Shown here: positions 1 through 39,324 of the stretch, in pieces
Layout of the letters: the number at the start of each line of letters is the position of its first letter
How positions within the stretch are numbered: position 1 is the first letter of the stretch
IMG/VR virus record: IMGVR_UViG_3300032272_000039
Location: 1 to 39,324 of that record
Direction: 5' to 3' (one strand)
Source: a virus
Taxonomy: Duplodnaviria; Caudoviricetes
DNA length: 39,324 nucleotides
The notes under the pieces: generated by a model
The model's database searches: none
The model's input: the letters and a program-made list of their open reading frames with translations, nothing else
What the model was told of the DNA's origin: nothing
Program-made: the position numbers and the translations under genes

Positions 1-186
1 CGGTATCAAAGCCCTCTACCTTCACAAGTTCACCAGCAACGAAGGAGCCGAATCCGCTGCCGCTGTCGTCAATTGTGTTTCCGGTGGAATCGGCTGAAAT
101 CGTGGTTGCTGTTACGGGAGAAGCAGGAGTTGAGAAGGTGCTTCCAAATGCTGCCTCCAAAAGATCCTCATACGTATTGTAAGAGA
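1..186. repeat. Terminal direct repeat, copy 1 (circular assembly overlap)
   Basis: 1-186 equals 39139-39324 except at 29/39167 (T/C) and 59/39197 (G/T). It lies inside the tail tube ORF, which reads in frame across the join. Confidence 0.97.
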
Positions 187-400
187 GCTCAAAAGGAGTA
201 TCCCCGGCGCCTTGCTTGTTGCCGTGTCTGGAGTCTCGAATCCCTCTGTCTGAGTAAAGCTCAGCCGAGGCAATTTCGGTCTTCGTCATTCCAAGCGTGT
301 TTCCAGTGTTTCGAAAATAGCTGAATGCGGGAGATGTCGGAGTCGTGCCAAAGGTAGACTCTGCGATGTAGTACGTTGCGTGGCGTGAACTGTTGGCCAT
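1..400 (-). CDS. Major tail tube protein, 5' part (continues across the origin to 38387; about 383 aa in total)
   Basis: ATG at 400 gives MANSSRHATYYIAESTFGTTPTSPAF...ELSYNTYEDLLEAAFGSTF, in frame with ORF 38387-39298 (400+752=1152 nt). It lies between the tail terminator and the tail chaperone. Confidence 0.9.
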   Translation of the reverse strand, partial: MANSSRHATYYIAESTFGTTPTSPAFSYFRNTGNTLGMTKTEIASAELYSDRGIRDSRHGNKQGAGDTPFELSYNTYEDLLEAAFGSTFSTPASPVTATTISADSTGNTIDDSGSGFGSFVAGELVKVEGFDT

Positions 401-422
401 TTTTTTTCCTTCTTTTTAGTGA

Positions 423-869
423 TTAAGCGCGGGAAATCCTAGCTTCCCAAGTGATTGATACCGTTTGTCGGTAATTCTGATCTACTCGCCCACCACTGGA
501 AGGAGATACTGAAATTGAAACTACCGAGGTAGTGCCTGACGTAAACTTACGGCCAGCTTTGAAATATCGTCTGATTTCCTCGTATTTTGCAAGAGCGGAT
601 TGTCTGCCCGCCCCAAGAGGGTAATTGAGATCAACCTGAAATACTCCGTTCGCTACGTCGTCGCCCTGATCTCCAAGCCCTACGGGAGTCATCGGACCGG
701 GTAGCATAAAGGTTACGATCCAGGGAGTACCATTAGGAGGATCGCTCTCGAAATTCTCGCTGAAAACGTAGTCGTTCCCAAGCCCTGCACCGTATTCAGT
801 ATCCAAGAAAGCACCATCAGCAAAGGCTGTGTTAATGGCTGTATCTACATCTAAGTAAGTCTGTGTCAT
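423..869 (-). CDS. Tail terminator-like protein
   Basis: 148 aa with ENFESDPPNGTPW and GVFQVDLNYPLGAG motifs; directly upstream of the tail tube gene. Confidence 0.75.
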   Translation of the reverse strand: MTQTYLDVDTAINTAFADGAFLDTEYGAGLGNDYVFSENFESDPPNGTPWIVTFMLPGPMTPVGLGDQGDDVANGVFQVDLNYPLGAGRQSALAKYEEIRRYFKAGRKFTSGTTSVVSISVSPSSGGRVDQNYRQTVSITWEARISRA

Positions 870-1318
870 TTATTTACCCTCGCTGCCTCTCTCGCGATCA
901 GATTTGAGAATCTGGCGATGTTCTGGCGAACCATTCCACTCGGTGCCTGTTTTGAGTAAATGCCCCCTGCTCCTTGAACCGTCTTTGGCCCGACTCCCGG
1001 ATACTCCCCAAACTCAAGAGCTGAGATGTAGGGCAAATTGTTCGAGAAATAGATAGTGTCTTCCATCTCGGAAGGTCTCAGCTTTTCCGCTGATCTCCTT
1101 AGCGGTGCCTGTCCCTTTGGAGCGTTGGCCTGATTATCTAAGCTTACGTTATTAATTCCGGTATTCCACGCTCCCCTAGCTCTGCCCTCAGCAACGGGAG
1201 TGCTCTTAATGACCGCCCCGAAGAGCTTCAGCAAAACGCCATCGCGAACCCGCTTAGGATTCGCGTTGCTTCCGGCCTTACCGATAACCCAAGTATTGAC
1301 CTGACTTGAAAAGCTCAT
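866..1318 (-). CDS. Neck/tail-completion protein (HK97 gp10-like)
   Basis: TPVAEGRARGAW, NNLPYISALEFG and SKQAPSGMVR motifs; synteny. Confidence 0.8.
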   Translation of the reverse strand: MSFSSQVNTWVIGKAGSNANPKRVRDGVLLKLFGAVIKSTPVAEGRARGAWNTGINNVSLDNQANAPKGQAPLRRSAEKLRPSEMEDTIYFSNNLPYISALEFGEYPGVGPKTVQGAGGIYSKQAPSGMVRQNIARFSNLIAREAARVNK

Positions 1319-1701
1319 GCTTTGATGATTCCCATCTTGTAGATCACTACTGTTCCCGCTGGAGAGATCGGTGTAACGCCTGGCACGATTTCCCAGGTCT
1401 CATTCTCGAAATTAAGCTTATTACCCGGCACAACATCGGCAGGAGCGTTTTTGCCCTCCATGATCACGTAACGCATTGAGCCGCGAACAACGCCGCTCTC
1501 TTTGTACATCTCATCAAGAAACTTCGAATTAGAAAGAATCGCCGCTCTGACCGTGGAAACTTGATTCTGCTGGCCTGTTACTGATCCCGTCGCATTGTCC
1601 CGCGTTCCGGCTGTCGTCTGGATCAATTGAACATCTCGGCCGAACTTATTCAAAAGCCCTAGAGCTGTATTCTGAGCTTTTCTGTAGCTGAATACTGCCA
1701 T
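1315..1701 (-). CDS. Head closure/stopper protein
   Basis: 128 aa starting YRKAQNTALGLLNKFGR; between the adaptor and neck genes. Confidence 0.7.
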   Translation of the reverse strand: MAVFSYRKAQNTALGLLNKFGRDVQLIQTTAGTRDNATGSVTGQQNQVSTVRAAILSNSKFLDEMYKESGVVRGSMRYVIMEGKNAPADVVPGNKLNFENETWEIVPGVTPISPAGTVVIYKMGIIKA

Positions 1702-2204
1702 TAGATTCGAATCAAAGATCCAGTGCCTCCAAAGGTCTTGAAAAGTGGGTCAAGCAAGGCGTTCACCTTCGCAAAGATCGGCTGAAGATTCACTACGCCG
1801 TTATCTGAGTATTGGACTTCCAGAACATCGACCTTCTCTTTAACAATCGCTTGGCCGTCGTTCACGTTGTAGATGTCCACCGTCGAAGAGTCGAAGGTAA
1901 GCTGCGCCTGAGCGTCTTTAAGCTGCTGGGGGATCTCTGTTGAGGTGATCGAGTATGAATAGACCTCTACCCAAGAGCGAGGCCACACAAGCGCCTGAGC
2001 GTCACTATTCTTCGTCCCCTGGTATCGTTCAGCTTGAGCCTCCAGCCAATCTTTAGCCTGGATGATGCGGCCCGTCTTGGCGTCGTCTGATCCGGCATCC
2101 GTCAAACCTCGTTCGTCAAGGTAGGTGTTATACTCGGCAAGCGTGATGTACGTGTTAGAATTCGTCTTTCCGGTGCCGTCTTCTTCGATTAAAGTTGCTG
2201 CCAT
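1701..2204 (-). CDS. Head-tail adaptor (DnaT-like ssDNA-binding family annotation)
   Basis: EDGTG...NTYIT, QALVWPR, IPQQLKDAQAQL and KEKVDVLEVQY motifs. ATG 2204 preferred over TTG 2213, which lies in the terminator U-tract. Confidence 0.8.
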   Translation of the reverse strand: MAATLIEEDGTGKTNSNTYITLAEYNTYLDERGLTDAGSDDAKTGRIIQAKDWLEAQAERYQGTKNSDAQALVWPRSWVEVYSYSITSTEIPQQLKDAQAQLTFDSSTVDIYNVNDGQAIVKEKVDVLEVQYSDNGVVNLQPIFAKVNALLDPLFKTFGGTGSLIRI

Positions 2205-2211
2205 TTCGCCC

Positions 2212-2240
2212 AAAAAGCCGTCTCCTTTGAGGGAGACGGC
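2212..2240 (-). terminator. Intrinsic terminator after the major capsid gene
   Basis: Minus strand reads GCCGTCTCC-CTCAAA-GGAGACGGC-TTTTT: 9-bp stem plus U-tract, 30 nt after the capsid stop. Confidence 0.85.
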
Positions 2241-2270
2241 AGATTATGAATAATAACGAAGAAATTCGTT

Positions 2271-3443
2271 CTAGCCCTTGATCGTGTTGACCAAATACTC
2301 GTTCCAAACCTTCACTCCGGCGAACGCTTGAACTCGCAAGAGCTGCATTCCTTCACCTGGGTAGATCGAGTAAGCGTAAGTGATCCCGGCGACATCATCG
2401 GTGATGGTATCGTGGAGGATCGCTTTGTCTTGGCCCAAATCTGGAGCGCGTGAGGCGAGTTCTGCCGCTTCCGCATTGAATGCGATGTTCGGCGTGTAAG
2501 TTGCCTGAATCGTGATTGCGTTGTTGTCAGCGATTGCGACCAAAACGCCAGGACCGCCAATTGTGATCGTGCCCGATGTCGCAAGGAGTGCCGTGCTTGT
2601 TACGACATACTCGTTCACCGTGTCGGCAGCAAACTTGATCACGTCGCCAGGCTGGATTCCGGTTGTGTTAACCGTACCGCCATCTACAGCAATCGAGGTA
2701 TCACCAACTGACAATGCACCGTTCACGAGGTAGCCTGTTCCTGCTCCCTTTGTGTGTGATACGATTCCGGCAGACTCACGAAGAGCAAAACCGTTTACGT
2801 CGATGAGAACACCACTGCGGAAGAGATCCTGATCGGCTGGCTGGCGTCCTGATTGGATACCGAGCAACTTACGAACATTTGCACCTGCTGCGGTATTCAT
2901 TACAACTGAGTTCATTCCGTCGTAACGATTGCCACCATTATCAACGAGGATCTTCATGGAGTCCTCAAGTAGATCAGTGTTGGATGCGAAGGGAGTCGTT
3001 CCGGCTGTACCAATAGCACGAGAAGAGCCTTGAGCCAGCTTTAGAGCTACATCGGCTTCGAGCTGATTACGCATACCGCGCAAGCCCTTCATGATGCGGC
3101 GTTGTAGCTGAGTCATTCCACCCAAGCCGACATTATCAGCATGGCGCATTTGCTCAGGAAGGATCGATGCTTCGAACTTAAGATAAGTGTCGAGCGCGAA
3201 AGTGTCCTTCGTGTCTGAATCATCAGGACCATCAGAAGAGCTCATCTTTGGAGTGTAGGAGCTGGATTTTGTGATGGTCACATCTCCAGTGACAACGCTC
3301 TCGACCGAAGATCCAAAGGATGCAGTCGTTACGTTCGATTTGTTACGCTCAATTGCGTTAAGGAAACCAACCGGCTCTTGCTGGATACGCTCCATAGAGC
3401 TGTACATGGTTTCGATGAGGGTGTCTGTGCTAGTGTTAGCCAT
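2271..3443 (-). CDS. Major capsid protein (P22 coat-like, with insertion domain)
   Basis: 390 aa after the scaffold gene; SSRAIGTAGTTPFAS and YTPNIAF motifs; Gly/Thr-rich insertion GTGYLVNGALSVGDTSIAVDGG; followed by a terminator. Confidence 0.85.
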   Translation of the reverse strand: MANTSTDTLIETMYSSMERIQQEPVGFLNAIERNKSNVTTASFGSSVESVVTGDVTITKSSSYTPKMSSSDGPDDSDTKDTFALDTYLKFEASILPEQMRHADNVGLGGMTQLQRRIMKGLRGMRNQLEADVALKLAQGSSRAIGTAGTTPFASNTDLLEDSMKILVDNGGNRYDGMNSVVMNTAAGANVRKLLGIQSGRQPADQDLFRSGVLIDVNGFALRESAGIVSHTKGAGTGYLVNGALSVGDTSIAVDGGTVNTTGIQPGDVIKFAADTVNEYVVTSTALLATSGTITIGGPGVLVAIADNNAITIQATYTPNIAFNAEAAELASRAPDLGQDKAILHDTITDDVAGITYAYSIYPGEGMQLLRVQAFAGVKVWNEYLVNTIKG

Positions 3444-3458
3444 TTTTTATGCGGTGTT

Positions 3459-4205
3459 TTAAGTTAAGTTGATGCCCTCTTTGATGAGGGATTTTCTCTC
3501 AGATTCCGGTTTTGCCAGAAAGTCAGAGCGCTTCATTGTTGTGCCGGTAGCACCGCCACCTTTACCATTTGAGCCATCAGCACCGCCGCCGCTCCCTTTG
3601 CTTCCAACAATAATGCTGGAAAAAGATTTGTCGTTGTAGAATTCATTTCGCAAATCGTCAAGACTCAAAGCACTTGGCTTACCATCTTGCGACAAGACTC
3701 TGGTTGATGCCCCATTCTCTCCTATCTCGCTTTTAAGGCGTTTTTGGATGTGGGGGAGGATAACAGCCGCGTTTTCGCCTGCGAGGTTTGCAGCGAGCTT
3801 GTGGGCTTCCTGGTTAACCGTGAGGTCAGAAATCATTCCGTCACGCCTTTTTATTTCGGCCTGAAGCGATTCCTGAAGCTTCTCCCTCTGTTCGATGTGA
3901 CTCTTTTCGATTGCCTCCCAATCGCCCGACTTCTTAGCGGCGTCGAGTTCAAGCTGTCGCTTCTGCTCTGCGATGGCGTCTCTTTCAGCCTTTCGCTCAT
4001 CCTCCAAAGACTTCAAGCGCTCGGTGAGGCTTTCGAGTTCTGCGGATTTCTCCTGCTTTGAGTCTTTTTCTCTTTGCTTCGCTCTCAAGAGAGCATCTGG
4101 CGTTTGAAAGTTGTACTTTCCGGACTCTTCATCCTTCGCGTACATGCCTTGATAAGGTTCATCGATCCCGTCTAGGGAATCCGTTACTAACGGTAGGTTT
4201 TCCAT
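3459..4205 (-). CDS. Capsid scaffolding protein
   Basis: Charged coiled coil, ILPHIQKRL motif and Gly-rich C-terminus (GSKGSGGGADG); directly upstream of the capsid gene. Confidence 0.85.
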   Translation of the reverse strand: MENLPLVTDSLDGIDEPYQGMYAKDEESGKYNFQTPDALLRAKQREKDSKQEKSAELESLTERLKSLEDERKAERDAIAEQKRQLELDAAKKSGDWEAIEKSHIEQREKLQESLQAEIKRRDGMISDLTVNQEAHKLAANLAGENAAVILPHIQKRLKSEIGENGASTRVLSQDGKPSALSLDDLRNEFYNDKSFSSIIVGSKGSGGGADGSNGKGGGATGTTMKRSDFLAKPESERKSLIKEGINLT

Positions 4206-4244
4206 ATTTCAGTATTTATTGAAAGTTCTGTTGATTTGTCAAAA

Positions 4245-4667
4245 CTAGACTTCTACTCCGGCCCTCTCGAATACCTCCGGCGCCTTGGCTTGCATCTCGT
4301 CGAGCGTGAGAGGTTCAAAGTTGCGGTTGAGATTCAGCTTTGCGAATTCGTCAGCGCTCAAGCCTCCATTGCGAAGGAGATTGCCCCTCGTCTTCCCTAT
4401 TGCTGAATCCTGGAATCCCTTTGGCTGCTTCTTGAGCCATGAGTAATAAGTCTCATTCGCATCGACTGGACCGTCTACGCTCGCCCTCGTCGCTCCCTCA
4501 TCTAGGAAATCAAGGGATTCGTCGAGAACTGGAACTGTCGTTGATCTACAATTGTGTGTCACGAATCCATCGCAAATAAAAGTCTCATCGCCATCAACGG
4601 ACAAGTTGTAGACTTTTCCATTGTAACTCTCCTCTACAGTCGTTTTGATAGTCACGGTACTAAACAT
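4245..4667 (-). CDS. Minor head protein (gpF/SPP1 gp7-like) C-terminal half fused to Int-C of a split intein
   Basis: MFSTVTIKTTVEESYNGKVYNLSVDGDETFICDGFVTHN|CRSTTVP contains intein blocks F and G and Cys+1, followed by the gpF-type GATRAS...TYYSWLKKQP...Q..G.TR. Start at ATG 4667 (39-aa Int-C) is inferred; the ORF is open to 4742. Confidence 0.85.
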   Translation of the reverse strand: MFSTVTIKTTVEESYNGKVYNLSVDGDETFICDGFVTHNCRSTTVPVLDESLDFLDEGATRASVDGPVDANETYYSWLKKQPKGFQDSAIGKTRGNLLRNGGLSADEFAKLNLNRNFEPLTLDEMQAKAPEVFERAGVEV

Positions 4668-5591
4668 GACACTAAAAACATTAAATCTATGAAGAAGAAC
4701 ATCAGCGATGAGACGATAAAGGAACTTATTAAAATTGAGCATTATCAGAATGGTAAAAGCTTAAGACGGATTGAGCGTGAAAACTCCCTTTCAAATGATA
4801 CCATAAGAAAGAGGTGTATTAAAATGGGTATTGAAACAAAAAGCAGAATCAAATCCATAAACGATAATATGAAGTATGTCGATGTTCCAAGTGGAGATAA
4901 CCACTGGATATCAAAAAGGCCAGAAGACGGCAAGAAACTAGCATTGATACACTCTAAGAGAATGAAGAGCAACAATCCTTCGAACGATTCTGAAATATTG
5001 ATACGCATAGCGAAATCTAAAGCTAAGACATATTCACAAAACCCAACGCCACATGAACTTATGTTTAAGGAATTTCTGAAATCTGAAAAAATTCCGTTTG
5101 ATTTTCAATACCGTGTTGATCGCTTTATATCTGATTTCAGAATATCCAACTGCCTTATCGAGCTTGATGGAAGAGGCCATGGCTCCAGGAAGCCTACTGA
5201 CATCGTAAGAGATAAGTTTCTCTGTGGTCTTGGTTGGAATGTTGTGAGAATTGATCAGGATAACATGTTCAATAAAAGGAGCAAAAAACCTGTTTTTAAT
5301 GCAAAAAAACTTATGCAGGTTCTTGAAGAGTACATCTCCTGGATTGATGTCTCCCGCTCGCTTCCAGCCACCCTTAGCACTAAGCATAGGGTGATCGTCC
5401 GTCAAAGATATACTTCTTCCGAAGCCATCCACTAACTTCAGTACTTTCTCATCTGGATGCCTATCTCTGCTCATGACAGCAGTTACGGGCATCCATCTTC
5501 CCATGTGCGTAAGCACCAAGTCCCCGACCATGATATTCTCTATGGGAATCTTGCCCCGATTAGAGGTGATTAATCCCCCTTGTGCTATAGC
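4551..5591 (-). mobile_element. Split intein plus antisense endonuclease inserted at HYN|CRS of the minor head gene
   Basis: 1041 nt (347 codons) between PPIHYN and CRST. Block A AIAQGGLI, block B LTDDHPML, block F VYNLSV, block G FVTHN. Five in-frame stops lie between the halves. Confidence 0.9.
4689..5435 (+). CDS. Putative homing endonuclease, Vsr/DUF559-like PD-(D/E)XK nuclease with N-terminal HTH-like region
   Basis: PTPHE...FQYRVDRFISDF...LIELDGRGH...DIVRDKFLCGLGWNVVRI motif series; HTH-like GKSLRRIERENSLSNDTIRKRC; AT-rich. ATG 4689 is the likely start (track ORF starts at 4554). Confidence 0.85.
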   Translation: MKKNISDETIKELIKIEHYQNGKSLRRIERENSLSNDTIRKRCIKMGIETKSRIKSINDNMKYVDVPSGDNHWISKRPEDGKKLALIHSKRMKSNNPSNDSEILIRIAKSKAKTYSQNPTPHELMFKEFLKSEKIPFDFQYRVDRFISDFRISNCLIELDGRGHGSRKPTDIVRDKFLCGLGWNVVRIDQDNMFNKRSKKPVFNAKKLMQVLEEYISWIDVSRSLPATLSTKHRVIVRQRYTSSEAIH

Positions 5592-6356
5592 GTTGTAATG
5601 AATTGGCGGAACAGGACCCTGCCCTACAATATACCTATTATTACTGAGCGAGCGACACTGACTGGACGTTCTGCCATCGAGCGTCGAAACCCATTCGTAT
5701 TTTTCAATTATGTCAGAATTGGCGTTCCATGTCTGCTCTCTTGATCTCTGAGAAACGTGCTGCGTTGCGGTTCTGACCTGCGCTTCAATCCGTCTCTTTG
5801 CTTGCTGAGTGTAACCGTCGCTGTAGTTGGCGACTCTAGTTCCCCTGATTCGGCTTACCATCTGAGGGATCGTGAGCCCGTCTGAGTAACCGATTTGCAC
5901 GACGTTAACCAATTGGCTTTGCTCGTTCGCGGTCATCGTTGACCAAAACTTTTTCATAAAATTCCCCGTTGCTCTGATCGGCTGATTATTCGCGAACGAC
6001 ATCGCCGCTCCACTCGCAGGGGTCGCAACGGTTGCACCCTTCGTTACCGATTCAATCGCCTTCACCTCAAAGCCTGCCTGCTGCTCTGATAGCTTTGCGA
6101 GATCGACGTTGAGAGCTTCGACCTGATCGCCGATAGACTTGCCCGCAATAGCCCTGAGGTTAACCGTGAGCGCGTTGAGTTGCTTCTTGGTTAGTTGGTT
6201 CATGCGCTCAATATCAAGCGACATGACGGCGATTCCAGCGTCCCTTCCGAGCTTAACGATAACCTTTGTAAACTCATTAACCCGCCCGTTTTTGTAGCCC
6301 TCAAGAAATACTTGATTCCTAATCTCTATATCTTGGAGCTGTTCGTTTTGAGCCAT
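5034..6356 (-). CDS. Minor head protein N-terminal half (255-aa extein) fused to Int-N
   Basis: VRTATQHVS, WVSTLDGRTSSQCRSL and GPVPPIHYN motifs, then a Hint N-terminal region (IPIENIMVGDLVLTH, TDDHPM, GWKRAGDINPGD). Confidence 0.9.
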   Translation of the reverse strand: MAQNEQLQDIEIRNQVFLEGYKNGRVNEFTKVIVKLGRDAGIAVMSLDIERMNQLTKKQLNALTVNLRAIAGKSIGDQVEALNVDLAKLSEQQAGFEVKAIESVTKGATVATPASGAAMSFANNQPIRATGNFMKKFWSTMTANEQSQLVNVVQIGYSDGLTIPQMVSRIRGTRVANYSDGYTQQAKRRIEAQVRTATQHVSQRSREQTWNANSDIIEKYEWVSTLDGRTSSQCRSLSNNRYIVGQGPVPPIHYNAIAQGGLITSNRGKIPIENIMVGDLVLTHMGRWMPVTAVMSRDRHPDEKVLKLVDGFGRSISLTDDHPMLSAKGGWKRAGDINPGDVLFKNLHKFFCIKNRFFAPFIEHVILINSHNIPTKTTEKLISYDVSRLPGAMASSIKLDKAVGYSEIRYKAINTVLKIKRNFFRFQKFLKHKFMWRWVL

Positions 6357-6803
6357 TTAATTAAAAACCTTTTCCCAATTACTGAGAACCCATCCCAGGA
6401 CTAAAACCGCCATGCCGTAGTAAACGCCCATTTTCCACTGCTTCCGGTCGAGCTCTTCCAGCTTTTTTTTTTGATCAACCTGATCCCTCTTAAGGTCTTT
6501 CATTTGGTCAATGACGCCTGGCTGATCGTATTCAGGGTTTCCAGTGATAACGGTTTTGATGCTGTGCAATTCAACCGCCAATTTCTCCGTGTTCCTCGCT
6601 TGCTCATCCTGAGTGTCTTTGATTTCTTTCACTAGTTCAAAAAGCGTTCCGAATCTTTTATCATTCTTTTTGTCGCCTTCGCCTACTAGGTAAAGAATTG
6701 CTGAGAGAGCATCCGCGTTGTCGTGGTCGCTGTCTCTTATATTTGCCAGCGTTTTCTCGTACTGGCCTTTTACGGTCTTTGGTAAGTCACTCATGGTAAA
6801 CAC
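6357..6803 (-). CDS. Coiled-coil protein with a C-terminal transmembrane helix (possible holin/lysis accessory)
   Basis: Heptad-rich body and hydrophobic tail MGVYYGMAVLVLGWVL. Function inferred only; start could be ATG 6794. Confidence 0.55.
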   Translation of the reverse strand: MFTMSDLPKTVKGQYEKTLANIRDSDHDNADALSAILYLVGEGDKKNDKRFGTLFELVKEIKDTQDEQARNTEKLAVELHSIKTVITGNPEYDQPGVIDQMKDLKRDQVDQKKKLEELDRKQWKMGVYYGMAVLVLGWVLSNWEKVFN

Positions 6804-6807
6804 TCAA

Positions 6808-7287
6808 TCAAAATTTATGCTTCATTGGTCTTCCTGCAAGATAGAACCACGCCACATTTGACGCAAACGAATACATGAATGGGAAAAGGGCGACGTGCCT
6901 TGCTGTCGATAAGGGGATCTCTGGAATCACGTACTCAGTGAGTTTCGCTTTATCGAAAGAGAACCATGCGAAGAAACCTTGATCCTTTGGCACGAAGAAG
7001 TGAATGCAGACATCGGAGAGCATCGGCAGAACAAGCGGAGAAACCACGATGAAGACGCAAGTCACGGCGAACATCCGGTAAATCCAAGGACCGCCGAGAT
7101 TGCTCAACTCTGAAGCGGATTGCCTGATCAATTGCCACCTCGTAAGCTCCAGCGCATCTTTCTCCTTTTGTGCCTGCTGGGAACGTGCGAGGGCTGAAGT
7201 CACCATGCCGAGCAACCGCATACCGACCTGAGCGCCTGCGCCTGCGCCTCCTAATGCTGCGACTGTTCCAATGGTTCCTAAATCCAT
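6808..7287 (-). CDS. Membrane protein (holin candidate)
   Basis: 159 aa with two to three hydrophobic segments and a short basic C-terminus. Confidence 0.55.
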   Translation of the reverse strand: MDLGTIGTVAALGGAGAGAQVGMRLLGMVTSALARSQQAQKEKDALELTRWQLIRQSASELSNLGGPWIYRMFAVTCVFIVVSPLVLPMLSDVCIHFFVPKDQGFFAWFSFDKAKLTEYVIPEIPLSTARHVALFPFMYSFASNVAWFYLAGRPMKHKF

Positions 7288-7362
7288 ATCAAAAGCCTAA
7301 GGCACCTCTACGTGGTCTGGTATGGTTGATTTGATTGTGCTCATAATTCGGAGAGGTCCATT

Positions 7363-8100
7363 TTAAAAAGGGAACGCCGCCGACAGGTAATCTTGCAGGT
7401 CGGATCTCTGTTGAGCGGTTAGGTCTGCCTCGCAAACAATAAGAGAGCCCATTATTCCGTTAAAATATTCGACCGCACCTCCTCCGCTATTTAACCCGCT
7501 CCCAATATAGGTCGCGTTATCGACTAGGTTGGGGGTTGTTGTGTTGGTTGAGCCTGAGGACTGGGCCACGTTATCGAACCACATTTCTCCCTCGTCGTAC
7601 TGGTCGCCAGACTCCCGCTGTCCCGACACGATTAAATCACCAGTTCCTAAGCTTGTAAAAACCTGAGATCCATTATTATAGCGATAGGACCCGTCAGTTG
7701 CGACGGCTATGTTTTTACCCGCATTGGTGCCTGAGGATTCGCCCACATGGATGAATCTATCATTATCATCGTTGACATCACACTTAAGAACAGCAGCAAA
7801 GAAAAAATCAGGGTTTCCGGTAAGTCCTAGTGCATCCGATCGCTCCATTTTATTTGATCCGGAAAAATCAAGTCCGTTGACTCCGCCAATCGTTCGGGTG
7901 CCCGTCGTTGGTCTACTCGACCCGCTCGCCGTCACGTGGTTTCCATTTCCGCTCTTGTCATCCCACTGACTAACTAACCCGCTCGATTCAGTTATTGTCG
8001 ATGCGTCTGAAGCATCCAGCCAGAGCAGGAGATTCGGCAGATCCAGCGGGGTGAACGCCCCGCCCGTAAATCTATAAGGATTAACATAAATCGTGCTCAT
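7363..8100 (-). CDS. LamG/concanavalin-like virion accessory protein
   Basis: LLLWLDASDASTIT...VSQWDDKSGNGNH, YFNGIMGSLIV and LQDYL motifs. Start set at ATG 8100 (MSTIYVNPYRF). Confidence 0.75.
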   Translation of the reverse strand: MSTIYVNPYRFTGGAFTPLDLPNLLLWLDASDASTITESSGLVSQWDDKSGNGNHVTASGSSRPTTGTRTIGGVNGLDFSGSNKMERSDALGLTGNPDFFFAAVLKCDVNDDNDRFIHVGESSGTNAGKNIAVATDGSYRYNNGSQVFTSLGTGDLIVSGQRESGDQYDEGEMWFDNVAQSSGSTNTTTPNLVDNATYIGSGLNSGGGAVEYFNGIMGSLIVCEADLTAQQRSDLQDYLSAAFPF

Positions 8101-8132
8101 ATACTCTTCGTGTACATTGAGGATTGGCGGGA

Positions 8133-8678
8133 TTACTCTTTCTCCCATCCTAGCGAGAGGTCGGGTTCGTTGCCGTCTGCGAGATCCTGGATTTTAGACC
8201 TTACCAATGCATCATTTTTCCAGAGCTTTACGCCTAGGGCTTTGCACCGATTCGCAATTACCTGCTCTTTTGCGTTAAGAGTCTGACCGTCGATATTCCT
8301 GAAGATCACCGCAAGCCCAAGCATTATAAGCTTTTCTCGTTGGTCGTAAGGAACAAGGCTTTCGTGAGCATTTCGCTCCTCGGCTTCGACTGCTGCGTTA
8401 ATGTCCTCAAGCGGTCGCTTCTCGGTGTTATAGGTCTTGGTTAGCGTGTTTGCTTCTGCGTCAACTTCCTCGGTTCCTATTAGCTTGTGAGTTCTCGAAT
8501 CGTAGTCAGGTTTTGCCCCTTCCGATTGCAAGAGATAAACGTAATTTGGATCTGCTCCGGGTTGCGGTGATCCGTCAAGAGTCGGCCATTGCTTGTTTCG
8601 GCCAACGATTTCTCCGGTGTCCACTCTTAGGACTGCCCATACTGTGTTCTCTACGTCTACTGGATATGTAATTGCCAT
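8133..8678 (-). CDS. Hypothetical protein (possible fibre assembly chaperone)
   Basis: 181-aa ORF in a tightly packed operon; KPDYDSRTHKL resembles fibre-chaperone motifs. Confidence 0.6.
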   Translation of the reverse strand: MAITYPVDVENTVWAVLRVDTGEIVGRNKQWPTLDGSPQPGADPNYVYLLQSEGAKPDYDSRTHKLIGTEEVDAEANTLTKTYNTEKRPLEDINAAVEAEERNAHESLVPYDQREKLIMLGLAVIFRNIDGQTLNAKEQVIANRCKALGVKLWKNDALVRSKIQDLADGNEPDLSLGWEKE

Positions 8679-8680
8679 GA

Positions 8681-9172
8681 TTAAGTTCTGGTTCCTATTA
8701 GATAAATTTTAGCCCCCTTTGGAGCGGTTGTTGATACTGCGTCGATGTCGATTGTGATAATCGCTTTATCGGCTAAAGCGGTATCTGTGAGTGTTGCTGT
8801 TCCGTCGTCGATTGTGGCAGTGGTGAGGATGTCGAGCTTGTTCGTCGTCATGATCGACGTTCCGCCATCGTTGATATCGAATATCGTCGTTCCCGTCGTC
8901 CCTGCTGTTGTGACTGAGGCCCTGACTTCCGAGAGAGTCATTGCGTAAGGCATACGAAAAGTCGTCTTTGCCGTGCCTGTGGTTAGGTCCGTCGTCTCGT
9001 CGCTGATTGCGATCATCAGGACTTCACCTCCAAGCTTCCTGACCTCGCCAACTGTCATTTTCTTGGACCTGGCAATACCCGATTCGCCGATGTCCCAAAT
9101 GTAAATAAGATCGGTATCAACCGCGTTTGCCGCCGTGAGAGCTGTAAGTCCTTCTACGTTTCCATCTGCCAT
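8681..9172 (-). CDS. Virion fibre/decoration-like protein
   Basis: Thr-rich beta-type sequence (SDETTDLTTGTAKTTFRMPYAMTLSEVRASV...ITIDID...GAKIYLIG). Confidence 0.65.
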   Translation of the reverse strand: MADGNVEGLTALTAANAVDTDLIYIWDIGESGIARSKKMTVGEVRKLGGEVLMIAISDETTDLTTGTAKTTFRMPYAMTLSEVRASVTTAGTTGTTIFDINDGGTSIMTTNKLDILTTATIDDGTATLTDTALADKAIITIDIDAVSTTAPKGAKIYLIGTRT

Positions 9173-9176
9173 TTAA

Positions 9177-9854
9177 TTAATCACCGAGCGTTAAGAAGCT
9201 CGTTCCGTCTCCAAGTGAAAGTTTGCTGCTGCCATCGCCGAGAAGCAGGAATGAGCTGGTTGGCGTTGTAACGCTTAATGTTCCGTCTATGCCACCTTGC
9301 CCATTTAGTGAGCCCGAAAGGATCTTTGATAGAGAGAGCGTTCCGTCGAGGCCCCCAACTCCATCGAGCGAGCCCGTTAGTAATTTTGTGAGAGCAATCG
9401 TTCCGCTCACCCCGCCAGAACCGTCTATAGATCCGGCTAACAGCTTCGTTAATGCGAGGTTGCCATTGATCCCACCAACTCCGTCTAGAGAACCCGATAT
9501 TATCTTCGTTATATTCAGTGTTCCCGATGTTCCGCCGACTCCATCTAATGAGCCGCCGAGACCGTCGATATTTACAGACAGCGCCCCTTGTAATCCACCG
9601 ACGCCATCGAGAGAACCAGCCAATCCTTTGACTATTGTGAGTTGTCCGGTCAATCCACCGACGCCATCCAATGAACCAGCAATGTGCTTTTCTATGGCTA
9701 ATACACCAATCAAGCCGCCTTGCCCATCGAGCGAGCCCCTGAATCGTACTCCCTCCTGAAGAACCTTCACGCAAAGCAGAATAGCAGAAGACCCCGGCAC
9801 CGTTAAGGTAGCCGATGCCGTTGGAACTGATAAAACTGCTGAAACGCATGACAT
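9177..9854 (-). CDS. Gly-rich repeat fibre-like protein
   Basis: Eight 20-21-aa repeats of GSLDGxGGxxGxL. Confidence 0.75.
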   Translation of the reverse strand: MSCVSAVLSVPTASATLTVPGSSAILLCVKVLQEGVRFRGSLDGQGGLIGVLAIEKHIAGSLDGVGGLTGQLTIVKGLAGSLDGVGGLQGALSVNIDGLGGSLDGVGGTSGTLNITKIISGSLDGVGGINGNLALTKLLAGSIDGSGGVSGTIALTKLLTGSLDGVGGLDGTLSLSKILSGSLNGQGGIDGTLSVTTPTSSFLLLGDGSSKLSLGDGTSFLTLGD

Positions 9855-9860
9855 TTAAGG

Positions 9861-10262
9861 TTAAGAGAGCGTGCCAAATAGTGTTCCTGCGTCGAATTGA
9901 ACAGTGTTTCCGCTTTCCGGTGATTGGGTCGAATCTAGAGCAGACCATGCGAGCATGTTTCCGCTTGTAGATGCGTCGAAAAGAGCGAACCATCCAACGG
10001 TTCCCCAGCTTCCTGAAGGAGTGGCGAATGTGATGGCATTAGCGTTGCTCTTGCTGCCACCTGATGCGGCTGGCCATTCAGTCGCGTTGTTCGTCACGCT
10101 CTTTCTTGAGTAGTTGTTTCCTGAAACTTCAGTACCTCCGCCTGCGTCGTTAGGTGCTGCCGTGAATAAGGCCACGTAAACCGTAGCTGGCGCTGTGAAT
10201 GCTGCCCCTCCTAGCCAATGGTCGAGGAGTTCGTTTTCTAAATAATCGCTATAGTCTGCCAT
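9861..10262 (-). CDS. Conserved virion structural protein
   Basis: SDYLENELLDH...YVALFTAAP...GTEVSG..YSR...WGTV...FDASTSGNML, a motif series common in phage minor structural proteins. Confidence 0.75.
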   Translation of the reverse strand: MADYSDYLENELLDHWLGGAAFTAPATVYVALFTAAPNDAGGGTEVSGNNYSRKSVTNNATEWPAASGGSKSNANAITFATPSGSWGTVGWFALFDASTSGNMLAWSALDSTQSPESGNTVQFDAGTLFGTLS

Positions 10263-10279
10263 TTGTCTTTTTGGTTAAT

Positions 10280-10684
10280 TTATGGAAATGTTGTTTTGGT
10301 TGGGCTGTTGAGTTTGATCTGGAAAGCCTTTGGCTCCTGGGTTCCGTATGTCGTATCGATGATCCAGAGTTCGCCGTAAAATGTCTTGTCTGCCGAGAAT
10401 CCAACGCCTGCTCCTGCCTGTGTGTCTACATCGTAACCGACGACAAGAGGAGCTGTCGTAATCGTAAGACTGGCGTTTGTGACATCAACCAAAGCCGCTG
10501 AATCGAGATCCGTTTTATTGGCTTTGATTAAAAGCTGAAAAGTGATCCCGCTTGCTGTGGTCGGAGTGTATCCCGCGTAAGTGATCGCCGAAAAGCTCAA
10601 AGGAATCGTTGCCCCGTATGCGTAAGGAACCTGGTCCACGTATCCGTCAACCGAGTCTGTATCTTTTACTTGATCGAGTGCCAT
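10280..10684 (-). CDS. Hypothetical structural protein
   Basis: 134 aa, beta-rich, coupled to the portal stop by a TAATG overlap. Confidence 0.65.
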   Translation of the reverse strand: MALDQVKDTDSVDGYVDQVPYAYGATIPLSFSAITYAGYTPTTASGITFQLLIKANKTDLDSAALVDVTNASLTITTAPLVVGYDVDTQAGAGVGFSADKTFYGELWIIDTTYGTQEPKAFQIKLNSPTKTTFP

Positions 10685-12159
10685 TATTCGTCCCCTCCTG
10701 CGTTAAACGTTTCTGGTTCTGGCATCCCTGGCGGGTTCTGCTCAAGGTTCTCTTTCCAATCTTCCAGATCCGTGATTCCAAGATTCATCTTTGTGATCTT
10801 AGACCGTGCTTCCTCGTCGTCGATCAATCCGCTCTGCCAAGTGGAAACAAGCGCAAGTAAGAGTTGCGGATCGAGCCTGCTGATTTCGTAATCAGTGTTA
10901 AGTTCGTATTTGATCTCTTCGCTATCCTCGACAGCGTTTGAGTCCGAGTACATCCAAGACCAAAGCAGGCATTGCTTGTAAGCCTGGGAGACGTTCCTTG
11001 AAACGTTTGAGAGTACCGAGGTTTCGCTTGCTCGCTCTCCGCCTGCCTGAGTCGCTGTCTTAGCAACGCTCGAATCCTGGACGATCCTGGCGCCAATCGC
11101 GACCATTTGCTTTTCCTTATGCTCCATCCCTGCGAATGGGATCGTGTTTGGATCGGCCTGGACTAGATTTGCAGATCCGCCTTCAGGCAAAAGAACCGCC
11201 GCTCTTGATCCGAACTGAACGCCGTTCTTAAAATTCTTATCAACCCATCCTTGCGTGAGTCCAGCGATTGCAAGCGTCGGTTGACCTACCAAAAACGATG
11301 ATTCCTCATTGTCGGCAGAATTGCGATAATGCCCGATGTTGATAACTGCCAGGTCGTAGGTTGGCGACATGTCAACATCTGGATCGTTGTTCTGACTGCC
11401 TGGAAAGATGAATGGGATCTCTTCCCAAAACTGACCATTGCCCTTGACTGGGTAGACCTCAGAGCCCGGCACGATTACGAAATCCTCTGTGCTTACGGTC
11501 TTGTCGTCCGACTTTACCCAAATCTCGCGCTTGTAAATGCCCTCCTCCATCTTGAGGACCCGCCATTGCTTTTGCGGTTTTGTGGTAAATTCGTCCTCTG
11601 GATCGACAACCTGGATTTCTTCCTCGATCACTACCAACGTAAGCTTGTTTGCAAAACCGACCTTGGCGACTCTCCAATTGATTATGCAGCGCGGATCGTA
11701 ACAGACAATTGATGGGCGAACCTTACCGCTCTCCTGGTCTGCTCTGCTTACCTGGCCCTCTACCTGTGGGTAATCGACAAACAAAGCGCCTCTACCAAAC
11801 TTAAGGACATTGCGAACGGTCTTCTTGCTCTGCTGGTTGAGTGTTACGCCTGTGTCGTCAACGTCCTCTTTCAGGACCTCAAGCGTACTGGGAAGCTCGA
11901 CCTCTGGATCTTTCGAATACACCTCACCGACCAAACCTGAAATTGTTTTCTGCGTGTAATTCGCGAACATTGCCCGAGTAAGATAGGCTTCATATCGTGC
12001 CTGATTCTCTGGGCTTGTGTCGGTCGCGTTTGGCTTTGGCAGGTAGGTTTCGCCGCCTTGCGTAATGGCCTGCTGTCCCTTATCGCAGTCGTCAACGGTC
12101 TCCCATTTGGGAAGCTCGTTTGTGTATTCGGGTCTTTTGAAGTCTACTTTCTTAGCCAT
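10684..12159 (-). CDS. Portal protein (DUF4055-like)
   Basis: 491 aa after terL; YLPKP...RYEAYLTRA, IINWR, NIGHYRNSAD and KTATQ motifs. Confidence 0.92.
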   Translation of the reverse strand: MAKKVDFKRPEYTNELPKWETVDDCDKGQQAITQGGETYLPKPNATDTSPENQARYEAYLTRAMFANYTQKTISGLVGEVYSKDPEVELPSTLEVLKEDVDDTGVTLNQQSKKTVRNVLKFGRGALFVDYPQVEGQVSRADQESGKVRPSIVCYDPRCIINWRVAKVGFANKLTLVVIEEEIQVVDPEDEFTTKPQKQWRVLKMEEGIYKREIWVKSDDKTVSTEDFVIVPGSEVYPVKGNGQFWEEIPFIFPGSQNNDPDVDMSPTYDLAVINIGHYRNSADNEESSFLVGQPTLAIAGLTQGWVDKNFKNGVQFGSRAAVLLPEGGSANLVQADPNTIPFAGMEHKEKQMVAIGARIVQDSSVAKTATQAGGERASETSVLSNVSRNVSQAYKQCLLWSWMYSDSNAVEDSEEIKYELNTDYEISRLDPQLLLALVSTWQSGLIDDEEARSKITKMNLGITDLEDWKENLEQNPPGMPEPETFNAGGDE

Positions 12160-12242
12160 GTGGTAACGTCCGTTTTACGCGGAGGACGCCACCACTTTTG
12201 AAATCCTTTACGAATTAACGAGGATTTGGCAAGCCTAAGCTT

Positions 12243-13526
12243 TTACATTGCGAACGTAACCTTGAAGTCAACCGGGGTCGTCTGCTCGTTATGAGCGACG
12301 CACATCAGGCCAAAAGAATCAGCGTCATGGCTTGACCAGTCGTGATCGGGACCTAATCCGATGCCTCGCTGCTCGTCTTTCTTTTCGTGATACCAACCGA
12401 GCGAGCGCCTGCCTGCTTCTGTTGTGTCAGCGTGGAACCAAATTTGATCGAATAAATCTCTTGCCGCCTCGACTCTCATCTTAGCCGCTCCGGTGCCCTG
12501 GTTGGGGATTACTGCCGTGCTGAATCCGGCGTCTCCTAATGCACTCTCGAAGCTGACTGAGTGGATTCTGTCCTTCGTCTTGCCGTCATGTGGGAGAACA
12601 CAAAGAGCCTCGCCGTAGCCTGAGCTTTTCAGCCAATCAATATGTGTGCTTAGCGGTTGCCCTTGAGCTGTGTAATGATCCAAGACGTTGACGCGCTTAC
12701 CGACAAACTGAGCAATCCAGATCGAGGTCGCATCGGCCTTTGCTCCGGTGCCTCCGATGTCCCAAAAGGCTCGATAAGTCATAAGCGGATCAGCCTCAAC
12801 CTTACCAATTCTGCCCTCTTCTTTGCACTTGAGCAGATCAGCAGACCAGTATGCACCCTCAACGTAGGTCCGAAAGCCTCCGCCCCAAATCCATTCGTAA
12901 GACTCTGGCCTCTTCTTCTTGTCTTCGAGTCGCTGCCTCTTGAGTCGAGCCGGAAACCAAGGATTGTCCCGCCAATTCATTTCGACGATCTTCGAGCCAT
13001 CCGGCGGATCGACACGAAACCGCTTATGTGTTGCACTGTCCTCCAGCTCTGGATTCCACGTAACCCATATTTCAGAGCCCTCCTCGCGCACTGTCGGCAT
13101 TATGATCTCCCACGCATACTCAGAGACGGTTTCGGCCTCATCTACCCACAGGAGGCGAATGCGGCTCTTTGATTTGATGGAGCCTAGATTGTGCCTGAGA
13201 CCTGCGAAGACGAAATCAATATTGCGGTCGAGGGTCCTGATGTACTTGTCGCCTAGATCGTATCGCTTGAGCAATTCCGGGTCCTCCTGGATTGCTGCTT
13301 TGATCTCCGCAAAGGACGAATCTGCGAGTGAGTTTTGAAACTCACGACCGCAAACGATAACGCCAGCCATTCCAGCCTGAGCAAACTCAATGCCTTTCCA
13401 AGCTGCCATCGTCGCAAAGGTTCTGGTCTTCGAGCTTCCACGACCGCCATGCGCTCCTCTGATGTCGGCCTTGCCCTGAAAAATGGGGATGAGCTTAGGC
13501 GGTAGCTTGATTCTGACTTTGCTCAT
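12243..13526 (-). CDS. terL: Terminase large subunit (PBSX/SPP1-like)
   Basis: Walker A HGGRGSSKT, Walker B LWVDEA, TWNP, and nuclease WDIG...HDWSSHDADSF. Confidence 0.96.
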   Translation of the reverse strand: MSKVRIKLPPKLIPIFQGKADIRGAHGGRGSSKTRTFATMAAWKGIEFAQAGMAGVIVCGREFQNSLADSSFAEIKAAIQEDPELLKRYDLGDKYIRTLDRNIDFVFAGLRHNLGSIKSKSRIRLLWVDEAETVSEYAWEIIMPTVREEGSEIWVTWNPELEDSATHKRFRVDPPDGSKIVEMNWRDNPWFPARLKRQRLEDKKKRPESYEWIWGGGFRTYVEGAYWSADLLKCKEEGRIGKVEADPLMTYRAFWDIGGTGAKADATSIWIAQFVGKRVNVLDHYTAQGQPLSTHIDWLKSSGYGEALCVLPHDGKTKDRIHSVSFESALGDAGFSTAVIPNQGTGAAKMRVEAARDLFDQIWFHADTTEAGRRSLGWYHEKKDEQRGIGLGPDHDWSSHDADSFGLMCVAHNEQTTPVDFKVTFAM

Positions 13527-13897
13527 TCATCTTCCGGCGTAGGCAAATCAGGTGCGACCATCTCCAGGTGAGTGACTGGGATCGGACCGCCGTTCGGACC
13601 ACTGAGCTCTAAATTGTCCTTTTGCTTGAGCGTGTTTTTGCCCAGCCAAATCGCCATAGAAGCGTTTCTTTCCGCTAACTTGAACTGGGACCTTCGCAGC
13701 GACATTTTACCTAGTTGCCTGCCATTATGGGAATACTCGGAATAAGTAATCCCGTGTTCCTCCTTGCATCGATCCGCTAAAGTATCGGCATGAATCCCTA
13801 GCACTCCAGCGATTTCCTCGCATGTGCATTGAATGAAAAGCATCTTGTCAACCTGCTTCCAGTTGATCGGTTTTTTCGGTCTGCCCATCGTAGCCAT
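13523..13897 (-). CDS. terS: Terminase small subunit
   Basis: GRPKK plus HTH (CTCEEIAGVLGIHADTL), SLRRSQF, MAIWLGKN and ELSGPNGGPI; overlaps the terL start. Confidence 0.85.
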   Translation of the reverse strand: MATMGRPKKPINWKQVDKMLFIQCTCEEIAGVLGIHADTLADRCKEEHGITYSEYSHNGRQLGKMSLRRSQFKLAERNASMAIWLGKNTLKQKDNLELSGPNGGPIPVTHLEMVAPDLPTPEDE

Positions 13898-15138
13898 TAT
13901 GCTTTAACCCCTTCCAATTCCTCTATCAGTTCAGCCTTGTTCCCAGTGAACTCCTCCCATCGCTGGATGATTACGTCGCAGTAGCTTGGCGCGAATTCCA
14001 TCATAAAGCATCCTTTCCCTCTGATCTCGCAAGCTATGAGAGTTGAACCTGAGCCGCCAAACAAATCCAATACTGATTTGCATTCGTTCCCGTAATTATC
14101 AAAGCACCATTCAGCTAAGGCTATTGGCTTCTGTGTAGGGTGAACTCTTTTCTCTCCATGCTCTGACGCTTTACAGATTCCGCTCCACCGATGCTTAAAT
14201 ATCTGAACCTTTGTCTCCTGATTTGTCCATGCGAGTTCGGCATCAGCGAAAGTGCTCTCTCCTGTTTCCTTGTCCCAAACTATCCAGCAGTTTGAGTTTT
14301 CAAGCTCAGTGGCGTAGTAATTCCCACCCCAGATTATCTGCGTTTTTATTTCGAGACTCTTAATTATCTTAATGGCTTCAACGGCAGTTTCAATGCTATC
14401 GTCTCCGATTATATCGGCGTATTTATTAGCCTCGATGTGCCTACCTCCAGCCTTCTCTTTCTTGCCAGTTCCGAATGCTCCGCCGCCGCCTATCTGATTA
14501 TTAGAAACGATTTTGATACCATATGGTGGATCAGTGAACACCATATCGGCCTTCTCCCCATCCATCAGCTTTGCAACCTGCTCCTTGCTCGTCGAGTCCC
14601 CGCACATCAGCCTGTGATTCCCCAGCTTCCAAATCTGCCCTAGCTTGGCTGTCGGTTCCTCCGGCATTTCCGGCACCGCGTCTTCATCAGTAAGCCCTTC
14701 GTTCTCCGGTGCGAACTCACTCATCATATCGGCCAGATCGCCCTCCAGGAAGCCCGTAAGATCCATATCAAAGTCTCCGTCGTCTAAGTCCTCAAGAAGA
14801 TCCTTAAGCTCGCTCCTGTTGATCTCAGCGAGTTCAGAGAGGCGATTGTCGGCGATAAGGTCTGCCCATTCCTGAGCTTCTGTCTCGTAGTCTTGCCTGT
14901 CGATTGGCACGGTATCGACGCCAAGCTTGAGCGCTGCCTGGTATCGGCCATGCCCCTTGACGATGAATCCTGATCGATTTGAAACGACTATGGGAGATCG
15001 CCAACCCTGGTTCGCAATGATCTTCGCAAGTAGATCGATCTGTGATTCTGGATGCCCGTTGGGGTTCCTTGGATTCTCAACGAGAGAAGCGACTTCAGCG
15101 ATGTCTGTGTGTGAGCAGTTAATTGGGACCTCAGCCAT
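13897..15138 (-). CDS. ParB-like N-terminal domain fused to an N6A/N4C DNA methyltransferase
   Basis: NPRNP...GHGRYQAA...IADNR (ParB-N), then HRLMCGDS, FTDPPYG, HPTQKP and LDLFGGSGST. Confidence 0.93.
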   Translation of the reverse strand: MAEVPINCSHTDIAEVASLVENPRNPNGHPESQIDLLAKIIANQGWRSPIVVSNRSGFIVKGHGRYQAALKLGVDTVPIDRQDYETEAQEWADLIADNRLSELAEINRSELKDLLEDLDDGDFDMDLTGFLEGDLADMMSEFAPENEGLTDEDAVPEMPEEPTAKLGQIWKLGNHRLMCGDSTSKEQVAKLMDGEKADMVFTDPPYGIKIVSNNQIGGGGAFGTGKKEKAGGRHIEANKYADIIGDDSIETAVEAIKIIKSLEIKTQIIWGGNYYATELENSNCWIVWDKETGESTFADAELAWTNQETKVQIFKHRWSGICKASEHGEKRVHPTQKPIALAEWCFDNYGNECKSVLDLFGGSGSTLIACEIRGKGCFMMEFAPSYCDVIIQRWEEFTGNKAELIEELEGVKA

Positions 15139-15330
15139 ATTTTACACTTCTGCTCAACTGGTCTTACCAGTCAAGTCGTTGCCTCCGTTGCGTTTAAAAA
15201 AAGTATCGACATGCTGAGCTTGGCTATTACTAGCGAAGGCACTGAGCTGACTGATTTTGCCTTTGTTTGTTTTCGGAACTTCCGTCATGTTCTGCATCCT
15301 CTTGATCTGGCTGGTTTTGGCAAGATTAGA

Positions 15331-15669
15331 TTAATCCTCTACGATTTCCGGCATGTGCTTGCATTTGTGGAAAGACATTTCGTGCAGTTTCGTCCATGAA
15401 AGAGCTTCGAAGAGTACGCCGTCCACGATAACGTCTATCTGGTTTGCCCGTTCAGCTTTGAAAATCTCGTACCGCATAAGCTTTCCAGACCGTACGCTGT
15501 AGCGTGTCCAAACCTCTAGGAACTCGCCCGATGGTGTCAGGCGAGGCCCAAGTTTTCGATTCATCCTTGCGTGAGCCTGGAGCTCCTGAGAGCGCTTACC
15601 GCCTCTTGAGGATCGTTCGCGGAGGCGATCCCTTTTCAGGTCCCTTCGACTGTAGGCAAATTTTACCAT
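15331..15669 (-). CDS. Hypothetical basic protein
   Basis: 112-aa ORF on the operon strand, Arg-rich N-terminus. Confidence 0.65.
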   Translation of the reverse strand: MVKFAYSRRDLKRDRLRERSSRGGKRSQELQAHARMNRKLGPRLTPSGEFLEVWTRYSVRSGKLMRYEIFKAERANQIDVIVDGVLFEALSWTKLHEMSFHKCKHMPEIVED

Positions 15670-15686
15670 TCAACTTCTGGAAGTGC

Positions 15687-15705
15687 GGTTAACAAGGGGT
15701 TCTAC
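15687..15705 (+). other. attI-like simple recombination site at the head of the cassette array
   Basis: GGTTAAC-AAGGG-G|TTCTAC: two inverted 7-bp cores 5 bp apart. GTTCTAC is the exact reverse complement of the R'' of attC1. Confidence 0.6.
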
Positions 15706-15917
15706 GAAGATCGATTGACGTAGCTAAGGCAGTCTTTGGCCGATAACACCTCGCTTGGATCGACCCCCATTTGAAGGAGTCGGGAGTTTGCGAGGTCTAT
15801 CGCTTTAGACATCATCAAATCTTCTTCCTCTGACTCCGCACCCCCGCAGTCTTGCCCATTCGCAACACACGATAGCATGTATATTTTCGCAGCTTTATCT
15901 ATTTTTCTTTTAGTCAT
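15702..15917 (-). CDS. Cassette 1 hypothetical protein
   Basis: 71 aa; TAG stop inside the GTTCTAC core. Confidence 0.7.
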   Translation of the reverse strand: MTKRKIDKAAKIYMLSCVANGQDCGGAESEEEDLMMSKAIDLANSRLLQMGVDPSEVLSAKDCLSYVNRSS

Positions 15918-15931
15918 CGTTTTTTAAAAAG

Positions 15932-15988
15932 GTAGAACATTTCGATTCTTGGAACTCGCGCTGCTCGCCCCAGATCGATGGGTTGGCC
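15932..15988 (+). repeat. attC-like site 1 (57 bp)
   Basis: GTAGAAC-ATTTC-GAT(T)CTTGG...CCCAGATC-GATGG-GTTGGCC. Confidence 0.85.
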
Positions 15989-16270
15989 CTATTTAAAAAG
16001 TAGACGCCTTTCGGTCAGGGTCACGTAAACTTGATCGCTGTCATTCTTCTCCCAGTCGGTTTTGACATACCACAAGCTACCGGATTCGTCTTTTACAAAA
16101 AAACCATTTGCCCACCCTGGACGGGTTTCAACTTCGCCTTCAAATGATTTCTCGACAGCCCGTTGGCGGTCATAGTGCGTCGGTGCATGGGTGCATCCGG
16201 CCAACAAAGCAGCCCATACAATGGCGAAAATCGCCGCGATTCGTGTTAGTTTTCGAGTATTGGTTTTCAT
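15989..16270 (-). CDS. Cassette 2 putative lipoprotein
   Basis: Signal peptide MKTNTRKLTRIAAIFAIVWAALLAG-C with a lipobox. Confidence 0.75.
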   Translation of the reverse strand: MKTNTRKLTRIAAIFAIVWAALLAGCTHAPTHYDRQRAVEKSFEGEVETRPGWANGFFVKDESGSLWYVKTDWEKNDSDQVYVTLTERRLLFK

Positions 16271-16330
16271 ATCAGTATTTCTGTTTGGTTTAGATTCTAG
16301 GTTTCGCCACGTATGGCTTTGAGGTTAGCC
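16199..16330 (+). repeat. attC-like site 2 (132 bp)
   Basis: GGCCAAC-AAAGC-AGC(C)CATACAATGGCGAAA...TTTCGCCACGTATGGCT-TTGAG-GTTAGCC. Confidence 0.88.
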
Positions 16331-16516
16331 AATTACATGAACGCAACAGAGTCGATTTCGACCAATGAATCGGGATTCTTTTTTGCCGTTCTTGAGCGTT
16401 CTGTCGAGGCGGGTTAGTGGTCGTGAGGCGTATCCAACTATCCAGCGATTACCTCCGCTGATTACTGTCATCCCTTCTCGGATCACGTTTCCGTCTTTAT
16501 CTGTGGTTTCTCTCAT
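16325..16516 (-). CDS. Cassette 3 hypothetical protein
   Basis: 63 aa (DKDGNVIREGMTV, SH3/YopX-like start); TAA stop inside the GTTAGCC core. Confidence 0.7.
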   Translation of the reverse strand: MRETTDKDGNVIREGMTVISGGNRWIVGYASRPLTRLDRTLKNGKKESRFIGRNRLCCVHVIG

Positions 16517-16528
16517 ATCGAAAATCTA

Positions 16529-16613
16529 GGATAACAAATCGTACGCCCAACACGGGTAAGCGCTCCTTGGTTTAGTCAGCCCCATTCCCGTGTGGGGGTA
16601 CTCGCGGTTCTAC
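16529..16613 (+). repeat. attC-like site 3 (85 bp)
   Basis: GGATAAC-AAATC-GTACGCCCAACACGGG...CCCGTGTGGGGGTAC-TCGCG-GTTCTAC. Confidence 0.85.
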
Positions 16614-16873
16614 AGATATTTATTCGCTTCCTTCACCGCATCACGGTCTTGCTTTGTAGCCGATGGGAACACCATATCCGACCAGGGGCACATCCTGAAG
16701 TCCCAAGTCATCTGATAGTTTCTGACAGTAAAGTACCAGAGCTTGCCGCTCCAATATCGCTCGAAGTGAAACCACTTTGTGAAGCAGTTTTTCCCGACCT
16801 TTTTGCGGTCGTATTTGTGGAAACTCACTTCTGGAAACTTCCAACGGTTTGCTTTGAGTATATTCAGTTTCAT
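16610..16873 (-). CDS. Cassette 4 hypothetical protein
   Basis: Likely start ATG 16873 (MKLNILK); the track's extension to 16957 only reads through attC4. TAG stop in the core. Confidence 0.7.
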   Translation of the reverse strand: MKLNILKANRWKFPEVSFHKYDRKKVGKNCFTKWFHFERYWSGKLWYFTVRNYQMTWDFRMCPWSDMVFPSATKQDRDAVKEANKYL

Positions 16874-16896
16874 ATTTGGTTCAGTTGTTAAAAAAG

Positions 16897-16956
16897 GTAG
16901 AACATAGCGCTGCTCACAACGTCGGCAAGCCGCCGCGTGAAAGCTTGAGGTTAGCA
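16897..16956 (+). repeat. attC-like site 4 (60 bp)
   Basis: GTAGAAC-ATAGC-GCT(G)CTCAC...GTGAAAGC-TTGAG-GTTAGCA. Confidence 0.88.
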
Positions 16957-17184
16957 TGGGATACCAAAATGAAGTTCGTCTATTTCACTTTCTCGGATCG
17001 AAACAAACTTAGAATCTATTTTCAGCGATGCGGCGATTGCTTTTTCGTATGTTGAAAACGCACCCCAGTAGGTGTCACCTTCATAGTCTATATCCTCAAA
17101 AACTACCCAAATTTTGCTAACAGGCCGCTTCTGGCAACCAGCACCATCTCCAGTTGTTTCGGTATTCACATTTTCATTACTCAT
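16951..17184 (-). CDS. Cassette 5 hypothetical protein
   Basis: 77 aa with KIWVVF...GAFSTYEKA; start inside the attC5 loop; TAA stop in the core. Confidence 0.75.
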   Translation of the reverse strand: MSNENVNTETTGDGAGCQKRPVSKIWVVFEDIDYEGDTYWGAFSTYEKAIAASLKIDSKFVSIRESEIDELHFGIPC

Positions 17185-17244
17185 ATCTTGATTTTGGTTA
17201 AGGTTAGTTTCTTGGGGAGCTGGCTCCAGAGCTCAGAGTTAGCG
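17115..17244 (+). repeat. attC-like site 5 (130 bp)
   Basis: TGCTAAC-AGGCC-GCT(T)CTGGCAACCAGCACC...GGAGCTGGCTCCAGAGC-TCAGA-GTTAGCG. Confidence 0.88.
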
Positions 17245-17559
17245 GAAGATAGATTGCCTCAGTGATTCCAAGCACCCCTCTCCCATTTCGTAAGTCTCTT
17301 TCGCAGTCTCATCGATCCACTGTTCCCCCATATGCGTGATCTGCCCGCTTTCATCCTTTCGGATTGCGATTCTTGTGTTCATTAGCCGCAGAGTCGCCAT
17401 GTCGTCTAGGATCGGTTTAGACTGCCGCAAGTATTCTTCCTTGAGTCTATTAGTTTCGCTAACAGGGCGACGCACACAACGAGCTACATCGCTCGCCTTT
17501 CGGTCGCTGTTTTCGTGGTCTCGGGTCAGTAGGCCCATCTGCATTTCTGTTTCAGTCAT
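17239..17559 (-). CDS. Cassette 6 hypothetical protein
   Basis: 106 aa; start inside the attC6 loop; TAA stop in the core. Confidence 0.7.
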   Translation of the reverse strand: MTETEMQMGLLTRDHENSDRKASDVARCVRRPVSETNRLKEEYLRQSKPILDDMATLRLMNTRIAIRKDESGQITHMGEQWIDETAKETYEMGEGCLESLRQSIFR

Positions 17560-17586
17560 CGCTCGTATATGGTCTTAGGGTTCTAA
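17457..17586 (+). repeat. attC-like site 6 (130 bp)
   Basis: CGCTAAC-AGGGC-GAC(G)CACACAACGAGC...GCTCGTATATGGTC-TTAGG-GTTCTAA. Confidence 0.85.
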
Positions 17587-17855
17587 AGAGATTGAACTAG
17601 CTTCAATTCTGCCTCTTGGATCATTCGCCCAAACTGCTTCCCCTCCTCCGTTCCGAAGGTCTTATCGTCAACGAGCACCCTAAGCCCTTGGATCATTATC
17701 CATGTACGGCCCTCCTTTGCGCAGGTATGTCTCATTTCCCCAGTCGGTATCGTCATATTCCCGCGAGCATCGGACTTCAGAACCTCTTCTGATTCCCATT
17801 CTGATTCCAGTACGACGACGGTGCCGCATTCTAGCTTTATTTCGTATTCTCTCAT
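17583..17855 (-). CDS. Cassette 7 hypothetical protein
   Basis: Likely start ATG 17855 (MREYEIKLECG, preceded by TAATT); TAG stop in the core. Confidence 0.7.
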   Translation of the reverse strand: MREYEIKLECGTVVVLESEWESEEVLKSDARGNMTIPTGEMRHTCAKEGRTWIMIQGLRVLVDDKTFGTEEGKQFGRMIQEAELKLVQSL

Positions 17856-17868
17856 AATTATAAATTGG

Positions 17869-17935
17869 TTAGAACATGCCACTGGATTCAAATCCAGCCG
17901 CTGCGCGTCTTACGCGAATCAGTTCTGGGTTAGCT
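17869..17935 (+). repeat. attC-like site 7 (67 bp)
   Basis: TTAGAAC-ATGCC-ACT(G)GATTC...GAATCAGT-TCTGG-GTTAGCT. Confidence 0.85.
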
Positions 17936-18059
17936 ATTTCTTTTTCCTCTTCCACCATCCGCACCAAAGCATCTGATTTTCAGATCGTTTGACGGTTTTG
18001 TTTTTCTTGCATCCGTTGGCGGTTTTGTACCTGCAATTTTCGCACGATTCGTTATTCAT
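17934..18059 (-). CDS. Small Cys-rich protein, 41 aa (below the ORF-track cutoff)
   Basis: MNNESCENCRYKTANGCKKNKTVKRSENQMLWCGWWKRKKK, with GAGATT before the ATG. Confidence 0.6.
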   Translation of the reverse strand: MNNESCENCRYKTANGCKKNKTVKRSENQMLWCGWWKRKKK

Positions 18060-18063
18060 AATC

Positions 18064-18219
18064 TCAATATCTCCACTTGCTCACGGCTCTTTCAATGCCG
18101 TCTGTAATGTTCTTGGCTGCTTTGTCCTTCACGGCTTCCGCTAGCCTCTTCTCGGTGTCCTGGGAGAGCTTCACGCATCTTGGCTTGGCTTTCCGGTCCT
18201 CTGGTTTCTTAGTCGGCAT
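18064..18219 (-). CDS. Small ribbon-helix-helix-like DNA-binding protein, 51 aa
   Basis: MPTKKPEDRKAKPRCVKLSQDTEKRLAEAVKDKAAKNITDGIERAVSKWRY; TAATG overlap with the upstream stop. Confidence 0.55.
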   Translation of the reverse strand: MPTKKPEDRKAKPRCVKLSQDTEKRLAEAVKDKAAKNITDGIERAVSKWRY

Positions 18220-18623
18220 TAAAGACACCCTTCAATTCGCGGTTTTCCGCTAAAAGTGAAACCATGCCCGTAATATCCATTATGGCAGTTCTCAAGCCTC
18301 ACATACAAATCAGGCTCTCGGTAGCTTACTATCTTGAATATTGCAAAACTCCCGCCCTCTTCTTCATAGGAATCCTCATTTCCCTCAAAGAAATCTGTGT
18401 CGAAACTATAGTTTTCGAGGTGTATTTCCTGCGGCTCCTCATTGTCTCCCTTGTGAATGGCATCTGAGCCGTCCTTATTTGGCCCGATGCTCCAGGATGC
18501 ATTTTCGCAACAGCACTGTCCAAGATCGTATCCAAGCAATACATTTGCATGATCGATGAAATTCACCTTACCGGGAAATGTTTCTGTGTAGCTAAATATT
18601 CTCATACTCATACCCATCACCAT
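18219..18623 (-). CDS. Hypothetical protein
   Basis: QCCCE and NCHNGYYGH motifs seen in phage hypotheticals; true start may be ATG 18611 or 18605. Confidence 0.75.
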   Translation of the reverse strand: MVMGMSMRIFSYTETFPGKVNFIDHANVLLGYDLGQCCCENASWSIGPNKDGSDAIHKGDNEEPQEIHLENYSFDTDFFEGNEDSYEEEGGSFAIFKIVSYREPDLYVRLENCHNGYYGHGFTFSGKPRIEGCL

Positions 18624-18646
18624 ACCCCCTTCGCTCAGTCGGTCAA
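18619..18646 (-). promoter_or_regulatory. Putative sigma70-like promoter reading toward the cassette array
   Basis: TTGACC-16 nt-TATGGT on the minus strand, same -35 and spacing as the sites at 21486 and 23030. Confidence 0.45.
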
Positions 18647-18659
18647 GGGTATATACGTT

Positions 18660-18881
18660 TTATTTCAAGAAAAGCGAAAATCGGTTGAAGATTCGCCTGA
18701 GTGAGTAGTTTCGAACGAATGAAACGAGGGTGTAAAAGACGCCAATCGTCAGGTTGTCTCTCAACGAAAGCTCCCATCCGAAAAGCGGAAATATCGTGAA
18801 ATTCGCTGCCAGGTTCACGCTGTAGCCAATCAGGATGTTTGCGACGGATTCTAGGGCTGAGGTTTTGCGGGTCTGTCTCAT
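18660..18881 (-). CDS. Small two-TM membrane protein
   Basis: MRQTRKTSALESVANILIGY...RNYSLRRIFN; ATGA overlap with the upstream stop at 18878. Confidence 0.75.
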   Translation of the reverse strand: MRQTRKTSALESVANILIGYSVNLAANFTIFPLFGWELSLRDNLTIGVFYTLVSFVRNYSLRRIFNRFSLFLK

Positions 18882-19129
18882 CTTGGTTTTCTCATCCTGC
18901 ATTTGCTGCAAGCCTGTGGCCATTCATTGGTTCCGTAGCTTGGGTGGTTCATTCCGTTGTCAGGAAGGTTTCGGAAGTCGTGCCCGCCGTCCTCCTCGCA
19001 TTCCGCATGGAGCTCTGATTCGCGGATGGCCCATATCTCATAATGCTCCTTCAGTAATTCCGATTTCTCGAAATCCCTCCGACTCCTGAATTCTGCTCCC
19101 TTCTGAAACCAGTCGTTTTTGTATTTCAC
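18878..19129 (-). CDS. Hypothetical protein with possible Zn-binding residues
   Basis: 83 aa with C...H...CxxC; overlaps both neighbours by 4 nt. Confidence 0.65.
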   Translation of the reverse strand: MKYKNDWFQKGAEFRSRRDFEKSELLKEHYEIWAIRESELHAECEEDGGHDFRNLPDNGMNHPSYGTNEWPQACSKCRMRKPR

Positions 19130-19371
19130 AATTCGATCTCCAGCAAATTAGCGATTTGGTAATCAGCCCCACACATGCACGGGGTTCCGTCGGCATATCG
19201 TGACAGTATTGATTTCTTGATCAGTGCCGTTAGTTCGTCGGCCCGCACGTATGGCCCGATGTCGTCTGCGTTTTCCTTGTCTCGGCTCCAGGTGGTTTCG
19301 AGTTCAGGGAATCCGTCGAGCTCGCCCATGCAGGGAGTTTGTAGATATATTTTGGATGGTAGGTTCTTCAT
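19126..19371 (-). CDS. Hypothetical protein
   Basis: PSKIYLQ...TTWSRD...YVRAD motif typical of small phage proteins. Confidence 0.75.
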   Translation of the reverse strand: MKNLPSKIYLQTPCMGELDGFPELETTWSRDKENADDIGPYVRADELTALIKKSILSRYADGTPCMCGADYQIANLLEIEL

Positions 19372-19400
19372 AATCTTGGTTGGTTGTTAGTCGTTAGTGA

Positions 19401-19568
19401 TTACAAGAAATCCACTATGTCGCGAAGATTTCGCGCATCTTCATTCATGGCCTCCAGGTTCTTTTTATCGGCTTCGAGTTTTTTTCGCTCGGACTCTGGC
19501 AGGTCCGGCAAAGCTAATTGATCCTCGATTTCCTCGATTCTTCGTTCTCTTATTTCTATCATTCCCAT
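19401..19568 (-). CDS. Small coiled-coil protein, 55 aa
   Basis: MGMIEIRERRIEEIEDQLALPDLPESERKKLEADKKNLEAM..., preceded by AAATT. Confidence 0.55.
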   Translation of the reverse strand: MGMIEIRERRIEEIEDQLALPDLPESERKKLEADKKNLEAMNEDARNLRDIVDFL

Positions 19569-19592
19569 AATTTCGGTTCCGGTTAGGTTGGG

Positions 19593-20291
19593 TTATGTGA
19601 TAAATTGGTTCATCGTTTTCTCATCCATTTTGAGAAACTTACCGCATTCCATGTCATGGCGAACCCATTTCGCGGCAAAGTCGAATTCCCCATTGCGTTC
19701 GACGCGATAGACTAATCCCTCTGGGGTCTCAGAGCATCCGTGAAATCCCCTTGGGTTAAGCAGGCCCATCATTGCATCAACTGACATAGCAGGCCCCTTG
19801 TGGATCAAATGCGTGTGCTCTATGCCGTTGATCCGGCAAATCCGGTGGAGCTCATCTGTCGGAAGTCGATCAGGACCCACCATTAAATCAAAGGCGATAA
19901 ATGGCGTTTTAAGCTTATCATAGAAAAGACCGTGAGCCTGACCCATCCATTCTCCGCAAAGCCTCTGACCGTCTTCCAGTACCGCCAAAAAGAGCTTTTT
20001 GTTAAGCTCAACAAAATGGTGAAAGTCGTGATGCATCTGATGAGGTGAAGTCATGGCGGCCCATCCCTTCCGGCTTATCGCGTGTATCTCATTGCCAGTT
20101 CTGGCAATTCCTACATTTGACCCATCGACCTTTTCTGTAACGTAAACAACATCATGCTTATCTCTGGTCTTTTCTGTGAGGATTCGCGCCTGGCCTTCGC
20201 TTACGCAATGGTCTGCTGGTCCTAGCTTGCTGGTCGGCAAGTGCCCGATTGATCCGTAGTTTTTTCGTCCTATTGGTTTTTCAGTATTCAT
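19593..20291 (-). CDS. RNA ligase (Rnl2-like nucleotidyltransferase domain)
   Basis: Motif I VTEKVDGSN, III LCGEW, IIIa FIAFDL, IV PEGLVYR, V AAKWV. Confidence 0.85.
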   Translation of the reverse strand: MNTEKPIGRKNYGSIGHLPTSKLGPADHCVSEGQARILTEKTRDKHDVVYVTEKVDGSNVGIARTGNEIHAISRKGWAAMTSPHQMHHDFHHFVELNKKLFLAVLEDGQRLCGEWMGQAHGLFYDKLKTPFIAFDLMVGPDRLPTDELHRICRINGIEHTHLIHKGPAMSVDAMMGLLNPRGFHGCSETPEGLVYRVERNGEFDFAAKWVRHDMECGKFLKMDEKTMNQFIT

Positions 20292-20830
20292 AATTTCATT
20301 TGGTTGGTTCTGTTATTCGTCGAAAGTCATTCGCTTATCCGGTATTCGCAATCCTTCACAGCCTGCAAAAGATCCAGGGGAGCGGAGTTCGATCCCCCCT
20401 TACCCATGAGAGAGTAAGGAGAGAAATCCATTCTAGCCATGCAATGAGTCACTGGTCTAGCGTATGTTTAGCAAACTAAGGCTGGTTCATCCCCAGAAAT
20501 TACACCGTCAAGCGTTTGCATCGATCCCCCAGCGTTACGAGTCGCTGGCATATACCGCCTCCAGGAGATGGTTTTTCTCGGGAGGTAAGGCCGTGTGCTT
20601 TTGCCCTTATGGAGCCAGGAAGCTTGTGAGACGGCGATCAGAGTTCGCAAGTGAACGGAACCACTAAAAGAGAAAGGCCATCTCCGCGTCAAGCAGAAAT
20701 GGCCTTCAAAGTCTTGCGAACCCTGTCTATTCAAAAACTAAAAACCTTTTGTACATTTATTGTCAATTCCTATGTGCATTTTTTGTACATCTTGAGTAAA
20801 TCGCTCAAGTTACCGGGGATTAGGTTACGT

Positions 20831-21034
20831 TCACGAAAACGGTTTCGCGAACATCGCTAAGAATCGCTTGGTCAGAGGGTTTGAGCGTTGTTTCCTAGGC
20901 CATCTCGCTCGCTCATACTCCTCAATCTCGGAAGCTAGGCTCTGCAACCGCGTATCAATGGCTGAGGCTTCGTCCATAAGCTTTGAAATCTCTTCGAGTG
21001 CCTTTGTATGTTCTTCGTCTGTTTTGATGCTCAT
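20831..21034 (-). CDS. HigA N-terminal-like small protein without an HTH
   Basis: IKTDEEHTKALEEISKLMD...LQSLASEIEEYERARWP. Confidence 0.6.
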   Translation of the reverse strand: MSIKTDEEHTKALEEISKLMDEASAIDTRLQSLASEIEEYERARWPRKQRSNPLTKRFLAMFAKPFS

Positions 21035-21485
21035 AGTCGTTTAAAGGAGTCCCCGACCAGGATCAACGCCGTCATGGAGACTAGCTAGCCCGGCAGGGGG
21101 GTAAAATTTGCAGCGATCTTACGTCACTTAATTTTCCATCCTCGCCTAAGCTTTGCGGATGACGCTTCAGTAATCGCCATGAGACGCCGTTTGCGGTAAA
21201 GAACAAAAGCCCTTGGTCCCGTCCTTATTTGTTATTCAGGACGCATCCCCTACGATGAGAGGAGTTGACGATACAAGGGCTAGAAACGAGCAATAAGCAT
21301 GATCAACGGTTTGTCAATCCTTCGAAATTGTCTCTCCCTGGCCCGCTCAAGTAATGCGATCCGTTTACTGCTACGACCAAGGAGAGTTTCTTGTTTCGAT
21401 GTGCATCATAGTTTGATGATGCTTAATGCAGGTAATTTGCGTTAAGTCAATGTTATACTTATTTCGACAAATCCTCACTTTGCTA

Positions 21486-21513
21486 TTGACCTGTGATCAA
21501 TGGTAGGTAGGTT
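21486..21513 (+). promoter_or_regulatory. Putative promoter of the rightward arm
   Basis: TTGACC-16 nt-TAGGTT; TTGACCTGTGATCA recurs at 23030. Confidence 0.55.
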
Positions 21514-21630
21514 GGAGCTCTATTAACGAAAGGGGTTTCGTTAGAGAGTGAAAACATAGAGTAAAGTGCAAGGCGGCTGGGTTTCGGCTCAGTCGCCAAC
21601 TTTAGAAGATTAACCCAAACGAAGAAGATT

Positions 21631-21876
21631 ATGAATGGACAAACAAACGCATACATTGGCGGGCATCACTTTGAGGTGTTGTTCGACTACGAGCCAGAAA
21701 TCAAAGGCTCATTCGGTCGCGATGGCGGCGAAGAGCCTAGAGACGAATACCTTGAGATAACGTCAATAAGCCTCGGTGAGATCAACGTCACCGCGCTTAT
21801 ATACGAAAACGCAACCGACCTCTACGATAAAATTTACTCGCAGGTCTCCAAGCGCATTAGAGAGGGGGATCTGTAA
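21631..21876 (+). CDS. Hypothetical protein
   Basis: 81 aa, acidic; GAAGATT before the ATG. Confidence 0.75.
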   Translation: MNGQTNAYIGGHHFEVLFDYEPEIKGSFGRDGGEEPRDEYLEITSISLGEINVTALIYENATDLYDKIYSQVSKRIREGDL

Positions 21877-22241
21877 TGGCTAAATTCGCAACGCTGAAGA
21901 GTTGGGTTCTAGGGAGTGAGTTAATTGCTCATAATCGACCATACGAATTTAAGGATGTGGAAAAGAACCCGTCTTTGATTTGGATAGATGGAATATGCTA
22001 CGATAAAGAGCTTTTCGACATCACTGAAACCGACGAATGCCGCATACTCAAAGGAAGCGTTGAGACGGTCGAGGAATGCTTGGAACGTATAAGAGCTACG
22101 CCACTTGTGAAGATCGCCGAAGAGCTCGTACAGCTCAAAGCAGACTTCCACACGGCAGTCGGCGAGAGCGTCCAAACTCAACACAACCTAAACCAGCTCG
22201 TTTCTGAGATCAGCAAGAGCGTTAAAACTTACGGAATATGA
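21876..22241 (+). CDS. Hypothetical protein
   Basis: 121 aa, translationally coupled to both neighbours. Confidence 0.7.
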   Translation: MAKFATLKSWVLGSELIAHNRPYEFKDVEKNPSLIWIDGICYDKELFDITETDECRILKGSVETVEECLERIRATPLVKIAEELVQLKADFHTAVGESVQTQHNLNQLVSEISKSVKTYGI

Positions 22242-22594
22242 ACGAGGAGAAATGGTGCGAAATGGAAGACCGGATTAAAGACGAAAAAGCTCAGGGGGAA
22301 AACCAAAGTTACGGAGATTATAAAAGTTCCATACCTGATGATTACTCCCCAAGTGTTGGTGATCGCTTCGTAAGAGCTAAAGGAGTCCATAAGAGTGACA
22401 CCATAAGCACGGAGCGAACAGAATTGAAAGTAACTAAAGTCAACCCTGTAGGGATACAGGCTGCGTATAAAAACGGAGGGTTCCTTAACTCGACACCAAC
22501 TGAGTTCATCCGGTTGGCACGAATGTCGGTTGATTGCGGTACTTTATTTTATCCTTCAAAAAAACTTAATCTAAAACCAAACACACAATTATGA
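22238..22594 (+). CDS. Hypothetical protein
   Basis: 118 aa with ATGA overlaps. Confidence 0.65.
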   Translation: MNEEKWCEMEDRIKDEKAQGENQSYGDYKSSIPDDYSPSVGDRFVRAKGVHKSDTISTERTELKVTKVNPVGIQAAYKNGGFLNSTPTEFIRLARMSVDCGTLFYPSKKLNLKPNTQL

Positions 22595-22824
22595 AACCAG
22601 GAAAACACGAAGAAGGCACGGAAGAGGTCAACATGAGCCGCGTTGTATTGACGCACGAATCAGCCGATTGGTTTTGGGATGCTGCATACAAGCACCCCGA
22701 CGGCAAAGGCGCTGTAGTCGAGCAGTTGATACGTTTTGGAGCTGCGAACGGCTTCAAGGTCAATAACAAGGTCGATGTGCGCGAGATGCAGCACAAAGAC
22801 GCGAATTTGAAAGGGGGTAAATAA
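22591..22824 (+). CDS. Hypothetical protein
   Basis: 77 aa, coupled. Confidence 0.7.
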   Translation: MKPGKHEEGTEEVNMSRVVLTHESADWFWDAAYKHPDGKGAVVEQLIRFGAANGFKVNNKVDVREMQHKDANLKGGK

Positions 22825-23021
22825 TGAGCTGGCAAGAAATCCTAATCCTCTTTGAGGCGTTCGTTGCCGTAACTGCTGTTGTGCTATGGAAGCATGAGCA
22901 AAAACGCGCTGACGATCAACAGGATCGAAAAAATATCGCATGGCAAATCATCGAGCGAAGAGACAAGACGATTGCGGCCCTCAAGGGTTGGAAAACGAGG
23001 ATAGAAGAATCACAAAACTGA
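22824..23021 (+). CDS. Small membrane-anchored coiled-coil protein
   Basis: N-terminal hydrophobic helix; TAATG overlap. Confidence 0.65.
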   Translation: MSWQEILILFEAFVAVTAVVLWKHEQKRADDQQDRKNIAWQIIERRDKTIAALKGWKTRIEESQN

Positions 23022-23029
23022 AAGAATCC

Positions 23030-23057
23030 TTGACCTGTGATCATTGCAGGATACAAA
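23030..23057 (+). promoter_or_regulatory. Putative internal promoter
   Basis: TTGACC-16 nt-TACAAA in an intergenic gap; first 14 nt identical to 21486-21499. Confidence 0.5.
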
Positions 23058-23068
23058 GGAAGAAGATT

Positions 23069-23452
23069 ATGAATAAAACAAAAGAAACACTATTAGAAAT
23101 AGAAACCGAAAGGCACCTTAATGCTAAAGCCTTAATTGAAAAAATTCGTGATGATTTGGATTTTTCTAGGTTAGACTCATCGGGTCATATTTGGCTTGAG
23201 TCGGATTTTGATTCCATCATGGAACAACTCCACATAATGAGAGGAACTTTTGGTAACTATAATTTGGAGTCATATGCGATGAATGGTACTAGACTTGCCG
23301 CTTATTATGAGTTCGAAGCAGTAACCGTTTACGCACTGTTTGAAAACGCTGAATACGCCTTGAGCAGGATCAGTGGGGATAAATGTTCTATTATCGAAAA
23401 AATAGAACCTGAACGAAGATTACTAACAGTTACATGCCCTCTTGTCCCCTAA
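23069..23452 (+). CDS. Hypothetical protein
   Basis: Start reassigned to ATG 23069 (GAAGATTATG), MNKTKETLL. Confidence 0.7.
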   Translation: MNKTKETLLEIETERHLNAKALIEKIRDDLDFSRLDSSGHIWLESDFDSIMEQLHIMRGTFGNYNLESYAMNGTRLAAYYEFEAVTVYALFENAEYALSRISGDKCSIIEKIEPERRLLTVTCPLVP

Positions 23453-23567
23453 ACCCTCTCTTAGCTGCCAGGGAACAACCCCTGACAGCGTGAAGATTAT
23501 GAATATCGAGCTAAGCTCGAAACTCCAATAAGTTTAACAACCACAATTAAGTCAACTGAAGATTATC

Positions 23568-24347
23568 ATGAGTACACAGCTAACAATCAAACAGCAACTC
23601 CAAGGAGATGCATTCAAATCGGAAGTAGCGAAAGCCCTTCCTAAACATCTCACGCCAGAGAGATTCATTCGGGTTGCGGTTACGGCGTTGAATCGAACCC
23701 CAAAGCTCCTCAAATGCACTCAGCCGAGTTTATTCAAGTGTCTGCTCGATTGCTCAAGCCTAGGAATCGAACCCGATGGACGACGCGCTTACCTAATCCC
23801 TTACGGTACGGAATGCACGTTGATCATTTCCTACATGGGCTTAATCGAGCTTTGTAAGCGTAACGGTGATGTAAGCAACGTGTTTGCCGCTGTAGTCCAT
23901 GAGAAGGACTTCTTCGAGTACGACTTGGGTACTGACCGCCAAATCACGCACAAGCCTGTTCTAAAGGATCGTGGAGACATCCTGGGGGCTTACGCGGTTG
24001 TCTCCTTCAAGGATGGCGAGAAGGATTTTGAGTTCATGGATATTGGCGAGATTAACGCCATTCGTGATCGCTCAAAGTCTGGGCAAAATGGTCCCTGGAA
24101 GACCGATTGGGCTGAGATGGCTAAGAAGACCACGATTCGACGCCTACTGAAGCGTCAGATCCTTTCGCCTGAAGTACGCGATCAGATCGACAAAGAGGAT
24201 TCACAAGAGACTCAAAGCCATCAGCAACGAGCCTCAAATGCTAAGCCTGCCGATAGGAATCCTTTTGAGGATATTCCCGACGATGAGGAAGATGAACGTC
24301 CAGGGATGGAAAACACAATCGAAGTTGAAACGGAGGAGGTAGAATAA
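23568..24347 (+). CDS. recT: RecT-family ssDNA annealing protein
   Basis: ALPKHLTPERFIRVA, AYLIPYG, SYMGLIEL and WKTDWAEMAKKTTIRR motifs; acidic tail. Confidence 0.95.
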   Translation: MSTQLTIKQQLQGDAFKSEVAKALPKHLTPERFIRVAVTALNRTPKLLKCTQPSLFKCLLDCSSLGIEPDGRRAYLIPYGTECTLIISYMGLIELCKRNGDVSNVFAAVVHEKDFFEYDLGTDRQITHKPVLKDRGDILGAYAVVSFKDGEKDFEFMDIGEINAIRDRSKSGQNGPWKTDWAEMAKKTTIRRLLKRQILSPEVRDQIDKEDSQETQSHQQRASNAKPADRNPFEDIPDDEEDERPGMENTIEVETEEVE

Positions 24348-24997
24348 TGTTAGTTTACAACATGGAGCAAGGAACGGACGAGTGGCTGGAAGCTCGCAAA
24401 GGCGTATTCACCGCATCTCAAATGGGAATATGGGTGACGAAGGAGAAGCGAACGAAGACCGACGACAAAGCCGCATTTGCATCAATATGCAAAACCTTGG
24501 CTGAACTCTCAGGCTGTGAGATGGCTCCGGTATTTCCTAATTGGGCGATGAAGAGAGGGACAGAACTTGAGCCTTTGGCAAGAGCCGCATTTCAAGAGGA
24601 GTCCGGCCTTGATGTCGAAGAGGTTGGATTCTGCGTTCATGACAATGGAGGTTTTGGATGTTCACCTGATGGTTTCACCAATGATCGAAAAGGCTTGGTT
24701 GAGATCAAATGCCCACTACCTGAAACGCATGTGAAATACACGCTTAATCCTGAGTCGTTCGTTGATACATATAGAATTCAGATTCACATGCAAATGGCAG
24801 TGACTGGCGCCGACTATTGCGATTGTTATTCGTTTTGCCCGTTGCTTCCTTCAATGCTACTAAGGGTCGAGAGAGACGCATTTACAGAAGATTTGTTGCG
24901 CGGTCTCATTCGTCTTGCTGACGAGTTCAAAGAGTATAAAAAGGAGATGGCTGCGAAATGGGCAGAAATGAAGAAGAGAATAGAGGAGAAAGTTTAA
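24347..24997 (+). CDS. YqaJ/lambda-type exonuclease
   Basis: QGTDEWLEARKGVFTAS, RGTELEPLAR, GCSPDG, VEIKCP and QIHMQM motifs. Confidence 0.95.
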   Translation: MLVYNMEQGTDEWLEARKGVFTASQMGIWVTKEKRTKTDDKAAFASICKTLAELSGCEMAPVFPNWAMKRGTELEPLARAAFQEESGLDVEEVGFCVHDNGGFGCSPDGFTNDRKGLVEIKCPLPETHVKYTLNPESFVDTYRIQIHMQMAVTGADYCDCYSFCPLLPSMLLRVERDAFTEDLLRGLIRLADEFKEYKKEMAAKWAEMKKRIEEKV

Positions 24998-25001
24998 GAT
25001 T

Positions 25002-26087
25002 ATGAATACAGAAACACAAGAAGCACCAAAAACAGAAACAGCATTGACGCTTAAGCACGCGATGCTCTCAACAGAGTTCAAGCCGACTGAGGCATCTCGG
25101 TTCCTTGATCTGATCGACGAGGAGGTAATAAAGGAAGTTTGCGACGTAACCACAAAGAAAGGACAAGCCCGTGAGAGATCGCTGTCGGCTGGCATAAGCT
25201 CTTTCAAGGTCCACATGAACAAGCTCGCCCTTGCGTCTATTGAGGAGCAAATGAAGACGGTCAAATCGACCAAAGCCTACCTTAAGGAGTTCAACGAGAA
25301 CTGCGATGAGCGACGCGACAAGCGGAAGGCTGCAACGCTTGAGTTTGAAGCGAAGGAGCAGGCTCGGAAGGATGCGCATCGGAATTTAATCTCTGGACTA
25401 GAGCAGGAGGTTCACATGCTTGAGAGCTTATCCATCGAAGAGCTAGAATCCAGAATGTCCATCATCGAAAAGGTGGATTTCGATTCGCTCGAAGAGTTCA
25501 AGGAAGAAGGCGCCCGTGTTGCCGCAAAATCGATAAGCCTAATTGCCCACCGCATCAACGCAGTTAAGGAGCAGGCCAAACAAGCCGCTGAGCTTGAGCG
25601 CCTGAAGAAGGTTGAAGCCGAGGCCCTGGCCGCAAAAGAGAAGCTTGAGCGGGAAGAGGCAGACCGCAAAGCCGAGGCTGCGAGAGTTGAGGCGGAGAAG
25701 GCTTTGGCGATCAAAGTGAAGGAAGAGGCGGAAGCTGAAAGAAAACGCCAGGAAGAGGCTGAGGCGAAGCGTAAAGAGCAAGAGCTTAAGCGGATCGAGG
25801 AAGCCAAGGCGGAAGCGATCAAGGCGGAACGCGAACGCATTGAGAAGGAGCAGGCTGAGATTGAGGCTGAGAAACGATGGGAAGCGGATCAAGCTGAAGC
25901 CAAACGGGTTGCGGCAGCTCTGAAAGAAGCCGAGCGGAAAGCCGATGAGGATCACCGTAGGAAGGTGCGATACGAAGCGTCAGACGCACTTCAGAGCCAA
26001 TTCGAAGGAATGACGCCCAATGAATCGAATGCTATCCTTGACGCGATTGAAAAGGGACAGATCCCGAATGTCACTCTGAACTTCTAG
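25002..26087 (+). CDS. Long Glu/Ala/Lys-rich coiled-coil protein
   Basis: 361 aa; DVTTKKG near the N-terminus and AIEKGQIPNVTLNF at the C-terminus, typical of proteins near phage recombination genes. Confidence 0.8.
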   Translation: MNTETQEAPKTETALTLKHAMLSTEFKPTEASRFLDLIDEEVIKEVCDVTTKKGQARERSLSAGISSFKVHMNKLALASIEEQMKTVKSTKAYLKEFNENCDERRDKRKAATLEFEAKEQARKDAHRNLISGLEQEVHMLESLSIEELESRMSIIEKVDFDSLEEFKEEGARVAAKSISLIAHRINAVKEQAKQAAELERLKKVEAEALAAKEKLEREEADRKAEAARVEAEKALAIKVKEEAEAERKRQEEAEAKRKEQELKRIEEAKAEAIKAERERIEKEQAEIEAEKRWEADQAEAKRVAAALKEAERKADEDHRRKVRYEASDALQSQFEGMTPNESNAILDAIEKGQIPNVTLNF

Positions 26088-26089
26088 CC

Positions 26090-26719
26090 GTGATCCTTCG
26101 AACAATCAAAGGCGCTCCAGGTTCAAAGCTTGAGAGCGCTTTTACAGACAAGATCGAGAAGGGACTAGCTCTAGGGCTGGTCCTCAATCAAAGCCTCACC
26201 ACGACGCACGTAATGGGTGATGAGCTTGTTTACTCTCTCGTCTTCCAGGACAAGAAGAAGCTATCGAGTCCCAGAGCTGACAAGAAGGTAAAGGAAAACA
26301 CGGAAACAGAAAGAATTCTTATGCAGTGTTTCGGAACCAGATTCATCGACGAAAACCAAAGTCGCAAAATCAAGGAGTCGCAGATAACCGTTGAGGACGC
26401 CAAGCAGATTTTGCAACTCTACCAAAACACGAAGCACCTCGACAAAGAAGATCGGAACGCAATGGCAATGAAAACGACATTTGCAATCATGGTAAACAAC
26501 CTGGGATCTATGCTCGAAGTTGCGACCGCATACAACGCGAAGCACAAGCCGAGAGCAGAGAAAAAGGAAGAGGCAAAGATTCCAGAGCCTCAAGCAGACT
26601 GGAGAGGGATCGCAAACGAGATTTACCCGATGAAGGGAATGGATTATTGGCAGGACGCAAACTGGCAATCGCTAGCCACATCAAACGGAGTGCAAAAGGA
26701 GATTATTGAAAACTTATGA
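26090..26719 (+). CDS. Hypothetical protein
   Basis: 209-aa ORF with a GTG start in the operon. Confidence 0.7.
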   Translation: MILRTIKGAPGSKLESAFTDKIEKGLALGLVLNQSLTTTHVMGDELVYSLVFQDKKKLSSPRADKKVKENTETERILMQCFGTRFIDENQSRKIKESQITVEDAKQILQLYQNTKHLDKEDRNAMAMKTTFAIMVNNLGSMLEVATAYNAKHKPRAEKKEEAKIPEPQADWRGIANEIYPMKGMDYWQDANWQSLATSNGVQKEIIENL

Positions 26720-27126
26720 AAATAACGATAACAGAAAAACGAGAAGTTGAAATCAAGGCTGTGCGAATAGAAGCACCCTTTCGTCACATTGGAGACGATG
26801 AAGACTCCGATGTTCCAAACGATTTCCCATTACTGAAGGGAAAAGTTTGGCATGCTACAATTGATCTGGATACTCACAAAATTCGCGACTGGCCATTGGG
26901 TCAAATGAGGAGTCTTTACACAAAGGTCTGCGATGCGGGCAGCTACTACCTGTTAGATGAAAACGAAAAGGTTGTCACCTCAATCAATCAGGATTATGTC
27001 CCCAATAATCTCATACCTGGAGAATGGGGAGATTACATTGAAATGATAATCGAAGGTGACGGGACCATTAGCAACTGGTCGGGGATTGCAGATTTTAGCG
27101 ACTTCGAAGAAAGGGAAGAGGATTGA
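26716..27126 (+). CDS. Hypothetical protein
   Basis: KVCDAGSYYLLD...YVP...GDYI...DGTISNW, a motif series seen in phage hypotheticals. Confidence 0.8.
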   Translation: MKITITEKREVEIKAVRIEAPFRHIGDDEDSDVPNDFPLLKGKVWHATIDLDTHKIRDWPLGQMRSLYTKVCDAGSYYLLDENEKVVTSINQDYVPNNLIPGEWGDYIEMIIEGDGTISNWSGIADFSDFEEREED

Positions 27127-27308
27127 GTCTCCCTAAAGACGCCCCCCGCTGCCTCGACCTGGATTGCAGACAACGAGGAACCTGCGTAAGATTCATCGAC
27201 CGCAAGAACGGAAAGAAACCACCGCTGATGACGCTGAATTCAAAACGTGAATACAGTTGCTTCTACTACATCAAAAACGAGAAAAATGAGATTTTGAAAG
27301 CATTATGA
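27123..27308 (+). CDS. Small Cys-rich protein
   Basis: D..RC....C..R..C.RF...C motif. Confidence 0.6.
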   Translation: MSLPKDAPRCLDLDCRQRGTCVRFIDRKNGKKPPLMTLNSKREYSCFYYIKNEKNEILKAL

Positions 27309-27442
27309 AGCCACCGCCTAAGAAGAAACGCAAAAAGAAGCACATGCGTCATAGCAATATGAATAACTCAAGAGCTGGTGATAGTAAAGCTGCTCAGATA
27401 ACTAATATACTCCGCAAGGAACGGAAACCGAAGAATCCTTAA
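27305..27442 (+). CDS. Small basic protein, 45 aa
   Basis: MKPPPKKKRKKKHMRH...; ATGA overlap; fills the gap in the operon. Confidence 0.45.
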   Translation: MKPPPKKKRKKKHMRHSNMNNSRAGDSKAAQITNILRKERKPKNP

Positions 27443-27452
27443 AACAAGCATT

Positions 27453-27908
27453 ATGAAGACCGACCACACAAACGCCTACTCTGTCGAGTTGAAGCTAAAA
27501 GCAGGAAGCAAAAACCCGGCCCTCTGGCTGCGAGAGATTCAAAGCAAGCTCAAAGGCGAGCCGCTAAACCTTCAGAAATGGATGGCTCAAATCATCGTGA
27601 ACCGATACCCAAGAGACGCCGCATACAATACCCCCCTTGATGAGTTCAGCGACCTTTTTGGAGGATGGCGGAACGAGTACACCGACGAGGATCAGGAGCG
27701 AGCATTTGCAAAACTCGGCTTGCCTTACGTGAAATCTGAGCATTACCGAAAGAAGAGCGAAAACAAGAAACTTGGCAGGAAGCCCGGCGCGAACAAACGA
27801 AGAGACACATTCGAAAGCCTACCCTACACCGTCGAGATGCACAGACGAGCAGAAGCCACAAGCGCCATTGCTTGGCATCAACAGCAAATGCAGGAGGCGG
27901 GAAAATGA
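27453..27908 (+). CDS. Hypothetical protein
   Basis: 151 aa, coupled to the next gene. Confidence 0.7.
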   Translation: MKTDHTNAYSVELKLKAGSKNPALWLREIQSKLKGEPLNLQKWMAQIIVNRYPRDAAYNTPLDEFSDLFGGWRNEYTDEDQERAFAKLGLPYVKSEHYRKKSENKKLGRKPGANKRRDTFESLPYTVEMHRRAEATSAIAWHQQQMQEAGK

Positions 27909-28096
27909 AATGGTTTGAGAAAGTAATTATATTTTTGATTATCGTGTGTCTTCTAAATGTAGCCTACTGGGGGTTTTCTGGATGGATGAGAAATGAAAAT
28001 ATATACGAAGAACTCGCCAAAGGCTGCGCGGTCACTTGTGCTTGCGGCATGATTGGCGCTATGGTTATGATATTAATTCAAATATTTGAAAAATGA
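27905..28096 (+). CDS. Small two-TM membrane protein
   Basis: Start reassigned to ATG 27905 (MKWFEKVIIF, ATGA overlap). Confidence 0.65.
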   Translation: MKWFEKVIIFLIIVCLLNVAYWGFSGWMRNENIYEELAKGCAVTCACGMIGAMVMILIQIFEK

Positions 28097-28488
28097 GAGC
28101 GCGTAAACCAAAAGAGGAATCGATTCAAATCGCAGTAAGCACATATTTGAAGATGGCTTACCCAAAGGTCATATTTACCGCTGAAAGCTCAGGGGTAAGA
28201 CTCACAATGGGTCAGGCAATGAAAGCCAAGAAACAACGCTCTCAACGCGGCTTACCTGATCTCATGATCCTTGAGCCGAATGGCAAATACGCTGGCCTGA
28301 TGATCGAGCTCAAGAGAGATGGGCAATCACCCTGGAAGAAAAAAGGAGGTTTGAAGGCTGGAGAACATCTAGAGGAGCAATTACATGCACTTCAGCAATT
28401 GACGATAAGGGGATACTACGCCAGATTTGCGGTTGGCTTTAACCAAGCGAAGGACATTATTGATTCATATATGAGGAACCAACTATGA
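28093..28488 (+). CDS. VRR-NUC domain nuclease (possible resolvase)
   Basis: EESIQ, GLPDLMI, GLMIELK, EQ and GYYA motifs. Confidence 0.88.
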   Translation: MRARKPKEESIQIAVSTYLKMAYPKVIFTAESSGVRLTMGQAMKAKKQRSQRGLPDLMILEPNGKYAGLMIELKRDGQSPWKKKGGLKAGEHLEEQLHALQQLTIRGYYARFAVGFNQAKDIIDSYMRNQL

Positions 28489-28940
28489 ACGCCGCACAGA
28501 TACACACGATCCTCTCACACGTCGAAATGTGCCTGCTTGATGGCTCTCAGGGTGAGCTTTGCGAGGCGGTTGGGATCTTACAGCACTCAGGGATCGAAAG
28601 CCACTCAAAGGCATCTGACGCGATCACGACTGTAAACTGGCTCAAGGATGGAGCCGATGTTGAGGAAGACGAAGACAGGCTTGTTTCCATGCACTTGATC
28701 AACGAGGATTTTGAGCTTCCGTTTTTCACGTTCCGGTCAATGAAGATGTCACCCGTGCCTTTTCATGGATTTGTATTCATGATCGCAAGACACGGAGATT
28801 TTAAATGGTATCTCGAATGGAAACTAGGTACTGGAAAAGCGGATCAGCACTTCCTGGGAAACAGTGAAGAAGAGGCTGATTTCATTTGGACGATTGAGGG
28901 CGCGGAATGTATGAGACTTATTGTTGATGGGGAAATGTAG
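28485..28940 (+). CDS. Hypothetical protein
   Basis: 151 aa with an ATGA overlap. Confidence 0.7.
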   Translation: MNAAQIHTILSHVEMCLLDGSQGELCEAVGILQHSGIESHSKASDAITTVNWLKDGADVEEDEDRLVSMHLINEDFELPFFTFRSMKMSPVPFHGFVFMIARHGDFKWYLEWKLGTGKADQHFLGNSEEEADFIWTIEGAECMRLIVDGEM

Positions 28941-29187
28941 CCACAAGCAAGGCTTCCAACTCGTCGAAGTAGAGAACCGCCTCTCTCAGGATATGGAGAA
29001 GGCGGATAGCTCAACGGTGAATCTCACATTTAATATAATGGGGAGAGCTCGATGCTTAGGCTGTGGAGCCATACTCAGAGAGCCTTTCTCATGGCATATG
29101 AATGTCGAGTTCGGCCTAAAGGTTCATCCCCAGTTTCAAAGCGATGACTTCGACGACGGGGAAGATCCGGAAGATAGCTACGTTTAA
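28921..29187 (+). CDS. Hypothetical protein with CxH and CxxC
   Basis: Last rightward ORF; its stop overlaps the convergent fibre gene stop. Confidence 0.55.
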   Translation: MLMGKCSHKQGFQLVEVENRLSQDMEKADSSTVNLTFNIMGRARCLGCGAILREPFSWHMNVEFGLKVHPQFQSDDFDDGEDPEDSYV

Positions 29188-30434
29188 ACCTCAGTTATGC
29201 AAACATTCGAAATAAGAACATCGACATTCCCCGTGCTGTCGTTGTTCGCGACCCACGTATTAACGGTGTCGTTTAGAGATAAAGTCTCTATTGTTTGACA
29301 AGCTAATGAAGTGGCTGTTGCGTTTTCGGTTTGGGCTTCGCTATCGGCTATGGTTGTTCCGTTTACCGCTATACGTTGGGCGATTTGGTTAACACCTCCC
29401 GTTGTCTTTTCCATTGTTGAAAATGCGGTTATTTTAAAGGTTCTGTCGATTTCGCCTATATAAGTGATAACTCCAGCAGTTGAAATAGTGAAGGATTCAG
29501 AGAGCTTATCGACCCAATTTGACCCATTGACTGCCACAAACACGCCAGTTGACGCAATCGTTACCGTTGTGCTAACGATCAATGTCGCCTCTGCTGCATG
29601 AAAGCTTTGGCGAACCCCTGGACAATCTTGAAAATCCCATCTTATATCTTCCCTAGTAATCCCAGAGAGTGGCGTCGTGATCCCTGTGAAATTATTATCC
29701 GAGACAAACGCCATATCCCCTGAAACGACATTAGCACTAGCCGCCGCCCCCGAAATTCCGGTTCCTGTACCGTTGAAGGAAATCTTCTCGAATCGGATAT
29801 TATCAAAAGTCGCTGTACCTAAATCGAACGTCTTAGAGGCTGCGTCGGCGTCGAATGAATTAAATGAACCCACCTCAAGGATTTCGATTCCTGTTCCTGT
29901 AAAACTAAAACCGTCATCATGCGCCAGGCTCGAAGAAAGACTAAGAATGAGATTCACCTGATCCAGATTCCCAAGCTTTGAACAAGATGTAATTGTTACT
30001 GATTCTACAAACAAAAACAAGAATGCCACCGTTGCGCTCATATCAAAAATCGTCCCGGTCGGAGCGTCTAAAGTTATATTCTTAACCGAAAAAGTTTTGT
30101 CAGCTCCGGTAAACATATTCCCAACTCCCGAGTATGATAGAGACGCTGAACCTGCCGATTCGCCAATTATAGCGCTGGATGATCCTACCGCGAAACGGTC
30201 GCTTGTTGATAGCGTATTCAAAACCTTATAGACGGTGTTTGCTTCAAGGGTGATTACGCCCGCTGCTGGAGCAGGGAAATCGGCCATCGAATTAACCGTC
30301 CTGACATTTGTTCCAATAATGGTTTCAAGAAGAACCTTATTCGATCCCTCCGCTGTGCTATCGACTGCAAAATATCTTGCTGTCGGGTCCGGGGATGCGT
30401 CTTCCGTTAATTCACTGATTCTTAACTCTGCCAT
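29184..30434 (-). CDS. Tail fibre/spike (receptor-binding protein candidate)
   Basis: 416 aa, Ser/Thr/Gly-rich and beta-helix-like; follows the tail tip gene. Confidence 0.75.
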   Translation of the reverse strand: MAELRISELTEDASPDPTARYFAVDSTAEGSNKVLLETIIGTNVRTVNSMADFPAPAAGVITLEANTVYKVLNTLSTSDRFAVGSSSAIIGESAGSASLSYSGVGNMFTGADKTFSVKNITLDAPTGTIFDMSATVAFLFLFVESVTITSCSKLGNLDQVNLILSLSSSLAHDDGFSFTGTGIEILEVGSFNSFDADAASKTFDLGTATFDNIRFEKISFNGTGTGISGAAASANVVSGDMAFVSDNNFTGITTPLSGITREDIRWDFQDCPGVRQSFHAAEATLIVSTTVTIASTGVFVAVNGSNWVDKLSESFTISTAGVITYIGEIDRTFKITAFSTMEKTTGGVNQIAQRIAVNGTTIADSEAQTENATATSLACQTIETLSLNDTVNTWVANNDSTGNVDVLISNVCITEV

Positions 30435-30449
30435 AATTCTAAATTCTCC

Positions 30450-32990
30450 TTATACGAAAACGAGCTGATCCCCGCCGTCTGTTACGATTGATTGTTTGAA
30501 TCCGTCTACCCAATTGTTACTGCCCATTACGCCGCTCTCAGTGATCCATGGCCCTTGAGCCGTGTTTACCCCTGCCACGCGAAAGTAAAGCAAGCCTGGA
30601 AGGATTGACGATGTGAGAGCTGGTCCCGTTGTTACGGCCTCGCTGCTCCAGTTTGTGTTGTCCGTCGAAACTTCGACGATGTAATACTGAGCTCCCAAAG
30701 CGATGTCCCAATTCAGTTGGACGATTGTTGGGTCGTCGATGTCTTGGCTGAGAGTCAATCCCGTCACCGTTGGAAGGTTCGGAATGCCTGCAGGAACGCT
30801 TGCCGCCGCAAGTGGTGGAGCTGTCCGGCTGTCGAAGGAGTACATTCGAGCATCGTAGTTTACCGCCGTGATGCTTGCCGTGTCGTCGTCTTTGCGATCT
30901 ATCGCAGTCACAAGCAACTCTTTGTAAATCTTGTTCGTCTCGCCGATGTAGTAAACGGGAGGCTCGTTCAGGTCGTTAAAAACAAAGTCGGTCTCGTCAA
31001 TGGTCGAAGCAGTGAGGACCTGGTAATCGTTGCCTGCTACTTTCGAACAAACGTAAGGCCCTTTGACCTCACCATATTTATCGCGAAACCCGATTGAGTT
31101 TATGGGGATGCCTGCCGTTGATTCGGTAAGCGTAACGGTGTTACCGCCTGAGATCGAAACGACTTGACCTGAGATTCCCCAGTCTGGCACGTCATGGCTG
31201 GCGACGATGTAATCCCCAAAGCTTGGAATATTGCCCTCAAGCCCGGTATCGAAGGTAACGATTTCGCGCTGGAGGATTTGCTGGTAACGAATGAAAAGCC
31301 CTTCTTGGTATGCCTTGTCTCGGTTCGTGATCCCTGGAAGCCTCAAAACTTGCATACGCAAGCCAGCATCGGAGCCAATCAAGCAATCGACTGTTTCCTG
31401 CTTTCGCGTGTCCTCATCCGCGTATTCGACCTGAATCCCGTCGTAGTCGTCTGGCTTCTGAAGTTGAATATCCCACCGAAAAGAACCAGAAACCATGTCG
31501 TCAGTTGAGAAGGCCATTACTGGAACGGTTCGGATCTGGTCCCGTACCGCGGAGAATTGAGTCAGGTTGATGACTGGCGCCGCTCGTCCGGCTCTTAGCG
31601 TCGTTTTCAGTGCCTCCCAAATCGTGGTCCTGGAATCAAATACCCAATCGAAATTTACGCTGTCGGTCGTGTAGCCGTTCGCGATGGTGAGCAATCCTGC
31701 AAGATCGAGTTTCGTATCTGCGAGATTCGCGCCGTAGACAGACCGCAAAATTTCGCAGTAAGCCCAAATAGGATTCCTCGTTGCCGTGTTCGCGCTCCAA
31801 ACCGATCCGTTCCATATTGGCAGCATTCGCGTTGCTGTGACGTTGTATTGGCTGCGAGTGTTGGAGTTCAGGTTGTTCGTTGCCCTGGCCTTCATCGCCA
31901 CAAGCGTAACGTCTCCGTAATCCTTGGTTGATGGCAGGATCGCTCGAAGCTGGAACCATTGAACGTCGTCGATCTTGTTCGTTTTCGTGGATGCGTTGTT
32001 CGTCCTCTTCGCTCGCACCTCATAACGCCCTGAAGAGACTGCAGTTGAAACGGTGAACCTTTGTATGGTCGTGGTTGCGAGCGTCTTGGTGAACGACACA
32101 ACGGTGTAAGAGCCTATCGGAGCCCCGCCGTCGTCAATCTCTCGATATTCAAAATCTGCCGTAACTGTAACGCTGTCCAATCCGCCGCCGCTGTTTTGCT
32201 CGAATAGTCCACGCGGGAAAACAACATCCCACTCAAGAATCGTCGTCACGGTTCCCGCCGCGTTAGCCGTGAATGGTCCGACGTATCCGCCGCTTGGGTA
32301 ATCCGGCTCATTTGGACCAAATAGCTCTACCGAAGATACCTCGCTCGATGTCTCCACGTTATCAGGAAAGAGCGTCACCGAATCGCCAGGAGCGTAAACC
32401 TCTGTTGTTATCTCTTCGAAGTTTGCAATTGCTGTATCGTCGATCTGCTCGACAAGAGATGCGTACTCTCCTTGGCCCAAGCAAAAGAGCTGGTAAAGAA
32501 ACTGATCGTTGTTTTCAAACTTGCTGTAAGGTCTTGCTGCGTAGGAGGGGAAGAGGCGATTGCGACCAAATGGGCACTCAATCGGCTCGCCAACCTTCGT
32601 TTGATTCTGCTGGCCCTTGATGAAGTAAACCGGGTCTCCCTGATCTGGCGAATCAAAGCCTGGTATGTCAATCGAGAGAGAGTAAATCAGAGAGGCGATT
32701 GTGACAATGGCCTGCCAGTATGTGCCGATGAATGCGAATATCGAAACCGGATCGCCCGCAAGAATCCTGAAATTTACTACGTCCTCATTCTCAAGCTCAT
32801 AGATTCCCCAATCCGACTGTTTGACTGGCTTGTTATTAACCAATGCTAAAACCGGGTACTCGTAAAAGTCGTCCTCGTGCTGCTTGCGACGTTCCACCCA
32901 TTCGGCAATCGTTCGCCCTGCCGGGTATGTGTGCAGGTTGTATTCCCTGCTTGGGTCAAATGGGTTCTTGCTCTCAACGATTACAGGCAT
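30450..32990 (-). CDS. Tail tip/host-specificity protein (lambda I/J-like) with C-terminal FnIII
   Basis: GEPIECPFGR, CLGQGEY, GRYEVRAKR, TRNPIWA, YDARMY and YFRVAGVN motifs. Confidence 0.9.
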   Translation of the reverse strand: MPVIVESKNPFDPSREYNLHTYPAGRTIAEWVERRKQHEDDFYEYPVLALVNNKPVKQSDWGIYELENEDVVNFRILAGDPVSIFAFIGTYWQAIVTIASLIYSLSIDIPGFDSPDQGDPVYFIKGQQNQTKVGEPIECPFGRNRLFPSYAARPYSKFENNDQFLYQLFCLGQGEYASLVEQIDDTAIANFEEITTEVYAPGDSVTLFPDNVETSSEVSSVELFGPNEPDYPSGGYVGPFTANAAGTVTTILEWDVVFPRGLFEQNSGGGLDSVTVTADFEYREIDDGGAPIGSYTVVSFTKTLATTTIQRFTVSTAVSSGRYEVRAKRTNNASTKTNKIDDVQWFQLRAILPSTKDYGDVTLVAMKARATNNLNSNTRSQYNVTATRMLPIWNGSVWSANTATRNPIWAYCEILRSVYGANLADTKLDLAGLLTIANGYTTDSVNFDWVFDSRTTIWEALKTTLRAGRAAPVINLTQFSAVRDQIRTVPVMAFSTDDMVSGSFRWDIQLQKPDDYDGIQVEYADEDTRKQETVDCLIGSDAGLRMQVLRLPGITNRDKAYQEGLFIRYQQILQREIVTFDTGLEGNIPSFGDYIVASHDVPDWGISGQVVSISGGNTVTLTESTAGIPINSIGFRDKYGEVKGPYVCSKVAGNDYQVLTASTIDETDFVFNDLNEPPVYYIGETNKIYKELLVTAIDRKDDDTASITAVNYDARMYSFDSRTAPPLAAASVPAGIPNLPTVTGLTLSQDIDDPTIVQLNWDIALGAQYYIVEVSTDNTNWSSEAVTTGPALTSSILPGLLYFRVAGVNTAQGPWITESGVMGSNNWVDGFKQSIVTDGGDQLVFV

Positions 32991-33375
32991 GGCGATAAAA
33001 TTCTATTCGTTTGTATTGCTTTTTGATGTCGTTGAGCGATTCGGCTTTTGCAGGTATGCCGTTTCCAACGTGCAAGATCAAGCCTCCATCGTTTTCAAGG
33101 AAAAGCCCTACGTGGTGAATGATGCTCTTTTTGCCAAGCCCTACCACGTCGAAGGCTTCAGGCTCGTCCACACGGGTCCACATATCGCCCTCAATCTCAT
33201 TTTCAGCCGTCTCTGATACTTTACGCAGATCCGAAGGCAAAACGAGGTAGAGAGGCAATGAGACGCCGAGGTAACGCTTGTAAAAGTCGTAAACCAAACC
33301 CCAGCAATCGAAGGAGTCAGGACCTCTCGCGCCTGGTTCCCATCTCTTGCCTAAATATTTCGTAACCCAATGCAT
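32974..33375 (-). CDS. NlpC/P60 tail assembly protein (lambda K-like)
   Basis: GARGPDSFDCWGLV...HHVGLF...ILH. Confidence 0.9.
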   Translation of the reverse strand: MHWVTKYLGKRWEPGARGPDSFDCWGLVYDFYKRYLGVSLPLYLVLPSDLRKVSETAENEIEGDMWTRVDEPEAFDVVGLGKKSIIHHVGLFLENDGGLILHVGNGIPAKAESLNDIKKQYKRIEFYRHACNR

Positions 33376-33378
33376 GGT

Positions 33379-33906
33379 CTATCCTCCTAATCCTGGGAAT
33401 CGGTCGCGCGTGTATCGCTCGTTTGGAAAGTCCTGGTTGAGAACGTCAACGAATCGAGCCCTCATGGTCGCAGTGAAAGCGGTTATGCTCGCTTCGACAA
33501 TTGTAAGCTCAAGCGGTGCCGTCTGTGCAGGCGCCGTGAGATCGTTTCCGAGGTAATAACGCTGCTTGATCGTCGTTGGAACCTGGCTGTTTCTGATCTT
33601 GTTGATGAAGAGACCGATCCGCCGATCCGTATTATCGACCGTCAAACTGAGCTCCTGGCTTCCACTCTCGCCTTGCTTCGGTCGGGTCAGTTTAAACGAA
33701 ACAGGCTCAAAGACATTCGTTGCCGCGTCCTCATCGGTAAGCGTCAATTCCTCCTTGTTGTTCACGAGGTAAAACGTGTCCGATGTTGCCGATGGGATGC
33801 CGTAAGCGTCCGGGTGATAAATCTCCACGGAGTCGATCACTGGAATGTTCTTAGTTGCAGAAGCAAAAGCCTCCCGCGTAGCATCCTTGTAATTGTCGTC
33901 AGGCAT
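33379..33906 (-). CDS. Minor tail protein (DUF1833-like)
   Basis: EAFASA, VEIYHP, LTVDN and FPNERYTRDRFPGL motifs. Confidence 0.85.
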   Translation of the reverse strand: MPDDNYKDATREAFASATKNIPVIDSVEIYHPDAYGIPSATSDTFYLVNNKEELTLTDEDAATNVFEPVSFKLTRPKQGESGSQELSLTVDNTDRRIGLFINKIRNSQVPTTIKQRYYLGNDLTAPAQTAPLELTIVEASITAFTATMRARFVDVLNQDFPNERYTRDRFPGLGG

Positions 33907-33909
33907 TTT

Positions 33910-34770
33910 TTAGGTCACGACGTTGCTTGTGCTGTATTGAACCCCCACATGAGAGATAACGAGCTTTTGGTCACTTAGAGGATAGCTCGCTATGAAGTGA
34001 GTAGGGAACCCCATAACTCCGCTCGATGGTCTCCAGTTGGTTCCGGTTACTGCCGCGCCGTTTATGGTTTTGGTCGTGAGTTCGTTAGATGCTGGAATCG
34101 AAGTCTTTGGAGAATTTGGGTCAAGATCGGTCGCGATGTTGAAAGTATCGAGATTGAAAGATCCTCGATTATTCCAGAAATCCAAATAAACGGATTCATC
34201 AGTCAGGTCAGAGTAAACGCTCAAAACCTTTGTGTCAGTTGGCCCGAATGTTGAGTTTGCACCGATTGCCCATAAAGCCGATGGATCTCTTGGGCTTTCG
34301 CCTGCTGAGCTTAGACTTGCTGCGGTTCCAAGTGTTCCATCAGCCTCGAAGAGATTCAGGTAAAAATCGTCACTTGAAAAATCAGTGTTCCTTGATGGTT
34401 CTGCGTAATCCCCATCTGAAAGCATAACGGCTGTTTTTGCACCTGATGGACTGAACCCATTTTTTTTCACCGCTCCAAATCCAAAGAAATCCTTATAGAG
34501 AACCCACTCATTTGCCGCTGTCGCATCTCCATCTGGATCTGAAATGTGATTTGCATCAAACTTGAATCCCCAATAGTGCGAAACGTCCCAAGTTAAAGTC
34601 GTTACTGTGTCGGCGTCGGCAATTGATTCGTACCATGCTCGAACGATGTAAATCGCCTTGTCTGTTCCCGATGGTGGCGTTGATAGAGGGATCGCGACCC
34701 TAGACCAGCCTGTTCCATCGTTCGCAAGCTCCCAATTTCCTGTCGCTCCGTTATAGCTGCTTGTGCTCAT
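33910..34770 (-). CDS. Hypothetical tail-associated protein
   Basis: 286-aa beta-rich ORF inside the tail tip module. Confidence 0.7.
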   Translation of the reverse strand: MSTSSYNGATGNWELANDGTGWSRVAIPLSTPPSGTDKAIYIVRAWYESIADADTVTTLTWDVSHYWGFKFDANHISDPDGDATAANEWVLYKDFFGFGAVKKNGFSPSGAKTAVMLSDGDYAEPSRNTDFSSDDFYLNLFEADGTLGTAASLSSAGESPRDPSALWAIGANSTFGPTDTKVLSVYSDLTDESVYLDFWNNRGSFNLDTFNIATDLDPNSPKTSIPASNELTTKTINGAAVTGTNWRPSSGVMGFPTHFIASYPLSDQKLVISHVGVQYSTSNVVT

Positions 34771-34771
34771 A

Positions 34772-35365
34772 TTATGTTGCCCCCGTTGTTCCTGTTGCCG
34801 TGCTTAAATCGAGAAAAACACCCGATCCGTAAATGTATAAAATTGCCTCACCATCTGCCCCGGTTAGATCCAGGTTTCCCGCGAATCCAGGAACGTAACT
34901 CACCGCTGAACCCATTGCGAAAACCAGCTCCATGAATTTTGATTGAGTGCTTAGCGAATCCGTAAGGGTTAGAAATGCTGATATGCTGGCGATTACGTCC
35001 GGTGCCCAGACCTCCAGTTTTGCCGTTACCTCCCAATCGTTGCGACCTGAGAGATAAGAATAATTGAACTCACCGCCTACGAATTTCGCAGTGTTGGTTT
35101 TGAGCCCGTCGCCAAAAGCCAGATCAATGTCGAAGATTTCAGAACCATTTGAAAGATCGGTCGTGTACCATTCCCGAAAGTCCTCCATCTCCGAATCCGA
35201 ATAAATGAATGAAACTGAAACCGTGTAAATCATGGTCTCACTTCGACGCCTGCGGTAATAGAGCGCATCATCTGAATCCGTTCGCACAGAATCGCTTGCA
35301 ACTCCATAAGAGAAGCTTCCGATTTCCGCCTTGGGAAGTGTCGATGGGTATGTTTCGTCAGCCAT
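34772..35365 (-). CDS. Distal tail protein (gpM-like), second copy with C-terminal extension
   Basis: YPSTLP...VRTDSD...RRR...FREWYTTDLSNGSEIFDIDLAFGDG...WEVTAKLEV. Confidence 0.7.
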   Translation of the reverse strand: MADETYPSTLPKAEIGSFSYGVASDSVRTDSDDALYYRRRRSETMIYTVSVSFIYSDSEMEDFREWYTTDLSNGSEIFDIDLAFGDGLKTNTAKFVGGEFNYSYLSGRNDWEVTAKLEVWAPDVIASISAFLTLTDSLSTQSKFMELVFAMGSAVSYVPGFAGNLDLTGADGEAILYIYGSGVFLDLSTATGTTGAT

Positions 35366-35730
35366 TAGACAATCGTTTCAACCTCCAGCCTTGCCGATAC
35401 GGTCCAATGAAAAGAGCCCCGCATCGATACCTTGTAATCACCCACGAAAGACGCCTGAACCCGCTGGCAACCCGTGCCGCCAAAAGGAAGATCAAGCAGG
35501 AAAGGAAGTTCTCCTGAACGAGTACCAAACTTGTAAAAACCATTGAACCAATTCAATTCAGCATCCGTAAGCTCCCACTGGACGCTTACTTGCCGAATCC
35601 TCTTCGACCACCGTAAGCGCTGCCGACTCCGGCCCGTGTCCATAACCGTCCGGCGTATCGGTGCCTCAGGCTTCACGCTGTACGCCTGAGAGGGCTCGGG
35701 GAAGAAACTAGGGATCAAGTAAAAGCTCAT
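35365..35730 (-). CDS. Distal tail protein (gpM-like)
   Basis: IRRTVMDTGRSRQR...WFNGFY...FLLDLPFG...WTVSARLEV; directly after the tape measure gene. Confidence 0.8.
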   Translation of the reverse strand: MSFYLIPSFFPEPSQAYSVKPEAPIRRTVMDTGRSRQRLRWSKRIRQVSVQWELTDAELNWFNGFYKFGTRSGELPFLLDLPFGGTGCQRVQASFVGDYKVSMRGSFHWTVSARLEVETIV

Positions 35731-37592
35731 CGTCTCTCTCTCGCAAACGCCGTTTTAAACGCTCTGCTTGTCGGTCCGTCTCCTCTGCTCAAGTCCTGGT
35801 TGATGGTAGACACGGCGCCGCTTATCGCTCGCTGCGTTACCTGGATGATCAATTGCCCGTTGTCGTCTTGCTCTGCTGTTACGCTTGCCTCGCTGAAGGT
35901 GTTTTGAATGACGACATTCATGCCTGATCCGCCGCCGTTCGCCTGTTTGAACAGATTCGCCTGCTGCATACGGTTCAGGATCATCTCTCCGCTGTTGACG
36001 TTTGCTTGCTGCGTATCGCCTGAAAACGAAGAGCCGGGAACAATGCCTCCGCTTGCGTAATTGCCGACGCCTTTGATTCGTTGCACATTCGCAAGCGTCT
36101 CGGCGGTAGTGAATGCTACGGCTGGAATATTTGCAGGAAAAGGAGCTGATCCCCAAGCTTGCTGAACCGCCTTGACCCCCTGAATGGTAGCGTCTGCAAT
36201 TGCCAAACCTCGGCTCAATTTGAAGAGATTCGAATTTCCGTCTTTTGCGATTGTGAAAAGATCGCTGTAAAAGTTCTGACGCTGAATAAGCTTCTCTTGC
36301 TGGATTCGCTCTTCAGCTTCCTTTAGCCTTTGAGCAGTTCTGATTTCGATTTCAGCGTCTTTCTGAATTTGTGAAACAAGCTTCGTTCTCTCGTCTTGGA
36401 GTTTGTTGAGCTGGTCAATCTCAGTCTGAGCGTTCGCGAATTTACCCGCAAAAAGTTTCTCTTCAATAGCTATTTCTTCCTCTGCTATCTGGATCATCCT
36501 TTCCCGCGCTGGAAGGTATTTACTCAAAATAGCCTGCTCCTGATCGGCTACGGCCTGAGCTCCGATGATTCGCTTTTCATTCAACGCATTCAGATCATTT
36601 TTTTCAGTATCAGCTAATTTCTTACGTTCAAGGGCTACGGCCAACTCTTTTAAAGATGTTACGATTCCCGCCTCTGTCGCTTTGCGGCCCTCATCCCTGA
36701 TTCCAGTAATACTTCTCTCCTTAACCTCAATCACGCTGTAAAGTGCGTCCAGGTCTGCGACGGTCGGCAGTATGTCAGAATCAAAAAGCTTAGACTCAAG
36801 GGCTAATCTTCTCTGCGTTTCAGTGAGACCATTTAAAGCACTGGTAAGACCACCCAAAACTGATCCGATACCGTCACCAATTCCTCCATCAGCGATTGCT
36901 GTCGTGAACTGAAACCACGCATCAGAAAGTAATGAGAGCTGCCCGTTTATCGTGTCCATCTGAGCCGCCATCGAGCCCGCGAATTGCACATCTCCCAAAT
37001 CCTGAAGAAAGGCTTCAATCTCTGCAGCGTTGTTTCCGATCTCGGTTGTGATCCCCTGGAATGTGAACTTTACCCGGTCCCCTTCTTGGCTCGCTCTGAT
37101 ACCAAATTCTTTAAGCCTCTCAAATTCCTTGGTTGTAGCATCTGCGACCGCCTGAATGAATTGATCAAGAGTCTTTCCCATCGCAGCCGCCGTGTTTCCA
37201 TAGCTGAGCAATGCGTCCTCTGAGGGATCGAGCCCTAAGTTTTTGAGAGTAATGAACGCCTGCGTGATCTCCTCAAGCGTATTGGGCATTTCCTTGGCTG
37301 TGTTCTGAAGCTGAGCGAACGCAATATCTGCGCCCTCCGCTGAACCAACTGCCGTATTCAATTGAGCGTTTAATTTCTGGAACGTCCTCAGATTGTTAAA
37401 GGTAGACCAAAGAGCCGCCGTTGCTCCCGCCGCAAGACCAACCTTGCCCGCAAGTGCAGCGAATGAACCGCCAAGCTTACTCGTAGCCTTGTCTGCCTTC
37501 CTGGAGGTTGTGTTGAATCGCTTAAGGTCCTTGTCGGCCTTAACCACGCGATTGCTGTTAACCTTAATTGTAAGTTCTGCTACGTCTGGCAT
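35727..37592 (-). CDS. Tape measure protein
   Basis: 621 aa, helical; SYGNTAAAMGK...AVADA..EFERLKEFGI; YASGGIVPG...GEMILN C-terminus. Confidence 0.93.
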   Translation of the reverse strand: MPDVAELTIKVNSNRVVKADKDLKRFNTTSRKADKATSKLGGSFAALAGKVGLAAGATAALWSTFNNLRTFQKLNAQLNTAVGSAEGADIAFAQLQNTAKEMPNTLEEITQAFITLKNLGLDPSEDALLSYGNTAAAMGKTLDQFIQAVADATTKEFERLKEFGIRASQEGDRVKFTFQGITTEIGNNAAEIEAFLQDLGDVQFAGSMAAQMDTINGQLSLLSDAWFQFTTAIADGGIGDGIGSVLGGLTSALNGLTETQRRLALESKLFDSDILPTVADLDALYSVIEVKERSITGIRDEGRKATEAGIVTSLKELAVALERKKLADTEKNDLNALNEKRIIGAQAVADQEQAILSKYLPARERMIQIAEEEIAIEEKLFAGKFANAQTEIDQLNKLQDERTKLVSQIQKDAEIEIRTAQRLKEAEERIQQEKLIQRQNFYSDLFTIAKDGNSNLFKLSRGLAIADATIQGVKAVQQAWGSAPFPANIPAVAFTTAETLANVQRIKGVGNYASGGIVPGSSFSGDTQQANVNSGEMILNRMQQANLFKQANGGGSGMNVVIQNTFSEASVTAEQDDNGQLIIQVTQRAISGAVSTINQDLSRGDGPTSRAFKTAFARERR

Positions 37593-37939
37593 CAGTTCTT
37601 ACCCGCCTTTCTGTGGTATCGGTTTTGCGCTGTTCTTAATTCTCGGTCTAACATTATCAATGCCCTGCTTTCGTATGGCTTCAAATCGCGTCCCGTAAGT
37701 TGCGCCCATGCCTGAATTTCTAAATATGTAAGTGTTTCGCTAGGAGAAATCTCAAAGAACCACTGAAGCAAATATTCCGCTTCTCTGGGTAATGGAATTT
37801 CTTTTGCAAGTAGTCCTGCTGGTTTGCCGATTTTCTCCGAAACAAATTCCAACTCTTTGCGCTCCGAAATCTCAGGATTGGATGTCGAAGGCATATCGAG
37901 TTGAAAGCGGATTTTAACATGCTCGTTTAATTCTAGGAT
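37592..37939 (-). CDS. Tail assembly chaperone, frameshifted T segment
   Basis: The -1 frame is open from the A9 run (ILELNEHVKIRFQLDMPS...) through LTYLEIQAWAQLTG. Confidence 0.8.
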   Translation of the reverse strand: MLELNEHVKIRFQLDMPSTSNPEISERKELEFVSEKIGKPAGLLAKEIPLPREAEYLLQWFFEISPSETLTYLEIQAWAQLTGRDLKPYESRALIMLDRELRTAQNRYHRKAGKN

Positions 37940-38379
37940 TTTTTTTTAATAAACTGAGTGCGATCATAAATCACATCGTCGATTTCCTTCATCAACTGAG
38001 GCGCTTTATCGAGCAGTTTTACAACGTTCTCAAATGTGAATGCAACATCGTTGCCGTCGTTGTCCCGCATGTTCCAATCCAGCACACAAGACGCCTTAAG
38101 CTCCGTTACCTTGCCTAGGTGTATGCTTTGAGCTTCATCGTCCTCAAGCCCCTTGTAAGCGGTCATAGCATAGCGATCAAGCTTTGTCTTGGCCTGTGTG
38201 TAGACATCAGAATCGACGCCAGCAACGAGAAGCCAGAAATCCGACTTCTTGCCATCCGGCCAATAAAGCGGAACCTTAACGCCTTCGTTTGCTGCGTCCT
38301 TGGTGTAGAAATCCTCAAGCCCTAAGCTCTTAGATTTCGCTTTCTCTGCTGGTTTGGCTTCTGTTGCTGTTTCGCTCAT
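37933..38379 (-). CDS. Tail assembly chaperone G
   Basis: ANEGV...VAGVDSD...VLDWN...FTFENV; ends ATT AAA AAA AAA TCC TAG. Confidence 0.85.
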   Translation of the reverse strand: MSETATEAKPAEKAKSKSLGLEDFYTKDAANEGVKVPLYWPDGKKSDFWLLVAGVDSDVYTQAKTKLDRYAMTAYKGLEDDEAQSIHLGKVTELKASCVLDWNMRDNDGNDVAFTFENVVKLLDKAPQLMKEIDDVIYDRTQFIKKKS

Positions 38380-38386
38380 AAATGGA

Positions 38387-39324
38387 TTATGCGTCTAGTT
38401 TACCGATGAGGAGAGCTGACCCGGCAGTGCTATCGTAAAGAAGTCTTAGCTCTGAATCGATAGTCCCGTTCACTTCGCCGCCTACGTCCGGCTGACCGCT
38501 GTTAACCTTAACCTTTGGGGCAAAGATCGCAAACGTGTTACCAGCTGCGTCAACGAGGTTTTGAGTAACCGTGATTTCAGTCTCATCCAGAAACGCATTT
38601 AGCAAGGTGTCGTTATCGAAATAAGAGCTCATGCTTGCCGTCACTTCAGCCTGACCGATTCCCGGCTCTGCGGTTGTGTCGGAGCATACGTTGAATTTTG
38701 CCTCTAGCCCATTGTTCAAGTTGACCGTAAATGCCGTAACGATCCCTGTTTTCACGCCGCTCACTCTTACGCATCCATCGAACGAAACAAATGGCTCTGT
38801 TGTCGTGGCGTTGCCGAAGGTGGCGGATGCGGGCGCGCTTGCGCTTGAGGTTTCGTTCTTTTCGATCCATCCAATGCTCCCGGTTATAATTGCGTCAAGT
38901 CCTGTGGTCAGGCTGAGCGTGTTGATGCTTGATCCTGGATAAAGCTGATACCGCCCGGCTGTCAAATCTGCGAAATCTCTGATGAGCGAAAATGACGTGC
39001 GAGTAACGCCGATCTTAAGAGTCTCCATCGGTGAGATTGTCACCGTAGCTGCCGCTGCCTCTGAAGTGAGGTCAATTCCGTCAACCGTGATAGATCCCGC
39101 CGCCGCTGCCGTAATCATGCCAACGCCGTTGTTATCTGCGGTATCAAAGCCCTCTACCTTCACAAGCTCACCAGCAACGAAGGAGCCGAATCCGCTTCCG
39201 CTGTCGTCAATTGTGTTTCCGGTGGAATCGGCTGAAATCGTGGTTGCTGTTACGGGAGAAGCAGGAGTTGAGAAGGTGCTTCCAAATGCTGCCTCCAAAA
39301 GATCCTCATACGTATTGTAAGAGA
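38387..39324 (-). CDS. Major tail tube protein, 3' part
   Basis: Continuation of the ORF starting at 400; LNNGLE and YFDNDTLLNAFL motifs. Confidence 0.9.
   Translation of the reverse strand, partial: SYNTYEDLLEAAFGSTFSTPASPVTATTISADSTGNTIDDSGSGFGSFVAGELVKVEGFDTADNNGVGMITAAAAGSITVDGIDLTSEAAAATVTISPMETLKIGVTRTSFSLIRDFADLTAGRYQLYPGSSINTLSLTTGLDAIITGSIGWIEKNETSSASAPASATFGNATTTEPFVSFDGCVRVSGVKTGIVTAFTVNLNNGLEAKFNVCSDTTAEPGIGQAEVTASMSSYFDNDTLLNAFLDETEITVTQNLVDAAGNTFAIFAPKVKVNSGQPDVGGEVNGTIDSELRLLYDSTAGSALLIGKLDA
39139..39324. repeat. Terminal direct repeat, copy 2
   Basis: Matches 1-186 with two substitutions. Confidence 0.97.

Follow-up and report, generated by a model that had tools for sequence, protein, structure and literature searches.

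Organization of the locus

The window analysed, a 39,324-nucleotide stretch of viral DNA (IMG/VR record IMGVR_UViG_3300032272_000039), carries between positions 4245 and 6356 a head morphogenesis gene that a split intein interrupts and, on the opposite strand, a gene for an endonuclease. When the minus strand is read from 6356 to 4245, one frame encodes 255 amino acids ending in PPIHYN, then 347 codons, then a segment of 101 amino acids that opens with CRS. The first part, residues 1 to 255 of a gp7/MuF-type head morphogenesis protein (N-extein, 5592 to 6356), matches positions 12 to 265 of the head morphogenesis profile phrog_241 (E = 3e-74, profile search), and the last part (C-extein, 4245 to 4550, beginning with Cys+1 and closed by a TAG stop) matches positions 265 to 366 (E = 1.2e-38). 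One segment ends and the other begins at position 265, so that the two extein parts abut in the profile. The N-extein also matches TIGR01641 (E = 1.4e-6, profile search); the TIGR01641 and PF04233 matches stay below the cut-off because the domain is cut by the intein, and PF04233 is matched only once in the genome, which is 92% complete. The gene lies upstream of the scaffold and major capsid genes, and both its profile and its place in the head module fit SPP1 gp7/MuF.

Between the exteins, the minus strand first encodes an Int-N core of about 99 aa (5295 to 5591), which starts with Ala1, has T-D-D-H as its block B residues and Met at position B12, and matches Hint_2 (E = 2e-5). It is prolonged by an Int-N tail of about 86 aa (5034 to 5294), closed by TGA 5036-5034. 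The Int-C half (4551 to 4742, 64 aa from ATG 4742, ending in T-H-N) matches the intein C-terminus profile TIGR01443 above its cut-off (E = 6.3e-7). Int-N and Int-C share a frame that is broken by five stops: the TGA at the end of the tail, TAG 4940-4938, TGA 4913-4911, TGA 4793-4791 and TAA 4763-4761. A bridge ORF of 87 aa occupies the same strand from ATG 5008 to TGA 4747-4745 (4745 to 5008), and a DUF559/Vsr-like endonuclease of 248 aa, a predicted homing enzyme, is encoded on the plus strand (4689 to 5435). The position of the putative nuclease promoter (4598 to 4627, plus strand) falls inside the Int-C block F codons. Four ORFs overlap at the locus: a 440-aa N half, a C half of likely 165 aa, the bridge and the antisense nuclease. 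The host gene is in two ORFs, each joined to an intein half, and the endonuclease gene lies at the break.

The first-pass annotation had reported the PPIHYN/CRS motif broken by 347 codons, the five stops in the frame shared by Int-N and Int-C, extein parts of 255 and 101 aa, a Vsr/DUF559-like nuclease on the opposite strand, and a distance of 21 bp between ATG 4667 and ATG 4689; all of this was borne out. Its central proposal, a split intein in a head morphogenesis gene, here identified as of gp7/MuF type, is backed by profiles, nine more split loci, purifying selection and a model of the intein complex. The split intein around an antisense nuclease is confirmed, and the locus is richer than had been described: Ala at intein position 1, the overlap of the nuclease with the N-half ORF including block B, and the bridge ORF are not in that annotation. 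In run X1, a contig from Logan (depth 14.7) spans 3800 to 6800, stops included, with 0 differences. Because X1 may be the source sample, and the contig is not raw reads, this is a re-assembly check and not independent support; the latter comes from the same split arrangement in nine other distinct loci.

The antisense nuclease

The nuclease ORF matches DUF559 (E = 1.2e-8, profile search) and consists of a helical N-terminal half followed by a catalytic domain with an E-x-D-G-R-G-H motif. It overlaps both intein halves with aligned codons; in the N-half ORF the overlap takes in roughly the final 134 codons, block B among them. The 3' part of the Int-N core is antisense to the C-terminus of the nuclease, and the Int-N tail is antisense to its catalytic domain. 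Seven homologs were found at 47 to 54%, and residues E123, D149, E158, D160, H164 and D171 are invariant in all eight aligned sequences. The top fold match of the nuclease model is I-Bth0305I (3r3p; E = 1.7e-3, probability 1.00, about 21% identity), over the catalytic domain only, and the nearest solved protein by sequence is the DUF559-type 3hrl (E = 4.1e-6). A single nuclease query gave no match among viral contigs, whereas an alignment query did; a scan of the genome collection for the nuclease returned one unrelated DUF559 gene only.

In the nine other split loci, the nuclease is preceded by a putative near-consensus promoter, TTGA(C/T)A-18-(T/C)ATA(A/C)T, with 11 or 12 of 12 consensus matches in each. 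This promoter is degenerate in the present locus (CGGACA-18-TGTAAC), the best consensus match for it in the window being 8/12, and a promoter scan of 4100 to 5800 gave 4 sites for 2.8 expected, none of them upstream of the nuclease.

Split and contiguous relatives

Including the present one, 10 distinct loci show the split layout at one shared insertion site; in every case Int-N and Int-C are in frame with each other, and each locus has 5 to 13 stops. The first-pass annotation had called for a search for intein-less and contiguous alleles, and both kinds exist: we found 58 intein-less loci, and many contiguous alleles that use the same insertion site, three of them, with Ala1, in the cultured Vibrio phages 1.082.O, 1.265.O and 1.266.O. 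Relatives with an unbroken intein frame include L064, L065 and L102 to L104. The insert lies inside the most conserved motif of the host protein, and this motif is continuous in 57 of the 58 intein-less loci. A frameshifted locus (L080) was kept outside all counts. L063, L066, L076, L077, L079, L091 to L093 and L096 to L099 were taken as duplicates or near-duplicates of kept rows, and most of them were not parsed singly.

Purifying selection acts on both halves in relatives of the locus; these figures come from relatives, as no close DNA relative of the present locus was found. In the split pair L088/L089, dN and dS are 0.026 and 0.406 for Int-N, and 0.024 and 0.385 for Int-C. In the pair L060/L090, pN and pS are 0.24 and 0.69 for the N-extein, and 0.21 and 0.89 for the C-extein, and in the pair L061/L094 the C-extein has a pN of 0 for a pS of 0.14 over 63 codons. 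The pseudogene-like decay of the exteins that would have spoken against the first-pass annotation is not seen in these split pairs.

The contiguous Vibrio alleles L103 and L104 differ by 1.6% within the element and by 11.1% and 18.6% in the exteins, an indirect signal that suggests homing. For the split form, the corresponding differences in close split pairs were not significant (1.3% versus 2.7%, p = 0.20; 10.5% versus 17.0%, p = 0.15). An AU test rejects the eight split hosts as a single extein clade (p = 0.0087), a result that is no proof of homing of the split form, since the intein-less rows were fetched with the C-extein of the locus itself and several splits are possible. A single origin of the split was backed at first (85/92 and 86/98) and dropped once the three Vibrio alleles were added: the intein tree that includes them takes 2 changes, with 1 change in only 6% of bootstrap trees. 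A tree of 132 rows needs 3 changes between split and contiguous states, and the nuclease tree gives no resolution on the origin of the split.

Residues of the intein

Position 1 of the intein, Ala here, is Ala in 107, Ser in 15 and Cys in none of 122 family members; the Ser1 relatives are scattered, with at least 12 changes on the tree. Thr B7, His B10 and Cys+1 are all present. His B10, the residue activating the N-terminal junction, is found in 122 of 122 members though none has Cys1. The junction is Asn-Cys, with Cys+1, in all 19 tabulated loci; G5 is Thr here and Val in 18 of the 19. B12 is Met here, and Trp occurs at B12 in none of the 122 members, so that the WCT triplet is missing. Block F reads Y-N-L with Asn at F4, and G6 is His. 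Among 104 contiguous members, F4 is Asn in 83 and Asp in 20 (one unparsed), and G6 is His in 89, Ser in 14 and Arg in one; Asp F4 and Ser G6 occur together in the contiguous relatives L074, L075, L078 and L083.

How should this intein be classified? Ala1 sets it apart from class 1, which has Cys or Ser at position 1. A class 3 intein is ruled out by the lack of Cys F4, and Trp B12 is lacking as well. The sequence definition of class 2, under which position 1 is neither Cys, Ser nor Thr and there is no WCT triplet (as given in the part of PMC2807308 available), describes the present intein. It carries Asn F4 and His G6 in place of the KlbA-type Asp F4 and Ser G6; we do not file it as a KlbA-type member, yet it is predicted to work like one. 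Cys2 was considered as a substitute nucleophile and discarded: many members, the present intein included, lack it, and splicing through it would also add a residue to the host motif.

Asn at F4 counts against class 2 chemistry, as the KlbA intein needs Asp at this position (PMC4031507, in the part available).

The top PDB match of the Int-C profile is 2jmz (E = 8.2e-7), which we take to be the M. jannaschii KlbA intein. Modelled as a complex, Int-N and Int-C form one intein fold with a score of 0.77, against 0.01 for the best control; at least 72% of contacts are common to the runs, and partner pLDDT is at least 61. The mark used is reached by 116 of 157 solved pairs and 2 of 215 mismatched pairs, but as split inteins have already been solved, the pass may come from likeness. 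The two halves carry opposite charges in eight of eight loci (+6 to +24 for full Int-N, -4 to -8 for the last 36 Int-C residues).

The bridge frame

The bridge ORF is in frame +1 on the intein strand, is open from 5104, and stops 2 nt before ATG 4742. An equivalent frame is open across the gap in all 10 split loci, in +1 in six and in +2 in four. In each of the ten it opens 1 to 68 nt before the Int-N stop, ends beyond the last in-frame stop, has its own stop 1 to 10 nt past the conserved start position, and with this stop overlaps a start codon or precedes one by 1 to 2 nt. In contrast, the +1 frame of contiguous alleles stops 73 to 160 nt later in eight of nine cases, although it is open in the contiguous L103 and L104 as well. 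Nine of the 10 split loci have a canonical bridge start at -11 to +4 nt relative to the Int-N stop; the present locus, with its ATG at 28 nt, is the loosest of the ten.

Taken alone, the bridge of the present locus is not significant (chance 0.29), and its +1 frame would be open by chance with a probability of 0.28. The product of the chance probabilities over seven more distant loci is 1.6e-7, which overstates the case because the ten split loci are related. The stop-rich +2 frame is open in four loci, with a chance of 0.01 to 0.02 each, and in three of these the +1 stop near the start is missing while the +2 stop is present. We consider it likely, from this comparison of frames, that the bridge ORF acts as a translational relay from the first half to the second.

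The Int-N tail is kept open in all split loci. Leu and Ser (TCN) codons of the nuclease that correspond to antisense stops number 0 of 58 in the tail versus 57 of 111 in the gap (eight loci). The tail likely carries ribosomes to the bridge ORF. A folded role for it is not supported, the modelled Int-N/Int-C interface ending at intein residue 92, although silent nuclease changes are fewer opposite the tail (68/220 versus 117/249).

The first-pass annotation placed the Int-C start at ATG 4667, which now appears doubtful. This codon lies within an 8-codon insertion found in the present locus only, and the bridge stops just before 4742, so that ATG 4742 is the likelier start. Other candidate starts are ATG 4667 itself and ATT 4751.

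Proposed mechanism and alternative scenarios

The scenario that we hold to be somewhat more probable than its negation is that the Ala1 split intein trans-splices, in a class 2-like manner and with the bridge as relay, to yield a 356-aa head protein. One late transcript would span the operon. Ribosomes terminating at TGA 5034 would reinitiate at the bridge ATG 5008, and after a second termination, at TGA 4745, they would reinitiate at ATG 4742. This relay would supply both halves in similar amounts and keep the gap from being a long untranslated stretch; as relatives use two unrelated frames, the peptide made from the bridge is probably a by-product. The 440-aa and likely 165-aa precursors would associate through their intein halves, basic Int-N binding acidic Int-C. 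Cys+1 would then attack the N-terminal junction directly (class 2 route), followed by Asn cyclisation and an S-N shift, giving the ligated 356-aa gp7/MuF-type protein. The nuclease, transcribed from the promoter inside Int-C, would cut intein-less alleles near the HxN/CRS codons and spread the cassette. As to origin, contiguous alleles are open on both strands, and stops may have been fixed opposite the N-terminal half of the nuclease while the nuclease was kept.

Alternatively, the halves may associate through the intein fold without ligation, with at most C-terminal cleavage, leaving the head protein as a non-covalent pair. The lack of a nucleophile at position 1 and of Cys at F4, together with Asn in place of the Asp of KlbA, would fit this view, and so does the fractured NrdA gene of Aeh1, whose product assembles non-covalently (PMC2677866, in the part available). 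The host protein may moreover be dispensable: about 25% of SPP1 virions are infectious without gp7 (PMC6316719), and phage viability is therefore no proof of splicing. However, the universal His B10, the Cys+1 of every tabulated locus, the position of the insert within the most conserved host motif, and the spread in cultured phages of contiguous alleles with the same residues all argue against such a pair, and we judge it unlikely.

Less probable again are two scenarios that keep splicing and change the translation. Two ribosomal frameshifts, into and out of the bridge, could produce a single long precursor for cis-splicing, in which case the gene would not be truly split; a continuous ribosome path does exist in 10 of 10 loci. 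But two successive frameshifts would be inefficient, the loci share no slippery run in the 90 nt leading up to the Int-N stop, three of nine loci have none of the slippery patterns tried, and the position of starts at Int-N stops (9/10) and of bridge stops at starts (10/10) resembles that of coupled genes. Equally improbable in our view is trans-splicing with Int-C translated on its own, from its own ribosome site or from ATG 4667, the bridge being a by-product of antisense coding. An SD-like motif with ATG, GTG or TTG stands at the conserved Int-C start position in all nine other split loci, and the +1 antisense frame is by nature poor in stops; the ribosome site is degenerate at the present locus, and many genes of this phage have no strong SD. 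This scenario leaves the opening of the stop-rich +2 frame in four loci, three of them without the +1 stop near the start, as the point against it.

That the gene is dead, a dispensable head gene into which stops drifted while the nuclease alone is maintained, is very improbable. SPP1 gp7 is indeed dispensable, and one silent change in a Leu or Ser codon of the nuclease creates a stop in the intein frame, but the stops are restricted to the gap, and the exteins, intact beyond the overlap and with a dN much lower than dS in split pairs, contradict this reading. Finally, removal of the stop segment from the RNA, another genetic code or an assembly error could be invoked as the halves are in frame, which they are because both overlap the nuclease codon for codon; such explanations are hardly credible given an Rfam search of 4100 to 6500 without match at E up to 1 (the first-pass annotation had named RNA splicing as a threat to its reading), a segment whose opposite strand codes for protein throughout, the presence of all three stop codons at 5 to 13 per locus, and the agreement of the X1 contig.

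Returning to class 2-like trans-splicing, a wider reading, on which we are evenly divided, is that this would be the first naturally split class 2-type intein, belonging to a non-KlbA Ala1 family of more than 100 members in phage head genes and kept by a so far undescribed bridge relay, indifferent to sequence, that runs in a third frame opposite the intact antisense nuclease; contiguous, split and rejoined mini forms would coexist, the split having come about when stops appeared in a frame under double coding and the nuclease was retained. Class 2 splicing now rests on a handful of KlbA orthologs, and the present set is large and looks independent. It includes members from cultured phages and naturally split ones, and the latter are also candidates for ligation tools in which position 1 needs no nucleophile. 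A frame whose only apparent purpose is the coupling of two genes past an antisense gene, with a promoter, a start codon and three proteins coded within the same 1 kb, would stand at the extreme of overlapping coding under selection.

Comparison with known systems

Fractured genes, and antisense Vsr-like genes in contiguous minor-capsid inteins, are published; we did not find their combination in the literature. The first-pass annotation considered the structural host and the inverted nuclease to be the unusual parts. Each is known from contiguous inteins: bioRxiv 10.1101/2025.01.02.630785 describes, in the part available, contiguous inteins in the minor capsid and other genes of actinobacteriophages, with a VSR-like or LAGLIDADG endonuclease encoded antisense. 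The antisense Vsr-like nuclease within the intein, the minor-capsid hosts (IPR006528) and the signs of continued homing are shared with the present family. Those inteins are full and all scored as class 1 or 3, unlike the present frame with its five stops; the two Gordonia examples have Cys1 and a LAGLIDADG-like antisense ORF (motif judged by eye). Its authors foresee that split forms will result; the available part of the preprint describes no split antisense allele, and its Supplemental Table 1 may bear on the matter.

The residues resemble those of the KlbA inteins of Methanocaldococcus jannaschii and orthologs (PMC2807308 and PMC4031507, in the parts available), which share Ala1, Thr B7, His B10, the lack of a WCT triplet, the terminal Asn and Cys+1. 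The KlbA inteins are contiguous and archaeal, with Asp F4 and Ser G6, whereas the present one is split, resides in a phage head gene, and has Asn F4 and His G6. The only other non-KlbA class 2 candidate proved inactive, according to the available part of PMC3196547. The naturally split class 3 intein AceL NrdHF (PMC7891396) also has Ala1, a phage-like metagenomic contig and a nuclease between its halves, but it uses an internal Cys F4, which the present intein lacks, and a GIY-YIG nuclease; according to the available part of the same paper, class 2 inteins in split form were unreported as of 2020. For the nuclease, I-Bth0305I and the EDxHD family (PMC3239194, in the part available; 3r3p) offer the same association of an N-terminal helical region with a C-terminal Vsr-like domain.

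The first-pass annotation took the locus for a fractured gene of the type found in phage metagenomes by Dassa et al. in 2009 (PMC2677866). This stands for the split host gene and the nuclease at the break, and in the available part of that paper the likeness extends to an intein whose split falls between blocks B and F, to the Vsr-like type of the endonuclease and to opposite charges on the halves. It fails for the nuclease: in that work the three coding regions lie on one strand and the nuclease is free-standing, with an overlap of 6 to 69 bp with Int-C, whereas here it is antisense and overlaps both halves codon for codon, and the coding strand has a separate bridge ORF in the gap. The hosts also differ, being enzymes of DNA and nucleotide metabolism and a terminase in the 2009 set and a virion protein here. 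Seeing the same element contiguous, split and rejoined allows a route through nonsense codons to be weighed against the invasion model. In contrast to the intein invasion of Dassa et al., the present data point to stops that arose in a contiguous allele.

The split head gene and its genome

The fractured-gene arrangement in the window is real. The record is 92% complete and comes from a tailed phage; its genes include those for terminase, portal, scaffold, major capsid and tail. It has a single PF04233 match, the split head gene, which lies upstream of the scaffold gene and is read on the minus strand from 6356. The gene comprises an N-extein, the first 255 residues of a head protein of the gp7/MuF type, which closes with PPIHYN; an insert of 347 codons; and a C-extein of 101 residues starting with CRS. 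In phrog_241 the exteins align to neighboring segments (12-265 and 265-366); the insert opens with a Hint domain and closes with an intein C-terminal motif. All five in-frame stops that the first-pass annotation had read inside the insert are where it placed them, and a re-assembly, possibly of the same sample, shows 0 differences over 3001 bases of the locus.

Elsewhere on the minus strand, about 4.3 kb of small genes (6357-10684) separate the portal and head-morphogenesis genes, which are adjacent in relatives such as the Vibrio phage L103. Within 9177-9993, two long ORFs overlap on one strand (minus), one of them a 225-aa ORF of G-S-L-D-G-x-G-G repeats with no PHROG match at 1e-5. Directly upstream of the terminase genes, a DNA methyltransferase is fused to a ParB-like domain (13897-15138, minus).

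Split, contiguous and mini alleles

The proposed search for intein-less and contiguous alleles yielded both kinds at the same site. Among 58 viral loci found with the C-extein, the H-x-N/CRS motif is uninterrupted in 57, and the remaining locus stops short of the site. Interrupted alleles were fetched with the nuclease and intein alignments. Nine other loci (L059, L060, L061, L062, L088, L089, L090, L094 and L095) are split with an antisense nuclease at this site; they hold 5-13 stops each, and their nucleases are 46-50% identical to that of the window. Contiguous alleles, open on both strands, were found in L064, L065, L067, L074, L075, L078, L083 and three cultured Vibrio phages (L102-L104; MG592630, MG592631, MG592457), where a complete, unannotated antisense nuclease lies inside an annotated hint-domain gene. 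A single contig (L100:1-2020) has an open mini-intein in which the nuclease part between two L-I-E motifs, a short shared sequence, is deleted; this is a possible route back from the split or full form to the mini form.

A family census was taken on the best 150 of 25,460 profile matches, of which 122 have this intein, the H-x-x site and an antisense-type tail. Among these 122, 105 look contiguous, 3 are unclear, and 14 break off after 153-194 intein residues, some possibly at contig ends, since they were seen without DNA.

Several further loci differ in layout. In L080 (about 4027-5100, plus strand), a single-base frameshift in the Int-N of the same element, due to decay or sequencing error, displaces the nuclease end as well. 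L066 (upstream of 4873, minus strand) and protein P0018 each carry another intein in this head gene, some 35 residues further upstream, followed by Ser+1 and Cys+1, respectively; the downstream intein of P0018 ends like the split type. By eye, L081 (about 4001-5100, plus strand) has a contiguous Cys1 intein at the catalytic P-C motif of a cytosine methyltransferase-like gene, and L082 (about 4020-5230, plus strand) has one in a gp7/MuF gene, at the same H-x-x/CR site, whose Vsr/DUF559-like nuclease is encoded on the sense strand, in the same frame. An origin of the antisense form by inversion or separate invasion would predict a counterpart with the L082 layout.

Antisense nuclease and start of Int-C

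The nuclease is a DUF559 protein of 248 aa (4689-5435, plus strand). Its codons are in register with those of the intein frame, and it overlaps intein block B. Among PDB entries its model matches I-Bth0305I best, at E 1.7e-3, which narrowly misses the 0.001 mark. In all nine other split loci, a near-perfect sigma-70 promoter for the nuclease is hidden in the Int-C block F codons. In the window this site is degenerate and a Shine-Dalgarno (SD) sequence is absent, so that nuclease expression in this phage is uncertain; the ORF itself is intact. Homing appears evident in the contiguous Vibrio alleles; its signal in two close split pairs was not significant.

On the strand opposite the nuclease motif x-G-K-S-L-R, an SD-like motif followed by ATG, GTG or TTG is read in 9/9 other split loci, and in only two of the nine contiguous loci having the motif. 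In the window this start reads ATT (4751). Three codons on, a conserved nuclease His always gives ATG or GTG antisense, here at 4742. The first-pass annotation had favored ATG 4667, which falls within an 8-codon insertion unique to the window locus; ATG 4742 is the most likely Int-C start. Both yield a complete Int-C in the model.

Maintenance and origin of the split

As judged by codon comparison, the split appears to be maintained. Silent changes far outnumber amino-acid changes in split pairs, for intein halves and exteins alike. In eight related loci, stops occur only opposite the N-terminal half of the nuclease (57 of 111 eligible Leu/Ser codons), with none opposite the Int-N tail (0/58) or the Int-C extension (0/17). 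A complex model of the two halves scored 0.77 versus 0.01 for the best control (contact agreement of 72% or more, partner pLDDT of 61 or more; mark reached by 116/157 solved pairs and 2/215 mismatched pairs), a score that measures likeness to the intein fold rather than binding, because split inteins have already been solved.

Split alleles group in one region of the unrooted family tree, beside a contiguous group, compatible with one, two or three events. Contiguous alleles outnumber the split ones and flank them on either side, so the simplest reading would be that stops appeared in a contiguous frame.

A bridge frame between the intein halves

One of the two other intein-strand frames is open across the gap in all ten split loci: +1 in six (the window, L060, L062, L088, L089, L090) and +2 in four (L059, L061, L094, L095). 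Its start codon lies -11 to +4 nt from the Int-N stop in 9/10 (GTGA, TGATG, TAATG and similar), the exception being the window, where the nearest start is ATG 5008, 28 nt past that stop. In 10/10, the bridge stop either overlaps a start of the Int-C frame (ATGA or GTGA) or ends 1-2 nt ahead of one; in the window, TGA 4747-4745 precedes ATG 4742. In 8/9 contiguous alleles, the +1 frame continues for 73-160 nt beyond this point; L103 and L104, which are nearly identical, are the only ones with a second frame open over the whole gap. With the amino acids of each nuclease fixed and codon use pooled, either frame would be open by chance with a probability of 0.01-0.37 per locus (0.29 in the window); the product over seven more distant loci, 1.6e-7, is too small because the loci share descent.

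The bridge frame has the marks of translational coupling, and coupling itself is predicted. The bridge peptides fall into two groups unrelated to each other, so the likely function is translation of the frame rather than the peptide. Opposite the nuclease catalytic domain, both other frames hold stops in 9/10 split loci, so only the intein frame can carry ribosomes there; ribosome passage to the bridge would account for the Int-N tail being kept open. Between the Int-N stop and the bridge ATG, reinitiation may be helped by a Met-Ser-stop mini-ORF (5021-5031, minus strand), whose start is 5 nt past the first base of that stop and whose end is 12 nt short of that ATG.

Intein class

Residue 1 of the window intein is Ala. 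Of the 122 census members (best 150 of 25,460), 107 have Ala at this position, 15 have Ser and none has Cys, His B10 is invariant and Trp is never found at B12; the profile was built from Ala/Ser rows and some bias is possible, although Cys1 inteins without the tail did surface at the same site. F4, in 104 members of the same set, is Asn in 83, Asp in 20, unparsed in one and never Cys. Class 2 is defined in PMC2807308 by absence of the N-terminal nucleophile and of the WCT triplet. By that definition the window intein carries the class 2 signature in its sequence, and splicing is predicted. Doubts about class 2 splicing arise mainly from Asn at F4 and from the precedent of Arth_1007, which is inactive; a 2014 review (PMC4031507) describes class 2 inteins as all KlbA orthologs requiring Asp F4.

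Comparison with known systems

PMC7891396 states that a split class 2 intein had never been reported as of that paper, and we found no natural example in the accessible parts of the class 2 literature; a 2025 review treats class 2 trans-splicing in general terms, with 'DnaB' as sole example. Literature on intein translational coupling or antisense/opposite-strand nucleases, at title and abstract level and with few subscription journals, yielded no bridge-like device. Neither a naturally split intein with the class 2 signature nor, in a split intein, a bridge frame marked like translational coupling was found in print among the main texts covered. Published systems include antisense nucleases within contiguous inteins of minor-capsid genes (bioRxiv 10.1101/2025.01.02.630785) and fractured genes with same-strand Vsr-like nucleases (PMC2677866). 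In the latter loci the same-strand nuclease overlaps Int-C, whereas in the window a separate bridge frame (5008-4745) takes that place.

Follow-up and report, generated by a model that had tools for sequence, protein, structure and literature searches.

Can a phage that encodes no integron integrase keep its genes in integron cassettes, and which enzyme would then move them? The question is raised by positions 15,687 to 17,935 of a caudoviricete record, which we analysed over its whole length of 39,324 nucleotides (the window). Judged from its sequence, the locus is an integrase-less array of seven cassettes of attC architecture behind an attI-like site, with the following features.

15687..15705, plus strand: attI-like simple site; L-type box ending in TAAC, 5-nt spacer, predicted crossover G/TT at 15699/15700
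15700..15982, plus strand: cassette 1; gene 15702-15917 (minus, 71 aa, no family); attC1 15932-15988
15983..16324, plus strand: cassette 2; gene 15989-16270 (minus, 93 aa, predicted lipoprotein); attC2 16199-16330
16325..16607, plus strand: cassette 3; gene 16325-16516 (minus, 63 aa); attC3 16529-16613
16608..16950, plus strand: cassette 4; gene 16610-16873 (minus, 87 aa); attC4 16897-16956
16951..17238, plus strand: cassette 5; gene 16951-17184 (minus, 77 aa); attC5 17115-17244
17239..17580, plus strand: cassette 6; gene 17239-17559 (minus, 106 aa); attC6 17457-17586
17581..17929, plus strand: cassette 7; gene 17583-17855 (minus, 90 aa); attC7 17869-17935
17929..17935, plus strand: last R' core; shares bases with the stop codon of resident ORF 17934-18059 (minus)
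23568..24997, plus strand: RecT (23568-24347) and YqaJ exonuclease (24347-24997), the only recombination genes found; outside the array

Our scan of the window recovered all seven palindromes of one architecture that an earlier note on this DNA had located. At a score of at least 5, they were the only plus-strand matches in the whole window; the minus strand gave six scanner matches, two of them weaker readings inside the array. Such clustering is rare by chance, since 387 second-order Markov simulations produced at most three matches per 2.1 kb, a maximum reached in two of them. Each site runs from AAC and a 5-nt spacer to a second 5-nt spacer and GTT, and both triplets and spacers are kept in seven of seven. 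The left arm carries a first extra base in every site, at position 4 (position 5 in the best-scoring reading of attC3), and a second one 3-6 nt farther on in five of the seven. By the criterion of Bouvier 2009 (PMC2727003), these extra bases on the R''-L'' arm fix the strand and the predicted crossover. As scored, only one of the seven sites has the canonical bottom-strand G as its first extra base, and this low number counts against the explanation favoured below, though which base stands there has little effect on attC x attI recombination (Bouvier 2009, PMC2727003). The 84 arm pairs consist of 69 Watson-Crick, 10 C:A, 0 G:T and 5 other pairs, in agreement with the earlier remark that several mismatches are C:A, although the score that places the extra bases favours C:A and partly biases this tally.

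The cores provide a second line of evidence. The core opening each unit had been described as the reverse complement of the core of its own palindrome, and the two cores of each cassette are indeed complementary at 27 of 28 variable bases, which was equalled or bettered in 2 of 5040 permutations, whereas the two cores within one site match at merely 9 of 28. In a sequence alignment of the short attCs, GTT is the sole invariant part, and the attC bodies of the array have too little common sequence for homologous recombination. Architecture, core linkage and the comparison with phage G001 described below support the attC reading, with the plus strand as the top strand and crossovers at G/TT. With seven attC sites in 2.0 kb, where at least two clustered sites suffice, and no integron integrase nearby in the six frames and 67 ORFs of the record, the array belongs to the CALINs, attC clusters without an integrase as defined by Cury et al. 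2016 (PMC4889954). An intI adjoining attI, as in a complete integron, is absent.

Neither a PF00589 match in the six frames of the record, with 14 of 14 positive controls detected, nor an integron integrase among the 67 ORFs scanned was found. The assertion that the genome has no recognisable recombinase holds for tyrosine recombinases and fails for RecT and the YqaJ exonuclease, both of which the phage encodes. These two proteins are an alternative route for gene exchange, which counts against the explanation favoured below. Similarly, the genome had been called closed; the record is classed as linear and 92% complete, but its ends overlap by 186 nt, of which 184 are identical. Excluding the window's own record (L089) from all counts, we found the array in none of 80 loci out of at least 599 terminase relatives (56-67% identity) and in none of 17 loci of portal relatives (39-45% identity). 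A single strong match in one locus (L105) was rejected because it falls in overlapping coding sequence. The capsid protein shares less than 37% identity with GenBank phages among the matches listed. These searches yielded no close relative, and cassettes of this array were therefore not seen to be gained, lost or reordered. In the contigs of one sequencing run that is possibly the source, of which about 67% was covered, no circle joints or variants turned up, a result that says nothing against their existence. Two attC DNA patterns gave no viral match, and an 18-nt attC2 arm gave seven matches in bacterial genomes, never in an attC array, and hence no clue to the host. The scanner under-calls: it found about 7 of 16 Vibrio sites reported by Qi 2023 and recovered neither the CALIN given there for MW202573 nor the Rctr41k repeats.

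At the head of the array, TAAC stands five bases ahead of GTT, an arrangement present at two plus-strand places in the window (4197 and the 15687 site). The scan found no partner arm upstream of the 15687 site, and its TAA has the same offset as in the Shewanella attI quoted by Qi 2023. We infer that 15687-15705 is attI-like in function, while it could instead be a collapsed attC. At the opposite end, the last R' core at 17929..17935 probably stems from the docking site as it was before any insertion, of which it would be the right half, and the window scan found no further attC to the right of 17935. The gene at 15331-15669 and ORF 17934-18059 were considered as extra cassettes and rejected, because a complementary core is missing from the other end of each. 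At attG sites (Loot et al., bioRxiv 10.1101/2022.09.11.507474), which are docking sites other than attI, IntI can insert cassettes at double-stranded GWT cores. Insertion of this type would give a phage a docking site without an integron. An L-type TAAC box, placed 5 nt ahead of GTT, brings the 15687 site nearer to attI than to attG, and attG insertions are without strand bias, whereas seven of seven cassettes here share one polarity.

A canonical integron cassette usually has a top-strand gene with the attC downstream of it. None of the seven cassettes follows this layout: every gene is on the attC bottom strand, none on the top strand, and the attC precedes its gene. Codon scores were positive for the minus-strand ORF in all seven cassettes and negative in all 21 plus-strand frames. 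The stop codon lies within the crossover (R') core in six cassettes and abuts it in the seventh. The ATG is found 15, 13 and 14 nt past the R'' core in cassettes 1, 3 and 7, respectively, and the start codons of cassettes 2, 5 and 6 lie inside the attC loop. Thus, residues 1-24 of cassette 2 (a signal-peptide-like stretch up to an LAGC motif) are encoded by attC2, residues 1-23 of cassette 5 inside attC5 and residues 1-34 of cassette 6 inside attC6, so that three attCs are under coding constraint. Gene polarity and starts in attC loops do not appear in the earlier note. As a control for polarity, the same scanner placed the genes on the top strand in TJE1 and in a Vibrio integron (L092), and the first two sites that it called in TJE1, when reverse-complemented, give the "forward" oligos of Table S3 of Qi 2023. 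The geometry of the window's attCs equals that of the IntI1-tested TJE1 sites. Core linkage by itself is compatible with either polarity. Reversed polarity sets this array apart from the tested phage array of TJE1, and we found no report of such a layout in the literature searched.

The genes carried are likely accessory genes of phages and not ones captured from a host. The cassette 2 protein has a weak PF06474 lipid attachment motif (E=0.003), a TrbK match at E=0.05 and no homolog found, and that of cassette 4 belongs to an unnamed family of 93 clusters; its predicted structure is confident (pLDDT 89.5) and resembles no fold in PDB or BFVD at E<=0.001. A phrog_3002/DUF7336-like domain in cassette 5 begins at residue 24, directly after the R'' core. 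The homolog of cassette 6, P0006, is 87% identical and retains the leader encoded by attC6, in which 30 of 34 residues agree. PADLOC returned no match for nine proteins, viral contigs contained no relative of gene 15331-15669, cassette 1 or cassette 6, and GenBank phages had no match to the array DNA or to cassettes 4, 5 and 7.

An otherwise unrelated phage, G001 (L081), carries a homolog of cassette 4 (68% aa identity) as a cassette of the same polarity, and this gene and the tail fibre were all that G001 and the window have in common among 57 proteins tried. Cassette 4 has identical 7-bp cores at both ends in the two phages, and DNA identity stops one base past the crossover core. The attC ahead of the gene is unrelated between the two (14 of 46 arm positions), and so is the second attC flanking the cassette (16 of 46). 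A simple model in which a gene travels with its own attC does not predict unrelated attC bodies, which argues against the explanation favoured below. G001 contains nine plus three to four sites, all of the same polarity, with core linkage at 28 of 32 bases and no PF00589 match in a record that is 78% complete. Its two arrays open with a near-identical terminator-plus-attC block and diverge immediately after GTT.

We consider it probable, with some reserve, that this reverse-polarity array of seven attC cassettes was assembled and is still reshuffled by an integron integrase acting in trans, most likely that of the host. During infection, the attC bottom strand would fold, IntI supplied in trans would cut at G/TT, and a circular cassette, comprising a gene with an attC at its 5' end, would insert at the 15699 site. 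Leftward transcription of the phage itself would cover the cassette genes, with no need for a Pc, and the attC loops of cassettes 2, 5 and 6 would supply a start codon and the first 23-34 residues. All neighbouring genes between about 21 kb and the terminase are on the minus strand, and leftward transcription through the array would place the newest cassette last in the message. The same cassettes and chemistry might instead be served by the integrase of another phage or mobile element, such as an intI prophage or a co-infecting phage, and this enzyme would explain a separate reversed pool. An IntI-like gene is present in 9 of 50,697 records of the GenBank phage collection; that of Rctr41k (L122), which matches TIGR02249 at 383 bits, stands in a phage operon ahead of attC-like repeats. 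We regard such a source as unlikely, because IntI-bearing phages are rare in that collection, the Rctr41k repeats have ordinary polarity by eye and are uncalled by the scanner, and IntI1 accepts attCs of distant phages (Qi 2023, PMC9892861), making a special enzyme unneeded.

The hairpins did not exceed shuffled sequences in stability (z +0.4 to -2.2), and Rfam gave no match for the palindromes. The recombinogenic fold is possible under constraint in all sites (8-9 of 9 pairs), and the free MFE contains the full fold in attC2 and attC5 only. Predicted folding probabilities were about 2e-5 for attC6 and attC7 (lowest 1.7e-5) and 1.6e-3 to 0.41 for the others, compared with 0.55-0.84 for four control sites. 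Thus attC6 and attC7 are predicted to fold poorly, which counts against the favoured explanation; at such low values, excision is reduced or absent (Loot 2017, PMC5371416). These predictions, the RecT/YqaJ pair and the coding constraint on three attCs would suit an array built by IntI in the past and now largely inert, in which genes move, if at all, via RecT/YqaJ and attCs persist as leaders and translation starts. We think this quite improbable: complementarity persists at 27 of 28 core bases, triplets and spacers are intact in every site, the boundary between the window and G001 lies at a core, and the attCs offer RecT/YqaJ too little common sequence for homologous recombination.

Another tyrosine recombinase might read the mirror geometry or cut both cores, so that the mobile piece would be the gene unit (GTT...AAC on the coding strand) and attC bodies would be exchanged independently. 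On that strand, each unit resembles an ordinary cassette (GTT, leader, ATG, gene, stop, AAC), core linkage fits either polarity, and cassette 4 keeps both cores in G001 between unrelated attC bodies. However, that mismatch is also explicable by fast divergence of a structure-only site, the duplicated platform of G001 diverges at GTT, the side predicted by the extra bases, P0006 retains its attC6-coded leader with the gene, and the geometry is that of sites tested with IntI1; we therefore find this reading hard to credit. A reading of the palindromes as hairpins that regulate the RNA of a phage operon, be it as terminators or as processing sites, is scarcely tenable. They do sit between co-oriented genes on the transcribed strand, but this reading would leave core complementarity 280-350 nt apart, fixed spacers and one-sided extra bases unexplained, the numbers of promoter- and terminator-like motifs match those of shuffled sequence, and Rfam has no match.

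Beyond the host-integrase explanation, we tentatively raise the broader possibility, in which we have limited confidence, that phages run their own integron cassette pool made of ordinary phage genes, in which attC hairpins are repeatedly added before genes and serve as interchangeable modules for the start of translation, with a borrowed IntI to shuffle them among unrelated lytic phages. The cassette-4 family occurs in several settings: with no attC (L090), as part of a cassette of three genes (L091), and, in the window and G001, behind attCs that are unrelated to each other; if that possibility is true, these arrays would be a place to watch cassette creation.

Integrase-less attC arrays in lytic phages are known already. 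The earlier note knew of no well-characterised phage system, but Qi et al. 2023 (PMC9892861) had published 17 phage CALINs, and IntI1 recombined five of six lytic-phage attC sites tested there. The CALINs of virulent phages TJE1, PH101 and P12002L likewise have no intI, several attCs in one orientation, small single-gene cassettes and the geometry recombined by IntI1. The present array differs in having seven sites, against 2-4 in those CALINs with counts in the tables and legends of Qi 2023, an attI-like site at its head and starts inside attC loops. Its genes are all on the bottom strand, whereas those of TJE1 are on the top strand in our scan, and TJE1 and PH101 are called typical by Qi 2023, whose main text and first supplement part make no mention of reversed genes, an attI-like head or attC-loop starts. 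Class 1 and Vibrio sedentary chromosomal integrons (PMC2727003, PMC5371416) share the R''-L''-VTS-L'-R' order, the extra bases on the R''-L'' arm, the complementary cores at cassette ends and the crossover at G/TT. Unlike them, the array lacks intI and Pc, its gene polarity is reversed, and its attC sequences are heterogeneous with lower predicted folding. Strand choice in integrons normally aligns genes with Pc; here it aligns them with the opposing phage transcript.

The significance is tempered by the phage CALINs already published, by cargo without known function and by the putative activity of the array. The mechanism of first cassette formation has been called unknown (Cury et al. 2016, PMC4889954), and a gene family found without an attC and behind differing start-supplying attCs is a comparative handle on cassette origin. 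Reversed polarity would leave the cassettes unexpressed from Pc after capture by a host integron, which may separate phage and host pools. Integrons are viewed as bacterial devices and lately as anti-phage libraries. If the explanation favoured here is true, a lytic phage with accessory genes in IntI-compatible cassettes would use integron machinery for its own variation.

A scan of the whole window for AAC and GTT triplets, set off by 5 nt from a left arm bearing an extra base and from a right arm, respectively, returned, on the + strand at a score of at least 5, exactly seven sites, the palindromes of shared architecture described in the earlier note. (The terms attI, attC, R', R'', L'', VTS and Pc follow the usage of integron papers.) The minus strand gave six matches, two of them weaker readings within the array, and the maximum in any 2.1-kb stretch of 387 Markov simulations was three.

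Features of the array (window coordinates)
15687..15705, +, box ending TAAC, candidate docking site
15932..15988, +, attC1, short
16199..16330, +, attC2, long
16529..16613, +, attC3, short
16897..16956, +, attC4, short
17115..17244, +, attC5, long
17457..17586, +, attC6, long
17869..17935, +, attC7, short

The core linkage noted earlier also holds: over all units, 27 of 28 variable bases of the opening cores are complementary to the R'' core of the attC in the same unit, an agreement equalled by 2 of 5040 permutations, and the two cores belonging to one site match at only 9 of 28. The reported C:A top-strand mismatches recur among the 84 arm pairs (69 Watson-Crick, 10 C:A on the + strand, no G:T and five other), counts partly biased by the scoring. 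According to Bouvier 2009 (PMC2727003), the R''-L'' arm carries the extra bases, the first of which sets strand and crossover. Since the extra bases mark this arm, + is the top strand in the window. As a polarity control, the scanner assigned the coding strand to the top for a Vibrio integron (L092) and for three sites of phage TJE1, two of which are reverse complements of oligonucleotides assayed in Qi 2023 (PMC9892861). All seven cassette genes of the window lie on the minus strand. The codon score is positive for these seven and below zero in each of the 21 plus frames, the cassette-4 gene differs from its homolog at 20/14/50 codon positions 1/2/3, and the crossover core contains a stop codon in six cassettes and abuts it in one. 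We conclude that the array is a real and clean example of reversed, integrase-less cassettes in a phage.

The array combines two attC designs. Behind the short attCs (57-85 nt; cassettes 1, 3, 4 and 7), the ATG lies 13-24 nt beyond the core; in the long attCs (130-132 nt; cassettes 2, 5 and 6), it lies within the loop. Cassette 5 thereby has 23 attC-coded residues, followed by a phrog_3002/DUF7336-like domain from residue 24, and a lipoprotein-like signal stretch of cassette 2 (weak matches) is encoded by its attC. Cassette 3 also holds a 54-codon ORF (16365-16529, +) that ends at the R'' core like a canonical cassette gene; its + frames score as non-coding.

The box at 15687-15705 stands 5 nt ahead of the first G|TT and has no partner arm; its motif was found twice on the + strand of the window. 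Its TAA offset is that of the Shewanella attI quoted in Qi 2023. Removing the seven cassettes on paper brings the box next to the 17929-17935 core, which shares bases with the stop codon of a resident ORF. The simplest reading of this sequence would be an attI-like site; alternatively, it may be a collapsed attC. In TJE1 (L093, 49197-49219 and 1-10), inverted core triplets 3 nt apart precede the first cassette, and this junction resembles a shortened attI-like site; the adjoining palindrome is described as a terminator in Qi 2023.

Siphovirus-type head and tail genes in the 39.3-kb window, for which 67 ORFs were chosen as likely genes, indicate a tailed phage. The genome had been called closed: the record is classed as linear and 92% complete, but its ends share a 186-nt overlap (184 identical), so the genome is probably whole. 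Of the claim that no recombinase is recognisable, the absence of a tyrosine recombinase stands (no PF00589 match in six frames of the window; 14/14 controls detected), but RecT and a YqaJ exonuclease are encoded. The phage is probably lytic. The array sits within a minus-strand gene run; an RNA-ligase-like gene (19593-20291) lies on one side of it, a ParB/methyltransferase gene and the terminase on the other. Elsewhere, a small ORF separates the two parts of the head-morphogenesis gene (4245-6356; parts at 5034-6356 and 4245-4742), and weak Hint/intein-domain matches at the junctions suggest a split or interrupted intein. The large terminase (12243-13526) looks mosaic; the portal and head genes had no match in any of its 80 best viral loci, many of them short.

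IntI would act in trans, and the host's chromosomal integron, the most economical source, is probably the donor. A phage-borne IntI is unlikely. Virus Rctr41k (L122, GenBank KX853513) does carry a true IntI gene by TIGR02249, but IntI genes occur in just 9 of 50,697 GenBank phage records and the polarity of its repeats is apparently ordinary. At 4680-10100, its IntI gene is followed by same-strand small genes between about six attC-like repeats, identified by eye, with unusual spacer lengths; Rctr41k is not among the phages in Tables 1, 2 or S1 of Qi 2023. That the array is now an inert relic seems more doubtful still. Two results do speak against the attC reading: the stability of the hairpins is not above that of shuffles, and the recombinogenic fold has a predicted probability of only 1.7e-5 to 0.41 in the window sites, compared with 0.55-0.84 in one Vibrio and three TJE1 sites, under constraints slightly unlike those of Loot 2017 (PMC5371416), where low fold probability goes with lower excision.

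No close relative of the window was found among the loci searched, and neither the best 80 of at least 599 terminase loci nor 17 portal loci included an array. An unrelated 56-kb phage (G001, L081; 78% complete, no PF00589 match) has in common with the window only the cassette-4 gene and a tail fibre among 57 proteins tried. The G001 homolog forms one cassette of an array with nine attCs (core linkage 28/32) and the polarity of the window's array, only bottom-strand ORFs being listed there. Both 7-bp cores of cassette 4 are equal in the two phages, and DNA identity stops one base past the crossover core. The attCs ahead of the gene are unrelated (14/46 arm positions), and those behind it agree at 16/46. 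Both 5-nt spacers are identical in attC3 and the G001 attC ahead of the homolog (L081 4921-4988), on opposite sides of the gene, possibly by chance. A further reversed array is present in G001; it and the first array both open with a nearly identical stretch of about 85 nt (a terminator-like hairpin and an attC; 31720-31807 and 42645-42730; L120, L121), seemingly a duplicated docking platform. Divergence of the two stretches sets in directly after GTT and is independent evidence that the crossover is on the side predicted by the extra bases.

Of three metagenome matches to cassette 4, the window's own record was left out. In L091, the homolog is one of three genes in a reversed cassette (two sites called by the scanner, a third by eye); in L090, it lies in a phage-like operon without attC. 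The L090 homolog (1-770) is surrounded by a short palindromic motif in three copies, followed by an AC-rich leader; these copies may be a gene-boundary repeat of another kind than attC. The family comprises 93 clusters; 17 of 76 aligned members have at least 20 residues ahead of the conserved proline, and about ten of these leaders are mutually different and attC-leader-like by eye, judged from protein alone. One gene family is thus found with attCs that are unrelated to each other, and also with no attC. That gene units and attC bodies are exchanged independently is nevertheless improbable: the cassette-6 homolog P0006 (87% identical) keeps the attC-coded leader at 30/34 residues, and over short distances an attC therefore moves with its gene. 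Its V29M codon falls in attC6, where the simplest change, inferred from protein only, would turn a predicted bottom-strand G:T wobble into a Watson-Crick pair. That the palindromes are RNA hairpins is scarcely credible.

The earlier note knew of no well-characterised system of this kind in phages, but Qi 2023 reports 17 phage CALINs (attC clusters without integrase), with five of six assayed sites recombined by IntI1; the integrase-less array is already known in kind. No report of phage arrays whose genes are all reversed, or whose starts are attC-coded, was found in mainly non-subscription literature, and the Dryad annotations of Qi 2023 may contain such cases. Added here are the cross-phage cassette with a crossover-precise boundary, the polarity control on assayed sites, and the occurrence of one gene with unrelated attCs or without any. 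In the mechanism we propose, the bottom strand would be folded by IntI and cut at G|TT, and cassettes in circular form would be inserted at 15699. Their expression would come from the leftward transcription of the phage itself; only cassettes with a bottom-strand gene would then be useful, and the attC would double as a leader.

Follow-up and report, generated by a model that had tools for sequence, protein, structure and literature searches.

A tailed-phage genome of 39 kb (the window, analysed at its full length of 39,324 nt) was found to carry seven attC-type cassettes at 15699-17935, whose ORFs all lie on the minus strand and whose attC top strand is the plus strand. With a probability of roughly 80%, these are integron-type cassettes with their genes on the attC bottom strand, likely built by IntI at an attI-like site, likely read in a leftward operon and now needing an outside integrase. 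The layout likely points to a phage-side gene-swapping system. Cassette polarity is held to be a fixed design rule of integrons, and the birth of cassettes is a long-open question. If the reading is true, whole reversed arrays of phage genes would mean that phages swap accessory genes by integron recombination, and a gene family of the ORF4 type, found with and without attC, would together with hairpins coding the first 23-34 residues open cassette birth to testing. Such arrays would be mis-annotated by tools in which the ORF strand is taken to equal the attC strand.

Layout of the array and its cassette genes

Crossover cores (plus strand, position of the G of GTT) were located at 15699, 15982, 16324, 16607, 16950, 17238, 17580 and 17929, and left cores (R'') at 15932, 16199, 16529, 16897, 17115, 17457 and 17869. 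All seven sites have inverted AAC/GTT cores, 5/5 spacers and paired L boxes (L-box score 6-7 of 7), in the common geometry AAC, 5 nt, 3 bp, one bulged base, 4 bp ... 4+3 bp, 5 nt, GTT, the left arm carrying the bulge. Run on 1.34 Mb of shuffled loci, the detector called 0 cassettes. When each R'' was compared with the core opening its own cassette, 27/28 variable bases matched, against 9/28 for its own hairpin partner, and 2 of 40,320 permutations were as good (p = 5e-5); this cross-match is a sequence signature of past recombination of the cassettes.

Table 1 Features of the array and its flanks; scores are given for the covariance models R1 and R2
Feature	Position	Strand	Remarks
orf0	15331-15669	-	112 aa, function unassigned; occupies the intI position of related phage integrons
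attI-like simple site	15687-15705	+	GGTTAAC-5 nt-G/TTCTAC (cut at slash); predicted insertion point
ORF1	15702-15917	-	71 aa, function unassigned; stop TAG inside core 15699; no family match
attC1	15932-15988	+ (top)	57 nt; R1 11.4 bits on minus
ORF2	15989-16270	-	93 aa, likely lipoprotein; first 24 codons inside attC2
attC2	16199-16330	+ (top)	132 nt; loop contains ORF2 start; R2 27.2 bits, E 1.3e-4, on minus
ORF3	16325-16516	-	63 aa; stop TAA inside core 16324; no family match
attC3	16529-16613	+ (top)	85 nt; one R'' mismatch; bulge side ambiguous; R2 8.3 bits on minus
ORF4	16610-16873	-	87 aa, unnamed family, 91 relatives; stop TAG inside core 16607
attC4	16897-16956	+ (top)	60 nt; R1 and R2 12.2 bits on minus
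ORF5	16951-17184	-	77 aa; 23-residue leader from attC5, then phrog_3002/DUF7336-like domain from residue 24
attC5	17115-17244	+ (top)	130 nt; loop contains ORF5 start; R1 6.7 bits on minus
ORF6	17239-17559	-	106 aa; 34-residue leader encoded by attC6
attC6	17457-17586	+ (top)	130 nt; loop contains ORF6 start; R2 15.9 bits on minus
ORF7	17583-17855	-	90 aa, function unassigned; stop TAG inside core 17580
attC7	17869-17935	+ (top)	67 nt; distal end of the array; R1 15.5, R2 20.1 bits on minus
ORF8	17934-18059	-	41 aa, flanking gene; stop overlaps last core

A previous inspection of the letters alone (the sequence-only reading) had described the cassette ORFs as all reversed, co-oriented with the surrounding operon and with their stops built into the core. 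This description was borne out: the 7/7 ORFs at 15702-17855 run on the minus strand, six stops lie in the 7-nt core, as TTA at +1 (cassettes 3, 5 and 6) or CTA at +3 (cassettes 1, 4 and 7), and in cassette 2 the stop directly follows it. AAC within 9 nt after the stop was counted in 7/7 cassette genes versus 14/51 other genes of the phage (Fisher p = 4e-4), the cassette set itself being partly defined by the core. Three features went unmentioned in that reading: the starts of ORFs 2, 5 and 6 fall within the attC of the same cassette, which makes one hairpin arm coding; an attI-like site is present at 15687-15705; and no integrase was found. For ORF2, a hydrophobic stretch before LLAGC is encoded within attC2, with weak lipid-attachment matches below the cut-off; ORF6 gave faint Gam-like matches only (E 0.025 and 0.08).

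That plus-strand ORFs might be the real products is countered by codon scores of -0.03 to +0.13 for the minus ORFs and of -0.16 to -0.76 for 14/16 plus ORFs, as well as by the relatives of ORF4 and the phrog_3002 match of ORF5. ORF8 has neither a hairpin nor a matching core of its own and is therefore likely a resident gene beside an empty site. Compared with the contigs of one public run (possibly of the same origin as this DNA), the array showed zero differences, which makes mis-assembly unlikely.

The attI-like end and expression of the array

At the simple site no attC hairpin was found by the detector or the models. The site was compared by eye with the array-proximal ends of IntI loci, and no long consensus is common to it and other attI. 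The neighbouring orf0 gave zero Pfam, PHROG and NCBIfam matches, its locus held no IntI remnant in six frames, and it lies 30 nt from the crossover, the corresponding distance of intI in a related phage contig (G001) being 50 nt. PF00589 had 0 matches and no tyrosine recombinase was found in the record, which is 92% complete (8% of the genome may be missing). With seven attC sites and no neighbouring intI, the array classes as a CALIN. Since no integrase is encoded, it would need one from the host or a co-infecting phage, and the cassettes probably owe their assembly to an integron integrase such as related phages carry at the same spot; an ancestor of the phage likely had intI at the present orf0 position.

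The same structure is compatible with a frozen relic, built when the ancestor had intI and reached by no integrase now, a reading that concerns present activity and to which we give real weight, if clearly short of even odds. It draws on the missing recombinase, on the lack of joints among the contigs of one run (contigs drop rare variants), on another locus (L357) where decayed attC-type sites surround an ORF4 relative, and on the single mismatch in the R'' of attC3. In the array itself, however, decay has barely begun, as matching persists at 27 of the 28 core bases and pairing in all seven L boxes, and IntI1 recombines attC sites from phages without an integrase, according to the available part of PMC9892861.

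Expression had been placed at the distal end of the array, from a promoter at 18619-18646. The direction is supported, given the co-orientation with the operon and the position of the attI-like site downstream of the ORFs; the promoter does not, its 9-of-12 match being one of 6 found versus 6.9 in shuffles (chance level), and its second hexamer overlaps the first ATG of the ORF at 18219-18623. A search for Pc returned one 9-of-12 plus-strand match at 15317-15345, likewise at chance level; a Pc reading in from the attI side could not drive the cassette ORFs, which point towards attI. The GC skew changes sign near 21 kb along with gene direction, and replication and transcription are inseparable by skew.

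Related arrays and polarity of the sites

In G001 the order is rusA, ten reversed attC sites, an attI-like end, intI, terS and terL. One of its cassettes is an ORF4 relative, and one of its attC sites is similar to attC6 in the arms. Another ORF4 relative lies in an attC-free operon of a third phage, so the family occurs with and without attC flanks; together with the phrog_3002 match of ORF5 this upholds the proposed character of the cassette ORFs as phage accessory genes. The stop in the core does not extend to the whole class, as 7/10 stops in the related L356 array lie 21-72 nt past the crossover. Many cassette genes of related arrays are methyltransferases and other likely counter-defence genes.

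Single-query searches of viral contigs with ORF6 and ORF4 gave no relatives, an alignment search of metagenome contigs with ORF4 returned this phage only, and searches with ORF5 and ORF7 returned only themselves. The Atlas matches of ORF2 were all under threshold, and queries with ORF5, with an ORF4 relative and with the array DNA matched nothing among GenBank phages. Close relatives were searched for a different cassette order, with arrays in 0/80 methylase loci and 0/80 terminase loci and one locus with a single site.

ORF orientation was tabulated by family matches, since longest-ORF strand calls in GC-rich viral loci were too noisy (74 canonical, 41 reversed and 17 none in the viral IntI loci, n = 132, thus not all reversed). 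Antisense ORFs accounted for 20/23 matches in viral integrons, the other 3 PHROG matches being on sense ORFs, whereas 15/15 Pfam matches of the bacterial control were on the top strand. At 14 viral IntI loci, with arrays upstream of intI, the bottom strand was the intI strand and the strand of the 20 PHROG-supported ORFs for 86/86 model hits. This strand contrast agrees with the suggestion of a distinct cassette class and supports its enrichment in phages.

Rare inverted bacterial cassettes, acquired from the host and retained for their fit to the operon, would require no phage-side class. Such cassettes exist (5/98 by longest ORF; in the Vibrio array L081, an inverted gene annotated as a methyltransferase whose stop lies in the core), but this origin is improbable, as 0/28 antisense bacterial ORFs had a Pfam match, viral antisense ORFs match phage families, and the cassette gene starts share an A/C-rich leader with ordinary genes of this phage. 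The ORF4 relatives with DNA context were 3/3 in viral contigs (only viral contigs could supply context). Among 401 bacterial genomes of one phylum (Verrucomicrobiota; weak evidence, the phylum being a guess at the host), the ORF4 family and an attC pattern were found in 0/401 and an IntI-like gene in 10/401.

The placement of the top strand on plus is supported by bulge position, two covariance models and the array ends. It had originally been argued from arm asymmetry, which held at 6/7 sites, and from core matching, which fell away, as a core match reads identically from either strand and thus gives no polarity. With variable spacers allowed, plus-as-top outscored the mirror reading at 6/7 sites (6-7 versus 4-5), attC3 being a tie; under the bulge-side rule, most annotated ORFs in Vibrio, Shewanella, class 1 and TJE1 arrays came out as top-strand genes. 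The covariance models were small and made for this analysis, R1 from 19 bacterial bottom strands and R2 from 10 sites of two other phages, with the strand inherited from R1. R1 matched 5/7 sites end to end on minus and zero end to end on plus, with scores of only 6.7-15.5 bits that lie below at least one chance match genome-wide, the sites being divergent; R2 matched 5/7 sites on minus. A covariance model had been named as the check that could move the top strand to minus, and the two together point to plus, with the right boundaries, at all 7 sites, at scores of 6.7-27.2 bits. The array ends in a hairpin-less simple site at the left and has no matching core above ORF8, and ORFs 2, 5 and 6 start in their right-hand hairpin, which hence belongs to their cassette.

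The extrahelical base is the usual G at 2/7 sites only; AT skew of the top strand is negative at 6/7 sites and GC skew about zero. Folding energy and fold probability were rejected as a strand test, as they did not discriminate here (the bottom strand folds lower at 5/7 sites, by at most 0.8 kcal/mol) or in Vibrio controls. Rctr41k (KX853513) was withdrawn as a reversed example, a canonical reading fitting better with a 4-nt spacer; the detector had mis-called the Rctr41k group.

Canonical cassettes, with the hairpin downstream, the top strand on minus and either a misread bulge or a mirror-handed integrase, are very unlikely here. Core matching fits both strands, attC3 is a tie, the energies are neutral and the same misreading occurred for Rctr41k; yet ORF1 would need a hairpin below it and ORF8 a matching core above it, both of which are absent, the starts of ORFs 2, 5 and 6 would fall to the neighbouring cassette, the mirror form scores lower at six sites, and intI independently marks the attI end in G001 and the 14 viral loci. 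Least credible is a role of the hairpins at the RNA level, in processing or termination between early genes of the ordinary kind, with incidental attC likeness. On the coding strand each gene does have its hairpin at the 5' end, and AAC after the stop is common in this phage. An RNA hairpin pairs with itself, however, whereas the outer cores here are complementary to those of the adjacent site rather than to their own partner; an Rfam search gave zero matches, and the same elements adjoin intI elsewhere. A tRNA search likewise gave zero matches.

Proposed mechanism and comparison with known systems

For the preferred reading of IntI-built cassettes with genes on the bottom strand, IntI would bind the folded minus strand and cut at G/TT, and the moving unit would consist of the TT-core, the ORF and the upstream hairpin, so that each gene would travel with a stop of its own, supplied by the core, and with its start and translation signal, located in the hairpin or directly behind it. 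New cassettes would join at the promoter-distal end. In phage integrons intI lies in the same operon, downstream of attI, and only reversed cassettes would therefore be read by the same transcript, which is the likely reason for the layout. More speculatively, the coding bottom strand would be the lagging-strand template when transcription and replication are co-directional and might thereby favour attC folding, a lagging-strand effect treated in the available part of PMC5371416.

We lean slightly towards the wider view that phages run their own mirror-image integron system, with reversed accessory-gene cassettes shuffled by phage IntI and shared with integrase-less phages. A cassette would then be cut at an AAC chancing to follow a stop, the hairpin would give the start codon and an N-terminal leader, and the ORF4 family, which occurs as a plain gene, as a cassette and next to a decayed site, would preserve stages in the birth and loss of cassettes.

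No description of the reversed-cassette layout was found in the literature searched. CALINs in phage genomes (Qi et al. 2023, PMC9892861) are likewise attC arrays in phages without intI; the available part of that paper gives their arrangements as typical, divergent or multi-ORF and does not state ORFs antisense to attC. Its phage MW202573 was found to be reversed (4 model hits, 27-41 bits, bottom strand equal to the annotated ORF strand), its TJE1 array is canonical, unlike the present one, and its P12002L CALIN gave no convincing site by detector or model. Canonical cassettes of class 1, Vibrio and Shewanella integrons (Nivina et al. 2016, PMC5027507) are alike in AAC/GTT cores, 5-nt spacers, the bulge in the L'' arm, lengths of 57-132 nt, cores exchanged between neighbours and a simple site at one end. 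They differ from the array described here, in which the ORF is on the bottom strand, the hairpin is ahead of the gene, intI is missing, the stop is at the crossover core and not at R'', starts lie inside attC, and reading runs towards attI and not from Pc. Insertion by the top strand would flip gene and hairpin together, and such joint inversion was not seen in this array. Treponema-type inverted-integrase integrons, as far as the available part of the source goes (Cury et al. 2016, PMC4889954), are also an orientation variant, but there intI is turned relative to attC, whereas in this phage it is the ORF that runs against its own attC. Synthetic attC sites placed in coding sequence, in the portion available of Nivina et al. 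2020 (PMC7439510), code for a peptide and still recombine; those were designed, whereas this array has three natural genes with a start in the loop, from which reading continues through an arm.

Array architecture and attC polarity

Eight GTT cores and seven hairpins split the array into seven units of 283–349 bases, and every hairpin follows the attC plan: its spacers are 5 nt long and a single base bulges out of the left arm. As the sequence-only reading had stated, all seven cassette ORFs (ORF1–ORF7) lie on the minus strand and their stop codons are built into the core, inside it in six cases and directly after it in the seventh. The left cores (R'') complement the core opening their own unit at 27/28 variable bases and their own hairpin partner at only 9/28, a result equalled by 2 of 40,320 permutations; this cross-matching is the signature of an exchange of halves by recombination. 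TAG serves as stop in 5/8 array-side ORFs vs 5/51 other genes of the phage.

Core matching had been taken as evidence that plus is the attC top strand. The match is symmetric and thus not valid for this purpose, and other polarity tests were therefore used; bulge side, covariance models, array ends and ORF starts agree with the assignment itself. Following the bulge-side strand rule (PMC5027507), six sites scored 6–7 of 7 with plus as top strand vs 4–5 for the mirror reading, also with spacers varied; attC3 gave a tie. Applied to arrays of Vibrio, Shewanella, class 1 and TJE1, the rule made the top strand the one that carries the annotated ORF in most cassettes. Bottom strands were also modelled by covariance, R1 being built from 19 bacterial sites that our own detector had selected and R2 from 10 sites in two other phages, with its strand taken over from R1. 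These home-made models matched the minus strand at low scores (6.7–27.2 bits): R1 at attC1, 2, 4, 5 and 7 end to end, R2 at attC2, 3, 4, 6 and 7. The left end of the array is a simple site without a hairpin, and a matching core above ORF8, the flanking gene at the right end, is absent. ORF2, ORF5 and ORF6 start inside the right-hand hairpin by 72, 70 and 103 bases, so that this hairpin must travel with them. Folding energies, fold probabilities and GC skew did not discriminate between the strands.

Cassette genes and genomic setting

The minus ORFs rather than the plus ORFs are the cassette genes, as had been assumed: in a codon model they scored like the phage's own small genes, and 14/16 plus ORFs scored clearly worse. 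By eye, several cassette starts lack a Shine-Dalgarno motif and are preceded by the A/C-rich leader that ordinary genes of this phage have; many genes of the window have an AACC-rich leader before ATG and lack that motif. The family match of ORF5 begins at residue 24, just beyond the hairpin, and its N-terminal leader is therefore likely an add-on coded by attC5; one cassette gene of the phage contig G001 shows the same pattern (match from residue 18). In ORF2, a hairpin arm likely codes a lipoprotein signal. Their size, where they lie and what related arrays contain suggest that the seven proteins are likely accessory functions for host interaction.

The record is linear (39,324 bases, 92% complete) and represents a tailed-phage genome with head, tail, terminase and portal genes on minus and RecT and exonuclease on plus, gene directions diverging at ~21 kb. 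The leftward operon holds the array and, downstream of it, orf0 (112 aa), a ParB-methyltransferase, terS and terL. Searches of this record revealed neither a tyrosine recombinase nor, in six frames, an IntI remnant; by definition, the seven-cassette array is a CALIN (attC cluster without integrase). ARAGORN and Rfam gave no match for the two non-coding hairpins ahead of the operon, and a consensus promoter scan did not report the possible leftward promoter at 20735-20790.

Coordinates of features in the window and in compared loci
Record	Position	Feature
Window	4245-6356	phrog_241 head morphogenesis gene split in two by an intein-like Hint region (matches to Hint_2 and Intein_splicing), the two ORFs being separated by a small one; the gene likely bears an intein and is broken or interrupted
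Window	15331-15669 (-)	orf0
Window	15687-15705	attI-like simple site
Window	15699-17935	seven-cassette array
Window	15921-15938, 16886-16903	cassettes 1 and 4: same core and same A-rich stretch before R'' (AAAAAGGTAGAACA); ORFs unrelated
Window	19593-20291	RNA ligase-like gene (PF09414) heading the leftward accessory operon
Window	20370-20405, 20673-20707	two strong hairpins, one with T-loop-like GTTCGATC
Window	20735-20790	repeated TGTACA palindromes adjoining TTGACA on minus; possible operator and leftward promoter, candidate only
L111 (KX853513, Rctr41k)	4680-10100	own IntI, array downstream of it, 116-131-nt sites; likewise L115-L118
L333	4498-4586	lone reversed attC upstream of terS/terL; terminase relative with 58% identity
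L355 (MW202573)	2069-3738	published phage CALIN; attC bottom strand = coding strand
L355 (MW202573)	2341-2673	ORF ending inside the following attC
L081	29527-30195	methyltransferase cassette, inverted within an array of the Vibrio chromosomal type

Related arrays in bacteria and phages

Arrays were present at 24/80 bacterial and 26/107 viral IntI loci. Bacterial cassettes (n = 98) comprised 86 canonical (ORF on the attC top strand), 5 reversed (antisense) and 7 uncalled. The suggested tabulation of ORF orientation against attC strand, made with different family libraries for the two groups, gave 15 Pfam matches among 114 bacterial ORFs (86 sense, 28 antisense), 15/15 of them sense, and 20 antisense and 3 sense PHROGs matches among 144 viral ORFs (85 sense, 59 antisense; 22/26 array loci, duplicates and three Vibrio-type loci excluded), two of the three sense ones in one all-canonical array. 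At the 14 viral loci with antisense matches, 86/86 model matches have the bottom strand as coding and intI strand, and the same-strand arrays lie upstream of intI; the stop lies ≤17 bases from the crossover in 15/20 antisense PHROGs-matched ORFs. Integrases beside reversed arrays cluster (3 label changes vs ~10.6 shuffled; 31 rows, labels partly manual, one later withdrawn) but may not form a single clade. Canonical arrays also occur in phages, in TJE1 and probably in the Rctr41k group. A canonical reading suits the sites of the latter (L111, L115–L118) better; they have a 4-nt spacer. Distant kin seldom have an array at this locus, the detector finding them in 0/80 methylase and 0/80 terminase loci and R2 a single reversed site (L333) in 50 terminase loci.

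The search for homologues with and without attC flanks found the ORF4 family (91 relatives) in both states, the DNA context coming from a scan with seven relatives that gave three loci. L356, on G001, has the relative as one cassette of an array with ten reversed sites, with a perfect core match in nine consecutive cassettes, 8/10 ORFs starting inside their own attC and 7/10 stops 21–72 bases beyond the crossover. The order is rusA, array, attI-like end, intI, terS, terL, capsid; the array sits at the same place as in the window phage, and intI (scoring 247 bits where the family cut-off is 265; IntI-type insertion seen by eye) stands where the window phage has orf0. The L357 relative sits among attC sites, its own looking decayed, and that of L358 (234-kb phage record) in a plain operon in which no attC was found. 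The L356 and L358 relatives are distant (27–33%), so that any order of events (attC-free, cassette, decayed) is conjectural. The relatives P0026, P0037, P0063, P0078 and P0087 have variable N-terminal leaders and C-terminal tails that seem to be coded by attC; at the DNA level this is confirmed for P0026 alone.

Proposed mechanism and comparison with known systems

At the sequence level, structure, polarity, modularity and absence of intI are established. An IntI-type integrase supplied in trans would recombine the bottom strand at G|TT, new cassettes entering at the left end and being expressed from an upstream phage promoter; intI may have been lost from, or never in, the lineage of the window phage. 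Co-transcription with a downstream intI would explain the reversal in 15/15 IntI-bearing reversed loci examined. A lagging-strand argument for attC folding draws on PMC5371416, and an advantage for the reversed layout would also assume the replication direction. Of the ordinary genes of the phage, 14/51 have AAC after the stop, a plentiful source of crossover points that is compatible with capture at the 3' end, though no proof of it.

The array is real, resembles an integron array in its predicted working and differs from the canonical cassette set. Single inverted cassettes in bacterial arrays are already known; in that of L081 the stop codon falls within the crossover core, as in six of the window-phage cassettes. 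In the literature, mainly openly accessible, no description was found of phage arrays with ORFs antisense to attC. MW202573, one phage of Qi et al. (PMC9892861), is reversed by the attC test applied here, on which the available portions of that text make no remark.
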